Shown here: piece by piece, positions 1 through 64,000 of the stretch
Numbering within the stretch: the first letter of the stretch is position 1
Layout of the letters: each line of letters opens with the position of its first letter
From: an uncultured Desulfobacter sp.
GTDB taxonomy: Bacteria > Desulfobacterota > Desulfobacteria > Desulfobacterales > Desulfobacteraceae
Length of the DNA stretch: 64,000 bases
Direction: 5' to 3'
Assembly: GCA_963665095.1 (NCBI GenBank)
Contig: OY762069.1
Location: 6,560,001 to 6,624,000, forward strand
The notes under the pieces: model-generated
What the model was told of the DNA's origin: nothing
The model's database searches: none
Seen by the model: the letters and a program-made list of their open reading frames with translations, nothing else
Translations under genes and position numbers: made by a program

Positions 1-249
1 CCACATACGAAGGATTTTCACAATTTTATCAGCATCTATAATTTGATATACGATTCTATGTTGAATATTTAATCTTCTTGAATATGCACCAGATAGATCC
101 CCTATGAGTTTTTCATAAGGCGGTGGAGTTTGATATGGGTTTTTCTTAAAAATCTCTATGAGTCCTATTGCTTTTAACTTCAACCCTGATGAAGAAAGCT
201 TCTTCGCATCCTTCTGCGCTTGTTTTGTGTAAACAACCTTCCAAATCAC
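1..249 (-). CDS. yoeB: Txe/YoeB family toxin (runs off window edge; not in ORF track)
   Basis: GTG at 249 overlaps the antitoxin stop. It reads VIWKVVYTKQAQKDAKKL...NPYQTPPPYEKLIGDLSGAYSRRLNIQHRIVYQI...ILRMW, a typical YoeB sequence. Confidence 0.93.
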   Translation of the reverse strand, partial: MIWKVVYTKQAQKDAKKLSSSGLKLKAIGLIEIFKKNPYQTPPPYEKLIGDLSGAYSRRLNIQHRIVYQIIDADKIVKILRMW

Positions 250-488
250 CAGTCAAGATCCTCGCTGCATTCTTCTACTGGTGTTAACAGGCCTTCCTGT
301 ATGGATTCTCGCATTCCCGGAATATTTAATAAAAACATTGTTTCTTGAATTGATTTCCAGTCTTCTTCAGAAAGAAGAACAGCATTCCCTCTTTTTCCTG
401 TGATAATAATTGGTTCATGAGAAGATGATGTCTGATCGATAAGCCTATAAAGATTGGAACGGGCCTCTGTGGCAGATAATATTGTCAT
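246..488 (-). CDS. yefM: Phd/YefM family antitoxin
   Basis: ATEARSNLYRLIDQ...HEPIIITGKRGNAVLLSEEDW..IQET; directly upstream of the YoeB toxin. Confidence 0.93.
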   Translation of the reverse strand: MTILSATEARSNLYRLIDQTSSSHEPIIITGKRGNAVLLSEEDWKSIQETMFLLNIPGMRESIQEGLLTPVEECSEDLDW

Positions 489-517
489 ATGTCCTCCTTG
501 AATTTTAATTTACATAA

Positions 518-546
518 ATGGTACGCCATGACGTACGCATTGTCAA
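518..546 (-). promoter_or_regulatory. sigma70 promoter and putative autoregulatory operator of yefM-yoeB
   Basis: Minus strand TTGACA(546-541)-17nt-TACCAT(523-518). GTAC palindromes at 521-524 and 533-536 lie 12 bp apart over the promoter. Confidence 0.7.
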
Positions 547-821
547 GGTGGTGTTTTGAGACAAAAATGAAATAGGCAGAATGGGCCAATATTGTCCATG
601 AAGGAGCGCATTGGAGATAAACACTCCCCCTCCCCTCGAAAAATTCAACTGTAAATTTTATCCATTTGAAATTGATATCAGTTTGCAGGCGAGTTGCTTA
701 AGGATTCCTTCTTGAATCTTTACCCCCGGTAATTTATAACCGCAGCTATGAACGGCGGGTATCTGGTTCTTGAATAAAATCGGGCACCCAAAGCCGTTTG
801 CTTTGAAAACTATTTTAAAAT

Positions 822-1379
822 ATGGATAGAGCAGCAATGATGTCGGACTGTATCAGAAAAGTATTGCCCAATGTAAAGGATTTTAAACGCTTCTGGAAAG
901 ACCGGGGACCGTTTAAATATGCGTTGACAAGTAAGGAATATCCCCCCGTTCTGCTGGAACCGGAAGAGTGGATATTCGGCAATGACAGCGTTGAGGTTTT
1001 AAAGGAGCTGATGCAGTTTTCCCGTGATAAACTCTGCTTTGCCAAAGCCCCGTTCAACCCGGATAATAAGACGATTCTGCGCCCGGATGACATCTGTGCC
1101 TGGAAGATTGTTCATTTTCCGGAATCATGGAATGCCATGGTGTGTGATGCGTTTCTGCCCGAGGGACAGCTCACCCGGGCTGTGGCGGATGAATGCCGGG
1201 CACTGGGGCTTGATGAGGATAAAGCCGGCATTGAACAGGCTTTCTTCAGCCTGCTGGAAAGGGAGCTTGACCGCATGGGATATGTGTGGCTGTTTCCCAG
1301 GAAGGGTGCGAAATCGGCTGCCATTGCCCCGTATCTGGCTGAGTGGACAAAGGACGAGGAAGAAGCCGGCCTTATTTAG
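822..1379 (+). CDS. hypothetical protein
   Basis: 185-aa ORF with protein-like composition filling the gap; no recognised motif. Confidence 0.75.
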   Translation: MDRAAMMSDCIRKVLPNVKDFKRFWKDRGPFKYALTSKEYPPVLLEPEEWIFGNDSVEVLKELMQFSRDKLCFAKAPFNPDNKTILRPDDICAWKIVHFPESWNAMVCDAFLPEGQLTRAVADECRALGLDEDKAGIEQAFFSLLERELDRMGYVWLFPRKGAKSAAIAPYLAEWTKDEEEAGLI

Positions 1380-1544
1380 TGTTTGGACGAAAAGTTACCC
1401 ACCTGCGGCGTTGCTGCACAAACCTTAAATCCTCACGTACTGAAGTACGCTCCGGTTTAAGCTTTGCTTGCGCCTTGCATCTGGGCAACTTTTCGCCCAA
1501 ACACCGTTACAGAGCCCAAGTTTGGGTTTTTTATTCAGGCACTA
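1377..1544. repeat. palindromic MITE/REP-like intergenic element
   Basis: GTGTTTGGACGAAAAGTTACCCA (from 1379) pairs with TGGGCAACTTTTCGCCCAAACAC (to 1504). There is a central CGTAC-tgaa-GTACG hairpin, and the outer ends are TAGTG...CACTA. Confidence 0.8.
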
Positions 1545-1549
1545 TTTAA

Positions 1550-3259
1550 CTATTTAGTAGTTAGGAGTGATTTTATCTGGCTGGGTTTTGCCGGGAATTC
1601 CCAGAATCCGTTGATGCCTGATTTTTCAAACAGCGCGCTTAGTTGTATGCGGTCCATGTGTCGCTGCAAAGAGGACACAATGATGGGCACCTCCTGGGCG
1701 GAATAAAGTTCTCTTATCTCCTGGGCCAGAGTCATCACTGTCATCTGTTCAACGACAAAATCTGTGATAATGGCGGCAGGTTTTTTTTCTGAAATGAACT
1801 CAAACGCCTCCTGGGGACTGGTAAATGTCCGGGCTGTGGAACCGCAGTTATGAATCAGCCTGGCATTGACATCCAGAAAGGTGGTGGACGGGTGAATTAC
1901 CACTATGACAGGTCTGTGTTCCTTGTCTCTTTCCTCTTTGAGCCGGATGAATTTTTTTGCTGTGGCGGTGCGGTTCCTTTTTTCAAGAAGACGGATCCAG
2001 GTGTCAATAACGCTGACCGGGGCTGAGTTATGCAGGTAGTTTGAGCAGATATATGTAAATGTGTCCGAGGTCATCAGCGCTTCAATCAGATGGGTTGCAC
2101 CGGCATCCAGGATGGTGGTGGCCAGCGCTTCGCCGGATTTGGTGCCGGATTCGATTCTTTTTTTGATTTCTGCCACAATATAGTCTGAGCAGTGCCTGTC
2201 CAGGGCTTTAATGGCGCCCATGCCAACATATATCACCGGATCTGTGGCTGCTTTTACAATGGGGGCGGTGGATTCAAATTCAGGATAATGGGACAAGGCG
2301 GTGTACAGGGAAAATCGTACCAGATTGTCAAGATTTGTCTGCTCGGCAAGGGTGAGAAGATCGCCTATGGAATCGTGGGGGATGGTGCATGCCGTAAGGC
2401 GCAAAAGGTTTACCAGAAGGTCAGGCTCATCGTTGTCCAGGTTGTCGTGAAGGGCTGATGCCACTTCGTCGCCTCTGGTCCTGAAGTAGGCCAGGGCCTG
2501 AAATCGCTCTTCCATGCTGGGAGATGCCAGACGCCAGGTATTGGCCTCCAGCGGCGTCATGTCTGCCAGGGACGGTCTGGTTTTGGTCTCTGGTTTTGCC
2601 TTGGGTGCAGGCGCGGCCTTGGGTTTGGCTGCGGGTCTTGGTTTTGGAGGTGCCTTTGGTGCTTTGGGCACAGGTTGCGTCTTTTTTTTCCCTTGAAGAA
2701 ATGCCAGGGAATCCAGAATGTCCTGGCCGCACTTATCTGTCTGGGCGATCTGTTCCAGCCGCTGAACGGCTTTATCTGTGCCAATGCGCTCCAGTGCAGT
2801 GACAGCGGCCTTGCGAAGTTCCGGATCACCATAAAAAACAAATTCTGCCAGATCATCAATGAGAAATTCGGTACCAAGGCGGCCGGCAGCCCTGAAAATG
2901 TCTTCAATCAGATCCCGGTGGGTTTCCTTGCCCAGTATGTGTCTGATTAGCGGGGCAATCGGTCCGGGATGGTCCGGGTCGGTGTGATTCAGCAGGATCA
3001 GGGCAAATTTGAAATTAATATGGGCTCTGTCCATTGCCAGCTGATACAGGCGCGGCTGCAGCGGATGGGCAGGCCCCATGGTGTTCATCAGAAAGGAGAG
3101 AATATCATAGGCAGTATCATCCGGTGACAGGGCCAATCGTTCGATCACCGCCTGCTGGTCTGTTTCATTAAGGCTTAAAATTTTAATCAGGGTATCACGT
3201 GCCCCCTCAATGTCGCCGGTTTTAATGATTTTTTCAAATTCCGGAATAAATTCCGCCAT
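1550..3259 (-). CDS. HEAT-repeat protein with C-terminal receiver-like domain
   Basis: HEAT-like helices (DPELRKAAVTALERIG), a P/A/K-rich linker, and receiver motifs AIITD...IIVSS...AKP at the C-terminus. Confidence 0.8.
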   Translation of the reverse strand: MAEFIPEFEKIIKTGDIEGARDTLIKILSLNETDQQAVIERLALSPDDTAYDILSFLMNTMGPAHPLQPRLYQLAMDRAHINFKFALILLNHTDPDHPGPIAPLIRHILGKETHRDLIEDIFRAAGRLGTEFLIDDLAEFVFYGDPELRKAAVTALERIGTDKAVQRLEQIAQTDKCGQDILDSLAFLQGKKKTQPVPKAPKAPPKPRPAAKPKAAPAPKAKPETKTRPSLADMTPLEANTWRLASPSMEERFQALAYFRTRGDEVASALHDNLDNDEPDLLVNLLRLTACTIPHDSIGDLLTLAEQTNLDNLVRFSLYTALSHYPEFESTAPIVKAATDPVIYVGMGAIKALDRHCSDYIVAEIKKRIESGTKSGEALATTILDAGATHLIEALMTSDTFTYICSNYLHNSAPVSVIDTWIRLLEKRNRTATAKKFIRLKEERDKEHRPVIVVIHPSTTFLDVNARLIHNCGSTARTFTSPQEAFEFISEKKPAAIITDFVVEQMTVMTLAQEIRELYSAQEVPIIVSSLQRHMDRIQLSALFEKSGINGFWEFPAKPSQIKSLLTTK

Positions 3260-3276
3260 ATGGTCTCTCCTTAAAA

Positions 3277-4293
3277 TTAAGAATCATATCCTTTGGGGTT
3301 TTTCTGCTGCCAGTGCCAGGCGTCTTTGCACATATCGTCAATATCCAGGTCTGCCTTCCATCCGAGTTCCGCCCGTGCTTTGGACGGGTCTGCCCAGCAT
3401 GCGGCAATGTCTCCGGGCCGGCGCGGGGCGATTTTGAATGGGACGTCATGACCGCATGCCTTTTGAAAGCCTTTTATCATCTCGAGCACTGAATAGCCCC
3501 GGCCGGTGCCAAGATTGTAGATGTTGACACCTGCCTTTTCCATGAGTTTTGGCAGACAGCAGATATGTCCTCTGGCAAGATCGGTGACATGGATATAGTC
3601 CCTGACCCCTGTGCCGTCCGGCGTGTCGTAGTCGTTGCCGAACACATTGACACATGGCAACTGGCCAATGGCCACCCGGGCCACATAGGGCATCAGGTTA
3701 TTGGGGATATCCCTGGGGTCTTCGCCGATATCCCCGCAGGGATGTGCACCCACCGGGTTGAAATACCGCAGCAGGGTAATGTGCCATTTGGGATCGGAAA
3801 CATGCAGGTCGGACAGGATCTCTTCAATCATCAGCTTGGTCCGGCCGTAGGGGTTGGTTACGGACAGGGGGAAATCTTCTGTAATGGGAAGCTTGGCGGG
3901 GTTGCCGTACACCGTGGCTGATGAGGAGAACACAATGGCCGTGACACCGGCTGCGTCCATGGCCTCTATCAGGTTCAGGGTACCGGTAATATTGTTGTGG
4001 TAGTAGCGTAGCGGCTGGGATACGGATTCTCCCACTGCCTTAAGCCCTGCAAAGTGAATCACCGCGTCAATATCTTTGTGTTCTTTGAATATCGTTGCGA
4101 TGCCGGATTTATCCAGAAGATCTGTTTCATAAAAATCAAGGTCCTTTCCCGTGATCTGTTTCACCCGGTCAAGGGCCTTGGATGAAGAGTTTGAAAGATT
4201 GTCCAGAACCACGACCTCATGGTCCCTTTCGAGCAGTTCAACGCATGTATGGCTGCCGATATAGCCGGCGCCACCGGTGACAAGAATTTTCAT
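3277..4293 (-). CDS. galE: UDP-glucose 4-epimerase
   Basis: GGAGYIGSH, HFAGLKAVGES, YGRTK, LRYFNPVGAH, PNNLMPY, RDYIHV. Confidence 0.98.
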   Translation of the reverse strand: MKILVTGGAGYIGSHTCVELLERDHEVVVLDNLSNSSSKALDRVKQITGKDLDFYETDLLDKSGIATIFKEHKDIDAVIHFAGLKAVGESVSQPLRYYHNNITGTLNLIEAMDAAGVTAIVFSSSATVYGNPAKLPITEDFPLSVTNPYGRTKLMIEEILSDLHVSDPKWHITLLRYFNPVGAHPCGDIGEDPRDIPNNLMPYVARVAIGQLPCVNVFGNDYDTPDGTGVRDYIHVTDLARGHICCLPKLMEKAGVNIYNLGTGRGYSVLEMIKGFQKACGHDVPFKIAPRRPGDIAACWADPSKARAELGWKADLDIDDMCKDAWHWQQKNPKGYDS

Positions 4294-5378
4294 TGGAATT
4301 CCTTGTATGATGTCAGAAGTTTTTCTTTTTTCCAGGTTGTCTGGCTGAATAGATCAAAACATATATTACATGTTTTGCAGGCTTTTGTACAGGAGGTAAG
4401 TGTGGTGAAAAAATCGGGTCCGAGACGGGCATTGTCAATATGGTATCTTTGGGCCAGCATCTGGGGGGCATCCATGAGATCCAGAAGGTTTCCCTCAAAG
4501 CGTTTATGGATGTATGCGGTGATGCATTGTTTTAAAAAATTTACCCCCCGGGTCCGGCCGCACAGCTTAATGCCGTCGGAAAGTCCGTTGTAGCGGTCTG
4601 TATCCTCAGGCCGGATAAAAGGTGATTTTAGAAATGCATGGGGTGTCTGGGTGAAATATGCCTGGCAGCCGATCTCCTGGTTCAGCTGCCATGTGTTTTC
4701 CCTGACCAGCCCGGTATTGGATAACGAGATCTGGGCGTCATGACTGAGTTTGAACGGACAGTGGTAAATGCAGCCTTCGTTGGCCAAAAGTTCAATGCGG
4801 ATGCCTGGATACCGGGCTTTGACCACATCACAAAAAAATGAAAGGCTCTGGATGTCTCTGTTCAGGCTCCGGTCCGTGACAATGCGTGATGGGAGGTTGA
4901 ACCGGGTTTGGGAGATCAGATCTAAAAAAGCAATACATTTTTCAGGACTGTCCGGCATGGCATTGATCCCCGGCACTGCCTCAAGCCGGGGGATGATGTC
5001 ATGTCCGGTGCGGTCAAGGGCATTGAGAAGGTAGGCATCTGTTATCACAATACCTTTAAGCCCGACCGCTTTGTCAAGCCGGGCAACGGCATCAAGCATG
5101 GCGGTCAGCCGGGCAGTATCCCTGTAGACATCCGGCTCGGTGAACCGGGTGTTCATCAGAATATATTTATCAACCGCCGTGAGAGGTGACAGGGTGTCTG
5201 CAAGCTTGCAGGTGGCGGTTCCAGGATCCTGGCAGAGACGAATTCTTGAATCCAGTACAGGGCCTGATGTTAGGGGGAAATATAAGGAGGAGAGGCAGTC
5301 GGCGTGTTCTGAAAGAAAATCTGCATATCCTGCATCCGGGATAAAAGGGACTGATAATTTTATGGGAATCGTATTCAT
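4290..5378 (-). CDS. peptidase U32-like Fe-S protein
   Basis: IELLANEGCIYHCP..H, FIRPED, IKLCGR and C-terminal CxxxCxxCxxC. ATG at 5378 preferred; TTG at 5402 possible. Confidence 0.7.
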   Translation of the reverse strand: MNTIPIKLSVPFIPDAGYADFLSEHADCLSSLYFPLTSGPVLDSRIRLCQDPGTATCKLADTLSPLTAVDKYILMNTRFTEPDVYRDTARLTAMLDAVARLDKAVGLKGIVITDAYLLNALDRTGHDIIPRLEAVPGINAMPDSPEKCIAFLDLISQTRFNLPSRIVTDRSLNRDIQSLSFFCDVVKARYPGIRIELLANEGCIYHCPFKLSHDAQISLSNTGLVRENTWQLNQEIGCQAYFTQTPHAFLKSPFIRPEDTDRYNGLSDGIKLCGRTRGVNFLKQCITAYIHKRFEGNLLDLMDAPQMLAQRYHIDNARLGPDFFTTLTSCTKACKTCNICFDLFSQTTWKKEKLLTSYKEFQ

Positions 5379-5544
5379 GGGTATGGGTACATCCAAAAGC
5401 AAGAGGTTGAAAAATAAAGTAAATATGTTACATGCCGCTTAAAAATGCAAGCCTTGAACATTGACACGCCATAATGCATGGTTAACGTTAAATTTAATAC
5501 AGGTAAGTGCCTGGCAACTCGAATACAACTTAAGGAGTATGGCA

Positions 5545-5865
5545 ATGATTGAACTTTCAGATGCTGCTAAAACGCAGATCGAAAACTATTTTCAGGGGCA
5601 GGAACCAACCCCCATCAGGATTTTTTTAAATTCCGGCGGCTGAGGTGGCCCTTCGCTTGCAATGGCTCTGGATGAGCCAAGAGATACAGATGACACATTT
5701 GACGTTAAAGGGCTTAAATTCCTGGTTGACAAGGATTTTATGACAAAAGCGGAAAACATTAAGATTGATTTTAACGGTATGGGGTTTCAGCTTGATTCCA
5801 ATATTGACTTAGGCGTCGGCAGCGGTTGCGGCGGCTGCAGCTCTTCCGGATCATGCGGCAGCTAA
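5545..5865 (+). CDS. IscA/HesB-like selenoprotein (Sec at UGA 5641-5643)
   Basis: AGGAG RBS, then MIELSDAAKTQI...PIRIFLNSGG-UGA-GGPSLAMALDEP...CGGCSSSGSCGS in one frame. The UGA sits at the conserved Cys position, a SECIS-like hairpin follows, and selB is in the window. Confidence 0.92.
5644..5681 (+). promoter_or_regulatory. bacterial SECIS-like hairpin
   Basis: TGGCTC-TGGAT-GAGCCA (5663-5679), with a G-containing apical loop 25 nt after the UGA. Confidence 0.7.
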
Positions 5866-5886
5866 AGCGGTTTTAAGTCTTTTAAT

Positions 5887-5930
5887 AAAGAGGCGTCCTT
5901 GTCTGAAAAATGGCAAAGACGCCTTTTTAT
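5887..5930. terminator. intrinsic terminator between convergent hesB and marR
   Basis: AAAGAGGCGTCCTTGTC...GGCAAAGACGCCTTTTT stem with T-tract. Confidence 0.8.
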
Positions 5931-5950
5931 TTAGTGTTTAAACTTGATGG

Positions 5951-6454
5951 TTAGTCTGTATTATTTTGTTGAATGGGACCGGTGACCAGGATGGGTGAGG
6001 CCTCAATTTTATCGGCGGCCATAAGACTGACCACACGTTCAAATGCACTCATGATCATCATCTGCTCCCAGTCTTCAAGACTGGAAAAGTGATCGGTGAA
6101 TTTTTTCTGGAGTAACGGAGGCAGGTTTCTGATGATTTCCTGCCCCTTCTCAGTGAGAAAAAGGCTGACAGCCCGCCTGTCATCCTCTCTTTTTTTTCTG
6201 GCAATATAGCCCCGGGCCTCAAGCCGCTTGGTAATATCTGTCACGGTGGCCTGACTCAGGCTGGTGGCACGGGACAACGGCGTGATGGATATCTGACCGT
6301 GAAAGGAAATTTCCTGAAGCACAATAAGTTGAGGCCCTGTGAGCCCGAATTCCTTATTCAGCTTTCTGGAATGAATATCAACGGCCTGAATGATTTTCCG
6401 TATGGATATCAACAGGTTCTGGCATCTTTGGGTTGTAAGTTCTGTTTCTGCCAT
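5951..6454 (-). CDS. MarR family transcriptional regulator
   Basis: GLTGPQLIVL, SLSQATVT....RLEARGYI, DDRR.V...LTEKG. Confidence 0.93.
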   Translation of the reverse strand: MAETELTTQRCQNLLISIRKIIQAVDIHSRKLNKEFGLTGPQLIVLQEISFHGQISITPLSRATSLSQATVTDITKRLEARGYIARKKREDDRRAVSLFLTEKGQEIIRNLPPLLQKKFTDHFSSLEDWEQMMIMSAFERVVSLMAADKIEASPILVTGPIQQNNTD

Positions 6455-6643
6455 ATTTAATCTTTAAAATGGGGTCGAAGTATTTTTAAGGCGCTATTGT
6501 ATACTATTGTACGGGTTGATAGCAAGCAGAATGGTTTTGTCCTGCTTGACCCGTAACACAGCCCGTGGTAGCTTGTAATCTCAAATGCATGAGCAATTCA
6601 GTGTCAGTTTTTCAATAACCCAATGGTTCAGCAGGTGGATAAA

Positions 6644-7510
6644 ATGGTTTGGAACAGATTTGCTGTTATCTGTGTTATCTTGCTGGTAGCCCTGGGCGCA
6701 GGGTGTGGTGGCGACGATAAAAAGAAAAGTGACAAAGACATCATTCCGGGCAACTGGGTCAATCACAAAAACCGGGCTTATATTCTTGTGGCCATGGATA
6801 TCAAGGGCACCTGGACCTCCTCAGTCAGGATTGCGGATGTGACGTCAAAAATTGTCAATTCCAGGGGAACGGCCAGCGGTACCTGGCACATGGAAGAAGG
6901 GCAGCTGATTCTTACGGTAATGGCATCTGACATTGAAGATATCTGGGCCAAAAACGATACCTGCTTTTACAAAGTGCTTGAAATCGAGCCCAACCGTATG
7001 CTGCTTGAAGATGAAAAAGGCCGGCAGGGGGAGTGGACAAAAGCCGTGCACGCTCAGAAAACCGGGGCTGCAGAAATTAATCCTGTTATTTCCATGGCGC
7101 CCTATGCCGTTAATCTGGAAAAACACTCTTCCAATACAGATGACCGATACCTGTGCATAAATATACACCTGGAGCTGATGGAACTGATGCCGGATCAGCC
7201 TGTACCCCAGTTTCACCCCAGGGCCAGGGATGCTGTTATCACGTATCTGAGTTCTTTAACTTATGATGATGTCTCTGATTATGAACGGGTCAAGATCCAG
7301 AAGGAAAAGCTTAAAGATGTGGTCAATCCTTATATGGACGGGTTGGTTAAAGAGCTTGTCATAGACCATGTGGTGATCGTCTCCACTGCGGCCCAGGTGG
7401 AAGCCTTTATCATTGAGCACACCGGAGCCAGTGATGAAAAACCCGCTGAAAATGAAGGGGAAGAGGGTGATCAGGAAGAGGGCAAAGAGGCAGACAAGGA
7501 TAAATCCTGA
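6644..7510 (+). CDS. lipoprotein with C-terminal FliL-like domain
   Basis: Lipobox-type signal (LGAG-C); C-terminal YAVNL...RYL.I...PRARDAVITYLSS..Y....KEKLKDVVN. ATG 6644 follows AGGTGG. Confidence 0.7.
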   Translation: MVWNRFAVICVILLVALGAGCGGDDKKKSDKDIIPGNWVNHKNRAYILVAMDIKGTWTSSVRIADVTSKIVNSRGTASGTWHMEEGQLILTVMASDIEDIWAKNDTCFYKVLEIEPNRMLLEDEKGRQGEWTKAVHAQKTGAAEINPVISMAPYAVNLEKHSSNTDDRYLCINIHLELMELMPDQPVPQFHPRARDAVITYLSSLTYDDVSDYERVKIQKEKLKDVVNPYMDGLVKELVIDHVVIVSTAAQVEAFIIEHTGASDEKPAENEGEEGDQEEGKEADKDKS

Positions 7511-7536
7511 CATACAACTGACATACAAAGTGATGA

Positions 7537-8172
7537 TTAGTCCATAGGACGGATTACCAGAACAGCGCCTGACTGAATAGCGACCCGGGCGCGGTTTTCC
7601 CTGAATACATTGCTGATGCCAAGAGAGGAACCCATAAAAAGTGTTTTATCAGTTAAGGGGTATTCCAGTCCTTCCAGGGTCAGACCGGTGACCCTGTCCG
7701 ATGCCGGGATGACCGACAGCAGGTCCCCGGGGTGGCCGTCAAGGTCCAGACTGCCGGTCACCAGATGGATGTCGTTTCTGTTATCTGAAATGGTGGCGGT
7801 CATGTTGTGTGCTTCAATTTTTCGTAAAAGGAAAATATTGGCAAGGGTATGGTCAAGACGGCTGCTGGTGGCGCCAAGGATATGAAGATCGGTACATCTG
7901 TGTGCGGCGGCGTATTCAATACACAGCTCCATATCTGTCTGGTCTTTTCGTGTTGGGTGCTTTAATATTTGCACCTGTTTGTTTTTGAATAACGAAAGGA
8001 TCTTTGGGGGAACGGAGTCCAGATCCCCGATAATAATGCCGGGTATAAGTTTCATCCGGTAAAGATGAACTGCCCCGCCGTCCGCAGCAATGACCATGTC
8101 CGCCTGGTGAATCAGGGATAAAATCCGGTCTGTCTGAACCAGATCCCCGTTTGCTATAATAACCATTTTCAT
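7537..8172 (-). CDS. thiN: thiamine pyrophosphokinase
   Basis: IAADGG, IIGDLDS, KDQTDMEL, RLDHTLAN, GLEYPL, SLGISN. Confidence 0.95.
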   Translation of the reverse strand: MKMVIIANGDLVQTDRILSLIHQADMVIAADGGAVHLYRMKLIPGIIIGDLDSVPPKILSLFKNKQVQILKHPTRKDQTDMELCIEYAAAHRCTDLHILGATSSRLDHTLANIFLLRKIEAHNMTATISDNRNDIHLVTGSLDLDGHPGDLLSVIPASDRVTGLTLEGLEYPLTDKTLFMGSSLGISNVFRENRARVAIQSGAVLVIRPMD

Positions 8173-8243
8173 AATCGGTTTTTTTACCAGAAACAGAAAA
8201 GAATGGAAACAGAACTATTTATAGGTCTGGCCTGTGATTTGTA

Positions 8244-8272
8244 TTGACACCGGATAAACGAAAACATATTTT
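8244..8272 (+). promoter_or_regulatory. sigma70 promoter of lptF
   Basis: TTGACA-17nt-TATTTT ending 8 nt before the ATG. Confidence 0.6.
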
Positions 8273-8280
8273 CCCATCCA

Positions 8281-9471
8281 ATGAAGGTTTTCAAACGCAT
8301 ACATACCTACCTGTTTTTTGAGCTTGTGCCCCCATTTGTCATCAGCGTCTTTTTTCTGACCTCGGTGTTTCTGATGACGCGGATTCCTAAAATTACCAGC
8401 ATGGTGGTCAACTTCAACACCAGTGTGCTGGATGTGGTTTTTCTGATCTCATGTACCCTGCCGCGGTTCATGGAGTTTACCATTCCCATGTCTGCCATGA
8501 TTTCCGTGCTCTTAACCACCATGCGCATGTCCGGAGAAAATGAGATCATAGCCCTTAAAGGGGCCGGGATGTCTTTGTATAAACTGCTGCCGCCGATACT
8601 TATCTTCAGTATAATTACCCTGATGATAACCATGTGGATGACGGTCTATGGAAATCCTGAAAGTAAAATTGCGCTAAGGAAGAAAACGGTGGAGCTGGCA
8701 CGATCCAGCATTAATGCCGCCCTGCAGGAGCGCCAGTTTAACACCGAGCTTGACAGGGTCATGATCTATATGGCCCATGTGGACATGAAAACCAAGGATA
8801 TGACAGACGTGTTTATTGAAGACCGCAGAACAGCAGGCATGGTATCCATATCCACAGCCCCGAAGGGCCGGATGGTCACCCTGGAAAATGACGATGTCTT
8901 CACCATCCGTCTCTATGACGGCATGATCAATCAGGTCAATGTCCGTGACCATTCCGTGACCAACATAAATTTCAAACATTATGATATTAATATTGACCTT
9001 GCCACCATGCAGAAAAGCGGAAGGGCGAAATTAGGGGGGGATCTGGATGAAATGGGTCCGCGTGAACTGATTCAACGCATCCGGTCAGGGTTTAAATCCA
9101 GGGAGATGGAAAATGAGGCACGCCTCATCCTCCATGAAAAGTTCTCCATTCCCTTTGCCTGCCTGTTTTTAGGGGTTCTGGCATTTCCCCTGGGCATTCA
9201 GTCCATGTCTCTGCGCAAATCTTCCGGATTCAGTATGGGGATCGGCTTTTTTCTGCTCTATTACCTGCTGCTGGCACTGGGCTGGTCCGGTGGAGAGGCC
9301 GGCCATTATCCGCCATTTATCGCCATGTGGCTGCCCAATGTGGTTATGGGCGGGGCCGGTATTTTTCTTCTGGTCAGAAATGCCAAAGAACGGCCTGTCC
9401 ATCTGCCTGTGTGGCTGCAGCGGTTGCCTTTGGCTGTAACAGATTGCCTTAAAAGAAGGGTAGGTTCGTGA
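8281..9471 (+). CDS. lptF: LPS export ABC permease LptF
   Basis: RMSGENEIIALKGAGMS and a 6-TM YjgP/Q architecture; first of the pair. Confidence 0.92.
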   Translation: MKVFKRIHTYLFFELVPPFVISVFFLTSVFLMTRIPKITSMVVNFNTSVLDVVFLISCTLPRFMEFTIPMSAMISVLLTTMRMSGENEIIALKGAGMSLYKLLPPILIFSIITLMITMWMTVYGNPESKIALRKKTVELARSSINAALQERQFNTELDRVMIYMAHVDMKTKDMTDVFIEDRRTAGMVSISTAPKGRMVTLENDDVFTIRLYDGMINQVNVRDHSVTNINFKHYDINIDLATMQKSGRAKLGGDLDEMGPRELIQRIRSGFKSREMENEARLILHEKFSIPFACLFLGVLAFPLGIQSMSLRKSSGFSMGIGFFLLYYLLLALGWSGGEAGHYPPFIAMWLPNVVMGGAGIFLLVRNAKERPVHLPVWLQRLPLAVTDCLKRRVGS

Positions 9472-10547
9472 TCAAATGTCTGCATAAGTACTGGGGCAGG
9501 GAATTTATCCGGATGTTTTCCATTATCCAGGCTGTTGTGATGGTCCTTTTTATTTTTATCGACTATCTGTCCAATATGGATAAAATGCTGGAATACGAGG
9601 TCTCATTTTGCCGGGGGTTGTGGTATGTGCTGCTCAAGCTGCCCTATATGTTTGTCCAGCTCACCCCGGCCGGGCTGCTTTTAGCCGTTATCGCCGTATT
9701 TGGTATCATGAGCCGGAATGGTGAACTCACGGCCCTTAAGTCATCGGGTATATCGGTGTATTTTCTGGTGGTTCCGGCACTCCTGGCCGGCTGTGTGCTG
9801 GCCTTTGTCATGCTGCTGCTTGGTGAAACCCTGATCCCTGTTTCCATGGCCCGTTCCAATTACATCCGAAACCATGATATGACCAGGAGCAAAGGTATTG
9901 TCCGCAACCAGAGAGATATCTGGATCCGTTCGGAGAACACCCTGGTGCATATTGATTTTTTTGATCCTGAACAAAAGACAGTGGCCGGCACCACCTTAAC
10001 CACCATGGGAAAGGGATTCAAGATAAAGTCCCGCATTGATGCCGTTAAAGGCCACTATGAAAACGGGGTATGGCGCCTGGAGGATGTGACCGAACAGGTA
10101 TATGAGCCGGCACAGGAGGATTATCAGGTGTTTATTTTGCCCCATAAGGATGTGGCCATTGATATCGAGCCCGAGGACCTTGGCCGCATGACGCCGAAAA
10201 CTAATGAAATGAGCTATTTTCAATTAAAGGACTATGTAAAAAAGGTGACGGACGAAGGGTATGATGCCACCACCTATCGGGTGGATATGCATGGAAAGCT
10301 ATCGTTTCCCTTTATCTGCGTGATCATGGCACTGGTCGGGGCCGCCACCGGCATGCGCAATTTTGTCAAAACCAATCTGCCCGCAGGTATTGCCGTGGGA
10401 GTGGGTTTTTGTTTTCTGTACTGGTTTGTATTTGGATTTACCGCATCCCTTGGCTATGCCCGGATTCTACCGCCGGTGATGGCGGCCTGGGCCGGTAATG
10501 TGGTGTTTCTGTGTCTGGGATCCATTTATCTGATTCAGACCGAATAA
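9468..10547 (+). CDS. lptG: LPS export ABC permease LptG
   Basis: MSRNGELTALKSSGIS, PEDL...EMSY..L, LPPVMAAW. Confidence 0.92.
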   Translation: MIKCLHKYWGREFIRMFSIIQAVVMVLFIFIDYLSNMDKMLEYEVSFCRGLWYVLLKLPYMFVQLTPAGLLLAVIAVFGIMSRNGELTALKSSGISVYFLVVPALLAGCVLAFVMLLLGETLIPVSMARSNYIRNHDMTRSKGIVRNQRDIWIRSENTLVHIDFFDPEQKTVAGTTLTTMGKGFKIKSRIDAVKGHYENGVWRLEDVTEQVYEPAQEDYQVFILPHKDVAIDIEPEDLGRMTPKTNEMSYFQLKDYVKKVTDEGYDATTYRVDMHGKLSFPFICVIMALVGAATGMRNFVKTNLPAGIAVGVGFCFLYWFVFGFTASLGYARILPPVMAAWAGNVVFLCLGSIYLIQTE

Positions 10548-10676
10548 CAGTACCGGTCTGGCCGGGTCTTAGTTCCCCGGATCAACCCGCAGCAGGAAAT
10601 GCTATGGATTTAATAAGTTATTGGGACTTTTAATTCAATTAAGGATAGACAATCCTGGTGTACATGGAGGTATTTT

Positions 10677-11828
10677 TTGTCTGAGTCCTGGCTGAACAGG
10701 CTTGAAAAGAGGGTGATGCAGGCCATGGAAAATCCTGACCCTCCGGCCCCCTTTTCATGTGAACAGTTTCTGGCCGGCTGTGCAAAGGGCTATGAAGCAG
10801 GGGTCAGACTGCGTTTTGCATTGTATGACACAGGTGTTCTCAAGCCCGTACGTCTGGGTATCCCGGTAATTTCCATTGGCAACCTGGCCGTGGGCGGCTC
10901 GGGTAAAACCCCCATGGCCGTCTATCTGTCCAGAATGCTGGTTGAAAAGGGGCTTAATCCCGTGGTGGTCTCCCGGGGCTACAGGGGATCTCTTGGAAAG
11001 GCGTGCTGCGTGGTTGGGGATGGCCGGGATGTGTATACAGATGCCAGTGTGAGCGGGGACGAGCCTTTTATGATGGCCATGGAAAAGGCATTTCCAGTGG
11101 TTGCCGGCAGAGATCGGGAAAAAGCCGGACAGCTGGCCATTGATACCTTTCATCCGGATGTAATTATTCTGGATGACGGGTTCCAGCGGCTTGCTCTGGC
11201 CCGGAGCCTCAACCTGGTGCTTATGGACTGTGATAATCCCCTTGGAAACCGGCGTCTGCTGCCGGCCGGCCGCCTGCGTGAGACCCTGTCCATGGCCCGG
11301 GACCGGATTGACGGCGTGGTGTTCACACGCTGTCCTCTGCCGGGAGCCCAACCATTTGCTAAAACCGGCCAGGTACAGGAAATTATAAATGAGCTGGGTG
11401 CTGTGCCTGTGTTTTATTGCCGGAATGAGCCCTTTATAGCCGGTTTTTTTCCGGGAGTAGACAAGGATAATACCGCTTTGGACCCTAGGGGGCTGAAAGG
11501 AAAAACAGCCCTGCTTTATTCCGGGCTTGCAAGAAATCTTTCATTTAGGCGAACCGTTCAGGATCTGGGTGTAAACATCGCCGGTCACCTTGAATTTCAG
11601 GACCATTACAGGTATAAGAAGGCCGATTTTTCTTTGATTCAGGCCCGGGCAAAGGCCCTGAACGCAGACCTTGTTCTGACAACCCAGAAAGACTGGGTAA
11701 AGGCGGAGCCTGCCGATTTTTCCGATGTGGATCTTGCCGTCATTGGTATACGGCCGGCATTTAACGAACCCGGGGCCTTTGAGCGGTTTGTTCTGGATAA
11801 AGCGTTTGATAAGGAATATCCATCCTGA
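10677..11828 (+). CDS. lpxK: tetraacyldisaccharide 4'-kinase
   Basis: ISIGNLAVGGSGKTP, SRGY, GDEP, LDDGFQ, LLPAGRLRE, DHY, TQKDWVK. GGAGG precedes the TTG. Confidence 0.96.
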   Translation: MSESWLNRLEKRVMQAMENPDPPAPFSCEQFLAGCAKGYEAGVRLRFALYDTGVLKPVRLGIPVISIGNLAVGGSGKTPMAVYLSRMLVEKGLNPVVVSRGYRGSLGKACCVVGDGRDVYTDASVSGDEPFMMAMEKAFPVVAGRDREKAGQLAIDTFHPDVIILDDGFQRLALARSLNLVLMDCDNPLGNRRLLPAGRLRETLSMARDRIDGVVFTRCPLPGAQPFAKTGQVQEIINELGAVPVFYCRNEPFIAGFFPGVDKDNTALDPRGLKGKTALLYSGLARNLSFRRTVQDLGVNIAGHLEFQDHYRYKKADFSLIQARAKALNADLVLTTQKDWVKAEPADFSDVDLAVIGIRPAFNEPGAFERFVLDKAFDKEYPS

Positions 11829-12589
11829 TGCAGCTGTCGGTGACTATCATTACAAAGAACGAAGAGGCAAATATCAGGCGCTGTCTTGATTCTGTCAGGT
11901 TTGCCCATGAGATTGTGGTCCTTGATTCCGGATCCGGGGATGACACTGTCAGAATCTGTGAAGATTTCGGGTGTCGGGTATTCTCTGTGCCCTGGCAGGG
12001 CTTCGGACTGACCAAACAGGCCGCTGTGGATGCAGCCTCCTGTGACTGGGTGCTTTCTGTGGATGCGGATGAAGAACTGTCTTCCGACCTTCAGAACCGC
12101 CTTAAAACCATGGATGCCCCCAAAGCCGTTCACGGGTTTACCATACAGAGAAAAACCTTTTATCTCGGGCGTCCCATCCGGTTTTCCGGCTGGGGCAGCG
12201 ATGCGCCCCTGCGCCTTTTTAGAAAGAGCAAAGGCGGATTTACCCGGGATATCGTTCATGAAAAAGTTGTGGTTACAGGAAAAACTGGCATCATGAAGGA
12301 ATGCATGTATCATTACTCATATCCAACTGTAAGCTCCCATCTGAAAAAAATTGATCACTATACCACCCTTGGCGCGGAAAAACTGGCGGAAAAAGGGAAA
12401 AACGCCGGCCCGGTCACTGCCGTTTTTCGTGGCCTTTTCAAATCGTTTCAGATGTATATCCTGAAGCTGGGACTCCTTGACGGGAAAGAGGGGTTTACAC
12501 TGGCAATGATTTCAGGTTTCGGGGTTTATATTAAATACATCAAGCTGTGGGAATATCTGCGTGCAGGCAGCCCCGGAGGTACTGAATGA
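11828..12589 (+). CDS. GT2 LPS core glycosyltransferase (WaaE/KdtX-like)
   Basis: IITKNEE.NI..CL.SV, DSGS.D.T, WVLSVDADE, VHE, GLLDGKEG. Confidence 0.9.
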   Translation: MQLSVTIITKNEEANIRRCLDSVRFAHEIVVLDSGSGDDTVRICEDFGCRVFSVPWQGFGLTKQAAVDAASCDWVLSVDADEELSSDLQNRLKTMDAPKAVHGFTIQRKTFYLGRPIRFSGWGSDAPLRLFRKSKGGFTRDIVHEKVVVTGKTGIMKECMYHYSYPTVSSHLKKIDHYTTLGAEKLAEKGKNAGPVTAVFRGLFKSFQMYILKLGLLDGKEGFTLAMISGFGVYIKYIKLWEYLRAGSPGGTE

Positions 12590-13623
12590 GGATATTGGTC
12601 GTCAAGCTCGGGGCGTTGGGCGATGTGATCAATACACTTCCCCTGGCCGCTGTACTGAAGCAGATGCCTGGCTGCACCATAGACTGGCTGGTGGAGCCTT
12701 TATCTATGCCCCTGGTGTCATCCCACAGGGCTGTTGACAGGGTTATCGTATTTCATCATACTGCGGCGTCGGCCTTTTCAGTCATCCGGACCATACGGAA
12801 AACCCGGTATGATCTGGTTCTTGATCTCCAGCGCATTTTAAAATCCGGGCTTTTTACCCTGCTGGCACGCACCAGCAGACGCATCGGCTTTGACCGGAAA
12901 CGATGCAAGGAGATGACATGGTTTCTGCCCTTTGACCGCATACGGCCAAAGAATCCCCGTGCCCACATGCTGGATCAGTACCTGGAATTTGCAAAACACC
13001 TGGGGCTTAAACCCGGTTTCCCTGTCTGGGATATTCCAAGAACAGGCAGCCTGCCGGTCCCCCTCCCCAATACCTATGTTGTTTTAAATATCGGGGCCAC
13101 AAAACCGGCAAATCTCTGGGATCCTGAGCGGTTTGCGGAGCTTGCCCAGAAAATATGGGAGGGTTTGGGATTTCCCTGCGTTATCACAGGCGGCCCTGCA
13201 GACACGTCAAGGGCTGCCCGGATACTTGCCTGCTACGCTTCTCATGTATCGAATCTCACCGGCCAGACCACACTGCCTGAGCTTGTGGAAGTCATTGGAC
13301 ATGCCCGGGCTGTCATCAGCTGTGATACAGGCCCCATGCACCTGGCATCTGCTTTGAATATCCCTCTGGTCGCCCTGTTCGGCCCGTCAGATCCCCGTCG
13401 TACCGGTCCTTACCGGGGAAGGGTGATCCGGGGAACCGCACCCTGTGTCCCCTGCAACAGGAAGCGCTGCAGCACCACAGAGTGCATGCGGTCCATCACC
13501 CCGGACATGGTGGTAAGTGAACTTGCAAAGGAGATAGCCGTAGAAAATGTCATCAGGACAGTTCAGGTCGGAAAAAAATTACCTGGAAAGGGTACTTGGC
13601 GGCCGGGAAAAAAGCCGGCTTAA
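12586..13623 (+). CDS. GT9 ADP-heptose:LPS heptosyltransferase
   Basis: KLGALGDV, DLQ..LKS, DTGPMHLA, LFGP. Confidence 0.9.
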   Translation: MRILVVKLGALGDVINTLPLAAVLKQMPGCTIDWLVEPLSMPLVSSHRAVDRVIVFHHTAASAFSVIRTIRKTRYDLVLDLQRILKSGLFTLLARTSRRIGFDRKRCKEMTWFLPFDRIRPKNPRAHMLDQYLEFAKHLGLKPGFPVWDIPRTGSLPVPLPNTYVVLNIGATKPANLWDPERFAELAQKIWEGLGFPCVITGGPADTSRAARILACYASHVSNLTGQTTLPELVEVIGHARAVISCDTGPMHLASALNIPLVALFGPSDPRRTGPYRGRVIRGTAPCVPCNRKRCSTTECMRSITPDMVVSELAKEIAVENVIRTVQVGKKLPGKGTWRPGKKPA

Positions 13624-14358
13624 CAGTTCCGGCAGCCTGTGTTTGACAACGGCTCTGTTCCAGCGTTTCCTGTATTGTCTGAAAAGAAGTTCCGGCTGTA
13701 TGTTTTGGGGGCAGGCCTTGTCAAAATCAATGAGCCACACCCCTGTATCCCCTTCGTCTTCATGATTCTGCCCGTTCTCACTACCCTGCCTGATGAGTAC
13801 GTTTCCGGGGTGCAGATCGGCATGCACCATGCCATTTTGGATCAGAATCTCAATCTGGGCCATGACACGGGGCATGATCGCTTCGGCCTTTTCTGCATCC
13901 CGTAAAGAGAGGGCTGCAAGGGTCTCTGCCGATGGGACCAGTCTTGTCACAAGCCAGCATCGGTACCAGAAGTGTCCCTGCTCCACAAATCCAAGGGGCT
14001 CAGGTGCGTTTATCCCCATCTTCCTGGCAAGATTTAGCATGGTAAATTCCAATTGAGCCCGGCTTTCCCCGGAGATCCGGAAATACCTGTCCCGGACAAG
14101 AAAACGGAACAGGCCGCCCCGCCGGAATGGCTTTACCACCATTCGCTCTTCTCCCGGGATCTGGAAAATTTTCACTGAAGACCGTCCCCCAAGCGCCGGC
14201 CTGTCAGCCAGCTGACCGCTTTTATCCGTTCTTTTTTTCTTTACCAGGTTTAATAAAATCTGCCTGTAACCGTCCGCTCCTGACTGACCGGACCATCCGA
14301 TCCTGAACCCGGGATAGGCATCATCAGATATGATTTTAATTTCTTGACCTTTATTCAT
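13579..14358 (-). CDS. Kdo kinase-like lipopolysaccharide kinase (Kdo/WaaP family)
   Basis: GGR, K.FRRGG, SRA..EF, HADLHPGNVL, VWLIDFDK. Confidence 0.85.
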   Translation of the reverse strand: MNKGQEIKIISDDAYPGFRIGWSGQSGADGYRQILLNLVKKKRTDKSGQLADRPALGGRSSVKIFQIPGEERMVVKPFRRGGLFRFLVRDRYFRISGESRAQLEFTMLNLARKMGINAPEPLGFVEQGHFWYRCWLVTRLVPSAETLAALSLRDAEKAEAIMPRVMAQIEILIQNGMVHADLHPGNVLIRQGSENGQNHEDEGDTGVWLIDFDKACPQNIQPELLFRQYRKRWNRAVVKHRLPELLSRLFSRPPSTLSR

Positions 14359-15379
14359 GGCGGCCATCCCACATCGTTAGAACCTGCCTGCAGCCATCAA
14401 GCACCTTTTCCGGGTCAGTTCGCATACAGGCCTCAGTGCCATTGGGGCAGGCCCGGTGTCCATGGTCACCGCAGGGTCTGCAGTCAAGCCCCCTTTGTTC
14501 CACAATGATTGAAAAGGGGTTCTGCCAGGGTCCGAATCCGAATTCAGGCACTGTGGAGCAGAAAACGGCAACCGTGGGGCGTTTTGCAGCCGAAGCCATG
14601 TGCATGGCCATGCTGTCATTGGTTACAATTAGTTGTGACCGGCTCATAAGGAAAAAAGTTTCAGGCAGGGAGAGCCGGCCTGAAAAATCCACGGCACTGC
14701 CTTTGTCAGCAATTTCCCGGCATGTATCGGTTTCATCCGGTCCCCCAATCAGTAATACCCGTACCCCCATGGTGTCAAGCAGGGTGGAGAGACGGGCAAA
14801 CCCCTGCCAGTACCATTTTTTGGTTTCCCATGCACTGCCGGGTGCCAGGACAGCATAGGGTCCGGGCTTTGACGTCTCAGCCAAAACCGGGGATGACACC
14901 TTGGTTTTATCAGGGGCAAAAAGTGTCATTTCAGGACCTGCTGCATGGGGGTCTGAAAGGGTTTTTACCAGGGAGAGGTTTCTTAAGACCGCATGATGTC
15001 CCTTGCCCAGACGTTTTATTCGTTGGGAATAAAGAAACGACAAGCTGGCATCTGAAAATCCTATGCGTTTTGAAATTGCCGCAAGGAATAACACCAGAGA
15101 GGTCCTGTAAGACCTGTGCAGGGAATAGACCATGTCAAATTGCTTTTGCCTCAGTTCTGCCGCCTTTTTAAGGATGCCTGAAACGCCTTTTTCCCGACCC
15201 CGCTTGTCAAACACGATTATATCGGAAATATCAGGATCCGATGCCATGAGCGGTGCTGCAAGGGGAGTGGTCATCAAGGTCAGCAATGCATCGGGGTATT
15301 GTTCGCGGATGGCCCGTATTACCGGTGTTGAAAGAATCATGTCCCCGAGAAAACTGCATTGCACAATTAAGATTTTCAT
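14351..15379 (-). CDS. waaF: heptosyltransferase II-like GT9
   Basis: SFLGDMILSTP, APGSAWETKKW, NDS..MHMASA, FGFGP, CRPC..HG...C. Confidence 0.8.
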   Translation of the reverse strand: MKILIVQCSFLGDMILSTPVIRAIREQYPDALLTLMTTPLAAPLMASDPDISDIIVFDKRGREKGVSGILKKAAELRQKQFDMVYSLHRSYRTSLVLFLAAISKRIGFSDASLSFLYSQRIKRLGKGHHAVLRNLSLVKTLSDPHAAGPEMTLFAPDKTKVSSPVLAETSKPGPYAVLAPGSAWETKKWYWQGFARLSTLLDTMGVRVLLIGGPDETDTCREIADKGSAVDFSGRLSLPETFFLMSRSQLIVTNDSMAMHMASAAKRPTVAVFCSTVPEFGFGPWQNPFSIIVEQRGLDCRPCGDHGHRACPNGTEACMRTDPEKVLDGCRQVLTMWDGRHE

Positions 15380-16419
15380 TTTACAGAAGCCCTGTAAATG
15401 TCAAGGTACCGATCCTTGGTATGGTTGATATCAAACCGGGCCAGGGATGCCCTGCCTGCTTCAGCCAGTCGTCTGGCCAAGTCCCTGTCACTGTATAGCC
15501 TTAATATGGCGTTTTCAAGCTGTTCTTCATTTCCCGGTTCCACCAACAGGCCTGTCTTTTTATCCCTGATAAGGTCCGGGATACCGCCTGCCGTGGAACC
15601 AATGACAGGAAGACCGAAATAAAAGGCATCAAGGATGGAAGAGCCTAAACCCTCATCTAAAGAGGGCAAAAGAAACAGGTCAAAACTGGCGTAATAGTCT
15701 CCCACATTGGTTCTGAAGCCGGTAAACTCTATATTGGGACTGTTGGCGGCAAGGGTTTGGAACCATTCTTTGTCCGATCCGTCACCCACAAAGACAAAAT
15801 AAAGGTCGCTGACCTTTTTTGTGAGCTTCAACGCTGTGTTGATAATATGAACCTGCCCTTTGTCTTTGTTTTCCAGTGCCCCCACATGGCCAATAATAAA
15901 TTTTCCACAGTAGCGCTGCTTTAGATTTGCCGCCTGGTTATTGTCCACCTCCAGCCTTGAAAATGAGCTGGGTATCACCGTACAGTTGATATCCGGGGCA
16001 AGTGTGGCGATCACCGAGCGGACATTGCCTGAGATGGCCACTACTTGGGCTGCCGCATGGTAGACACATTGCGAGATCAGCCACTGCTTTGGCTTTTTGG
16101 CAACCCTTCGGGTGAGCACGTAGGGAATTGAAAACAAAAGGTGTGCAGCAAAGGCAAGATGTCCGGCTTTTGCTTCGTGGGCATGAATGAGATCAAATGT
16201 TCGAAGCTGCCATATATTCAGCAGAAACGGTTTGTCTATTTCAATGATGCGGATATCAGGTATCTCCTTCAACGCCTTTGCAAGGCCTGAATTTTTCCTG
16301 ACCATAACTGTCTGGTTGAGATAAGGGGTTAGAGACTGTACCAGAAGAAATGTCTGTCTTTCCCCGCCCCGAAACCCCTTTTGCAAATTGATATGGCAGA
16401 GGCGAATGGGGTTATTCAC
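15376..16419 (-). CDS. GT4 glycosyltransferase
   Basis: FRGGERQ, PSLDEGLGSSILDA, GGIPD. GTG start at 16419 overlaps the upstream stop. Confidence 0.9.
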   Translation of the reverse strand: MNNPIRLCHINLQKGFRGGERQTFLLVQSLTPYLNQTVMVRKNSGLAKALKEIPDIRIIEIDKPFLLNIWQLRTFDLIHAHEAKAGHLAFAAHLLFSIPYVLTRRVAKKPKQWLISQCVYHAAAQVVAISGNVRSVIATLAPDINCTVIPSSFSRLEVDNNQAANLKQRYCGKFIIGHVGALENKDKGQVHIINTALKLTKKVSDLYFVFVGDGSDKEWFQTLAANSPNIEFTGFRTNVGDYYASFDLFLLPSLDEGLGSSILDAFYFGLPVIGSTAGGIPDLIRDKKTGLLVEPGNEEQLENAILRLYSDRDLARRLAEAGRASLARFDINHTKDRYLDIYRASVK

Positions 16420-17560
16420 AGGGCGTTTCCTTTTCGGCTGTTGCAACAGGGCTCTGCACCAACTCCCGGTAAACAGCCATGGTTTTTTCAACGGTTTTTT
16501 CGCATTTAAATTCAGCGGCAATCCTCTCCCGGGCCTTTTGGCCCATTTGCACTCTTTCGGCTGCGTTGTTCTTCAGCCGCAGCACAGCCGTGCTGATGGC
16601 TTGCGGGTCACCGGAAGGGATGATAATGCCACTTTCCTGGTCAACCACAAGTTCCGGACTGCCGCCGGCCCTTGTCACCACTGGCGGTACCCCCTGTACC
16701 ATGGCTTCAATCACTGTTTTAGGAAGGCCTTCTTTGTTTTTCACCGAGGGCAGAACATAGACGTCCACCCCGGCCATCAGGGCTGCGGCATCTTTTCTTA
16801 AGCCGGTAAAATGAACTTTTGCCCGGACAGGTTCCGGCAGGTCTTTGTATGTATCAAGAAGTTCCTGCTGCATATTGCCAACGACCAGAAAGTGGATATC
16901 CGGGTCCTGAATCAGTGATGCTGTCTTTAAAAGCTCCGGAATTCCCTTGGTGTTCCCCTTTCTCATGTTGGCAATGGTCCCTGCCACAAAGGCGTTTTCA
17001 GGGATGCCGAATTGGGTGAGATCTGCCGGCCCTGTTTCATACCATTCCAGGCGATGCCCCTTGTACACGGTGACAAACCGGTCACTGGAAAACCGTACTC
17101 CGGAAAAGCCCAGGGTCAGATAGCTTTGGCGAATGGCTTCAGCCACACAGATGACCCTGTGGATCATGGGATTGAGATAGGTTGCCCAGGAGTAGGGACT
17201 GTAAATCTTTTCCCGGCCGGCAACACCGCGATAGGCCACTCTTTTTACCGGAAGCCCGAAAGAGGCAATCAGTCCGTTGGTGACGGCCCGGTTGTTAAAC
17301 ATGTGGATGATGCCGGCCCGGGTCCGGCACAGGGTTTTTCTTATCTGTCTTATGCCGGATAAATCAGCCTTGCCCCTAAGTTTCAGTGGTGACAGCCTGA
17401 CGCCGTTTTTTTTCATAAGATTAAAATGGGGTGCGTCCTCGGGACACATGACAAGCAGGTCACACCCTTTTCGGGTAAGTCCGATAAATTGATGCGCTTC
17501 TGCAATATCAGAATAATTTGTTACCACCACTACTTTAACGGGTATTTTTTTTTCAGCCAT
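16412..17560 (-). CDS. GT4 glycosyltransferase
   Basis: EGLPKTVIEAM, GGSPELV. ATG 17560 overlaps the ligase stop. Confidence 0.9.
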   Translation of the reverse strand: MAEKKIPVKVVVVTNYSDIAEAHQFIGLTRKGCDLLVMCPEDAPHFNLMKKNGVRLSPLKLRGKADLSGIRQIRKTLCRTRAGIIHMFNNRAVTNGLIASFGLPVKRVAYRGVAGREKIYSPYSWATYLNPMIHRVICVAEAIRQSYLTLGFSGVRFSSDRFVTVYKGHRLEWYETGPADLTQFGIPENAFVAGTIANMRKGNTKGIPELLKTASLIQDPDIHFLVVGNMQQELLDTYKDLPEPVRAKVHFTGLRKDAAALMAGVDVYVLPSVKNKEGLPKTVIEAMVQGVPPVVTRAGGSPELVVDQESGIIIPSGDPQAISTAVLRLKNNAAERVQMGQKARERIAAEFKCEKTVEKTMAVYRELVQSPVATAEKETPCE

Positions 17561-18800
17561 CATGATCGTCATAGTTTCCAAATACAGGGGAGGAAAGTTC
17601 TGGGGACCTGTACGACGTTTCAATAAAACAAGCTGTATACAGGATGATCAGGGCCACAAGTCCGCCATACCGGAAGAGCTCCTCATGGAACATTTGCGAT
17701 GTAAAGGATCCGCAGGTAACGGATATCGCCGTCCATACAACAAGACTGTCTTCAGGTGTCATCATGGGTCGTGCTTTAAATAACCTGAAAAGGAGAAAGA
17801 AGGCAGCACCAAGAAAAAGAGCTGGGAAGATCAAACCACCCTCTACTGCCATTTGAAGAAAACTGCTGTGAAAATTATCGGGAAAATGTTCTAAAATATA
17901 ATTGTAATTTTCCTGGTACGCTTCAGGTTGCTGGGCAATGTATTCCCTGACAAATTTATCGCTGGCCTTTGCGCCGGTTCCCCGAAACCATAACCCTTTA
18001 TCAATGATGAGTTCTGGGGCAAGTGTATACAGTTTCATGCGGATATGGGTTGAATGCTGGCCTATGAGACGTTCCTGAGGACCCTGGGGCAGATTCAGTA
18101 ATAGTAGGGGGAACAGAATTGCCAGGACAATCAAAATCTTACGGCTATATGCCAGAAGGTAGACAATGAGCCCGGCCAGCAGGCCAAGCCAGGCACCTCT
18201 TTCACCTAAAAGGGCGACACTGGCCACAAGGATTATGGTATGGATGGCCAAAAGAAAATATATACCCGTGCGGTCCCTGAAAAAACTCAGCTTTCTGCCG
18301 CCAATGAGAATCCCTGTGTTAAACAGGCACAGGCAGAAAAGCATATCTGAGTTACGTCCGAATTTGTGAAGTCCGTAAAAATTGTAGAAAAGGGAATCTG
18401 ACCCGGCGGATGTGTAGTAACAATAGCCCACATCAAACAGTGCAGCGGCATTCATAAGAATAAAAAGCCGGATCAGGGTTTTACGGTCTGTGACAAAAAG
18501 AAAAAACGGTAAGGGGAGTAACAGAAATCGATACCGGCTCATAAATGCAATACTTGCCTTAGGGCCTGTAAGTGAAAAAAAACTGGCAATAAAACCGACC
18601 GCTACGGGTAAAACCAGGATCAGTACCCAGGCGTTCTGGGAAAAAAGGTTTTTTCTATAAAAAAAAACGAGATAGACCAGGGTTATTAAGCATAAAATCC
18701 CCCAGGAGATGTTGATCGGGGGCTTTGCAATATATATGGCGGCACCGAAAAAAAGAAAAATAAGGGTACCAAAGGTTTTTAGCTTCTCTTCTGAGAACAT
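17553..18800 (-). CDS. O-antigen ligase family protein
   Basis: Multi-TM; ERGAWLG, periplasmic R..LY...GTG...HSSFLQM.VEGG. Confidence 0.85.
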   Translation of the reverse strand: MFSEEKLKTFGTLIFLFFGAAIYIAKPPINISWGILCLITLVYLVFFYRKNLFSQNAWVLILVLPVAVGFIASFFSLTGPKASIAFMSRYRFLLLPLPFFLFVTDRKTLIRLFILMNAAALFDVGYCYYTSAGSDSLFYNFYGLHKFGRNSDMLFCLCLFNTGILIGGRKLSFFRDRTGIYFLLAIHTIILVASVALLGERGAWLGLLAGLIVYLLAYSRKILIVLAILFPLLLLNLPQGPQERLIGQHSTHIRMKLYTLAPELIIDKGLWFRGTGAKASDKFVREYIAQQPEAYQENYNYILEHFPDNFHSSFLQMAVEGGLIFPALFLGAAFFLLFRLFKARPMMTPEDSLVVWTAISVTCGSFTSQMFHEELFRYGGLVALIILYTACFIETSYRSPELSSPVFGNYDDHDG

Positions 18801-18842
18801 TTAGAGATAGTCTCCTGTGTGTTTGAGCTTACAGCTTAAGAT

Positions 18843-19760
18843 CTATATGTCACCAACAGGTCGTGTTTTCCAACGTCGGTGCAGCCAGAACCACTGTTCC
18901 GGATATTGCCTTATAACAGCTTCGATGGCTGATGTATAAATTTGTGTGTTGTATCTGATATCAGCCTCTTCGTTTCCAGTATTCATTACTGGAAGCTCCG
19001 GGTGAATTTCAAGTACAAATTTGGTTTTTCCCCGGTGGAGAAAAATAGGAATCATCGGGGCTCCGGTACTCATGGCCAGCTTTGCCGGTCCTTTGCCTGT
19101 ACACGCTTTTTCTCCGAAAAAATCGACAAAGATCCCCCTTCGATGCCCGCTGTTCTGGTCTGCCAACAACCCGATTACATGACCCTGGGCCAGCGCCTCC
19201 TGTACTGCATCCAGGGCATCGTGCAAGGGAAAGAATGCGACCCCTGTGCTGTTTCTGTTTTCGATTATAAAACGGTTAATGGCTCTGGATTTAAGGGGAC
19301 GGTAAACAACTGTGCCCTGCATGCCGGTCATGGGCGCAAAAGCGGTCAGAAGCTCCCAGTTTCCCAGGTGTGCCAGTATGGCAATTACCCCGTTTCCTTT
19401 TTGCATGGCTTTTTTTAGGTGTTCCGTCCCTGTAAGGCTGAAATGTGACTCATAATTGATTGGCTGCCGGGTGTAATACCAGGCATATTCAAAAAACATC
19501 CGGATGGTGTTGGGAAAAACCGCTCGTGCAATTTTTTGTATTTCGCGTTTTGTTTTTTCCTGGCCGAATGCAATTCTAAGATTGCTATAGATTATCTTTC
19601 TATGTTTATTGTCCACAAGGAACCAAACGGCTCCAAAGTATTTTGAAATCAGGTCCACAATTCGGGAAGAAAGGCTGCCTGCTACCCGGGTTAATCTCTT
19701 AATGCCTCGGTAAATCAATTGATTTTTCCGATCCATGGGATCAGTGGAATACTTGCCCAT
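18843..19760 (-). CDS. lipid A late acyltransferase (LpxL/HtrB family)
   Basis: HLGNWE, LADQN, FFG, PEQWFWLHRRWK. Confidence 0.93.
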   Translation of the reverse strand: MGKYSTDPMDRKNQLIYRGIKRLTRVAGSLSSRIVDLISKYFGAVWFLVDNKHRKIIYSNLRIAFGQEKTKREIQKIARAVFPNTIRMFFEYAWYYTRQPINYESHFSLTGTEHLKKAMQKGNGVIAILAHLGNWELLTAFAPMTGMQGTVVYRPLKSRAINRFIIENRNSTGVAFFPLHDALDAVQEALAQGHVIGLLADQNSGHRRGIFVDFFGEKACTGKGPAKLAMSTGAPMIPIFLHRGKTKFVLEIHPELPVMNTGNEEADIRYNTQIYTSAIEAVIRQYPEQWFWLHRRWKTRPVGDI

Positions 19761-19959
19761 AATATTTTTTTAATAATGTTTGAAATATAAAAAAATATGC
19801 AAATTTTTTTGTTTGCCACCTTACCGGATGCCAGGCCTGGCACTAAATTAAAGCCCGGCAACCCGTATTAAATCCGGGTCATTTATATCAGTAATGTCGG
19901 GGAAACTCAATGCATCCTGCATGATGCCCACAAGTTAAGGCACACAACGCGTTATGTTT

Positions 19960-21111
19960 TTAGGAAACGCCTAAAAATTTTCGTTCAATTTTTACCTGGT
20001 GCAGGCGGTAGATCCGGATGACATCACGGCCCATGGCATCCATGGAGTAATGCTTTTCTACGAGATGCCTTGCTGACTGGGTCCTGGCCTGTGTCTCTTC
20101 CGGCTGGTTAAGGGTACAAGAAATTGCATCCAATAAAGATTCGGGCTTGTCCGGATCTATGAGCAGGCCGGTTTTTCTGTCTTCAACCACGTCCCGGAAG
20201 CCTGGCATGTCCTGACTGATGACAGGGCACCCCCACGCCATGGCAGTTGTTATTTCAACAGGAACGCCCTGGTAAAATGTCATGTCAGTCGGGAAGAAAA
20301 TGCCGCAGTCCAGACCCGGGTAATGCTCTGTGGTGTTTTCCTCAGTCTGTGGCAGCACATGTATCCGGTTCAGGATTTCTTTTTTTTGCAGGCATGCCTT
20401 TTCCTGGTCATAAAGCTCATCAGTGATCACTATATAGTGATTGGGAAACTGTTGATCGAGGTTTTCGGCAGCATTAAAAAGGTATTCACATGTATTGGCA
20501 TCCATTTTACCAAACACGCCGATAAACCGGAGGCCCGGTGCCGGTTCAAGCCCAAGGGTCCGGGCCAGCATCCGACGGCTGTCCGATCTGTCCGGAAGCG
20601 CAGCAGGCGGGCAGATGCCGTCGGGAATAGAAAATACATGCATGTCCGACAGGGCAAAGGTCTGCTTAAGATGTCCGGCACTGTCCTTTGAGGTAGTAAA
20701 GACGTAATGGCAGTGGGTTTTGTATATTTTTTTATTGGGCCAGGTGTGCTTGATCCGTTCTCCATTATGTCTGGACATGATTCTCAATGGTACCCCGGCC
20801 GTCTGGGCCGCCTTTAAGGCAATTTTTGCATCCCTGCGGCCATGGGCATTGACCACAAAGGGCTGTTCGCTGATAAAAATTTCCTTTAACCGGCCATATT
20901 CCCCGATGCGGGCCAGGGGTTTGAAGGATATGGGGTAAACCATTAATCCGTTTTGTCTGGCCTTCTCAAATAACGGGGTGCCGGCCGGAGTAATGACAGC
21001 TATCTGGTGGCCGTTTTCTTTCATCCACAGGGATTCGGAAAGAATTCGTTTTTCCCGGTTTCCCCATGAGGCCCGGCTTGAGGTATGAATGATTTTATAA
21101 AATGTTCTCAT
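19960..21111 (-). CDS. GT4-fold glycosyltransferase (degenerate motif)
   Basis: IIHT..RASWGNREKRIL.E, AMAWGCPVI....GFRDVV..KTGLL. Confidence 0.8.
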   Translation of the reverse strand: MRTFYKIIHTSSRASWGNREKRILSESLWMKENGHQIAVITPAGTPLFEKARQNGLMVYPISFKPLARIGEYGRLKEIFISEQPFVVNAHGRRDAKIALKAAQTAGVPLRIMSRHNGERIKHTWPNKKIYKTHCHYVFTTSKDSAGHLKQTFALSDMHVFSIPDGICPPAALPDRSDSRRMLARTLGLEPAPGLRFIGVFGKMDANTCEYLFNAAENLDQQFPNHYIVITDELYDQEKACLQKKEILNRIHVLPQTEENTTEHYPGLDCGIFFPTDMTFYQGVPVEITTAMAWGCPVISQDMPGFRDVVEDRKTGLLIDPDKPESLLDAISCTLNQPEETQARTQSARHLVEKHYSMDAMGRDVIRIYRLHQVKIERKFLGVS

Positions 21112-21123
21112 GAATAATCAGCG

Positions 21124-21852
21124 TTACTTAAGGCCTGCTTCAATCCGTTCAATGTCTTCGGGCAGATCAATGGCAGGAGAATCATACCGGGTTATTGCCA
21201 CTTTAATGGGATATCCAAATTCAAGAACCCGCAACTGTTCTAATTTTTCCACCTGCTCATAGGTGCCGCTGTCAAGGGTGGCAATTTTGTCCAGAAATGC
21301 TTTGGTATAGGCATAAAAGCCAAGATGCTTGTAGTACTCTACATCTGTCTGGCCATCCCTGGGAAAAGGGATCTGAGCCCTGGAAAAATACATGGCAAAG
21401 CCCTTACGGTTGAAGACCACCTTGACATCCTTTGGGTCGGTGATTTCCCGCAGGTTGCTGATTTTATAGGCCAGGGTGGACATAACAAGGCCCGGGTCCT
21501 CATCAAAGGGGGCAATCAGCTCTTCAATGCACCCGGGATCAAATACCGGCTGATCTCCCTGGATGTTAATAATGATCTCATTTGGGCCGGCATCAAGATT
21601 TTTTGCAATTTCAGCCACCCTGTCGGTACCGCAGCGGTAATTTCCCGGGGTGATCATGGCCTCACCGCCGCAGGCTGTCACAGCATCTGCAATACGCTGG
21701 TCATCCGTGGCCACAATGGCTCTTGTCACAACCGGTGATCTCTTTGCCTGTTCCACCACCCGCTGGATCATGGGTTTGCCGGCGATCATGGCAAGGGGTT
21801 TTCCTTTAAGCCGGCTGGAACCGAAACGGGCCGGGATCACTGCAATGGGCAT
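21124..21852 (-). CDS. kdsB: CMP-Kdo synthetase
   Basis: IPARFGSSRLKGKPL, GTDR, NIQGDQP, YFSR, HLG.YAY, EKLEQLR. ATG at 21852. Confidence 0.97.
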   Translation of the reverse strand: MPIAVIPARFGSSRLKGKPLAMIAGKPMIQRVVEQAKRSPVVTRAIVATDDQRIADAVTACGGEAMITPGNYRCGTDRVAEIAKNLDAGPNEIIINIQGDQPVFDPGCIEELIAPFDEDPGLVMSTLAYKISNLREITDPKDVKVVFNRKGFAMYFSRAQIPFPRDGQTDVEYYKHLGFYAYTKAFLDKIATLDSGTYEQVEKLEQLRVLEFGYPIKVAITRYDSPAIDLPEDIERIEAGLK

Positions 21853-22113
21853 TTTTGACCTCTTTTTAAACAGGCTGTGGCCCTGTTGGGGGCTGATTTT
21901 GGTTCTTTTTGTCCATCCGTTGGCGGATAAACCGTGTAATTGACTATAAAAATTGCGAATTAATAGCAAATTCACCATGGGTTTTCAAGGAAGATCCATC
22001 ATTGACTTTCATTTTACTAACGCTTATAAACCTTTTATCTAAGGGTGCAAAAAACGCCAATTACAGCAGGGTCCCCCTTGGAATTTGAAGCTAAGGGCAG
22101 GGGATTTTTTGTC

Positions 22114-23277
22114 ATGGAAGACAGAAAAAATCAGGATGAACATAAAGGGTATGAACAAGGTCCTATCCGGCCGGCCAATGAGTCCTACAGCCTTTTGGTT
22201 CGTTTGACCCGGAACTGTCCGTGGAACCGCTGCACCTTTTGTCCGGTGCACAAGAAGGGCAAATTTTCCTTTCGATCTGTAGAGAATATCATTAAAGATA
22301 TTGATCTGATCCACACCTATATTGAGGCGGTTAAAAAGGAAAATGCCCTGCCCATTGCCATGGATCAGGAGCGGATTCACTCGTTGTACTGCAGTTTTGA
22401 TATCCGGGACCGGGTGGCATTTAATTCTGCCGTTCAATGGTATGCAACAGGCATGACATCCATCTTTCTGCAGGATGCCGACTCTTTGATCATGAATCCG
22501 GATGATCTGTTTTTTATCCTTGGACATATTCGTTCCTGTTTTCCGGAAGTCGAGGCCATAACCTCCTATGCCAGGAGCAGCACAATTCTGAAAATTCCTT
22601 TGGCAAAGCTTGAACAGATGTGCAAACTGGGGTTGAACCGGCTTCATGTGGGGATGGAAAGCGGTTCCGATCTTGTATTAAACCGCATCCGTAAAGGTAT
22701 TGACAGGGCCGGCCACATTGCTGCCGGCCAAAGGGTCAAAGCTGCCGGTATTGAGCTGTCCGAATATGTCATGCCCGGACTCGGCGGGATTGATCTCTCC
22801 ATTGAGCATGCCCTTGAAACGGCAGAGGCCCTGAACGCAGTCAATCCGGATGTGATCAAAATACGCACCCTGGTAATGGCACCGGGCACGGAGCTGGCCC
22901 GCTGGCAGGCAAAAGGGATGTATGAAAAACCCAGTGATGCTATGATCGCAACTGAGCTGCGGCTTTTGCTGGAAGGACTGGACAATATCCAGTCCCGGAT
23001 AAAAAGCGATCACATTGTTAATCTTTTTGAAAATATCTGCGGCCAGATGCCAGAGGACAAAGCCAAACTGATCGCTGTTATTGATAAATTTTTTGACCTG
23101 CCCCAAAAGGACCGGATTCTTTACCAGGTGGGACGCCGCATGGGTTTCTTTAAAGGCCCTCAGGATATGGATGCAGCGCCCCAGATGGACCAGGTCCGGC
23201 TGGCCTGTGAGAATTACGGGATCACCCCCCAAAACGTTGATCAGATCCTTGACCGGCTGATGATGCGGTTTGTCTGA
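22114..23277 (+). CDS. radical SAM protein
   Basis: EQGPIRP..E..SLL.R.TRNCPWNRCTFC (CX3CX2C), FLQDADS, GMESGS. Confidence 0.9.
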   Translation: MEDRKNQDEHKGYEQGPIRPANESYSLLVRLTRNCPWNRCTFCPVHKKGKFSFRSVENIIKDIDLIHTYIEAVKKENALPIAMDQERIHSLYCSFDIRDRVAFNSAVQWYATGMTSIFLQDADSLIMNPDDLFFILGHIRSCFPEVEAITSYARSSTILKIPLAKLEQMCKLGLNRLHVGMESGSDLVLNRIRKGIDRAGHIAAGQRVKAAGIELSEYVMPGLGGIDLSIEHALETAEALNAVNPDVIKIRTLVMAPGTELARWQAKGMYEKPSDAMIATELRLLLEGLDNIQSRIKSDHIVNLFENICGQMPEDKAKLIAVIDKFFDLPQKDRILYQVGRRMGFFKGPQDMDAAPQMDQVRLACENYGITPQNVDQILDRLMMRFV

Positions 23278-24451
23278 ACATATCTACATCCACGTCCCTT
23301 TCTGTTTAAAAAAGTGCAGATACTGCGATTTTTATTCCCTGACAGATTTGACTTTGATTGCTGATTATGTTTCTGCCCTGATCCGCGAGATAGGGTTGCA
23401 CGCACAAACGCTGTCATCCGGTTCCGTGCGGGAAGTCTCAACCGTCTACTTTGGGGGCGGCACCCCTTCTTTGCTTTCTTTTCAATCTGTCGAAACTGTG
23501 CTCCAGGCCGTGGATCAATTTTACGGTCTTGGTGCAGACGCAGAAATTACCTTTGAAGCCAATCCCGGCACTCTGGACCATGGCATGCTGAAACAGCTGT
23601 GCCGTATGGGGGTTAACCGCCTGAGTTTCGGGGTTCAGTCCTTTGATCCGGGTATGCTCGCCATGCTGGGCCGCATTCACCGCCCGGAAGATGCCGTGTA
23701 TGTCGTTGAGAAGGCCAGGGCGGCCGGTTTTGAAAATATCAGCCTGGATTTGATAATTGCACTGCCCGGCCAGGATGAATCGGCTCTGTACAGCCAGCTT
23801 GACCGGGCATTGGCCCTGAATCCCACCCATCTGTCATGCTATATGCTCACCCTGGAACCGGGCACCCCCCTGCATGCCATGTATAAAACCGGTGGATTTA
23901 CTCCCATGACCGGGCCTGACCAGGTGGATCTGTTTAAAAAGACCTCCGGGTATCTGACTGCCAGGGGATGGGATCACTATGAAATTTCCAATTATGCAGA
24001 AAAGAAAAGTCTTCGCTCCCGGCACAACAGTGCTTACTGGCAGATGGTGCACTACAAAGGGTTTGGCCCGGCCGCCCACTCCTATTCAGTTTTGCCCGAT
24101 GCCCGCGGGATTGAAAAGCATATCCGGACCTGGAACCTGCCGGATGTAAAGGCGTACATCAATGCACTGCATGACAACAGGGTGCCCCCGGCAAACAAAG
24201 AGGCCCTGACCCTGGAACAGCGGCAGATGGAGTGGATCATGGTGGGGCTGAGGACCTCTGACGGCCTTGACATCTCTGCTGGCAACGCACTCTTTCAGAA
24301 CGGTTTTCTATCAGAATTTGAAGAACTGATTGAAGACCTGCAAGCAAAAAAAATGGCCCGGATAACTGAATCCGGCCGGCAATTCTCCCTGACTCTGGCA
24401 GGATGGATGCACCTGGATAGTATTGTGGAATCCTTTGTTCAAAGGATTTAA
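23270..24451 (+). CDS. hemW: radical SAM heme chaperone HemW
   Basis: YIHVPFC..KC.YCDF, YFGGGTPS, EANP, YEISN, HNSAYW (HNxxYW). Confidence 0.92.
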   Translation: MSEHIYIHVPFCLKKCRYCDFYSLTDLTLIADYVSALIREIGLHAQTLSSGSVREVSTVYFGGGTPSLLSFQSVETVLQAVDQFYGLGADAEITFEANPGTLDHGMLKQLCRMGVNRLSFGVQSFDPGMLAMLGRIHRPEDAVYVVEKARAAGFENISLDLIIALPGQDESALYSQLDRALALNPTHLSCYMLTLEPGTPLHAMYKTGGFTPMTGPDQVDLFKKTSGYLTARGWDHYEISNYAEKKSLRSRHNSAYWQMVHYKGFGPAAHSYSVLPDARGIEKHIRTWNLPDVKAYINALHDNRVPPANKEALTLEQRQMEWIMVGLRTSDGLDISAGNALFQNGFLSEFEELIEDLQAKKMARITESGRQFSLTLAGWMHLDSIVESFVQRI

Positions 24452-24453
24452 CA

Positions 24454-26367
24454 CTATATCTTTTTTCTTAACTGCCTGTGATCTTCCACCCGTATGGTCA
24501 AATGAATCCCATCAAAATATTCAATCAGAGGAATGATAAATTTTCTGGAGATTCCGGTCATGTCCTTGAATTCCGGGGTGGTGATTTTTTCATTGGCTTT
24601 CAGAAAGGAAATGAGCTGATCCTGAAGATCATTAATGGCCGTGGCATCAAAAAACAGATCATCCTTTGTTTTGACCATCTGTTTTTCATCAATGAGCATC
24701 TGCATAACGTCTCTGGCTGTTTTCTGATCCAGGTCAAGATCCTGGCAGATAGTCCTGAAAAAGGGCGGTGTCAGACCTGATTTTTTATAAATCTCCAGAA
24801 TTTTTTCTTTGATTTCATGCTGGTCCACCTGCAGAGCCACTTTGAATCCGGCCAGTTTTACCAGATTTTTGTCCTGGACAATGAGCGCTTCTTTTTCCAT
24901 GCGGTTGAACAGGAGATTAAAAAAGCGGGGATCTTCCACATATTTAAATTTAGATTTCAGCTCCTGGGCCGGCATGCCTTCCTTGAGTGGATTCTGTTCA
25001 TGATAGGCGGTCAGTCGTTTCAGGGCCTTTCCCTTGTATTCCTCAAATGTGCCGCCATGGACATAGCTTTGTTTTTCCTTGTCCGTGAGAACTGCTTCCT
25101 GTTTGGCAAGCATTTTCTGCAAGGTGGCGGCAAGCTTTTTGTCCGGGATATTGGTCATCACCCGCAATTCATTCAGACTAAGGCCTGAAAATCCTCTGGT
25201 GGACAGAAAATAGGAAACAATCTTTTCCTCATCCTCTCCCAGCAGGTCGGAAAGACCCTCAATCATTGCCTTGTCTTTAAGTTTGTATTTCTGGGAAACC
25301 GGGTTCAGGATGGCGCCACCACCAATGGTTTTGACGGGAGAGTAGGAGCGGATGACATACCTGTCATCCTTAATACAGCACACCGGTGCTTCCAGGCGGA
25401 ACTGGACCGGGGCATTGTCTCCGGGCAGAAGCTCTTCTCGGTCCAGAAGCACCATATAGCCTAAAATTTCACTGGTGCCTGAGTGAAACCGCACCCGGGT
25501 CCGGGCTTTTGCGGGCCTGGCGTTGCTTTTCAGATAGTGGAAATCCGCGTCCACCATATAGCTTTCAATCAGGGCGCCCGGAGTGGAGAGCACATCCCCC
25601 CGAAGTACGGCTTCCCTGTCAAGGCCCTGGAAGTTGATAGCGGTACGGGTGCCGGCCTCGGCCGTCTCCACAGCACTGGAGTGGACCTGGATCCCCCTGA
25701 CCCTGGAGGTGATCTTTCTGGGAAAAACCATGATATCCTGGCCCACACTGATCTGGCCTGAGATCAGAGTGCCGGTGATCACCGTGCCAAACCCTTTCAT
25801 GGAAAATACCCGGTCCACGGGCAGGCGGAAAATGCTGGAATATTTGCGGGGCGGGATCTCTTTGCAGATTTTATCAAGGGTATCCACGAACTCGTCCAGG
25901 CCCTGGCCCGTGGCTGACGATACCGGAACAACGGGTTTATCTTCAAGAAAGGTGTCCTGGATAAAGTCGTGGATATCCTCCATGGCCAGCTCAAGCAGGT
26001 CCTCATCCACGAGATCGGTTTTGGTCAGGGCGATCATGCCGTGGCGGATGCCCATGAGATTGCAGATTTCCATGTGTTCCCGGGTCTGGGGCATCACGCC
26101 TTCATCCGCTGCAATGACCATCACCACCACATCAATCCCGGAAGAGCCTGCCACCATGTTTTTTACAAACTTTTCATGGCCCGGCATATCCACGATGCCG
26201 ATGTGCCGGCCCGAGGCCAGGTCCAGGGATGCAAAGCCCAGTTCAATGGTGATGCCGCGCTCCTTTTCCTCTTTGAGGCGGTCCGTTTCAATACCTGTCA
26301 GCGCCTTTACCAGGCTGGTCTTTCCATGATCTATATGTCCGGCTGTACCCAGAATTATATTGTCCAC
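24454..26367 (-). CDS. selB: selenocysteine-specific elongation factor
   Basis: [27 protein letters not shown], and C-terminal winged helix [13 protein letters not shown]. Confidence 0.98.
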
Positions 26368-26380
26368 AACGACTGTTCCG

Positions 26381-26551
26381 TTATCCTTTGGATTTTCTGT
26401 AATAGCTCATGCCGTAAGCCAGGGCCACAAGGATGATCCCTGTTACAACACCGTGGTAGATGCCCCAGTCCGGCCTGAACAGCCGGGTCAGCATGATCCC
26501 GAAAGCAAGGCCTAAGATCAGGCGCACCGTAAAAATAATCAACGCGTTCAT
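26381..26551 (-). CDS. small two-TM membrane protein
   Basis: 56 aa with two hydrophobic helices; GAGG RBS; ends 13 bp before selB. Confidence 0.65.
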   Translation of the reverse strand: MNALIIFTVRLILGLAFGIMLTRLFRPDWGIYHGVVTGIILVALAYGMSYYRKSKG

Positions 26552-26708
26552 ATCATCCGCCTCAAATTTGTTTATTGGTAAATACCCCAAGGATAATAGT
26601 CAAAGGGGCAGGGCAGGTCAATTGAAATCTATACCTTGAATTTAACCGGTTTGAGAAAAAACTCTTGAAAAAGAAAACCGGTTCTGATAATTAAGGTGAG
26701 TTTTTTTG

Positions 26709-26786
<78 letters not shown>

Positions 26787-26796
26787 CTTAAGAGAT

Positions 26797-26823
26797 AAAA
26801 GCAGCATAATTGCTGCTTTTTTT
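26797..26823 (+). terminator. intrinsic terminator after tRNA-His
   Basis: AAAAGCAGCA-taat-TGCTGCTTTTTTT. Confidence 0.85.
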
Positions 26824-26914
26824 GTTTCCGCGATACCACCCCCATTGAAAACGCCCAACCCTGCTTTTGTATCTGGCCGCAGGAAGTGTCTGTTTTTAAT
26901 TCTTTCGCTTCTGA

Positions 26915-26943
26915 TTGAAATCTGAAAAACCTTTAGGTATGTT
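26915..26943 (+). promoter_or_regulatory. sigma70 promoter of decayed moxR operon
   Basis: TTGAAA-17nt-TATGTT. Confidence 0.55.
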
Positions 26944-27044
26944 GTAGCCCGATTCCAAGTAAGGCCGTTGCTCTCATCACCGGCAACCTGCGGTGAAACG
27001 GCTATAAACGAAATGCATTATCAGGGGCAAAGGGCAGGCTCATT

Positions 27045-27187
27045 ATGGATTTCAGTCTTTGTTTTTAAATTGTCGATAATATCAAACAACTGAGAATGAA
27101 CGGTTCAGAGGCGTCCGGCCGGAAGAGATATTGGCGGAAATTGTCGCAGATATCCCTGTTCCGGGAACAGATGCTGACAGGTCATGA
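27045..27187 (+). pseudogene. MoxR AAA ATPase remnant (N- and C-termini only)
   Basis: MDFSLCF*IVDNIKQ is joined out of frame to ENERFRGVRPEEILAEIVADIPVP...*, whose stop overlaps the DUF58 ATG. Confidence 0.65.
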
Positions 27188-28380
27188 TGCGCTATTTTTC
27201 TGGACAACCCGTTTCAGGGCATCTGATCAGTGTGTATACGTCTCCCCTGCTGATTTGTATTACTTTGCTGTTTCTGTTCATATCTTTTTTGAGCGCCCAG
27301 ATCGAACTGACGCTCCTGCTGTCGTTTATACTGGGAATTGTTTTTCTGGCAAAGTTGTGGAGCCTTCTGGTATTCCGGCATCTGAAACTGTCAGTGAAGC
27401 TGGGGCAGAACCGTATTTTTCAGGGAGAAGAACTGACGGTTGAGATAACAGCCGGCAATCATAAAGTGCTGCCGGTCTGGCTGCAAATCAGCACTTTTAC
27501 AGGTAAGTCCCGTTTTGTTTCAGATGCCCCGGCAGTGGAGAGCGCCTTTCTGTTATGGTATCAGACCGTGAGTTTCGTCTGGACCCTGACGTCACTTACG
27601 CGGGGATGTCACCAGATGGGTTTTCGCCAGATCACTGTTTCCGACCTTTTAGGCTATTATCCGCACCGGCTGGATGAACGCCGCACAGAGGAGGTGATTG
27701 TTTGCCCGAGAATCAGTCCGGTCAGGCCCTTTACCCCACCAAAGCAGATTTTTTTCGGCACCCCCGGGTCCAGAAGCCCGGTCCATGATCCGGTTTACAT
27801 CTTAGGAACAAGAACATATCAAAACGCCATCCCCGTAAAATTCATTCACTGGAACGCCAGTGCCAGATTGAATCAACTCCAGGATAAGGTGTGCGAACCC
27901 TCTGTGCATGAAAAAATAATGCTTTTAATTGATGTGGACCAGTATCATCATTTGGGTACGGAAACCGCATTTGAAGAGATGATAGCGGCTGCTGCCTCCC
28001 TGGCCGTTTTTTTGCCGGCAGGGGAAACAGTCTGGGTCTGGTGACCAATGCCAGGATAGATGGGCAGAAATCCCCCTATGTTCCAATCAGCCGGAGCGTT
28101 GAAACATTGCCCGCATTGCTGGAGACACTTGCCCGTATCACCATGACACCACAACAAAATTTTACACAGACCTGCCGGCAATATAGTCACTGCCCTGCAG
28201 GGCGCCAACTGCATGGTGTGTGCCTGGTCCATCGATGAAAACAAACCATATATCAGGGAGCTTGCAGCCAGTAAAAATAAACATGTCCAATATTTTGTAT
28301 CAGAAATGGACGAAGACGGGACATTGGACCCCCGGCTGTTTGACGCGGTTGAATTGATTGAGGCGGTCTGTGTATGAATC
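27184..28380 (+). pseudogene. DUF58 family protein, frameshifted
   Basis: RGCH, DLLG, V.P, G.R.Y...P.KFIHW.ASAR...L..K, FE..I..AASLA. The frame breaks near 28010-28044 and continues as G..TNA...LLETLARI. Confidence 0.8.
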
Positions 28381-29134
28381 AGAAACTGTTTCCGCAGGCA
28401 CCGGATACGTTTTATCCCGGTAACCTTTTACCAGGAGCATGTCTGTTAATGGAACTTTCCTGGCTGTGCGCGCTGGCCAGTTTTTTAAGTGTGGCCACCA
28501 CAAACATCACATATCCGTTCATAATTTCTTTATGTGCGTATTTTATGGGGCTTTTTTCAGCACCGCTGTCACACTGATTTTTATTTCTGCAGGCGTTGTC
28601 CTGGGGGCTACCCGCTGATGACAGCGGCTGCTGAATCTGGATACACGGCATTGAGGCCGGCGGCCGCACCTTTTGGCCCCTATTTCATTGCTTTTTTGAG
28701 ATTTATTTTTGGTGCCAAGGCCCCTGCGGCGCCGCCGGCTCCGGCAGCCCAAAACAATGATCTGGCAATGGCAGCCGCCATTGCGTCTCCAAAAGGGGGC
28801 CTGGAATTTTTTTTGGAAACTGTTGCAACGCTGGCACCCGGGCATCCCCACTGCCCGGGAAGGTTTTGCCAACCTGTCCCGGTGGGGCCGAAAAAGCGGA
28901 TTGCCGCGTCAAAGGTCTGAAACTGCCAGTGAATACCAAAAACGACTTGCATCCCGGTTTTATCCCCTGAAAAATGAGATCTCTTGTGTTGTTAACGCCT
29001 TTAATGATGAAATATACGGCGAACAGCCACTCACCCGGGAGACGCTGCAACGCGTTAAAAAATCTTTAAAAAAGATGCGCCACCCGGGTTTCTGGCCATT
29101 ACGGGTGAAATCAATTTTCATGGGAGGCAACTGA
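28374..29134 (+). pseudogene. DUF4129-containing membrane protein, fragmented
   Basis: Short hydrophobic fragments in several frames; C-terminal WGRKSGLPRQRSETASEYQKRL...EIYG. Confidence 0.7.
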
Positions 29135-29142
29135 CGCCTCTC

Positions 29143-30390
29143 TTACCTTGCCAAATGTCCCCAGTGCAGGGTGTGGCCAACAATCTGCTGCCTGATTCCT
29201 GTCACATCCATCCTCCCCTGGATAATATGGCGATACAGGCCGGCATTGGAGATGTCTCCCACCAGGACCATTCCCATGAGCCGGGAACCATCCGGGCTGA
29301 ACACCAGTTTCCTGTAGGCAGCCTTTTCTTCTTTACTATACACTTCGCACGCCAGATCCCCAGTGTGAACCGTACCCATGGAGACAAAGGGCAGATCTGC
29401 CACCTGGGTGGCGTTTAAGATTCCGAAGGTGCCGGTGTAGGCGGTTTTTATGCCTGCCATATTCAGTCCGGCGCACCGGCCCATTTCAACGGCATTGGTC
29501 CAAAGGGCTGTCATGACCGGATTCCCTGTAACAGGGTCATGGGTGACAGCCACATCTCCGGCTGCATAGGCATGGGCACAACTGCAGGCCGTATACCGAT
29601 CCGCCAGAATGCCCTTATCCAGCTGAATGCCGCTGTTTTCAAGGAATTCAATATTGGGCCGGACCCCTTTGCCCAGACAGACCATCTCGCAGGCGATCTG
29701 TGTGCCATCGTCCAGGCATACGCCGGTGACGCCATCTGCGTTTGAAAGAATGGCTTTTGCCGCCGCACCGGTCTTAATCTTCAGTCCGGCATGATCCAGG
29801 GCTGTTCGGATAAGGCGTGCATCTTCCGGGTCCATGAGCTGGGACAGCACTTCAGGAGAATAGACAACCAGAGTGACCCTGATGCCGCGTTCCAGCAGGG
29901 CAAATGCCGCCTTCAGGTTGAGCAGTCCACCGCCGAGCAGCACGGCATGCCGGGTTTTTTCCGCCCGTTCTGCCATATCCCGTGCATCCTTAAGGGTTCT
30001 CAGGGCAAACACCCCGTCAGTCCCCGTGCCTTCTATTTCAGGTGGAATATAGGGACGGCTTCCCGTGGCAAACAGGATGGTATTGTATCCAAGGGCTGTT
30101 TTGTCCTTCAGGGTTACCGCTCTTTGATCCGGGTCAACCGACGTCACCCGGCAGCCTGTTCTGACTTCAATATCCGGCCTGGTATAGGGCCCGAAGCCTG
30201 ACATGCCCATGTCTGCCGGACTCTTTTTCCCTGATACCAGGTAGGGAATCAAGGGCCTGAAATAGGGCGGGTCCGGTTCTTCCGTGACCAGGGTGACCCT
30301 GCCATCCGGGTCATGGGCCCGGATGGTATGGGCCGCAGCCATTCCTGCCGCACTGGCCCCGATAATTAAATATTTGGTCTTTTCGTCCAC
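29143..30390 (-). CDS. FAD/NAD(P)-dependent oxidoreductase (CODH-associated)
   Basis: IIGASAAG, ATGS, LRT..D, GGGLL, GVRPN, YAAGD. GTG start at 30390. Confidence 0.92.
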   Translation of the reverse strand: MDEKTKYLIIGASAAGMAAAHTIRAHDPDGRVTLVTEEPDPPYFRPLIPYLVSGKKSPADMGMSGFGPYTRPDIEVRTGCRVTSVDPDQRAVTLKDKTALGYNTILFATGSRPYIPPEIEGTGTDGVFALRTLKDARDMAERAEKTRHAVLLGGGLLNLKAAFALLERGIRVTLVVYSPEVLSQLMDPEDARLIRTALDHAGLKIKTGAAAKAILSNADGVTGVCLDDGTQIACEMVCLGKGVRPNIEFLENSGIQLDKGILADRYTACSCAHAYAAGDVAVTHDPVTGNPVMTALWTNAVEMGRCAGLNMAGIKTAYTGTFGILNATQVADLPFVSMGTVHTGDLACEVYSKEEKAAYRKLVFSPDGSRLMGMVLVGDISNAGLYRHIIQGRMDVTGIRQQIVGHTLHWGHLAR

Positions 30391-30391
30391 A

Positions 30392-30898
30392 TTACTCCCC
30401 TTCCGCCTTGAGGATCTCTTTGCAGGCCTGCTGACGGACAGATCTGGAATAGTCCGGTACTGTGTCAAACACCAGCGCCCCGGTGGGGCAGGCAGATACG
30501 CAGGCAGGGACATCCCGGTCCGGGCACCGGTCACACCGGTAGGCCTTTGCCGCCCCCACATGGCGGCCGATCACCCCGTAGGGACAGACCATAACGCAGG
30601 TCCAGCATCCAATGCACTTGTCCGGATCCGTGACCACCACCCCATCCTGATTCCGGGTGATGGCCCCGCTGATACAGGCATACATGCAGGGGGCATCCTC
30701 GCACTGGCGACAGACAATGGGAATTTTTTTATCCGGGGCAACCCACTCCACATATACCCTGGATTTCGGGCTTATGGATTCAGATACCGCCCCGAAAAGG
30801 GTTTTGCTCTCGGAGTGCTCAACCGCACAGGCTGTCTGGCAGGAGAGGCACCCCACACACCGGTCCACTTTGACGAATATTTCTTTTGGCTGGTTCAT
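30392..30898 (-). CDS. cooF: CooF-type 4Fe-4S electron transfer protein
   Basis: CVGCLSCQTAC, CRQCEDAPCMYAC, CIGCWTCVMVCPYG, CDRC...PACVSACPTGAL. Confidence 0.9.
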   Translation of the reverse strand: MNQPKEIFVKVDRCVGCLSCQTACAVEHSESKTLFGAVSESISPKSRVYVEWVAPDKKIPIVCRQCEDAPCMYACISGAITRNQDGVVVTDPDKCIGCWTCVMVCPYGVIGRHVGAAKAYRCDRCPDRDVPACVSACPTGALVFDTVPDYSRSVRQQACKEILKAEGE

Positions 30899-30908
30899 GG
30901 CTCTTCCT

Positions 30909-32789
30909 TTAAATTCCAAGGTTTTTACGTTTGGCATCCATGTGGTCAATCATAAGTTTTGCCCCTTTAACCGGATCGGTTTCCACGGCAAAGGTCGCGC
31001 CCACCACATCATTGGCTGCCTGGGTTAAAACGTTGGTAACCAGGGGGCTGCCCAAAACCTGGGGAACCGTGCCAAGCACCGTAAAAATGCCGGATGCCAC
31101 CACATATGAACCAATACTGACCGCCTTTTCACTCATCCACTCCGGGGCCGCGCCTGCCACGGGCAGATCACTGATATCCACGCCAAGGGCATTGGCAACC
31201 GCCGCACACACCGTCAGAATCCGGCTGATATCCACACAGGACCCCATGTGCAGGACCGGTGGAATACCCAAAGATTGACAGACCGCCTTAAGACCGTCGC
31301 CGGCCTGGGCAGCCGCTTCAGGCAGCATCAGCCCTGCCTTGGCACAGGCAATGGCGTTGCAGCCCGTGGTGGCAATAAGCACATTGTTTTTAATCAGCTC
31401 CTTAACCAGTTCCAGGTGTCCTTCATCATGCCTGATTTTGGGATTATTGCATCCCACCACCCCGGCAATACCCTTGACCGCCCCTGATTTAATGGCGTCC
31501 AGCAGCGGGTCCAGGGTGCCGCCCAACGCCTTGACAATGGCTTCAGTGCTGAAACCCACCATGCATTCGGTCAGGTCATCCGGGATAAACACCTTGTCGG
31601 GGTTCCGGTGTGAATAGTTTTCCACGGCCACGCCCACGATTTCTTTGGCAATGTCCATGGCCTGTTTTTCGTTGAACTCCATATGCTCTGCGCCTGGAAA
31701 TTTGGCCTTGGGAGAGGTGGAGATAAACCGGGTGTGGAAACATTCGCAAAGATCGCCCAGCGCCGGCATGATACACTGGACGTCAACGATCATGGCCTCT
31801 ACGGCACCGGTGATCACAGCCAGTTCCTGCTGGAGGAAATTGCCGGCAATGGGGATGCCGTGGCGCATGATGATCTCATTGCCCGTACAGCACATCCCGA
31901 CCACGTTGATCCCTTTGGCCCCGGCTGCCTTTGCCCGGGCCACAAGCTCCGGGTCCTGGGCGGCCGCAACGATCATTTCGGACAGGACCGGTTCATGCCC
32001 GTGGGCAATGATATTGACCTGGTCGTGTTTTAAAACCCCTAAATTGGCCTGGGAACGGACGGGCTGTGGCGTGCCAAAAAGCACATCTGAAATTTCCGTG
32101 GCAATGGTTGATCCGCCCCATCCGTCGGCAATGGATGCCTTTAAGCCCTGAAGAATCAGATTGACCGGGTCATTGTCCACGCCGATATGGGTGCGGTGCA
32201 TGATCTCTACGATTTCTCTGTCAATGCCCCTGGGGTCAATCCCGGCTTTTTTCCACAGGTCTACCCGTTTTTCAGGGGCCCTGCGGCTGAATTGTACAAA
32301 TCCTTCCTGTTTGCCGAATTCCGCATAAACGCTTTTCGCCAGATCCAGGGCAATCTCTTCCTTTTTCCGGTCCTGGGTCTCAATGCTGTATTCCCGGGCC
32401 AGGGCAGCAAGCTTTTCCTCATCTTTGATTTCGTAGCCGCCGCTTTTCCCTTCTGCCGTCAGAAGCAGGGTGTGGGCAAGGTCCCTGCCGTGGTCGGAAT
32501 GGGCGGCCGCGCCCCCTGCGATCATCCGGATCAGATTCCGGGCCACGATGATATCTGCTGTGGCCCCGCAAATGCCTTTCTGGGGGCCTGCATCGTCAAA
32601 GGGGCTGATCCGGCAGGGTCCCATGTTGCAGTTCCGGCAGCATACCCCTAATTCGCCGAACCCGCACTGGGGCAGCATTTTTTCGTACCGGTCCCATGCG
32701 GTTTCAATGCCTTGTTTTTCAGCCTGATCCAGCATTTTCAAGGTTGCCGGATCCACACTTCTTCTTGAAATGTTTTCAGTGAAAGCCAT
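30909..32789 (-). CDS. cooS: anaerobic Ni,Fe carbon monoxide dehydrogenase catalytic subunit
   Basis: PQCGFG..GVCCRNC.MGPC. All C-cluster ligands present: HGHEP, CCTGNE, DVQC, GCNN, TGC, GSCVD; also SEKA. AGGAGG RBS. Confidence 0.98.
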   Translation of the reverse strand: MAFTENISRRSVDPATLKMLDQAEKQGIETAWDRYEKMLPQCGFGELGVCCRNCNMGPCRISPFDDAGPQKGICGATADIIVARNLIRMIAGGAAAHSDHGRDLAHTLLLTAEGKSGGYEIKDEEKLAALAREYSIETQDRKKEEIALDLAKSVYAEFGKQEGFVQFSRRAPEKRVDLWKKAGIDPRGIDREIVEIMHRTHIGVDNDPVNLILQGLKASIADGWGGSTIATEISDVLFGTPQPVRSQANLGVLKHDQVNIIAHGHEPVLSEMIVAAAQDPELVARAKAAGAKGINVVGMCCTGNEIIMRHGIPIAGNFLQQELAVITGAVEAMIVDVQCIMPALGDLCECFHTRFISTSPKAKFPGAEHMEFNEKQAMDIAKEIVGVAVENYSHRNPDKVFIPDDLTECMVGFSTEAIVKALGGTLDPLLDAIKSGAVKGIAGVVGCNNPKIRHDEGHLELVKELIKNNVLIATTGCNAIACAKAGLMLPEAAAQAGDGLKAVCQSLGIPPVLHMGSCVDISRILTVCAAVANALGVDISDLPVAGAAPEWMSEKAVSIGSYVVASGIFTVLGTVPQVLGSPLVTNVLTQAANDVVGATFAVETDPVKGAKLMIDHMDAKRKNLGI

Positions 32790-32813
32790 GCTAAGATCCT
32801 CCTTTATACCGGT

Positions 32814-33011
32814 CACGGCGCTGCCGGATATCGCCGGCAGGGCGCCCGTAACAGATACAGCGATAGTCCCGGTTCCTCCGGGGATTTATAAGACTGCCAG
32901 GGATGACCTTCTGACCTTCAGCCGTTAAGCTCATCCCGGACAGCGCATGAAAGAAAATCCGTGAATTCTTTCATAGGAAAACGGTCAGGCCCGGGGATAC
33001 AGGACCTGACC
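32814..33011 (-). promoter_or_regulatory. structured 5' leader of cooS (five hairpins), candidate cis-regulatory RNA
   Basis: Consecutive inverted repeats at 32983-33011, 32947-32974, 32894-32943, 32867-32884 and 32814-32849. Confidence 0.5.
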
Positions 33012-33183
33012 CTTACAGGCGGTATACATCGCAAGTGTCAGCAAACAATCATGGAAAAGATCTTTGTAGAGATATTATTAGGGTATATCGCTGTGGATTT
33101 CAGTATGCAAGGAAATAATGGGGGGCAATGAAAATGTTGTGAAAACATACAGAGTATGGATTTACAGCATTGGTGTACGTTCT

Positions 33184-33228
33184 ATGGACCGCCGTGCACC
33201 GGCATTCTGCCGGGGCACGGCGGTCCAT
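33184..33228. repeat. 45-nt near-perfect GC-rich hairpin (terminator or REP)
   Basis: ATGGACCGCCGTGCACCGGCA-TTC-TGCCGGGGCACGGCGGTCCAT, downstream of the beta-propeller gene. Confidence 0.8.
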
Positions 33229-33262
33229 CGCGATTGCGTTTTTCTCGGGTTAGTGAGCCTGG

Positions 33263-34786
33263 CTACTCTTCTATAATGGTAATGCAGCCGCCAAACATCG
33301 GCTTTGCGCCGTCAGGTTCTTCAGGAGAAGAGTTGGCTGTTACAGTCAGTATATAGCTGCCCGCTTCGGTAAACGTATATGTCAGACTGTTGCTGGTTGT
33401 ATAATCGGAGATCGCCGTCCAGGAAGATTCGACATAATAACCGGTTCCGTAATTCGGTACGATGCCGAATCGATAATAGATAGTTCCGCCACATTCATTG
33501 ACAGCGTTTGCTGTAATGGTCATTGGAGTGTTCACGATGTGGCTTCCGGAGACATCAAGGCTAAGCATTTTCAACAGATCAACACAGGTATCATCTCCAT
33601 CGTTTGAATCCGTATCAGGCGCCCATCCGTTATCAGATCCGGTCAGTGCGGGGTTGTGTTTGACCATATACCAGTTGCCGTCTACGGTGCCGGCATCAAA
33701 AGCAAGTAATCCACCGCCATGGTCCGTGCTCAGATAAAGGGTGTTGTCCACCAGTACCGGAGATCCCCAGGAAATTTGCATACCAGTCATGCTTGTCTGC
33801 CATACCTGGCTGCCAGTCGCTCCGTCGAGACAGACAAGCGCCATGGCCTCAGAATCTCGTTCTCCGCTTTGGATGTACACTTTTCCATCCACGACAATGG
33901 GAATTGCCGGGGCAGAACCTTGGTCTCTGACGGTTTTTTCCCAAATGGCTGTCCCTGAGCCGGTTAATTCAAAGGCCTTTAAAACTCCATATCTTGAAGC
34001 GGCATAGACATAGGTACTGTCCATGGCCGGGGGGGTATTGTCAGCATAGCTGCTTCCCAAATCCGCGGACCATGCCAGTGACGGGGCTGTGCCGGCATTG
34101 CCGGACAGGGCGTAAAGATTGAGCATGACAGCCCCTTCGTTGGAATCATATTTGGTGAAAGCGGCCATGAAATTGCCGGAAACAGCTCCTAAATTAAACC
34201 CTGAGCCATAAGGAGGTGTTTCTCTCCAGTATTCGGTTCCGTCGCCGGGATCCAGGCAGTAGATATGGTCGGAAAACGCGTATACCACAGATGATGTGGC
34301 CACCATATTGGCTGCCTGGCTGACAGATTTGGTCCAGTACTGCTGAAGCGTTGCTGTACCAACGGCATAAATTGTATTGCTTGTGCTGAAGTAAATCGTT
34401 GATGATGATACGCAGGGCGCCTGGGATGAGATATATCCGGCCGCCTCAAATGAGGCAATCACCGATCCGTCAGAGGGATTGATTTTGTATAATTTGGTTC
34501 CGGCAAAGGCAAACAATAACCCGTCATAGTATACCGGGGAAGAGGTCGGGTAAGTATCCGGAGCGAAGTTGGACTGCCACACCAATGACCCGTCACTGGT
34601 ATTATAGCACATCATGTTTCCCTCCTGGTCCTGCATAAAGGCGTTCGATCCCACAACTACCGGAGATGACCAGGTGTATTCAATGGCGGCATTCCATAGC
34701 AATTCGCCTTCCTGGGCACAGGGTGATCCCACCAATGACAGCAGCAAAAACAAAACAGACACACACATACAACCAATGGACTTCAT
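33263..34786 (-). CDS. secreted PQQ-like/BamB-type beta-propeller protein with Tyr-rich C-terminal domain
   Basis: Signal peptide; repeated SSPV....D..G...W motifs; C-terminal IYYRF...W....Y...N.LTYTF..AG.Y.L.V. Confidence 0.85.
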   Translation of the reverse strand: MKSIGCMCVSVLFLLLSLVGSPCAQEGELLWNAAIEYTWSSPVVVGSNAFMQDQEGNMMCYNTSDGSLVWQSNFAPDTYPTSSPVYYDGLLFAFAGTKLYKINPSDGSVIASFEAAGYISSQAPCVSSSTIYFSTSNTIYAVGTATLQQYWTKSVSQAANMVATSSVVYAFSDHIYCLDPGDGTEYWRETPPYGSGFNLGAVSGNFMAAFTKYDSNEGAVMLNLYALSGNAGTAPSLAWSADLGSSYADNTPPAMDSTYVYAASRYGVLKAFELTGSGTAIWEKTVRDQGSAPAIPIVVDGKVYIQSGERDSEAMALVCLDGATGSQVWQTSMTGMQISWGSPVLVDNTLYLSTDHGGGLLAFDAGTVDGNWYMVKHNPALTGSDNGWAPDTDSNDGDDTCVDLLKMLSLDVSGSHIVNTPMTITANAVNECGGTIYYRFGIVPNYGTGYYVESSWTAISDYTTSNSLTYTFTEAGSYILTVTANSSPEEPDGAKPMFGGCITIIEE

Positions 34787-34893
34787 AAAACTATCCCTTT
34801 CATGAATAATATTTATTTTAAAATGTATCCTTCCGTAGATAAAGTTTCATAACATTAGTTGCACCCAAAGGTCAATTGAGTACGGATCAATTG

Positions 34894-36262
34894 CACGGTG
34901 AATTGATTCTAATTTAATAATTCATTAATCCTAACCGTTTAAATTTATTTCTGAACAACACAATTTATTCCATGTAAAACAGTACATTATGAGATGGAGG
35001 CAGTTATGGATTTTAAAGGAATAGTCGTCCGGCCAATAGAAAGAGCAGAAGTTTCAGTATTTCAAAAATTGATGCAAGCTCACCATTACCTTGGTGCTTT
35101 ACCAAAGATAGGTAATACTATCCGGTACGTGGCAACGTATCAGGACGATTGGTTGGCCTTGATCGTATTTTCTGCAGCTGCCTTAAAATGCGGAGCAAGG
35201 GACAATTGGATAGGTTGGAAATACCGATATCAATATGACCGGTTGAATTTATTAGCGAACAACTCCCTATTTTTGATTTTTCCCGGCTATCATTTTAAAA
35301 ATTTAGCATCAAAAATTTTGTCATTGTGTCAACGAAGAATCCAAAATGATTGGTTAAATCATTTTGGATCTCCTTTATTGCTTCTTGAAACATTCGTTGA
35401 TCCGACCCGATTCCATGGCACCATATATAAAGCGTCAAATTGGCATTTTGTCGGAACTACCAAAGGATATCAACGTATCTGTGGCGGTTCTAGTGATAAA
35501 AACAATTCGGGGAAAATGGTATTTGTCCGCCCATTACAGGGAGATGCCATCACAATTTTGTCCCATCCGATATTAGAAAAATACTATCAGACAGGGGGGC
35601 GGAACATGAGACTCAATGCCGACCAAATGAAATCATTACCTGATTTTTTTCGAAACATTAAAGATCCCCGCCGAGGCCAAGGACGAAGACACCGATTGGA
35701 AGTTGTTTTAGCGATATCAGCCGCAGCGATTTTATGTGGTATTATCGGATATAAAGAAATTCCTGACCACGAGACTGTTGATGGCATCGGACACGGAAGA
35801 ATACAGACCCGTAAAATATGGGTCACTATACATCTGAACGATTACCTTGATTTTCCACATGCAGGCCAGGCGTTCATGATTAAACGTCAATCCTACGACA
35901 AAAAAACGGGTAAAACCAGTAATGAGACCGCCTATGGGGTAACCAGCTTACGCCCAAACCAAGCTGATGCAGCAAAAGTTCTCCAAATTAATCGAGGGCA
36001 CTGGGTAATTGAAAACAGTTGCCATTATGTAATCGACTGGAAATATAATGAAGACAAAAGCCGGGTGAGAGTATGCTCCGGCCCAGAGAATTTAACACGA
36101 CTCAGGCGTTTTGCTGTGGGACTTATCAAAAGCAATAACGTCAAAAGCGTTTCTCAAAAAATGCGGCAACTGCTTTTGAATATAAGGGCCGTCTTCGACT
36201 ATCTAAAATTGAGCAGAAATAGCCAGGCGCACTGCAATGCTTATTAGAACAAATTTACCGTG
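34894..36262 (+). mobile_element. ISAs1-family element carrying DUF4338, internally deleted
   Basis: Terminal inverted repeats: CACGGTGAATTGATTCTAAT (34894-34913) versus reverse complement of 36243-36262, CACGGTAAATTTGTTCTAAT (17/20). Confidence 0.85.
34994..36247 (+). pseudogene. DUF4338-ISAs1 transposase fusion with in-frame deletion of the central catalytic region
   Basis: HHYLG, RD.WIGW, NLASKIL, LETFVD...F.GT.YKASNW; then DPRR...RHRL...AILCG jumps straight to GHGRI..R and HW.IEN..H..D....ED. The DGK, DAxH and KxNQ motifs are absent. Confidence 0.8.
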
Positions 36263-36349
36263 CATATTTTTCACTTTGAATGGAAGCCGTTTTCAGGTAT
36301 GAAGACCCTGGCCGAAACGTCGGGAAAACCAAAAGGGCAGACAGTGAAT

Positions 36350-37306
36350 ATGAAGATCTGTGCATACAACGTCCGGGAAGATGAAGAAGAATTTTTTAGC
36401 AGATTCAGTAAGCAGTACGCGGTTGACATCTGCTGCCACAAAGAATCACCCGGGCCGGACACCGTGGCCCTGGCAAAGGGCTGTCCCTGTATCAGTATAG
36501 TCACCAGACCTGTTAGTGCCGGTTTGATCCAAAGCTTTCATGACACAGGTGTTGGTTTGATCTCCACCAGGACAGTCGGTTTTGACCATATTGATCTTGA
36601 AGCTGCCCGGAAATTGGGTATCCAGGTGGAAAATATCTCTTATTCTACAAGCAGTGTTTCCGAATACACCGTTATGCTCATGCTGCTGGCCTTGAGAAAA
36701 ATCAAACTCATTGCACAAAGAATCCGTGTTCAGAATCATACCCTGCCCGGCCTCCGCGGAAAAGAGCTTCGTTCCTGCACTGTCGGTATCATCGGTACGG
36801 GCAGAATTGGACAGGTGGTAATCCGAAATCTGACAGGGTTCGGGTGCCGGATTATCGCCCATGGCAGGCGGCATGGCAAGGATATAGAGCCTTTCTGTGA
36901 TTTTGTATCCATAGAGGAGCTATACAGACAAAGCGATGTCATCAGCCTTCACATCCCGGCCAGTGAAGAGAACTATCATCTCATCAATAATCAGGCCATT
37001 CAAAAAATGAAACCGGGTGTCATCATTGTCAATACCTCCAGGGGCCAGCTCATTAACACGGATGCTCTGATCCAGAATCTTGAATCTGGTCGAATCGGCG
37101 GCGCAGCCCTGGATGTCCTCGAAAATGAAAAACGCTATACCTACCGGGATTTGAAAAACAAGGAAATAAAACACAGGGGATACGCCGTGTTAAAATCTAT
37201 GCCAAACGTGATTCTCACTCCCCATACCGCCTTTTATACAGACCAGGCTATCAGCGACATGGTTGAGAATTCCATCCGCAGTTGCGTGGCGTTTATGAAA
37301 AAATAG
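36350..37306 (+). CDS. D-isomer specific 2-hydroxyacid dehydrogenase (D-LDH/VanH-like)
   Basis: RTVGFDHID, GIIGTGRIG, NTSRG, ALDVLE, TPHTAFYT. Confidence 0.93.
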   Translation: MKICAYNVREDEEEFFSRFSKQYAVDICCHKESPGPDTVALAKGCPCISIVTRPVSAGLIQSFHDTGVGLISTRTVGFDHIDLEAARKLGIQVENISYSTSSVSEYTVMLMLLALRKIKLIAQRIRVQNHTLPGLRGKELRSCTVGIIGTGRIGQVVIRNLTGFGCRIIAHGRRHGKDIEPFCDFVSIEELYRQSDVISLHIPASEENYHLINNQAIQKMKPGVIIVNTSRGQLINTDALIQNLESGRIGGAALDVLENEKRYTYRDLKNKEIKHRGYAVLKSMPNVILTPHTAFYTDQAISDMVENSIRSCVAFMKK

Positions 37307-37453
37307 AAGGGGCACTGATAATGATGATTTGCCCAGTCTAATATCTGTTTTTTATCAATTAGTTTACCCTCGGTGAAAAATGTGTGACTTTTAAGATGGA
37401 GTTGGCTATCCTTCATATACTTCAGTGAAATCTTTTTGAAGGAAGGAGGTGCT

Positions 37454-40400
37454 TTGAAAAGATCTTTCAGCCAAATTTCACCGGAAAGTTTGCGAAGGAC
37501 CCTGTTTTTATATCTGGCGGCAAGTCTGTTCATTTTTTCACTGTTTTTAAGTCTGACCATTGCTAATCCCATTTATAAGCGGTTAAAAGAATCAGAAAAC
37601 AACAATGTTTACCATGATGTAGAGTTAAGGGCCATGGCCGTGAATGAGTGGGTCAGACGTGCCATGGACATCGCCATTCAAGTGACAAGCAGAACACGGA
37701 TCCGACAGGAACTTGAAAAATATAATAACAAGCAAATTACCTTAGCCCAGCTCAGAGCCTTTACGGAACCTAAATTATCAGATGCCATGAATATGTCGGC
37801 AGATATTGTCGGCATCACCCGCTTGGACAGCTCGGGGAATGTGGTGGCCCAATGTGGCGAAATTATTTCACCATCAACACCTTCAATTGATTATACTGTC
37901 CCCTTTGAGACGTCTGTATCGACGCCTGTTATCCAAAATGGTCGTCACGTGGCGGTTGTCAGTGCACCTATCAAAACTCGGTCAAAGGAATATATCGGTG
38001 CCGATTTAGTAGCAATTGACCTTTTTCAGTTAAAGAAAATTATTATCAGCAAAAGCGAATCCAAAAAAGATTATGAAACGATTTTGGGATACAGTTCGGG
38101 CGGTGCTGTTTTTAAAATGTTCACCGACATAGAAAGTGACAAGGTCAACGTTTTGCTGGAAAAGGCATTCAATGGCCAGAAGGGAATGGATGATCAATCC
38201 CCTGTTTTTGTTGCCGCATACCATTTCCTGGATATTGATAATTGGGGTCTCCTTATTTTGGAACACAAAGCAGACTTGTACAAAACGGTGAACACAAGGC
38301 TGCTCTACTGGGGGCTTACCTGTTTTTTTGTGTATATTGTATTTCTTGCCGGTTTCTGGCTGTTGATGAAACCCCTGGCAAACAGATTCCTGCTGCACTC
38401 AGATGAATTAAATGAAAAGATTAACGAACAAACCAGCCACCTTGAAGAAGAAATAAAAGAGCGGAAACGAACGGCGGCAGAACTGGAAAAAGTTATTTGG
38501 GAACACAGGCAGGCTGAAATCGCCCTTAGTGAAAGTGAAACAAGGCTGTCGCACATCATCATGGGAAGCCCGGTGCCCACGTTTGTTATTGATCGTGACC
38601 ATGTCATAACCCATTGGAATGCAGCACTTGAAAGGGTCAGCGGTATTACGGGACGTCGGATGGTGGGAACAAAGGATCAGTGGATGGCTTTCTATTCAGA
38701 GGAGAGGCCCGTGATGGCGGACCTGATCGTCGATAACGTCTCTGAAGAAAAAGTATCTGACTATTACAGCGGTATATTCAAAAAGTCTGAAAGCGTGGAA
38801 AATGCATATGAAGCGGAAGATTTTTTTCCTGCAATGGGCGAGCATGGGAAATGGCTGTTTTTCACGGCAGCCCCTCTGCGCAACAGTTCAGGAAAGATAA
38901 TTGGCGCAGTGGAGACGTTACAGGATACTTCGGCCCGCAAAAAAGCAGAGAAAGCCTTAAGGGAAAGTGAGGAGAAATACCGTCTGCTGGCCAACAATGT
39001 GACCGATATTATCTGGTCATTGGATATGGACCTGCGATATAGTTATATCAGTCCTTCCATTGAGAAAATGCGCGGATATACTCCGGAGGAAGTGATTGAA
39101 ATTCCAGTGGAAGATGCCTTTACTCCTGCTTCCTACCAAAGAATCGTTGACAGTTTTTTCAGTGAAATAAGTCTGGAATCTGAGCCGGGGGTGGCGAAAA
39201 ACAGATCCGTTGTTTTAGAGCTCGATATGCTTCATAGATCCGGGAAAATTATTCCTGTTGAGGTCAATGCTTCTTTTTTAAGAGATGAATCCGGTTCTCC
39301 AGCCGGAATCATCGGCATTACCCGTGATATTTCCGACCGTAAAAAGGCTGAACAGGCCCTTAGAGACAGTGAGTCAAAGTTCAGAAGCATATTTAATAAT
39401 AAAGGAACTGCAACCTGTCTTTTTGGCGAAGACGGCATTATTAGAGAGTGTAATCTGACATTTGAAGAACTCAGCGGATATCGGAAATCTCAGATTATAA
39501 ATAAGATGATATGGTCCGATTTTGTCCCGGAAGAACATATTGAAAGGATGCAGAAATACCATGATCAACGCTTCCGGGGAATCGGTTTTCCTCCGTCACA
39601 ATACGAAACTGGCTTCCTTAACAGGGCTGGTGAGGTTAAAACAGTTATCGTCAACATCAGTTTAGTCGGAAAGGAACGAATTATTTCTGTGACGGATATC
39701 ACGGAGCGGAAGCTGGCAGAGACAGAGAATGAAAACCTGCATAAAAAATTAGCACAGGCGCAGAAAATGGAAGCCATGGGGTCTCTGGCAGGTGGCATCG
39801 CCCATGATTTTAACAACATTCTTGGCGCGATTATCGGGTACACCGAACTGGCAAAAATGGACAGGGTTGACAGTGAGAAGAAAAACAAACATCTTAATCG
39901 GGTATTAATGGCTGCAGATCGGGCAAAGGAGCTTGTTCACCAGATACTCACATTCAGCAGGCAGACAGAACAGGAAGTTAAACCGCTGAAGGTCGGGCCG
40001 ATTATAAAAGAAGTCCTTCAGCTTATCAGAGCGTCCTTACCTTCAACCATAGCGATCCAAAGCGATATCAACAGTGAGTCTCTTATCATGGGGGACCAGA
40101 CCCAAATTCACCAGGTCATTCTCAACCTTTGCACCAATGCCGGGCATGCCATGCAAGAGGAGGGGGGGACATTATATGTAAACCTCATGGAGGAACGGCT
40201 TGATTCTGATTTTACCGGGAACCTACCTGACTTATCTGCCGGTGATTATGTGAAAATTGAGGTGAAAGACACGGGTCACGGTATTCCGCCAGAGTTGATT
40301 GAACGCCTGTTTGAGCCGTTTTTTACCACAAAGGGTCCTGGTGAAGGAACAGGAATGGGACTGGCCGTCGTACACGGTATCGTAAAAAGCATGAAAGGTG

Positions 40401-40888
40401 AAATTGTGGTTGAAAGTTCCTTGGAAAAGGGGAGCGCCTTCAGTGTCTATCTCCCTGTTGTTCAGGATATGGAGGAGACGGATGCGCCAAAACAGGATGA
40501 GCTGGCTAAAGGCAGCGGGCATATTCTTTTTGTTGATGATGAACCGACTCTGGTGGACATTGGAGAAATATTGCTGAACGAACTGGGGTATACCGTGACG
40601 ACAAGAACCAGCGGGATTGAGGCGCTGGAAGCATTTAAATCCAACCCGGATAGATTCGACCTGGTACTGACAGATATGACAATGCCCCAGATGACAGGAG
40701 AAAGCCTGGCCAGGGAGATAATTTCAATCCGAAAAGACATTCCCATTATCATCAGCACTGGGTTCAGTTCAGTCATGACTGAAGAAAAGGCGCGAAAACT
40801 GGGCGTGAAGGGCCTCCTAATGAAGCCGTTTGTTTTATCGGAGCTTGCAGGCGTGATTCGTGATGTCCTGGATGGAAAAAATGAATAA
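37454..40888 (+). CDS. membrane hybrid sensor histidine kinase (periplasmic sensor, 3 PAS, HisKA, HATPase, REC)
   Basis: AGGIAHDFNNIL, NLCTNA, PFFTTK..G.GTGMGL, FVDDE, DMTMP. GGAGG precedes TTG 37454. Confidence 0.95.
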   Translation: MKRSFSQISPESLRRTLFLYLAASLFIFSLFLSLTIANPIYKRLKESENNNVYHDVELRAMAVNEWVRRAMDIAIQVTSRTRIRQELEKYNNKQITLAQLRAFTEPKLSDAMNMSADIVGITRLDSSGNVVAQCGEIISPSTPSIDYTVPFETSVSTPVIQNGRHVAVVSAPIKTRSKEYIGADLVAIDLFQLKKIIISKSESKKDYETILGYSSGGAVFKMFTDIESDKVNVLLEKAFNGQKGMDDQSPVFVAAYHFLDIDNWGLLILEHKADLYKTVNTRLLYWGLTCFFVYIVFLAGFWLLMKPLANRFLLHSDELNEKINEQTSHLEEEIKERKRTAAELEKVIWEHRQAEIALSESETRLSHIIMGSPVPTFVIDRDHVITHWNAALERVSGITGRRMVGTKDQWMAFYSEERPVMADLIVDNVSEEKVSDYYSGIFKKSESVENAYEAEDFFPAMGEHGKWLFFTAAPLRNSSGKIIGAVETLQDTSARKKAEKALRESEEKYRLLANNVTDIIWSLDMDLRYSYISPSIEKMRGYTPEEVIEIPVEDAFTPASYQRIVDSFFSEISLESEPGVAKNRSVVLELDMLHRSGKIIPVEVNASFLRDESGSPAGIIGITRDISDRKKAEQALRDSESKFRSIFNNKGTATCLFGEDGIIRECNLTFEELSGYRKSQIINKMIWSDFVPEEHIERMQKYHDQRFRGIGFPPSQYETGFLNRAGEVKTVIVNISLVGKERIISVTDITERKLAETENENLHKKLAQAQKMEAMGSLAGGIAHDFNNILGAIIGYTELAKMDRVDSEKKNKHLNRVLMAADRAKELVHQILTFSRQTEQEVKPLKVGPIIKEVLQLIRASLPSTIAIQSDINSESLIMGDQTQIHQVILNLCTNAGHAMQEEGGTLYVNLMEERLDSDFTGNLPDLSAGDYVKIEVKDTGHGIPPELIERLFEPFFTTKGPGEGTGMGLAVVHGIVKSMKGEIVVESSLEKGSAFSVYLPVVQDMEETDAPKQDELAKGSGHILFVDDEPTLVDIGEILLNELGYTVTTRTSGIEALEAFKSNPDRFDLVLTDMTMPQMTGESLAREIISIRKDIPIIISTGFSSVMTEEKARKLGVKGLLMKPFVLSELAGVIRDVLDGKNE

Positions 40889-40924
40889 TCCTGTTGCGCC
40901 TCCCTACCCGGGAAAAAGGGATAT

Positions 40925-42481
40925 ATGTCAGCTATGAAAAAATTATTTTTTATACGCAACAGCATGCTGGCTGGCAATTTGTCTGCTGGTTTATTCGGGC
41001 TGGGTGCTTTTTTTGCCATCGAAGGATTAGGGGTTGCACTTACGCCGGGTAAGGTGGCTCCGGCATTGCTTCAAATCCACCTGATTTGCTTTGGCATTGC
41101 TTTTCTGGTTCAGATCGGCGTGTCCCTGTATTATGAAAGCCCCATACGCAGATTTTGGTACAAAGGTAAAAATATCCAAGATGCCGATCCTTCTGAAAAA
41201 ATGGTGTGCCGGAAACGGCTTTTAAACGAGCCTTTTTCTCTACTTATCATAGATATGCTGACATGGCTTCTGGCTGCCATGCTTCATGCCCTGGTCTTTT
41301 ATCTTAAAGGCGTAACCGGCACTTTTTTAATTCGGATATGCTGCCAGATCCTTTTGGTAGGGTTTTTTACCACGACCATGGCTTTTTTTGTGCTGGAGTG
41401 GATTCTGACCTCCCGTCTGGTGTATATTTTTTTCCCCAATGGGGGCCTGCACAAAGTCCCCGGCACCTTCCGGATCAAGATCAGCACCCGCCTGACTGCC
41501 CTGCTGGTGGGTATCAGCATAATTCCCCTGACAGCCTTTTCCCTGATGAGTTTGTCCACAAATTCCTCGCCTTTGCCTGCAGATGAACTCATTGTAGTTT
41601 TCCGCAGAGCCGTTCAATATAACGCAGCCGGGTTTCTGCTGGAAGGAATCCTTCTGGTCTGGTTGGTTGGCGCCAGCTTAACGCGTCCTTTTTCTGACAT
41701 CATCCGGCAGGTGTCCCGGATCAGCAACGGTGAGTTTACCGGCCGGATACCCGTTAAGACCAACGATGAGATTGGATACACGTCTGAAATCATCAATGAA
41801 ATGTCCGAAGGCCTGCTGGAGCGTGAACTCATCAAAGATGCCTTTGGCAGATACGTCTCCACGGATATCCGGGACGCTGTGCTGTCCGGCGCCATTCCCC
41901 TGGACGGTGAGCAAAAGGACGTCACGGTCCTGTTTGCGGATCTGGCGGATTTTTCCTCGCTGATCGAAAATCATGACCCCAAGCAGTCCGTCGTCATGAT
42001 GAACCGATATTTTACGGAAATGGACCGGGCTGTAAAAGCGAATAACGGGCTTGTCCTTCAGTTTATCGGAGATGAAATATATGCGGTATTCGGTGCGCCC
42101 ATGGCAGATCCTGACCACCCGGCCCATGCCGTCAATGCCGCATTGAAAATGGAACAGAATCTGGCCCGTTTGAATCAACAGTTTGAGGCTGAGGGGCTGC
42201 CAAGGCTTTGCCATAGGATTGGCGTCCACTCGGGCAGCGCCCTTGCCGCCAACATGGGAAGCCCGGACCGGATGTCCTATTTGCTGGTGGGAAATACCGT
42301 AAACATAGCCTCCCGGCTACAGGAACTCAATAAAACCTATGATACCCGGATATTAATGTCCGGAAGAACTCATGACAAACTCTCCTCTGGCGTTCTTGCC
42401 GCCATGGACTGTGTCCCTTTGGGAGAGGCTTCAGTAAAAGGCATTACGAATAAAATTCCGGTTTATTCCCTCTCCTGCTAA
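40925..42481 (+). CDS. membrane class III nucleotidyl cyclase with HAMP domain
   Basis: TM helices, DEIG (HAMP), VLFADL..F, F.GD...AVFGAP, RIGVHSG, G.TVN.ASRL, VKG. Confidence 0.92.
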   Translation: MSAMKKLFFIRNSMLAGNLSAGLFGLGAFFAIEGLGVALTPGKVAPALLQIHLICFGIAFLVQIGVSLYYESPIRRFWYKGKNIQDADPSEKMVCRKRLLNEPFSLLIIDMLTWLLAAMLHALVFYLKGVTGTFLIRICCQILLVGFFTTTMAFFVLEWILTSRLVYIFFPNGGLHKVPGTFRIKISTRLTALLVGISIIPLTAFSLMSLSTNSSPLPADELIVVFRRAVQYNAAGFLLEGILLVWLVGASLTRPFSDIIRQVSRISNGEFTGRIPVKTNDEIGYTSEIINEMSEGLLERELIKDAFGRYVSTDIRDAVLSGAIPLDGEQKDVTVLFADLADFSSLIENHDPKQSVVMMNRYFTEMDRAVKANNGLVLQFIGDEIYAVFGAPMADPDHPAHAVNAALKMEQNLARLNQQFEAEGLPRLCHRIGVHSGSALAANMGSPDRMSYLLVGNTVNIASRLQELNKTYDTRILMSGRTHDKLSSGVLAAMDCVPLGEASVKGITNKIPVYSLSC

Positions 42482-42537
42482 AATTTTAAACTCCCTCAAT
42501 ATTGAGTCCGGAACCGGGCTGGGGATTGGGAGTAGGA

Positions 42538-42569
42538 ACGACGGTTTTCACCAATGGGAAAACCGTCGT
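42538..42569. terminator. hairpin between convergent genes
   Basis: ACGACGGTTTTC-accaatgg-GAAAACCGTCGT. Confidence 0.7.
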
Positions 42570-42581
42570 GTGAATTTATGC

Positions 42582-43886
42582 TTAATGTGAATTTAAATAA
42601 TCAACCGCCAGATTGGCCATGGCCTTTACGCCAATGACCAGGGCTTTTTCGTCCGAATCAAAATAGGGGGAATGATTGGGATAGAATTTAGCATCCTTGG
42701 CTCTGGTTCCCAGGACAAAGAACATGGCGGGTATCTTTTCTGTGTAAAATGCAAAATCTTCAGCCCCAGTGACCGGGGTTTGAATAAAGCAGTGCTCTTT
42801 GCCTACAATGCCCTGAAGCGTCGGGACCATTGCACGGGTCAGCTCCACATTATTAAAGGTGACAGGCGTGCCCTTGTTGATCTTGACTTCAGCTGTTGCG
42901 CCGGAAGCTTTGGCAATGTTCTCTGCCCGCTGCGTGATTTTTGCGTGGAGCAGTTCCCTGATGGAAGGATCCAATGCCCGGATGGTACCAACCATTTCTA
43001 CTTCAGACGGGACAATGTTGTTGCGCACACCACCGGAAATTTTTCCCACGGTAATGACTGCTGCTGATGTGGTCAGATTCGCTTCCCGGCTGACAATGGT
43101 CTGCAGTCCCAGAATAATCTGGGCGGACACCACGACAGGGTCAACACCAAACCAGGGCATGCCGCCGTGGCATTGCTTGCCTGTTACCTTGATTTCAAAC
43201 GTGTCTGCGCTTGCCAGAAGACCTCCCTCACGGTAACTGATGGTGCCGGACGGGGTCGGGAATACATGCAAACCGAAAATAGCATCTACATCCGGGTTTT
43301 TGAGTACGCCCTCGGCTATCATCAGATCCGCACCGCCCTCTTCCCCGACAGGAGATCCTTCTTCAGCAGGCTGGAAGATAAATTTGACTGTCCCGGGCAG
43401 TTTGTCTTTTAACTGACTTAATACGGATGCCGCACCAAGTAATATGGCCATATGATTATCGTGCCCGCAGGCGTGCATGATATCGACTTCCTTGCCGTTG
43501 TATTCCCCTTTAGCCTTGGATGCAAAGGGAAGCCCTGTCAGTTCTTTGACCGGCAGTGCGTCCATATCAGCGCGGAGCCCTACAACGGGGCCATCCTTTT
43601 TCCCGCGCAGGATGCCCACCACGCCCGTATGGGCAATACCGGTCTGAACTTCCATGCCCATTTTCGTCAGCAGCTCTGCAATTATCTTGCTGGTTCTGAA
43701 TTCCCGGTTGGAAAGCTCTGGATTCTGATGAAAGTCGCGCCGCCATTCAATTACTTTGGGTTCAACAGTGGCAGCCAGTGTCTTAATTTCACCGGAAAGG
43801 ACCCCGGCATCAGAAATAGCCGAAAATCCACCTGATACCAGACTCAATGCCACAATTGCCACAAAAAAATATCTGCGTCCCCACAT
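42582..43886 (-). CDS. M20D family amidohydrolase with signal peptide
   Basis: H.NPELS.RE, RADMDALP, MHACGHD, FQPAEEG, GLH, AEDF, NHSP.F. Confidence 0.95.
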   Translation of the reverse strand: MWGRRYFFVAIVALSLVSGGFSAISDAGVLSGEIKTLAATVEPKVIEWRRDFHQNPELSNREFRTSKIIAELLTKMGMEVQTGIAHTGVVGILRGKKDGPVVGLRADMDALPVKELTGLPFASKAKGEYNGKEVDIMHACGHDNHMAILLGAASVLSQLKDKLPGTVKFIFQPAEEGSPVGEEGGADLMIAEGVLKNPDVDAIFGLHVFPTPSGTISYREGGLLASADTFEIKVTGKQCHGGMPWFGVDPVVVSAQIILGLQTIVSREANLTTSAAVITVGKISGGVRNNIVPSEVEMVGTIRALDPSIRELLHAKITQRAENIAKASGATAEVKINKGTPVTFNNVELTRAMVPTLQGIVGKEHCFIQTPVTGAEDFAFYTEKIPAMFFVLGTRAKDAKFYPNHSPYFDSDEKALVIGVKAMANLAVDYLNSH

Positions 43887-44160
43887 AATAATTCTCCTTT
43901 ACAACACATAAACAGTTAATAGAAAATTGATTCGGGAATTCTTTATATTTCAAAGAGTTCAAATCCCCCAGCCCGTGAATCATGTACGATAGGATCTCGG
44001 CTTTGTCAATGGCAACTTCTTGATGATATCAGGGGGCGCAGATCCCCCTTTTAACAGTTGATGTTTTTCGTAATTGCATATGTCGATATTGACATATCGG
44101 TCTGGTGTGATAGAACGCAGGTATCCTTTTGACGGAACACTTGAAAAGGGAAGAAAATGC

Positions 44161-44871
44161 ATGGGTAATATTGATATGCTGCATTCATACGACAGAATAG
44201 ACAGACTTATTGAATACAATGAGAATTTAGAAAAACAGATGGATCTGATTCAACTCAACGAGCGCGTCATTGAATCAAATCTTGAGGATTTGGAATCCAT
44301 ACTGACTGTTTCTGACAGCATTGAAAAATATTCTTTATGCAGACTGACGGAATTAACGCTGTCCTGTGTGGAGAACTATTCAAATAATTATTGCATCACC
44401 GAGGTTGGGGACTTTTTGATTAATCCGCGCCTCATACTTGTTCATGTCAGAGGAGAGGCCAGGCCGGTTATAAAAGAGAGGCATACACGATTATCAGACC
44501 AGTTCAAAGACAGAGCATGTGAGAACTGCCCCGTCACTGAATGGCTCAGGCTTAATACCATGACTGAAACAGTCAAAAAGCCAATCCTGCCCCATTTGCT
44601 GGATCTGCTAAAAAAAAATTGTTGCCCTGAAGAATACATCACATCAGTTAAAAAAAGAATGAATTCAATCATTGACCTTCTCAGCCATCTCCACATGGGA
44701 GGCATACACCGGGAAATGAATATTGAAGCGTGGAAATCCTCACTGGGCGAAAATGACAGGATAATGCTGGCGGAGCTTTTTTTAAAATTTGATACTACTG
44801 TTTTTGATGCTTTAGGCGAAAAAATACGAGGGATGTATCAAACCGACCAGCTCTGTCAAAGTTTGTCATAG
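44161..44871 (+). CDS. hypothetical protein
   Basis: 236-aa ORF with an N-terminal coiled-coil-like segment; no recognised family. Confidence 0.7.
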   Translation: MGNIDMLHSYDRIDRLIEYNENLEKQMDLIQLNERVIESNLEDLESILTVSDSIEKYSLCRLTELTLSCVENYSNNYCITEVGDFLINPRLILVHVRGEARPVIKERHTRLSDQFKDRACENCPVTEWLRLNTMTETVKKPILPHLLDLLKKNCCPEEYITSVKKRMNSIIDLLSHLHMGGIHREMNIEAWKSSLGENDRIMLAELFLKFDTTVFDALGEKIRGMYQTDQLCQSLS

Positions 44872-45046
44872 GTCCCAATCTGCCCGAAACCTGCCTGGCA
44901 GATCGCTACCTGATATTTTTATTTTTCCGGCCTATGTTGACAAGAAGTCTTCTCCTATTCTATATCCTATTATCCTGAATTCGTATTAAAAATGATTTTC
45001 GCTTGCGACAGTTCAATGGACATGATTTCATGGGGAGGTTGAAGAG

Positions 45047-47815
45047 GTGATGCTCAAATCGCTGAGATCAAGAATACTGGTAATCGTTATCTCTGTGATG
45101 GTTTCAACAATTGCGGGCATTGCGTTTTTTGTTCAAAAAGAGGTCATCACCACCCTGTCTGAAGTCTACGATGACAGTGTGAAAAATCTTTTGAATTCAG
45201 TCGTTCTGAATGTTGAAAATCAGTATAAAAGCCTGCTTTTTCAAAAAAAGACCTCCCTTGATATAAGAAAAACCGACAGCAAACATATTGTCACCACAGC
45301 ATTTGGGGTGATTGAAGAATTATATCACAAACAGCAGCAGGGGGTTCTTTCCGAACAGCAGGCCATGGACCAGGCCAAATCCTATCTTCGGAGCATGCGA
45401 TACAACAACGGTGTGGGGTATATCTGGATTAACGATATGGGGCGGCCAATCCCCAGAATGATTATGCATGGCGCCATGCCGGAACTCGATGGTCAGATCT
45501 TTGACGATCCAAAATACAATTGTGCCCTTGGAATCAAAAAAAATTTGCTCCAGGCATTCATGGAAACCTGTCTGGAACATGGACAGGGTTATGTGGACTA
45601 CCAGTGGCCCAAACCCACCCAGAGTGGTGTAACAATGTTCCAGCCGAAAATTTCATATGTACGCCTGTTCAAACCATGGAACTGGGTTGTGGGAACCGGT
45701 GTCTATTTTGAAGATATTGAAGCGGATTCGCAAAAAAGACTGGATGCCATTATCCTGGAACTTAAGCAGACCATTTCCAGTGTTCATTTTTTTAAAACCG
45801 GGTATATGTTTATTTTCAACCGTGAGAAACAGATCCTGGTTCATCCTGTTCTTTCCGGTTCTGACGGCAGCGTTCTTAAGGATTCCAGGACCAGCTCCCC
45901 TCTTCTGGACAATCTGATCCATGCATCGAAAACACCTGAAAAGCCCTATGAGTATTTATGGAGTAAAAATTTGCAGGACAGGGGAGAGATCAAACACTTA
46001 AAACGGGCATATGTCAGGTATTTTGAACCCATGGGCTGGTATATTGCCTGTTCCGTATATGTGGATGAGGTGGAGGCGGTTTCACATGCACTTGTCACCT
46101 ATATTCTCACCCTTTCGGGCTTCTTTGTTCTGGCCGCCATTCTTTTTTCGGTTTTTATTTCCAGAACCCTGACAAAGCCCTTAAGTGAGCTGATGTTTTC
46201 TGCAGAACGGATTGAAAGGCAGGGGGTATTTTCCGGAAAAATGCCCGTCACCGGAACAATTGAAACCAAGGCTCTGGGGACTATTTTAAATAAGATGATG
46301 GATTCCATCAGTGCCTCGGTCAATGAAAAGGAAAATTTGCTGACGGCGCTGAAGGATGCACACGATGAGCTGGAGCAAAGGGTGCATGACCGCACCAATG
46401 ACCTTGAAAAAGCCAATCAGGATCTGGTGGATGCCAAGGAAAAAGCCGAGGTTGCCAATAAGTCCAAAAGCGTGTTCCTGGCAAACATGTCCCATGAAAT
46501 CCGTACGCCCATGAACGCCATCCTGGGCCATGCCCAGATCATGGCCAGGGATAAGACGATGACGGTCCAGCAGCAAAAAGGTGTGGCTGCGATCAATCGG
46601 AGCGGAGAACATTTACTCAACCTGATCAACGATGTGCTGGATATGTCAAAAATTGAGGCCGGAAAGATAAAAATTCTTAAGTCGTCCTTTCGGCTTCATT
46701 CATTGGTTGGTGAAATAGGGGAGATGTTCCGGATTCGGATGGACCAGAAAAATCTGCAGTTCGAAACCTTTTTGTCCCCGGATCTGCCTGATCTGATCAG
46801 GGCGGATGAGGGACGGGTAAGGCAGATCATCCTTAATCTTGTGGGAAATGCCGTCAAGTTTACGGATCAAGGGGGTATCATCATAAAGGCGTCCTTGGAG
46901 GACCGGTTCATAAAAATCGTTGTTTCAGATACAGGGTACGGCATCCCCGAAGAGAGTCTGGAGACAATTTTTCAAGCCTTTGAGCAGTCGGAAAAGGGGA
47001 TGCAGACAGCAGGGGGCACAGGCTTAGGACTCGCAATCAGCCGGCAGATGGCAAGGCTCATGGGAGGTGACATCGTTGTCGAGAGCACTGTGGGGAAAGG
47101 GTCACGCTTTTTTTTCACCTTTGAATTCACACAAGGGGATAAACAAGAGATCTCAAGCAACCTGCCTGAACGGCATGTAATAAAAATCGCTCCAGGACAT
47201 GATAAGATTAAAGTGCTTGTGGTGGATGACAGAGAGGAGAACAGGCAAATTGTCAAACTGATGCTTGAGCCACTAGACTTTATTCTTACCGAAGCGGTCA
47301 ATGGAAAGGAGGCAGTTGAGATATTTAAGGCCTGGAAACCTCAAGTTATTATCATGGATGTGGTCATGCCGGTGATGGACGGCGTTGAAGCGACAAACCA
47401 GATCAGAGCCCATGAAGACGGTGCTGATACCTTTATTCTTGTACTCAGTGCCAGCGCTCTGGATCAGGAAAGGGAGCAGGTAATGAAAAACGGGGCGGAC
47501 GTCTTCATGAAAAAACCCTTTAAAGCCGCGAAACTTCTTGAACAGATCCGTATTCACACCGGAATTGAATATGAGTATGAAGAAATCCAGGGCCAGAGCA
47601 GGCCATGTGACACAGAGAAGTTCGATCCCAAAACCATTGCAGCGCTGCCCATGTCGATCAGAAATGAAATAAAGGATGCGGCGGTTCTGGGGAAAATGGA
47701 CGAACTTGAGGATCTGGTTTCCCGGATCAGTGATATCGATACGGGAATTGCTGCGCATTTAAAAGGGCTTGTGGAGGATTTTGAGTTGGAAATAATTCAG
47801 AATCTTTTTACTTAA
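45047..47815 (+). CDS. Cache-domain hybrid sensor histidine kinase
   Basis: Two Cache-like repeats, [31 protein letters not shown], and REC with MDVVMP. Confidence 0.95.
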
Positions 47816-47839
47816 ATTACAAATCAGGTAAGGGGTGGA

Positions 47840-48319
47840 ATGAACATGGAACAGATGAAAGGCGAATTACTGATTGTTGACGATAATCCTGAAAATCTGC
47901 GTGTGCTCAATTCAATGCTCAAACAGGAAGGATATAGTGTCCGGGCGGCAAAGAACGCCAAACAGGCGCTGGCAAGTATTGACAGCTCTGAACCGGACCT
48001 GATGCTTCTTGATGTCCATATGCCGGAAATGGACGGCTTTGAGCTGTGTCAGCAGATTAAAGCCCGATCTGAGTTTCATAATCTTCCGATTATTTTTTTA
48101 AGCGCCCTGAATGACACGTTTAATAAAAAGCAGGGGTTTGACGCAGGCGCGGTGGATTACATGACCAAACCCTTTGATGTTGAGGAGGTAAAGATCAGGA
48201 TCAGAACCCATCTTGAGCTTAAGGCCAGCCTGATGGAACTGGATCACCTTAAACAGGAAATCGCCAAAAGAGATAAAGAGATAGAAACATTGAAGAAAAG
48301 ACTGAATACAGTTTCGTGA
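47840..48319 (+). CDS. response regulator (REC plus coiled coil)
   Basis: LIVDD, LLDVHMP.MDG, IFLSA, TKPF. Confidence 0.93.
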   Translation: MNMEQMKGELLIVDDNPENLRVLNSMLKQEGYSVRAAKNAKQALASIDSSEPDLMLLDVHMPEMDGFELCQQIKARSEFHNLPIIFLSALNDTFNKKQGFDAGAVDYMTKPFDVEEVKIRIRTHLELKASLMELDHLKQEIAKRDKEIETLKKRLNTVS

Positions 48320-48361
48320 ATAAATCAATCCTATATCGGCAAATACGAAAGGAAGTGTGGA

Positions 48362-50311
48362 ATGGATGCCATTTTGATAGCAGATGATAATCCGGAGAAT
48401 CTGAAAGTCCTTTCCAGGCTGTTGAGGCAGGCAGGGTACAGAATCCGGGCGGCAACCAACGGGCAGCAGGCGCTCGAAAGCTTCCAGGCAGAGCCGCCGG
48501 ATCTTGTCCTGCTTGATATTCAAATGCCGAAAATGGATGGATATGAAGTTTGTCGTTTGATAAAAGAACAGCCCTGTTACAAGTTAATCCCCGTGATATT
48601 CATCAGCGCCATGGGGGAGTCCTTCAATAAGGTCATGGCGTTCGAGGCCGGTGGCAGCGATTATATCACCAAACCCATCCAGACCGAGGAAGTCCTGGCC
48701 AGAGTTAAAACACATCTGGATCTGTATAAATACCAAAGGGAACTTACGGATAAAAACATTGAACTGCTGCAGCAGTTTAAAGCCACGTTTGAACAGGCGG
48801 CTGTGGGGATTGCCCATATTGATATAACTACCGGGCAATATCTGAAAGTGAACCAGCGCTTTGCCGACATCCTTGGCTATTCAAGGGATGAACTGGTGCA
48901 AAAGACATTAAGGGAAATTACCCACCCTGATTTTCATGAAGAGGACACCTTTCAGGTTGAACTGCTTAAAAAAAAACAGATCCGTTTTTTTGTTAAGGAA
49001 AAACAGTACCTGACCGCCGATGGTTCAAGCGTGTGGTGCAAGGTAACAGTGTCGCTTGCGGATTCTCAACAGGGGAAAACGCCCGGATATCTTTTGTCCA
49101 TCATCGAGGATATCTCCAAAACCAAGGAGATGGAACAGGAGCAGAAGGCGTATGAACGGCTTGTTTTGCAGATGCAAAGGATGGAAGCCATTGGAACGCT
49201 TGCCGGGGGCATTGCCCACGATTTCAACAATATCCTTACCGCCATCATTGGTTTTACGGAGATTGCCCTTGGAGAAGCGTCCAAAGGCACCGTACTGGAG
49301 GAAAGCCTTTATGAGGTATATTCTGCCGGGAAAAGAGCCCGAGAACTGGTGAAACAGATTCTTGCAGTTGGTCGCAGTTCTGATGAAAAAATAAGCCCCA
49401 TTCAGCCCGGAGAGATCACAAAGGAAGTTCTGAAGTTCCTTCGCTCCACCACCCCGGCCACCATTGATATTACCCACCAGATAGACAGTGACGCCTCAAT
49501 CATGGGCAATGCAACCCAGGTCCACCAGTTGTTCATGAACCTTTGTACAAATGCGATCCAGGCAATGGAAGATTCAGGCGGTGTTTTAAATGTGAGCATT
49601 AAAGAGGTGCGCATTAACAAGAAGGACCTCCTGACCGGCATGAAACCGGGACCCTACATCGAAATCAAGGTGTCGGATACAGGTGTCGGCATCGCCCCGG
49701 AATTGATGAAACTGGTTTTTGACCCTTATTTTACAACCAAGGTGCCCGGCGAAGGCACCGGTTTAGGACTGGCAACGGCCCACGGCATTATCAAAAGCTA
49801 CCAGGGTAAAATAGACGTTGACAGTCAACCGGGAAAGGGAGCGACATTCACCATACACCTTCCCGTCTGCCAAGCGCAGGCTAAGAAGCCTGCCGGTGAT
49901 CCGGGGAAGCTGCCATTGGGAAAAGAGCGTATCCTGCTGGTGGATGATGAAATTGCCATTGTCAAAATGGAAACCATACAGCTTGAACGTCTCGGTTATT
50001 CTGTAACCACCAAAATCAATGGCCATGATGCGTTGGAACTGTTCAGGAACAAGCCGAATGATTTTGATCTGGTCTTAACAGACATGACAATGCCGGACAT
50101 TACCGGGGACAAACTGGCCACTGAATTGATGAATATCAGACCCGATATTCCGATTATACTCTGTACTGGGTACAGTAAGCAGATTTCAGAAGAAACCGCT
50201 TCAGAAATGGGGATTAAGGCGTTCATCTATAAACCGGTTACAATGGCGGATATGGCCAAAACTATCCGCAATGTGCTTGATGGGGCAAACGGACAAAGCA
50301 TCGCCCCATGA
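48362..50311 (+). CDS. cytoplasmic hybrid kinase REC-PAS-HisKA-HATPase-REC
   Basis: N-terminal REC, FEQAAVGIA PAS, AHDFNNIL, C-terminal REC. Confidence 0.94.
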   Translation: MDAILIADDNPENLKVLSRLLRQAGYRIRAATNGQQALESFQAEPPDLVLLDIQMPKMDGYEVCRLIKEQPCYKLIPVIFISAMGESFNKVMAFEAGGSDYITKPIQTEEVLARVKTHLDLYKYQRELTDKNIELLQQFKATFEQAAVGIAHIDITTGQYLKVNQRFADILGYSRDELVQKTLREITHPDFHEEDTFQVELLKKKQIRFFVKEKQYLTADGSSVWCKVTVSLADSQQGKTPGYLLSIIEDISKTKEMEQEQKAYERLVLQMQRMEAIGTLAGGIAHDFNNILTAIIGFTEIALGEASKGTVLEESLYEVYSAGKRARELVKQILAVGRSSDEKISPIQPGEITKEVLKFLRSTTPATIDITHQIDSDASIMGNATQVHQLFMNLCTNAIQAMEDSGGVLNVSIKEVRINKKDLLTGMKPGPYIEIKVSDTGVGIAPELMKLVFDPYFTTKVPGEGTGLGLATAHGIIKSYQGKIDVDSQPGKGATFTIHLPVCQAQAKKPAGDPGKLPLGKERILLVDDEIAIVKMETIQLERLGYSVTTKINGHDALELFRNKPNDFDLVLTDMTMPDITGDKLATELMNIRPDIPIILCTGYSKQISEETASEMGIKAFIYKPVTMADMAKTIRNVLDGANGQSIAP

Positions 50312-50369
50312 TGATCTCATTTTGGGTTGCGTCCTTCTGATATTCAGGGTGGATCCTTATAAAAAAGCC

Positions 50370-50408
50370 TTGATCTATTTAATGGCAACTGGTATGACCT
50401 CTTACCAG
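50370..50408 (+). promoter_or_regulatory. promoter with FadR-box-like operator
   Basis: TTGATC-17nt-TATGAC. AACTGGTATGACCTCTT (50387-50403) resembles the FadR consensus AACTGGTCnGACCAGTT. Confidence 0.65.
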
Positions 50409-50440
50409 AAGCTTTTCATTTTAAACAACAAGGATCAAAC

Positions 50441-51157
50441 ATGCCCCTTCTGGATGCGGCCAATGCGGAAAAACCGTTGAAACCGGCGGAAATGGCCGAA
50501 CGAAAAATTCTTGAAGCCATTCTTGACGGCTCATATGGTCCGGGAGTCGCCCTTCCGGCCGAGCGGGTTCTTGCCCAGACCATCGGGGTGACACGGCCCA
50601 CAGTGAGAGAAACCCTTCAGCGGCTGGCCAGGGAAGGGTGGGTGACCATTGCCCATGGCCGGTCCACCCGGGTTAACGATTATCTGGCCAAAGGGGGCTT
50701 GGGGATTTTGAGCACGCTTGTGCGATATAAAGACTCCTTGTCCCATGAGATGATTCTCTCCTTGCTGAAAGCCCGGGTCCTGATGCTGCCCTCTGTGGCG
50801 TGTGAGGCCGTGAAAAGCGATGGCGCGGCTATTTCCGATTATCTGACCCCTTCCCTTGATCTGAATGCGTCTGCCCGGGATTTTTCACGTTTCGATATGG
50901 GGTTGCAGAACCTGATGGTTACCCTGATCGGAAATCCGGTTGTCTCTATGATATTCAATGATTTCAATCCTGTTTACAAGGTCATGGGACCGCGGTATTT
51001 CACCCTGTCGGAGGCAAGATCCCGCTCTTTGAATTATTACGAAGCACTTGCCCAAGCCATTGAAGATTGCCTTGATGTTCGCAGTCTTGTGGAAGTGGAG
51101 ATGCAGGCAGCCGTAAATATCTGGCAGATGGTGCCGCACCAGACAGGGGGCCTGTGA
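50441..51157 (+). CDS. fadR: FadR-type acyl-CoA-responsive GntR regulator
   Basis: LPAER.LA..IGVTR.T.RE.LQRLAR.GW.TI.HG..T.VN, GL.IL.TL, GNP...IFN; closely follows the E. coli FadR pattern. Confidence 0.85.
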   Translation: MPLLDAANAEKPLKPAEMAERKILEAILDGSYGPGVALPAERVLAQTIGVTRPTVRETLQRLAREGWVTIAHGRSTRVNDYLAKGGLGILSTLVRYKDSLSHEMILSLLKARVLMLPSVACEAVKSDGAAISDYLTPSLDLNASARDFSRFDMGLQNLMVTLIGNPVVSMIFNDFNPVYKVMGPRYFTLSEARSRSLNYYEALAQAIEDCLDVRSLVEVEMQAAVNIWQMVPHQTGGL

Positions 51158-52740
51158 TGAGGCTTGGGGACACGAAATCAGATTACGATATTGTGGTCAT
51201 CGGCGGCGGCGTTTCCGGTGCCGGGGTGTTCCATCGGGCCGTGAGTATGGGACTTTCAGCACTGATGGTGGAGGCAAGGGATTTTGCCTGGGGCACATCG
51301 AGCAGGTCTTCCAAAATGGTCCATGGAGGGCTGCGTTATCTGAAACAGGGAAAAATCGGGTTGACCCGGGCCTCTGTCAGGGAGCGCCAGCGCCTTTTAT
51401 CTGTCTATCCCGGTCTTGTGACACCGCTCTCCTTTGTCATGCCGCTTTATAAAGATCTGGGACCGTCCAAAACCGTGATGTCGGCCGGGTTGAATATTTA
51501 CAGTTTTATGGCCGGGCGCCGTCAGCATACTTTTTTTGACCCCGGGCTTCTGGAAGAGACCATTCCGGGGGTGCGCAAAGACCGTCTTGTTTCCGCAGTT
51601 GAGTTCCTCGACGCACAGGTGGATGATGCCCGCCTGGTGTTGCGCCTGATTTTTGACGGGTGCGATGCCGGCGGTCACGCTGTCAACTACGTCAAAGCGT
51701 TCAGCCTTGAGCGGGATGGCAGAGGCCGGGTCTGTGCCGTGAATCTTAAAAGTAGCGACACAGGTATTGAAAAAACAGTCAGGACCCGCGCGGTAATCAA
51801 TGCCACGGGCGCTTTCGCCGAAACCCTTCACCCAAGTCCGGTGAAGGACCTTCATATCCGTCCCCTGCGCGGCAGTCACCTGATTTTTTCAAACGAGAAG
51901 TACCGCCTTGACAAGGTGCTGACCTTTTCTCACCCGACAGACGGCCGGCCCGTGTTTATTTTTCCCTGGGAAACGTGTGTGGTGCTTGGTACCACAGATG
52001 TGGATCATGGTCCGGATTTGTGCCTTGAGCCAGCTATTTCTCAGGAAGAATCTGATTATCTCATGCAGGGACTTGATGCCATTCTGCCTGGAGCAGGGCT
52101 CACACAAGATGATGTCATGGCCACCATTGCCGGGGTTCGCCCGGTGCTGAGTAAAGCGAAAACCAATGCGTCTAAAGAGTCCAGGGACCATGCCGTGTGG
52201 ACGGACAACGGTCTTGTCACGGTCACCGGTGGTAAGCTCACCACCTTTGATCTCATTGCCAGGGATGCCTTAAAAGCAGCAGCGTCTTTTTTACCGGCCA
52301 GGGCGTTAGATAAAGATAATGGCTTTGTGGCGGAAGATGCCGGCGAAACAGGGATGCCATTGCCGGATTTCCCCGGGCTTGATCCGCAAAAAGCCCTGCG
52401 TCTGTCAGGACGTTACGGCAACAGGGCCTGCCAGTTGGTAAAACGCCTTGACACGCACACGAGAAAAGATCTGTTTGATCCTGTGGACCGGACCCGGACC
52501 CTTTGGGCGGAAATTTTGCATGCCGCGGCCTGCGAACAGGTCATGCACCTTGACGATCTGCTCCTGCGCCGGGTGCGGATAGGGCTGTTGCTGCCCAATG
52601 GCGGCATGGATGTGATGCCGCAGATTAAAGCGTTGACATCACCGGTGCTGGGCTGGGATGATGCGCAGTGGCAGCAGGAAATAACCGCTTATAAGAATGT
52701 GTGGCAACACCATTATTCACCAAATCCATGGCAGGTGTAA
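51154..52740 (+). CDS. glycerol-3-phosphate dehydrogenase-like FAD oxidoreductase
   Basis: IGGG..GAG, GTSSRSSKMVHGGLRYL, DDARL, GSHL, GTTD, GVRP, GGKLTT, LLRRVR.GL. Confidence 0.92.
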   Translation: MMRLGDTKSDYDIVVIGGGVSGAGVFHRAVSMGLSALMVEARDFAWGTSSRSSKMVHGGLRYLKQGKIGLTRASVRERQRLLSVYPGLVTPLSFVMPLYKDLGPSKTVMSAGLNIYSFMAGRRQHTFFDPGLLEETIPGVRKDRLVSAVEFLDAQVDDARLVLRLIFDGCDAGGHAVNYVKAFSLERDGRGRVCAVNLKSSDTGIEKTVRTRAVINATGAFAETLHPSPVKDLHIRPLRGSHLIFSNEKYRLDKVLTFSHPTDGRPVFIFPWETCVVLGTTDVDHGPDLCLEPAISQEESDYLMQGLDAILPGAGLTQDDVMATIAGVRPVLSKAKTNASKESRDHAVWTDNGLVTVTGGKLTTFDLIARDALKAAASFLPARALDKDNGFVAEDAGETGMPLPDFPGLDPQKALRLSGRYGNRACQLVKRLDTHTRKDLFDPVDRTRTLWAEILHAAACEQVMHLDDLLLRRVRIGLLLPNGGMDVMPQIKALTSPVLGWDDAQWQQEITAYKNVWQHHYSPNPWQV

Positions 52741-52741
52741 T

Positions 52742-54286
52742 ATGGCAGACCATCTTTTGTCCATCGACTGCGGCACCCAGAGCATCCGGGCGCTTGTTTT
52801 TGATGCCAGCGGCAATATGCTGGCAGGATCCCAGAAAGAGTACGCCCCATATGAAAGTCCTGAACCGGGCCTTGCCGAACAGGACCCTGAGGTGTTCTGG
52901 CAGGGACTGATCCAGGTGTGCCGGACCATCCGGAAAGACTACCCAAAGCTTATGGCGCGTGTGGCCGGGGTGGGGGTGGCGGCCCAGCGGGACACCATGA
53001 TCAATGTGGACGAAAAAGGAGAGCCGCTTCGGCCCGCCATTGTCTGGATGGACCAGCGAAGGGCACAGCCTGAGTTTGCCGCCACAGGAATTCTGGGGGG
53101 TGCTGTGGCACTCACCGGACTGAAAAAACGCCTCATGGACGCCCAGGCCCAGGCCAAATGCAACTGGCTGCGCCAGAAACAACCTGCTATCTGGCAGGTT
53201 ACCCACAAGTACCTGCAGGTGTCGGGGTTTTTGAACTTCCGGCTCACCGGCCTTTTTAACGATTCCATTGCCTCCCAGATCGGGCACGTGCCCTTTGATT
53301 ATAAAAAACAGACCTGGGCTGGAAATTTGAGCCTGACCCGCAGGCTTTTTCCCATTGAACCCTCAAAACTGCCCATGCTGGCAGAACCAGGTAAAATTTT
53401 GGGAAATGTGACACCGGAGGCTGCCGCACTCACCGGCATCCCGGCGGGGCTTCCCGTGATCGCCTGCGGATCGGACAAAGGGTGTGAAACCCTGGGCAAC
53501 GGCGTTACCGACCCATCCATGGTCTCTTTGAGTTTCGGGACCATGGCCACGGTGCAGACCACCACACCAAAGTACTTTGAGGCCATCTCCCTGATGCCGC
53601 CTTATCCGGCCCCCATGCCCGGCCACTTTAATCCTGAGGTGGAGATTTACCGGGGCTTCTGGATGATCTCCTGGTTTAAGAACCAGTTTGCCCATAAAGA
53701 GGTGGAAGAGGCAAAAGCGGCAGGAACGGTGCCAGAAAAATTGCTGGACCAGTGCCTGGATCGCACCCCGCCGGGTGCCATGGGCCTTGTGGTGCAGCCT
53801 TACTGGGGACCGGGCCTTGAGCGGCCCGGGGCCAAGGGTGCCATGATCGGGTTCGGTGACGTCCATACCCGTGACCATGTTTACCGGGCCGTGATCGAGG
53901 GTCTTGGCTTTGCCCTGAAAGAGGGGATGGAGGCGATCCAGGCCAAGTCCGGGGTAAAGGTCCAGGCGTGTGCACTGTCCGGGGGTGCCAGTCAGAGCGA
54001 GGCCATCTGCCGGATTGCCGCTGATATTTTTAACCTGCCCATGCAGGCCGGGGCCACCCATGAAACCTCCGGCCTAGGTGCGGCCGTGGTAACGGCTGCC
54101 GGCACCGGCATCTATCCGGACATCAAAACCGCCTGTACCCGAATGACCCGGCCGGCAAAACGGTTTGAACCGGACCCCTCCCACGCGGCCGTGTATGAGC
54201 AGCTCTATCATCAGGTCTATAAAAAGATGTATCACCGTCTGTCGCCTTTGTATAAACAGATTCAAACCATAACAGGATATCCTTGA
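52742..54286 (+). CDS. FGGY family carbohydrate/polyol kinase
   Basis: SIDCGTQSIRA, EQDP, W.DQR, DKGCE..G, RAVIEG, SGGASQS, GLGAA. Confidence 0.92.
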   Translation: MADHLLSIDCGTQSIRALVFDASGNMLAGSQKEYAPYESPEPGLAEQDPEVFWQGLIQVCRTIRKDYPKLMARVAGVGVAAQRDTMINVDEKGEPLRPAIVWMDQRRAQPEFAATGILGGAVALTGLKKRLMDAQAQAKCNWLRQKQPAIWQVTHKYLQVSGFLNFRLTGLFNDSIASQIGHVPFDYKKQTWAGNLSLTRRLFPIEPSKLPMLAEPGKILGNVTPEAAALTGIPAGLPVIACGSDKGCETLGNGVTDPSMVSLSFGTMATVQTTTPKYFEAISLMPPYPAPMPGHFNPEVEIYRGFWMISWFKNQFAHKEVEEAKAAGTVPEKLLDQCLDRTPPGAMGLVVQPYWGPGLERPGAKGAMIGFGDVHTRDHVYRAVIEGLGFALKEGMEAIQAKSGVKVQACALSGGASQSEAICRIAADIFNLPMQAGATHETSGLGAAVVTAAGTGIYPDIKTACTRMTRPAKRFEPDPSHAAVYEQLYHQVYKKMYHRLSPLYKQIQTITGYP

Positions 54287-54287
54287 A

Positions 54288-55982
54288 ATGAGTTCACAGC
54301 CCAAGACGCCATTCGTCCCTGCCTGGATTGAGACCCCGCCCGGCCAAAATACCTTTCGTTCCATCTTGAAATGGGGGGCACCGGACGCCTTTAAAAATCC
54401 CAGCCCCGGATTCTTAAAGGTGATTAAAGAACAGCTTCATCTGACGGATTCTGATTTCAAGGCCCCGGCAGATACAGGAAACAACCAGATCCCCGATACC
54501 ATTGAATCGACCCCGGCGGCGCTGAATGTCGCGGCATTTGAAGAGGTTGCAGGCATGGAAAATGTCTGTGTCAGCGGTCCTGAGCGGCTTCGGTATTCCA
54601 GCGGCAAGGCCATGGAGGATCTCATGGCGCTTCGTAAAGGGAACATATCGGATACCTGCGACATTGTGGTCCATCCCAGGGATAAGGCAGATGTGCAGAA
54701 GGTGGTGGCCCTGTGCCATGAGAAGCGAATCCCTTTGCATATCTACAGCGGGGGCAGTTCCGTGGTCTCCGGCCTTAACTGTCCAAAGGGCGGGGTGACG
54801 CTGGTGATCTCCACCCATATGAACCGGATGATCCGGTTTAATGAGACGGACCAGACCATCACCGTGGAGCCGGGCATGTCAGGGCCTTTTTACGAGGAAC
54901 TGCTCAACCAGGCAAAAACGCGGCTCAACGCCCGGTGCGCCTATACCGGGGGCCATTTCCCCCAGAGTTTTGAGTTCTCCACAGTGGGTGGCTGGATATC
55001 GGCCCTTGGGTCGGGCCAGGCATCCTCCCTTTACGGGGATGCCGCCGATCTCGTTATCGCCCAGGAGTATGTGACCCCCGCCGGCACCTTTGAAACCCAT
55101 GCCTATCCGGCCACAGCCACAGGCCCCAAGGTGGGTGAAATCATGAAAGGGTCGGAAGGCGCTTTGGGTGTGCTGGTCTCCGTGACTTTGAAAGTATTTG
55201 AATACCTGCCTGAAAATAACCGGCAGTTTGCCTTTATGTTTCCCGATTTTACAACCGCTGTTGAAGCCGGCCGTATGATTTGCCAGGGCCGGTTCGGCAT
55301 GCCCGCCATTTTCAGAATCTCCGATGCCGAGGAGACCGATGTGGCGCTTCAGATGTACGGCCTTGACAAAGGGATTCTGGCAAAATTTCTGAAATTCAGG
55401 GGCATGGAGCCGGGCAAACGGTGTCTGGTCATGGGCCAGGCCGAAGGGGAGAAAGGCTTTGCCGCCAATGTGGCAAGAATGGTGAAAAAAACCGCAAAGC
55501 AGCACGGCGGCCTCTATCTCACCGGCTATCCCATGGCCAAGTGGTACCACGGCCGGTTTTCCGACCCTTATCTGCGGGATGCCCTCAATGATTTCGGGGT
55601 CCTCATCGACACCCTGGAGTGCGCCACTACCTGGGAGAACCTGCACCACCTGCACCGGGAGGTAAGGGCTAAGGTGAAATCCAGGCCCCGTACCATCTGC
55701 ATGACCCATGCATCCCATTTTTACGCCCAGGGCACCAATCTCTATTTTATTTTCATCACCCGGGAGTCGGATCTTGAGGATTTCAGGCGATACCAGCGCA
55801 CCATCATTGACGCCATTGAGGCGGCTGGCGGATCTTTAAGCCACCACCACGGGGTCGGGCGGATGATGGCTCCGTGGATGGAACGGCATTTAGGCGCCGT
55901 TCAGATGGATATCCTGCGCGCACTTAAAAATCACCTCGATCCCAACGGTATCATGAATCCGGGTGCCTTGGGGCTGCCTTGA
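54288..55982 (+). CDS. alkyl-dihydroxyacetonephosphate synthase-like FAD oxidoreductase
   Basis: GG.SV, GHFPQSFEFSTVGGWI, GSEG.LGV, R.SD..ET, DTLE.A..W, H.SH.Y..G..LYF.F, SHHHGVG, DP.GIMNPG. Confidence 0.88.
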   Translation: MSSQPKTPFVPAWIETPPGQNTFRSILKWGAPDAFKNPSPGFLKVIKEQLHLTDSDFKAPADTGNNQIPDTIESTPAALNVAAFEEVAGMENVCVSGPERLRYSSGKAMEDLMALRKGNISDTCDIVVHPRDKADVQKVVALCHEKRIPLHIYSGGSSVVSGLNCPKGGVTLVISTHMNRMIRFNETDQTITVEPGMSGPFYEELLNQAKTRLNARCAYTGGHFPQSFEFSTVGGWISALGSGQASSLYGDAADLVIAQEYVTPAGTFETHAYPATATGPKVGEIMKGSEGALGVLVSVTLKVFEYLPENNRQFAFMFPDFTTAVEAGRMICQGRFGMPAIFRISDAEETDVALQMYGLDKGILAKFLKFRGMEPGKRCLVMGQAEGEKGFAANVARMVKKTAKQHGGLYLTGYPMAKWYHGRFSDPYLRDALNDFGVLIDTLECATTWENLHHLHREVRAKVKSRPRTICMTHASHFYAQGTNLYFIFITRESDLEDFRRYQRTIIDAIEAAGGSLSHHHGVGRMMAPWMERHLGAVQMDILRALKNHLDPNGIMNPGALGLP

Positions 55983-55988
55983 TTTGGT

Positions 55989-57257
55989 TTAAAATAGTCC
56001 GGTAAACGGATTGGACAGCTTTTTATCAATTCGGTTCAGGTTTGCCAGCCGTTTCATATCCCGGGTCAGGTTATCCATGCACTGCTCAATGGATTCCCGG
56101 GTGTCCAGGATATCTTTCCGGGTCTGGATCATATCGAAAAACGTATTAACCACAACCGGATCAAACCGGGTGCCGCTGCCGATTCTCAGCTGTCCCAGGG
56201 CTGCGGTCAGGCCCATTTTGCCAAGCTTGGCCCGGCCCGATATCATGGTGTCAAAGGCATCACAGAGCGTGATGATCCGGGCACCTAAGGGAATCTGTTC
56301 TCCTTTGATCCCGTCGGGGTAGCCTGTGCCGTCAAACAGTTCATGGTGGGCCCGGACAAGCGGAGAGATGTCTCCTAAAAATGTCAACGGCGCAAGAATG
56401 TCTGCCCCGAGCACCGGGTGTTTTTTAATATCTTCCATCTGTCTGGCGTTGAGTTTTCCCAAACGGCTCAGGGTCTGGTCCCGGGTGCCGATTTTGCCGA
56501 TGTCATGCAGGAGGGCGGCATGGTGGATTCTGTCAATTTCCCCATTTTCCAAACCCATGTGTACAGCCACAGCCTTTGCCAGCCTTGCAACGGTCTTAGA
56601 GTGACCGTGGGTGGCCGGGTCCCGGGCCTCAATGGCCAGAGCAAACCCCTTGATAATCTGTCCGTACAGATCCAGCATCTGTTCGTCGTACACCAGGGCC
56701 TTTTCAAGGGCGATGGCACCCTGCTCGGACAGGGCCGTTAAAAATTCAAGCTCATCTTCGGACAGGGTGCGTGTGGCGGTAAAGTAGACGGCAAGAAGGC
56801 CTTTAAAGGAGCCCGTGATATCCACATAAAGGCCGGTAATGGCATTGATCAGGTGTTTGCCCAAACGCTCGAGATCCGGGATGCGGGGGTCATTTCGGGC
56901 ATCTGTGATGACAATGGGGCCAAAAGTGTCAGGATCAAACAGGGTGACCAGGGTGGAATAGTCCACCCGCGAAAGACTGCGAAAATCAAACCCGTGGCTG
57001 ATCTTGGTTTCGATTTTTTGGCTCTGGGTATTCAGAATCCAGAAAATGGCGCCCTTGGCACGCAGCAGATCTGCGGAATGGGAGACAATGCAGGACAGAA
57101 TGTCGGCCACCCCGGTGTTTGCATGGATCTGCTTGCTGATGCCGGCAAACAGTCGGAAATAATCCCGGAACCGGTCTGACGGGTTTTGCTTTTGATCTGG
57201 GGAATGGGTTGTCTGTCCGGTTTTCCTGGGAGGCAAAAGGGATGAAGGGATATTCAT
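55989..57257 (-). CDS. GAF + HD-GYP cyclic di-nucleotide phosphodiesterase
   Basis: T.GHS, LHDIGK, HP..GA, HHE..DGTGYP, DAFD.M. Confidence 0.93.
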   Translation of the reverse strand: MNIPSSLLPPRKTGQTTHSPDQKQNPSDRFRDYFRLFAGISKQIHANTGVADILSCIVSHSADLLRAKGAIFWILNTQSQKIETKISHGFDFRSLSRVDYSTLVTLFDPDTFGPIVITDARNDPRIPDLERLGKHLINAITGLYVDITGSFKGLLAVYFTATRTLSEDELEFLTALSEQGAIALEKALVYDEQMLDLYGQIIKGFALAIEARDPATHGHSKTVARLAKAVAVHMGLENGEIDRIHHAALLHDIGKIGTRDQTLSRLGKLNARQMEDIKKHPVLGADILAPLTFLGDISPLVRAHHELFDGTGYPDGIKGEQIPLGARIITLCDAFDTMISGRAKLGKMGLTAALGQLRIGSGTRFDPVVVNTFFDMIQTRKDILDTRESIEQCMDNLTRDMKRLANLNRIDKKLSNPFTGLF

Positions 57258-57275
57258 GAAACGTGTCTCTCCTTT

Positions 57276-58448
57276 TTAAAAAAAATTCATCCAGGCCTGA
57301 TTAAATGTTTTCGCCATTTTTTTCTGGAACCGGGCCACCACATCCAGGTGCCGGTTCAACGCCTTAATCTGCTCCGGTTCAAGGGCATCCAGATCAATGC
57401 AGTTGGGTTCCAGGTGGCCGGTGCTGCCGGTCAGATGGGTTTTCAGCTTCAGCCGGGTCAGAAAGATAAAGGTGTCCATTAAGTCTTGGCACGCCTGCTC
57501 GGAAAGCACCTGGTCCCGGCCCAGCCGTTCCAGCCGATGGAGTGTGGCAGGTGTACGGATACCGTGGTTTACGGCAAATATCCGGGCTCCGTTAACCAGG
57601 TGGGCCAGGCCCTGGGTTTTCAGGTTAAAGCACCTGGAACAGCCTTTCTTTTTAATTGTTCTGATCCGGTTGAATCTGGTTTTAGGTGGCGCAAACAACT
57701 GGTCGTCCCTGACCAGAAAGTGGCTGGCTGCCGTGTGGGCCTCAAAGTTTTTAAACACCCGTTCCTGCAGGGTTGCGCCCAGACGGGCATCCCCGAATAC
57801 AGGTTTAAAATCCAGGAATATGGTCAGTTTGCGCACCGCATCAGGGTCTGCAGATCCCACCCAGCTGTCCAGGGCCGTGAGCCACCTGCCAAGGGAGTGG
57901 CACCACTGAGGGTTGCTGGCCATGATATTTCCCTTGCACAGGGCAAACCCGAACCGGTCCAGCCCGGCTGTCACTGTCCTGCCGAGTTGCGCAAAATAGT
58001 CGGCGGCCGGATTCAGCATATCTTCGGGTGGGTCTGCATAGATCAGGGCATTGTCCTGGTCGGTTCTGATTACCTGTTCTCCCCTGGCATCAGATCCCAT
58101 GGAGATCCAGCAGAAGGGCAGGGGCGGACCGTTTCCCGTCCCGGCTTCTATGTCCGCCATACTGTCCCGGATGATTCTGGCGGTTACGAGGGTGTTGAAC
58201 CGGGATACCCGGTCAAACAGAAACGACAGGGATGGCTTTTCAAATGTGGCAGGCATTGTCAGGCACGCAAGAATCCAGTCATCCATCCGGTCGGCAAGGC
58301 CTGAATCATACAGGTCAAGGTCCGGAATTGTTTCAAGCAGGGCTTTATACTGGCGGTCCAGCCCCATAATACCCTCATGGGCAGGCTGTGCCGGTATATC
58401 CGGAAGCACCTTTAGTTTTCCCGGTTTTATTCTGTTCGGGGTATGCAT
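57276..58448 (-). CDS. DUF294 nucleotidyltransferase-like protein
   Basis: MGS.AR.EQ...TDQDNAL, C.GNIMASNP.W, IFLDF, and DUF294_C segment NLK..G...L..AR...T..RL. Confidence 0.9.
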   Translation of the reverse strand: MHTPNRIKPGKLKVLPDIPAQPAHEGIMGLDRQYKALLETIPDLDLYDSGLADRMDDWILACLTMPATFEKPSLSFLFDRVSRFNTLVTARIIRDSMADIEAGTGNGPPLPFCWISMGSDARGEQVIRTDQDNALIYADPPEDMLNPAADYFAQLGRTVTAGLDRFGFALCKGNIMASNPQWCHSLGRWLTALDSWVGSADPDAVRKLTIFLDFKPVFGDARLGATLQERVFKNFEAHTAASHFLVRDDQLFAPPKTRFNRIRTIKKKGCSRCFNLKTQGLAHLVNGARIFAVNHGIRTPATLHRLERLGRDQVLSEQACQDLMDTFIFLTRLKLKTHLTGSTGHLEPNCIDLDALEPEQIKALNRHLDVVARFQKKMAKTFNQAWMNFF

Positions 58449-58451
58449 GGC

Positions 58452-60188
58452 TTATATAAAAAATACCTGGTTGCGTCCTTGAGACTTGGCTCTATAAAGG
58501 GCCTTGTCGGCCCGGTTGAACAGGGTTGTCTCATCTTCCCCGTCCCGGTACTGGGTGACACCAATGCTGATGGTGGCCTTCACCGGGGACCCGGTATGGA
58601 TATCGAACTCCGATAGTTCAAATTTTTTTCTGATACGCTCGGCAAGCTCTGCTGCATGGTTCAGAAGGGTTGCCGGCAGGATGATAGAAAATTCTTCGCC
58701 GCCGTACCGGCAGGCAATATCAGACTGCCGGACGCCGGAGAGCATCATCCGGCCCAGGGATTCAAGGACAATATCGCCTGCCGCATGGCCATAGGTATCA
58801 TTGACGGTTTTAAAATGGTCCACATCCAGAACCATTAAGGACAGCGGCGTTGATCTGCCCCTGATTCTCTGGATTTCCTGGGCGAGCGTTGTGAAAAAAT
58901 AACTTTTATTGTAAAGGCCTGTGAGGCTGTCGGTGATGGAGAGACGCTGAAGCACCTGGCTTTTTTTAAGCAGCTGGCCCCGTTCTTCTTTAAGGAGCCG
59001 GATCCGGTCTGCCAGGGCCATGGAGAGCAGCAGGGATTCGATGGCACTGCCTGTTAAGTGGGCATTGGTTGTTAGAAAATTGCTGGCAATGATACCGAAG
59101 CCTGCCGCACTGGCGGTAAATGAACCGATCATCATGGTGATCCAGGCCGCAAGGTAGCCCCTGGCAGGTGAAAAACCCTGGTACAGGCGCCGGAACCCGG
59201 CTGTCAGCACAATGGCCGGGCAGGCAAACCCCAGAATGTGGAGAATGACATTGGCCTGTTTGGGATATCCCGCAAAGTTCAGAAGAATGTCCAGTCCGCC
59301 AACGATAATGCATCCCCAGATCATTTTATGAAGAATGGGCAGATGGTGTTTGGAGTTCAGAAACCGCAGGGTGAACAGGCAGGCAAATATCAGGGCCAGT
59401 AACAAAAGGGCAGGGCCAAGAAAGCGCAGATGGGGAACACCCAGAATATTGATCAGGTTCACCCGTACAAACAGGTAGGTCAGAAAAAGTAAGATATATA
59501 AAATGTACAGAAAATAGATCCTGTCCATAATGACCAGCCATAAAAACAGGTTGTACAGTATCATTGCGGACATGATTCCGATGATGATCCCGAAAAATCC
59601 CAGTTCCTTCCATGTGGCTTTCAAAAAGGTGATATTATCTTCAATAAACACGGTAAAATTCAGGGAAGCATGATAATACGGGCTGGAAGGATCAATTCGA
59701 AGATAGATGTAATGGTTGCCGGAAAGGCCGGCAGGCAGAGAAAATACCGGGTAGCAGTATCGGTAGGTCTGGCTGGATGGATTCTGGAAAGTGCCGGCTT
59801 TGATCCTGGTATATGATATATCCGCCCCGGTTTCTCTGGGCAGGAACAGATCCACATAGGCGAAATCTTTATCAATTACCAGAAGCTCGCTGCTGTGGTC
59901 TGATGCGGACAAATCGCTATCATCATGTAAAAGGAACCTGACCCACACCACGGAGTGGGCTGTGCCGAATTTAAAGGACGATGACCCGGCCGTGGTGAAC
60001 TGCCTGCCTGTACCTGGTGTCAGGATATCTGTCAGGCCGAGTGTTTTGGTGTCATCCAGGAGATATTGAAGCTGCCGGCAACCTGAAGAGTGATGAACTT
60101 CCTGTTTGGACAGGACCGATACGGCACCGATTAAAATCAATATCAGGACAGACAAGCCTGAAACAATAATGTGGCGTTTTATACTCAT
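58452..60188 (-). CDS. 7TM-DISM diguanylate cyclase
   Basis: 7TMR-DISMED2-like W.RF segment, seven TMs, LLSMALADR, D.D.FK.VND.YGH..GD, RQSD I-site, GGEEF. Confidence 0.95.
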   Translation of the reverse strand: MSIKRHIIVSGLSVLILILIGAVSVLSKQEVHHSSGCRQLQYLLDDTKTLGLTDILTPGTGRQFTTAGSSSFKFGTAHSVVWVRFLLHDDSDLSASDHSSELLVIDKDFAYVDLFLPRETGADISYTRIKAGTFQNPSSQTYRYCYPVFSLPAGLSGNHYIYLRIDPSSPYYHASLNFTVFIEDNITFLKATWKELGFFGIIIGIMSAMILYNLFLWLVIMDRIYFLYILYILLFLTYLFVRVNLINILGVPHLRFLGPALLLLALIFACLFTLRFLNSKHHLPILHKMIWGCIIVGGLDILLNFAGYPKQANVILHILGFACPAIVLTAGFRRLYQGFSPARGYLAAWITMMIGSFTASAAGFGIIASNFLTTNAHLTGSAIESLLLSMALADRIRLLKEERGQLLKKSQVLQRLSITDSLTGLYNKSYFFTTLAQEIQRIRGRSTPLSLMVLDVDHFKTVNDTYGHAAGDIVLESLGRMMLSGVRQSDIACRYGGEEFSIILPATLLNHAAELAERIRKKFELSEFDIHTGSPVKATISIGVTQYRDGEDETTLFNRADKALYRAKSQGRNQVFFI

Positions 60189-60361
60189 TTCGGATAGCGC
60201 GTGTATACGAGCACATTTAACTGTCAGTTAATACAAAAATATATGGAAGTGTCAAAATTGAAGCTATATTAGTTTGTTTTGGATGTCACTTCAAGAATAA
60301 TAAAAAACAGGAATGGACTGGTCATATCCCGGGGTGCCGGCGGAATATCCGGGGTTTTTTC

Positions 60362-60390
60362 TTGACGTACGCTGACGGCAGACATATGCT
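60362..60390 (+). promoter_or_regulatory. sigma70 promoter
   Basis: TTGACG-17nt-TATGCT upstream of the 711-aa gene. Confidence 0.65.
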
Positions 60391-60446
60391 GACCCCCTGA
60401 TGGTTCTGAAGTTATTGCATGATTTCAATGAAATGTAGGATGTCTG

Positions 60447-62582
60447 ATGGATATACCCCAGATTATCAGCCCGGACGGTTACCTGGATACCATATTAGAC
60501 CGGGTTCCCGGACAGGAGCAGATGGATGTCCGGTTTTTGTTCCCTAAGGTGTCGGATTATATTGTGTCCTCTCTGAAAGAGGGCAAACCCTGGTTTTTTT
60601 CCGGCAGGAGCGGTAATGCCCAGATGGGTCTGCTGACAGACACCCATATGCCGGGAAATACCCAGCCGCCGCCGGAAATTGACGGATCAAAAATTCTGCT
60701 TCAGGGGATGATTAAAAATGTCAATCCCCTGCTGGCCAATGCCCTGGATCTGTTTGAACCGGGCGATGAAATCGGCCGGCTGGTGGTCATGGATCCGGAG
60801 CTCAGGATTCAGGATGTCCGTCATTATCTCCATAAACGGCTGTTTGTGGGAAACCGGGTTGGCAAAGGGTATTATGAAGGATTTTCCATCTGCAAGGAGA
60901 CAGATGCCCTGACCGGCAAACCCTGCGACTATATTGAAGTGGCCCTGTCACCCTACCAGTATTGTTTTGAGCCGGCTGCCATGACCCGGTCAAGTTTGAA
61001 TGCTGTGATTAAAAAAGGGCGAAGCGCGCTGAATTCCATCCGGTCCAGAGTTCAACTGGATTTAAGCCGGACCCTGCTTCATCCAAAAGATCTTTTTGTG
61101 GGCGCCATTAAAATTTCTCTGGGGGATATTTACGGAATTATTGATGCAGTGGCCGCACCGGAAAAAGACAATATCTTTCATCTGCCGGCACGGGTGCTGG
61201 ATCCGTTCCGGACCTTCAGGGACCGGCAGGTGGAGTTGTTTCATCTCGGGGATTCTCCTGTACCTTTAAGTGATATCCGCATCCGTATCCGTTTTTTCCG
61301 CAGTCACAATCCGCTTACGGTGCCGCTGGAAAAAACACGGGTGAAGGAAGGATACCGGCTGTGTGATATTTTTACCCATGCCGAGGTTGCCAATCTCTTT
61401 GCGGCCATGGAGGACGAGGCCATTGGCATGATTCTGAACAAGGGTAATTTTATCCAGGTGCCAAGCGCCCTGGATAGCAAAGGGGAAGCCCAGCTCGAGA
61501 TCATTAAGAACAGCCTTGCCCAGAGTACCCGGCGCCGCCACGAGCTGACCATCCCCCAGGCTGTGGGGGACCAGCTGAAACAGACTTTAGGCAAACTCTC
61601 GGTGCTGGGCGGGGTGAATTCCCGGGTGTTTATCGGCCGGCAGTTTCCCGAACGTGAGGTGGTGGATGCCCTGCGCAGGACCGGACTTCGCACCTTTTTA
61701 ATCAATGCTGAAAATCCGTGCTTCGCAGACGACGATATCCGGCACATGATTGCCCTGACCCATGCCGACCACATCCCCTGTGAGTTCATGCGGTATGACC
61801 CGGTGATTGACAAACTCTATTCATTTTACCATGGATGCTTCATGGAGCCGGATGACTGGGAACGCTTTGACCGGGTAAGGTTCTGGTTTGCCTTTTACGG
61901 TTCTCACACCAAGGAGGCGGACAACCAGCTGACCATTGATTTTATTAACCGTCTGGCACTTCGTTTGGGCGATGAGATGGGCATTGTCCATGGCGGCGGT
62001 CCCGGCCTGATGAAGGAGGCCAATGACCTGGCCCGGCAGCATAATATCATGAGCATTGGTATTGCCATTGCTCTGGAAGGGGAGAATCAGGCCTCGTTGA
62101 CCACCTGTGACGGGCTGATCAAATACAATGAGGGGCTGCGTCTGGCCCGCCAGGATCATCTTCAGAAGCTGAGCAACCTGCCGGTGATCAATACCGGCGG
62201 CTACGGCAGTGCCGAGGAGTTGAGCATTACCATCACCTCCATGAAGATCCATGAAAATCCCCTGGCCCCCATTATCCTGCTGGATCCGGATAACCTGTGG
62301 GAAAATGCCAGAAAACAGACCCAGATCATTGCGGATAAAAAGTATGGCCCCAGGTTTACACCCTGCCTGGTGAAATCCTGTGCAGATGCTGCCCAGGCTG
62401 AAGCCCATGTAATTGAATTTTTAACAGACCCCGATCTATGGTATCAAAAGAATACTATTCCTGCCGAAGACGTTGAAAAGGCAAGAACCAAGTCGGCGCG
62501 AATCCGTAAAACATTTTTATGCATTGATGATGTGGAGGTGTTTCGCAGGCCAAGTCCCCGCCTGGCCTCGGAGAATGAATAA
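60447..62582 (+). CDS. large LOG/SLOG family protein with a dCTP-deaminase/dUTPase-like middle region
   Basis: C-terminal AFYGS...HGGGPGLM..AN...SIG...R.....GGYGSAEE...PIIL; middle FHLPARVLDP...VELFHLG.SPV.L. Confidence 0.75.
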   Translation: MDIPQIISPDGYLDTILDRVPGQEQMDVRFLFPKVSDYIVSSLKEGKPWFFSGRSGNAQMGLLTDTHMPGNTQPPPEIDGSKILLQGMIKNVNPLLANALDLFEPGDEIGRLVVMDPELRIQDVRHYLHKRLFVGNRVGKGYYEGFSICKETDALTGKPCDYIEVALSPYQYCFEPAAMTRSSLNAVIKKGRSALNSIRSRVQLDLSRTLLHPKDLFVGAIKISLGDIYGIIDAVAAPEKDNIFHLPARVLDPFRTFRDRQVELFHLGDSPVPLSDIRIRIRFFRSHNPLTVPLEKTRVKEGYRLCDIFTHAEVANLFAAMEDEAIGMILNKGNFIQVPSALDSKGEAQLEIIKNSLAQSTRRRHELTIPQAVGDQLKQTLGKLSVLGGVNSRVFIGRQFPEREVVDALRRTGLRTFLINAENPCFADDDIRHMIALTHADHIPCEFMRYDPVIDKLYSFYHGCFMEPDDWERFDRVRFWFAFYGSHTKEADNQLTIDFINRLALRLGDEMGIVHGGGPGLMKEANDLARQHNIMSIGIAIALEGENQASLTTCDGLIKYNEGLRLARQDHLQKLSNLPVINTGGYGSAEELSITITSMKIHENPLAPIILLDPDNLWENARKQTQIIADKKYGPRFTPCLVKSCADAAQAEAHVIEFLTDPDLWYQKNTIPAEDVEKARTKSARIRKTFLCIDDVEVFRRPSPRLASENE

Positions 62583-62630
62583 TCATACGGGAAGTTCAAA
62601 TTTGTGAATAGAAAGGTGTTATTCCGACAG

Positions 62631-63494
62631 ATGAATGTAAACAGATGGACATTAAACAGTTTTTTTTTCGGCGTTATGATTTTGTTGTGTACCGGGTGTC
62701 TGTGCCGGGCCGAATCCGTATGTGACCATGTGACCCTTGAATGGCTGAAATCGCAGGTTCCCATGCCGGATGATACAACCATTGTGTTTAAAAAAGAGCA
62801 GGGCCCGCTGTGTGAGACAGTGATTACGGTTGACGGCGGCCTTGCCCCGGTCTATGCGGGACCGGATTTTATTGTGGCCGGCCGGTTATATAAAAATGGT
62901 GTCTCCATCACCCGGATGACCATGTCCAGTCTGTCTGATGTGGCGGACGCGGAAAGGGAAAAAGCCGAGGAAAAGGAAGCGGCCGCAGCTGAAAAACGTC
63001 AGGCGTTGCTAAAAACACATATTGGGGAACTGGCCGGCCTTGTCTCCATGACCTTTGCCCCGGGCCGTCCTGACCGTTTTATTTATGTGATCTCAGATCC
63101 GGCCTGCAGCCATTGCAAAGCCCTGCTTGACGGTCTGGAGGAACTTTGTCCAGAGGCAGGTATCGGGCTGAAGCTGATCATATATCCCCTTCTTGGCGAA
63201 AAAAGCAGGATGATGGCGGCCCATGCCATGTGTAAAAATCTAAACTATGCCGCCTATAAGACCATGTCGGCAGATGATGTCGCTGACGGATGTGAACAGG
63301 CAGACCAGAAAATTGAGAAAACATTTGATCTGCTGAAAAAAGATGCGCAGATTACCTTTGTGCCCATGGTGGTGGCTGAAGACGGCTCCTGGGTTGTGGA
63401 GGGAAATGATCTGTGCGCAGTAAGAGAATATCTGGGCCTTGACCCGGGAACAGGGGAAAAAAGCGGCGGATGCAGGACTGATGAAGAGGAATAG
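62631..63494 (+). CDS. periplasmic DsbC/DsbG-like thioredoxin-fold protein
   Basis: Signal peptide, N-terminal dimerisation-like segment, SDPACSHC, YPL, FVP cis-Pro loop. Confidence 0.8.
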   Translation: MNVNRWTLNSFFFGVMILLCTGCLCRAESVCDHVTLEWLKSQVPMPDDTTIVFKKEQGPLCETVITVDGGLAPVYAGPDFIVAGRLYKNGVSITRMTMSSLSDVADAEREKAEEKEAAAAEKRQALLKTHIGELAGLVSMTFAPGRPDRFIYVISDPACSHCKALLDGLEELCPEAGIGLKLIIYPLLGEKSRMMAAHAMCKNLNYAAYKTMSADDVADGCEQADQKIEKTFDLLKKDAQITFVPMVVAEDGSWVVEGNDLCAVREYLGLDPGTGEKSGGCRTDEEE

Positions 63495-63512
63495 ATGGTG
63501 TAAATAAAAATT

Positions 63513-63988
63513 TTAGACATCCTGGCCGGAAAATTCCATCACCTGGATAAATTCGTTGATTGCGGCCTGAAATTCATTTGCATCATCCGTGTACTTGAAT
63601 TCCAGGCCTATCGTTACTTCACCCGGTGTCTGCCGGGCATTTTTTATCTCCCCCGTCACCTGAAGCTCCCTGCGGATTCCCGGAAACCGGCATCTTAAAA
63701 CAAGGGTGTTTTTCAACAGGATTTCCGGCAGATCCTTATCCGCAGCCAGGGTCTGTACCGTACACAGGCAACCGCCTTTGCTGATGTTTTCAATCACACT
63801 GTTACGCTCCTGTTCATTCATACTGGCCTGGGCGGAAATATTGCATTTAAACCGTTTATGGGAGCGTAGTTCATGCAGTTCAATGCTGTAATGCAGGTTT
63901 TATGTTCCATTTCAAGCATCTGAAGAAAAGAGGAGAGGGTAACCCCTTCAATATTGCCACTGATCAGCTTCTCACCTGTTGAATTCAT
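63513..63988 (-). pseudogene. DUF4388 / PilZ gene(s) joined by an out-of-frame deletion
   Basis: ATG 63988 gives MNSTGEKLISGNIEGVTLSSFLQMLEMEHKTC (DUF4388 start). Another frame from about 63888 gives SIELHELRSHKRF...NISKGGC, the PilZ RxxxR and NxSxGG motifs. Confidence 0.7.
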
Positions 63989-64000
63989 ATCCGCTCCCTG

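Follow-up and report, generated by a model that had tools for sequence, protein, structure and literature searches.

A FadR-linked operon of Desulfobacter encoding a GlpD-like dehydrogenase, an FGGY kinase and an alkyl-DHAP-synthase-like flavoprotein: a candidate for O2-independent breakdown of alkylglycerols

A FadR-type repressor, a GlpD-like flavoprotein, an FGGY kinase and an alkyl-DHAP-synthase-like (AGPS-like) flavoprotein are encoded, in this order, at positions 50441-55982 of the 64,000-nucleotide stretch of Desulfobacter DNA analysed here (the window). Do these genes serve the synthesis of ether lipids, the breakdown of such lipids, or the metabolism of some soluble compound? Judged from sequence, the operon may break down or salvage, without O2, a glycerol substituted at C1 (most plausibly an alkylglycerol), a tentative reading to which we give a probability of about 0.4. 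If it is true, Desulfobacter possesses an operon that cleaves or recycles ether-linked glycerol lipids without oxygen.

Organization of the operon and its promoter

The ORF list and direct reading of the junctions showed that the four genes are co-directional and translationally coupled. The features of the locus are as follows:

50370-50375, + strand: -35-like hexamer TTGATC, read in the sequence
50387-50409, no strand assigned: FadR-type putative operator AACTGGTATGACCTCTTACCAGA, 23 bp, inverted-repeat arms CTGGTA/TACCAG
50441-51157, + strand: FadR-like repressor of the GntR family, 238 aa, PF00392 + PF07840 (GntR + FadR_C)
51157-52740, + strand: GlpD-like FAD dehydrogenase, 527 aa from the ATG, PF01266 + PF16901 (DAO + DAO_C)
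52742-54286, + strand: FGGY-family kinase, 514 aa, FGGY_N + FGGY_C
54288-55982, + strand: AGPS-like (alkyl-DHAP-synthase-like) flavoprotein, 564 aa, FAD_binding_4 + FAD-oxidase_C

The corresponding ORFs span 50441-51157, 51154-52740, 52697-54286 and 54288-55982, all on the + strand. The stop codon of the FadR-like gene (TGA, 51155-51157) lies at two possible starts of the GlpD-like gene, giving an overlap of 4 bp with the GTG at 51154 or of 1 bp with the in-frame ATG at 51157, where the alignments of orthologues begin. The GlpD-like gene ends with TAA (52738-52740) and is followed, after a 1-bp gap, by the ATG at 52742, which is a likelier start for the kinase than position 52697 in the same frame. 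Another 1-bp gap separates the kinase stop codon (TGA, 54284-54286) from the ATG of the AGPS-like gene at 54288. The tight coupling of the four genes, with a short overlap followed by 1-bp gaps, had been noticed in a preliminary description of the locus, and the junctions confirm it. The flanks of the operon in the window encode signalling proteins. Domain and family-model annotation of these flanks revealed no acyltransferase and no acyl-CoA or fatty-acyl reductase, an absence that had also been claimed before.

In six aligned upstream regions of Desulfobacter, the TTGA of the -35-like element does not vary, and five of them have TTGAC. Operator and promoter overlap, since a -10-like TATGAC (50393-50398), located 17 nt past the -35 element, lies within the operator. 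Across six genomes of the genus 22 of its 23 positions are invariant, the sole deviation being one T-to-A change in a single genome (G011). The pattern occurs once in the 6.9-Mb genome and once per genome in five relatives, with 0 matches for the reversed control pattern; near-identical boxes are also present in Anaerolineae and in further families of the Desulfobacterales. The operon is probably self-repressed through the putative operator at its own promoter.

The closest solved structure to the regulator is E. coli FadR (1e2x, E 2e-33), and its score against the NF003444 FadR model is 170.2 bits (cut-off 189). Because there is one operator per genome, the protein is not a global fatty-acid regulator. 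Of the fatty-acyl-CoA regulator proposed in the preliminary description there remains a real FadR homologue, but one that is dedicated to a single site. The type of regulator associated with these genes varies by lineage (UTRA-type GntR at locus L066 of Clostridium sediminicola, AraC type in Pseudomonas), an observation that speaks against an alkylglycerol substrate.

The AGPS-like flavoprotein and the separate glycerol pathway

The last protein of the operon carries all three motifs by which it had first been likened to eukaryotic alkyl-DHAP synthase, GHFPQSFEFSTVGGWI, LYFIF and HHHGVG. Its closest solved relative is Dictyostelium ADPS (2uuu, E 7e-64, 219.5 bits), followed by guinea-pig AGPS (4bby, E 7e-54), whereas the next family, D-lactate dehydrogenase (D-LDH; E 1.5e-23), scored about 130 bits below ADPS. 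Residues R352, R447 and Y508 of Dictyostelium ADPS are important for catalysis (PMC3509576), and H616/H617 of mammalian AGPS have been called active-site residues (PMC13019191). The three Dictyostelium residues align to R343, R430 and Y486, and the HHH loop comprises H519-521; across 44 homologues no variation occurs at R343, R430, Y486, H519 or H521, and conservation of H520 reaches at least 90%. With an AF2 model (pLDDT 89, pTM 0.88) the top fold match was mammalian AGPS (TM 0.81-0.83), aligned at full length over about 584 columns, as against about 500 for D-LDH. The best relatives, the kept catalytic residues and the fold match all uphold the earlier assignment: the protein is a true member of the AGPS family with intact catalytic residues.

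The same genome encodes a 484-aa AGPS-like paralogue with GHSPQS, LYF and HHHGIG motifs, whose closest solved relative is also AGPS (150 bits). Genes for ETF beta and alpha accompany it, together with those of an SDR, a GntR/FCD regulator and a second FAD oxidase, suggesting that the ETF-linked paralogue is a redox enzyme and that members of the wider AGPS-like family can be ordinary dehydrogenases. Since this paralogue keeps LYF and HHHGIG, the LYF/HHH motifs alone are no proof of a non-redox exchange, a point that weighs against the alkylglycerol reading.

The other two enzymes score below the GlpD and GlpK cut-offs. The GlpD-like protein, whose closest solved structure is the G3P dehydrogenase 3da1 (E 1e-59), reached 256 bits against PRK12266 (cut-off 360). 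The top NCBIfam model of the kinase was XylB (xylulokinase; 251 bits, cut-off 380), and its score against GlpK was 146 bits (cut-off 590); the closest solved structure is an uncharacterised FGGY kinase, 3ifr. The Glu of the QRET motif, which has a functional role in glycerol kinase, is not conserved among the module kinases. That the best family match of the kinase is xylulokinase counts against an alkylglycerol as substrate. A separate and complete glycerol set (glpF-glpK, glpABC and dhaK, accompanied by a MIP channel) is located at C1:6518000-6530000, with scores all above the cut-offs (GlpK 872 and 740, GlpA 610, GlpB 189, GlpC 394 and DhaK 486 bits). Because the true set is elsewhere and above its cut-offs, and the kinase and the dehydrogenase of the operon are below theirs, the operon is distinct from the cell's glycerol pathway.

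These results make it very improbable that the operon is a redundant second glycerol/G3P route joined to an unrelated dehydrogenase of the D-2-hydroxyacid type, a disfavoured explanation. Such a route would fit the membership of the kinase and the dehydrogenase in the GlpK/XylB and GlpD superfamilies, and the VAO family does hold many D-lactate and glycolate dehydrogenases. However, both enzymes are well under the GlpK/GlpD cut-offs in a genome with true GlpK and GlpABC, the last protein has HHHGVG and not the EHG of GlcD-type enzymes, its score is higher with ADPS than with D-LDH (see above), and the linkage of the genes is conserved across phyla.

Conservation of the module and possible substrates

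The module was found in at least eight phyla and is widespread in anaerobes; it is also present in gut Clostridia and Pseudomonas. Within the genus it is patchy (6 of 24 other species). In the loci fetched from 15 relatives, a GlpD-like gene lay within the same 11-20 kb as the AGPS-like gene in 14, and an FGGY gene likewise in 14; in most of them the AGPS-like gene adjoins these partners. This association is far beyond chance. Neighbours were counted in 49 loci for which each flank extended over at least 4.5 kb. A G3P-dehydrogenase-family neighbour was present in 39, in three types: the operon type in 11, another DAO+DAO_C type in 8 and the GlpA/BFD type in 20, the Clostridia dehydrogenase being DAO+BFD, Pyr_redox_2 and DUF1667. 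An FGGY orthologue occurred in 29, both partners in 27, neither in 8, and a dehydrogenase without FGGY kinase in 12. Two AGPS-like lineages occur in the module. A 531-aa form, found in five Desulfobacterales genomes, scored 284 bits with 2uuu, above the operon form, and in four of the five it adjoins orthologues of the operon's GlpD-like and FGGY genes (46-51% identity); at locus L023, which has this form, the GlpD-like gene is the only partner. The functional triad is thus kept while its parts are displaced.

The sole published counterpart of the operon is PA3026-PA3024 of P. aeruginosa, which is also without assigned function. PA3026-PA3024(-PA3023) is an operon in the regulon of the AraC-type activator GliR (PA3027), and is induced more than 100-fold together with the phospholipase C PA3464 and the lipid kinase PA3023 (PMC8151288). 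Deletion of PA3026-PA3024 had no phenotype on glycerol and caused no defect on nine BIOLOG plates (PM1, 2, 3, 4, 9, 10, 15, 16 and 18; PMC8151288). Other company of the module is lipid-flavoured as well: apart from the FadR-type regulator and the P. aeruginosa co-induction, there is a patatin gene two genes away (L021), an FMN_red+SCP2 gene beside the GlpD-like gene (L023) and DegV after the AGPS-like gene (L066).

It appears rather unlikely that the substrate is a small soluble glycerol derivative or polyol, or an intracellular phospho-metabolite, with no long alkyl chain; kinase and dehydrogenase would then yield a keto-phosphate, and the AGPS-like flavoprotein would be a dehydrogenase or a lyase/transferase. 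FGGY kinases of known substrate use soluble sugars or polyols, as would befit the xylulokinase match, and we know of none acting on a lipid. An FGGY kinase paired with a dehydrogenase of the GlpD type is reminiscent of the erythritol route (EryA/EryB), UTRA-type GntR regulators such as that of C. sediminicola typically have sugar-phosphate effectors, and the AGPS-like paralogues that have ETF partners resemble redox enzymes. Against a soluble substrate, no transporter recurs beside the module in 25 annotated loci of relatives, and the window and those 25 loci showed neither isomerase/aldolase genes of polyol routes nor any ETF or Fe-S protein that could partner the AGPS-like one; the operon encodes no electron-acceptor partner for it. 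The AGPS-like protein keeps both its N-terminal domain and the AGPS-specific residues, the 12 full-flank loci with a dehydrogenase and without FGGY kinase would be odd for an imported polyol, and the P. aeruginosa deletion was fine on the BIOLOG plates.

Ether-lipid biosynthesis, in which the AGPS-like enzyme would exchange acyl for alkyl to form alkyl-DHAP, is improbable. It could be fed by glycerol via G3P and DHAP, or by lyso-phosphatidate oxidised directly to acyl-DHAP. Ether formation is the sole proven reaction of the AGPS family (PMC3509576), MXAN_1676 contributes to the ether lipids of M. xanthus (preprint 10.1101/2025.10.10.681575), and a synthesis route was drawn for PA3026-PA3024 (PMC8151288). 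Alkylglycerol ether lipids are made by some Desulfobacteraceae (PMC5552659), and a second biosynthetic pathway has been suggested for genomes in which 'distant agps homologs' accompany Ger (PMC13159169). But acyltransferase, fatty-acyl reductase and alkyl-DHAP reductase are absent in and near the module (window and 25 loci), and the genome is already equipped with a route from glycerol to DHAP. The top genome-wide match to PF07993 (NAD_binding_4), presumably the domain carried by fatty acyl-CoA reductases, is not a strong one (63 bits). The module is patchy in the genus and occurs in gut Clostridia and Pseudomonas, which to our knowledge are not AGPS-type ether-lipid makers, and the operon is under a FadR-type repressor, a control typical of catabolism. 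Moreover, three ORFs of the genome have the 2x BcrAD_BadFG + DUF2229 domain set, which we take to be that of PlsA/Ger. Ger, a modified PlsA, is the glycerol ester reductase of ether-lipid synthesis in anaerobes, and in a sulfate reducer this synthesis has been experimentally assigned to it (PMC13159169). The three PlsA/Ger-like ORFs are candidates for this synthesis, and the operon would therefore be free for another role.

Catabolism or salvage fits better than synthesis, because the AGPS-family member is intact, the biosynthetic partners are absent and the regulator is a real FadR homologue. More support comes from the separate glycerol pathway, the lack of a recurrent transporter in the 25 loci and the co-induction with a phospholipase C and a lipid kinase in P. 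aeruginosa. The catabolic direction favoured in the preliminary description is retained on these grounds, except that its regulator is not of the global fatty-acid type.

For this breakdown or salvage we infer the following scheme. The substrate would most plausibly be a 1-O-alkylglycerol or 1-alkyl-glycerol-3-phosphate. The FGGY kinase would phosphorylate the free primary hydroxyl, and the GlpD-like enzyme would oxidise C2 to give a 1-O-substituted dihydroxyacetone phosphate, passing electrons to the quinone pool. The AGPS-like enzyme may then run AGPS chemistry from the alkyl side, for which an ether-cleaving reverse direction with water as nucleophile can be considered: after enolisation and binding of C1 to flavin N5, the substituent would be expelled as alcohol in exchange for a fatty acid or water, and the resulting DHAP or acyl-DHAP would enter central metabolism. 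The FadR-type repressor on its single promoter-overlapping operator would be freed by a lipid-derived effector, possibly acyl-CoA from the released chain.

Comparison with known systems

AGPS/ADPS enzymes (EC 2.5.1.26: 2UUU, 4BBY, MXAN_1676) have the same two Pfam domains as the operon protein, but identity to AGPS is only about 25% in the structural alignment, and the operon protein belongs to a separate clade widespread in anaerobes. In the genome it is accompanied by a kinase and a G3P-dehydrogenase-like protein, whereas the AGPS partner in M. xanthus is a FAR-GNPAT fusion (preprint 10.1101/2025.10.10.681575). The 484-aa paralogue, an AGPS-like flavoprotein of the YgcU type, lacks the N-terminal ~80 residues and sits with ETF, a partner that the operon protein does not have. 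Canonical GlpF-GlpK and GlpD/GlpABC share superfamilies and formal steps with the operon (phosphorylation, then FAD-linked C2 oxidation); in this genome the canonical enzymes pass the cut-offs that the operon enzymes fail.

The operator has a CTGGT-NN-GAC core in common with the E. coli FadR sites of fadL, fadBA and fadD (PMC4259882). In an alignment that leaves out the ligand residues G216, S219 and W223, six of seven DNA-contact residues of E. coli FadR (1E2X/1HW1) are identical in the regulator (R35, T44, R45, T47, R49 and H65), as is W60, and T46 is replaced by Pro. Unlike E. coli FadR, the regulator is under both FadR equivalog cut-offs, and its only operator in each genome is that of its own operon, with no fad/fab regulon. 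Ger, like the operon on the reading favoured here, concerns sn-1 alkyl ether glycerolipids in sulfate reducers, but the Ger family is unrelated to the AGPS-like protein. PA3026-PA3024, likened here by the published description, comprises the same three families (a carbohydrate kinase, a homologue of GlpD and an FAD-binding oxidoreductase to which the alkylglycerone-phosphate step was assigned); it differs in its AraC-type activator, in contrast to the FadR-type repressor of Desulfobacter, and in the extra YegS-type lipid kinase and the phospholipase C co-induction.

The operon and its alkyl-DHAP synthase-like flavoprotein

The preliminary description had placed four tightly coupled genes at 50441-55982 and ascribed three motifs of alkyl-DHAP synthase (AGPS, or ADPS) to the last of them. 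The open reading frames, the junctions read directly and the Pfam domains bear out this arrangement, with all four genes co-directional, and the product of the fourth gene carries all three motifs. The genes are:

50441-51157, + strand, FadR-like regulator (GntR and FadR_C domains); stop TGA 51155-51157
51154-52740, + strand, GlpD-like dehydrogenase (DAO and DAO_C); start GTG 51154 or in-frame ATG 51157, stop TAA 52738-52740
52697-54286, + strand, open frame of the FGGY kinase (FGGY_N and FGGY_C); ATG 52742, stop TGA 54284-54286
54288-55982, + strand, AGPS-like flavoprotein of 564 aa (FAD_binding_4 and FAD-oxidase_C); ATG 54288

The regulator and dehydrogenase genes overlap by 4 bp if the GTG start is used and by 1 bp with the ATG. 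The kinase most likely starts at 52742 rather than at 52697, the first start codon of its open frame, since this ATG follows the TAA of the dehydrogenase gene after a gap of 1 bp.

The last protein genuinely belongs to the VAO-family branch of alkyl-DHAP synthases. It contains a PCMH-type FAD-binding domain (PF01565, E 7.9e-27) and a FAD-oxidase C-terminal domain (PF02913, E 1.2e-36). Its closest solved structures are Dictyostelium ADPS (2uuu, 219.5 bits, E 7e-64) and guinea-pig AGPS (4bby, 186.5 bits, E 7e-54), followed by D-lactate dehydrogenase (86 bits, E 1.5e-23). Dictyostelium R352, R447 and Y508, to which the review PMC3509576 ascribes importance for catalysis, align with R343, R430 and Y486 of the window protein (chain positions in the 2uuu alignment being the Dictyostelium numbering minus 3; Y508 is Y578 in guinea pig). 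The HHH loop, H519-H521 within SHHHGVG 518-524, corresponds to mammalian H615-617; PMC13019191 counts H616 and H617 among the active-site residues. All 44 homologues aligned, which come from several phyla, share R343, R430, Y486, H519 and H521, and conservation at H520 is 90% or more. An AlphaFold2 model computed from the same alignment (mean pLDDT 89, pTM 0.88) matched mammalian AGPS (4bby, 5ae3) with TM 0.81-0.83 over ~584 columns, and the top Foldseek hits were all AGPS, whereas D-lactate dehydrogenase was matched with TM 0.68 over ~500 columns. By this longer match, the window protein also has the AGPS-specific N-terminal part.

The operon sits among signalling genes (45047-50311, +, upstream; 55989-60188, -, downstream). 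On the upstream side these encode a dCache hybrid kinase, a receiver protein and a PAS hybrid kinase. The downstream side, convergent and 6 nt away, encodes a GAF + HD-GYP-type protein, a DUF294 nucleotidyltransferase and a 7TMR-DISM GGDEF cyclase; the GAF + HD-GYP-type and DUF294 genes also flank the operon in four of the five same-genus loci fetched (L013-L016; not L017). Farther on, 60447-62582 (+) encodes a 711-aa protein in which only a LOG/SLOG-type (Lysine_decarbox) domain at the C-terminus could be recognised; its N-terminal ~500 residues had no family match.

Glycerol, polyol and possible ether-lipid functions in the genome

By model scores, neither the kinase nor the dehydrogenase is an orthodox glycerol enzyme. 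The kinase reached 146 bits with the GlpK model (cut-off 590) and 251 bits with its best model, XylB (cut-off 380), and the dehydrogenase 256 bits with the GlpD model PRK12266 (cut-off 360). The literature searched yielded no G3P-binding residues of GlpD with which to compare the dehydrogenase. The FGGY kinases of the module share a hydrophobic insert (G.W..LF...GM-like, alignment columns ~118-150) and a PPYP.A.PG motif, both missing from the GlpK of the window's genome, and the Glu of the glycerol kinase QRET motif varies among them (D, G, S, S, D, N, L).

The genome is a single contig (C1) of 6.9 Mb. Orthologues at 71-73% identity carry Desulfobacter names, which by that naming puts the genome in the same genus. 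At C1:6518000-6530000, ~30-42 kb upstream of the window, the genome holds a complete canonical anaerobic glycerol locus. The locus comprises GlpK (872 and 740 bits vs cut-offs 498 and 590), GlpA (610 vs 553), GlpB (189 vs 174), GlpC (394 vs 278), DhaK (486 vs 406) and a MIP channel (glpF), the one member that passed no NCBIfam cut-off. A second GlpD-type gene lies at C1:5818516-5820174. Because this complete and separate locus scores over the cut-offs, plain glycerol catabolism was rejected as the function of the operon, which is not the organism's glycerol route; a redundant glycerol route is very improbable.

Erythritol is broken down by an EryA kinase and the GlpD-like dehydrogenase EryB, a combination that invites a reading of the operon as a pathway for a soluble glycerol derivative or polyol phosphate, with the AGPS-like protein acting as a dehydrogenase or lyase. 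The isomerases and the transporter that accompany an erythritol-type polyol route are absent from the window and from the 25 annotated loci of relatives, and we rate this reading as less probable than the one favoured below.

The preliminary description had remarked on the absence of an acyltransferase and an acyl-CoA reductase, and this holds: neither is encoded in the window flanks, which encode two-component and c-di-GMP signalling, and no DHAP acyltransferase or fatty-acyl reductase was found in the flanks or in the 25 annotated loci. Elsewhere in the genome no strong fatty-acyl reductase was detected, the best match to PF07993 (NAD_binding_4), which we take to be the fatty acyl-CoA reductase domain, scoring 63 bits. 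Three ORFs of 1329-1412 aa (C1:3261033-3265076, 2421885-2425874 and 2138612-2142850) carry two BcrAD_BadFG domains and DUF2229, presumably the domain set of PlsA/Ger, and are possible candidates for ether-lipid or plasmalogen synthesis. Ger has been shown to make ether lipids in Desulfatibacillum (PMC13159169). The same paper mentions distant agps homologues in some Ger-carrying genomes and suggests a second biosynthetic pathway. Ether-lipid synthesis by the operon itself is improbable, since the acyltransferase and fatty-acyl reductase partners are missing from the flanks and the annotated loci.

Another AGPS-like protein, of 484 aa, is encoded in a cluster outside the window, within C1:5610566-5617071 (4566-11071 of locus L109). 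It has GHSPQS, LYF and HHHGIG motifs, and its closest solved relative is AGPS (150 bits). The cluster also encodes a GntR/FCD regulator, an SDR, ETF beta, ETF alpha and a second FAD-linked oxidase (529 aa). It appears to be a YgcU-type redox cluster and is preceded by a gene for a xylose-isomerase-like TIM-barrel protein.

Regulator, predicted operator and distribution of the module

The regulator has a GntR winged helix (PF00392, 69 bits) and a FadR_C effector domain (PF07840, 77 bits). It is a real FadR homologue, with E. coli FadR as its closest solved relative (E 2e-33), but scores under both FadR equivalog cut-offs (NF003444, 170.2 vs 189; TIGR02812, 165.7 vs 249.2). Upstream of its gene are:

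50370-50375, -35-like TTGATC, preceding the 23-bp element
50387-50409, 23-bp predicted operator AACTGGTATGACCTCTTACCAGA

The predicted operator overlaps a -10-like TATGAC that starts 17 nt past the -35-like hexamer. In six aligned Desulfobacter genomes 22 of its 23 positions are invariant, the exception being one T-to-A change in genome G011, and the surroundings are not conserved. The window's genome and each of five relatives contain exactly one copy, and a reversed control pattern gave 0 matches in the same five relatives. The element has a CTGGT-NN-GAC core in common with the FadR sites that PMC4259882 gives for E. coli fadL, fadBA and fadD. Six of the seven DNA-contact residues given there for E. 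coli FadR are the same in the regulator (R35, T44, R45, T47, R49, H65), and T46 is replaced by Pro. The alignment with E. coli FadR stops short of G216, S219 and W223, its acyl-CoA-binding residues. From the unique operator, its FadR-like core and the retained contact residues, the regulator appears to be a FadR-type repressor dedicated to its own operon, its own gene included, and does not control fatty-acid metabolism globally. A global fad/fab FadR regulon was ruled out by the one exact site per genome in the window's genome and the five relatives.

The second-best operator match in the genome (C1:4793390-4793412, or 4391-4413 of locus L108) has 5/23 mismatches with CTGGT..TGAC....CCAG intact and lies 33 nt upstream of a class-3 lipase gene (Lipase_3, L108:3486-4358, -). 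By our own estimate the chance expectation for a site of this quality is ~0.16 among 196 core matches. In the five relatives the lipase had one weak match only (32% identity, E 9e-9, 1/5). Since the lipase is not conserved there, the site stays a weak lead and could be due to chance.

Close relatives were searched for in 41 genomes: the window's own, 24 of the same genus and 16 of other families of the order, one per family. Close AGPS-like orthologues (E <=1e-215) occur in six of the 24 other same-genus genomes and in 5/16 of the other-family genomes. Another 5/16 of the latter hold a 531-aa AGPS-like form that is ~31% identical and closer to canonical ADPS than the window protein (284 vs 219.5 bits to 2uuu). 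It has HQH instead of HHH in three of four members. This form is accompanied by orthologues of both the GlpD-like and the FGGY genes (46-51% identity) in four of five loci, and by the dehydrogenase only in the fifth (L023). In three of these loci a gene for a 642-666-aa Metallophos + 5'-nucleotidase_C protein follows the kinase gene (L025:880-2808, L026:3931-5931, L027:3117-5060), and in L027 an aldehyde:ferredoxin oxidoreductase gene comes next.

In 15 loci fetched and compared by tblastn, the GlpD-like orthologue was found in the same 11-20 kb stretch as the AGPS-like gene in 14, the FGGY orthologue likewise in 14, with the genes adjacent in most, and a FadR-like gene in nine; gene order was variable. 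A scan of one genome per species gave at least 597 relatives, these being among the first 600 pattern matches listed, so that the enzyme module is large and conserved even if its substrate should prove soluble. Candidate cultured carriers are Desulfoluna spongiiphila AA1 (L044), Clostridium sediminicola (L066) and Faecalicatena contorta (L092). The best 80 of the 597 relatives belong to Thermodesulfobacteriota, Spirochaetota, Clostridia (including gut Clostridia, e.g. Faecalicatena contorta), Chloroflexota, Bacteroidales, Actinomycetota, Holophagaceae and Myxococcales. Neighbours within 4.5 kb were counted in the 49 loci that extend 4.5 kb or more to either side.

Table. Neighbours of AGPS-like genes in 49 loci (thresholds: dehydrogenase, 250 bits against any of three query types; FGGY orthologue, 300 bits)
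Any G3P-dehydrogenase-family neighbour: 39/49
Dehydrogenase of the window's type: 11/49
Dehydrogenase of a second DAO+DAO_C type: 8/49
Dehydrogenase of the GlpA-like DAO+BFD type: 20/49
FGGY orthologue: 29/49
Dehydrogenase and kinase: 27/49
Kinase only: 2/49
Dehydrogenase only: 12/49
Neither kinase nor dehydrogenase: 8/49

By these counts, the conserved core is a G3P-dehydrogenase-type step together with the AGPS-like enzyme, usually with the kinase. The dehydrogenase step has undergone non-orthologous replacement; in Clostridia it is a trio of DAO+BFD, Pyr_redox_2 and DUF1667 proteins. No recurrent transporter was found beside the module in the 25 annotated loci. Occasional neighbours of a lipid flavour are a patatin two genes off (L021), FMN_red+SCP2 (L023) and DegV (L066, Clostridium sediminicola), along with the Metallophos + 5'-nucleotidase_C proteins of three loci and the aldehyde:ferredoxin oxidoreductase of L027 mentioned above.

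The operator box was found in 10 of 23 further loci with a GntR-type regulator, six from other families of the Desulfobacterales and four from Anaerolineae. The Anaerolineae version, AACTGGTAAGACCTCT[A/T]ACCAC, lies ~60 nt upstream of the regulator gene. In the four Anaerolineae loci L095, L097, L098 and L100 the FadR/GlpD-like/AGPS-like/FGGY arrangement is the same and the operator is nearly identical to that at 50387-50409. In two spirochaete loci this place upstream of the regulator gene is taken by another palindrome. The conservation of a FadR-type operator across two phyla (Desulfobacterales, Anaerolineae) suggests that the whole regulated module has been transferred between phyla as a unit.

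A candidate pathway and its published counterparts

Taken together, the data favour, with a probability of roughly 0.4, a pathway for a C1-substituted glycerol, the substituent being most plausibly an ether-linked alkyl chain. The kinase would phosphorylate the free primary hydroxyl of the substituted glycerol, FAD/quinone-linked oxidation at C2 would give the substituted DHAP, and AGPS-type covalent-flavin chemistry at C1 would release the substituent as an alcohol, leaving DHAP or acyl-DHAP. Both the reverse direction and water as nucleophile would be consistent with AGPS enzymology.

An alkyl chain is the most attractive substituent because the known substrates of AGPS are exactly such DHAP derivatives, because to our knowledge no route for cleaving the ether bond anaerobically has been described, and because no transporter recurs beside the module in the annotated loci. 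The regulators and neighbours lean to lipids as well, and the kinase is dispensable in a quarter of the loci, so that the substrate may arrive as a lyso-phospholipid-type phosphate. Among the strongest arguments against this reading, we know of no lipid-phosphorylating FGGY kinase, and the ETF-linked AGPS-like paralogue keeps the same motifs. The probability left over by this reading and the three rivals considered above goes to an explanation that we have not yet imagined.

A broader form of the ether-cleavage reading, possible if doubtful, is that the module is the missing O2-independent route of ether-lipid cleavage, spread horizontally with its operator through sulfate reducers, syntrophs, Anaerolineae, spirochaetes, gut Clostridia and Pseudomonas (the last from literature evidence only). 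Alkylglycerol would be phosphorylated, oxidised to alkyl-DHAP and de-alkylated by a reverse-running AGPS.

The ether bonds of glycerol lipids are chemically stable, and the only ether cleavage enzyme known to us, alkylglycerol monooxygenase, needs O2. The subject thus touches the recycling of alkylglycerols, plasmalogen backbones and bacterial ether lipids in anoxic sediments and guts. If ether cleavage is true, it would bear on the preservation and reading of ether-lipid biomarkers, give access to how gut and host-associated bacteria turn over ether lipids, and lend the unusual covalent-flavin chemistry of AGPS a second physiological direction.

The enzyme families were already known, and the module has been noticed once in print; no functional assignment for it was found in the literature searched. 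New here are the finding of one genome that holds both the module and a canonical glycerol pathway in full, the pattern in which dehydrogenase types and AGPS-like lineages displace one another, and the predicted FadR-type operator conserved across two phyla.

The bacterial AGPS described as having proven ether-lipid involvement is MXAN_1676 (preprint 10.1101/2025.10.10.681575). In M. xanthus its gene lies beside that for a FAR-GNPAT fusion, whereas the window module has no acyltransferase or fatty-acyl reductase in its flanks. The one published counterpart, matched by the families as the paper describes them, is the P. aeruginosa operon PA3026-PA3024, which encodes a FAD-binding oxidoreductase, a GlpD homologue and a carbohydrate kinase (PMC8151288). 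Pseudomonas and E. coli names were absent from the best 120 matches in each of two hit lists. According to PMC8151288, the AraC-type regulator GliR induces PA3026-PA3024, the lipid kinase PA3023 and the phospholipase C PA3464 47- to 173-fold, and deletion of PA3026-PA3024 gave no phenotype on glycerol, citrate or nine BIOLOG plates; the route drawn by its authors leads from glycerol to alkylglycerone phosphate. Ether cleavage, if true, would provide a role for this unexplained regulon. The window module resembles PA3026-PA3024 in its three adjacent enzyme families, which in the window are co-directional.
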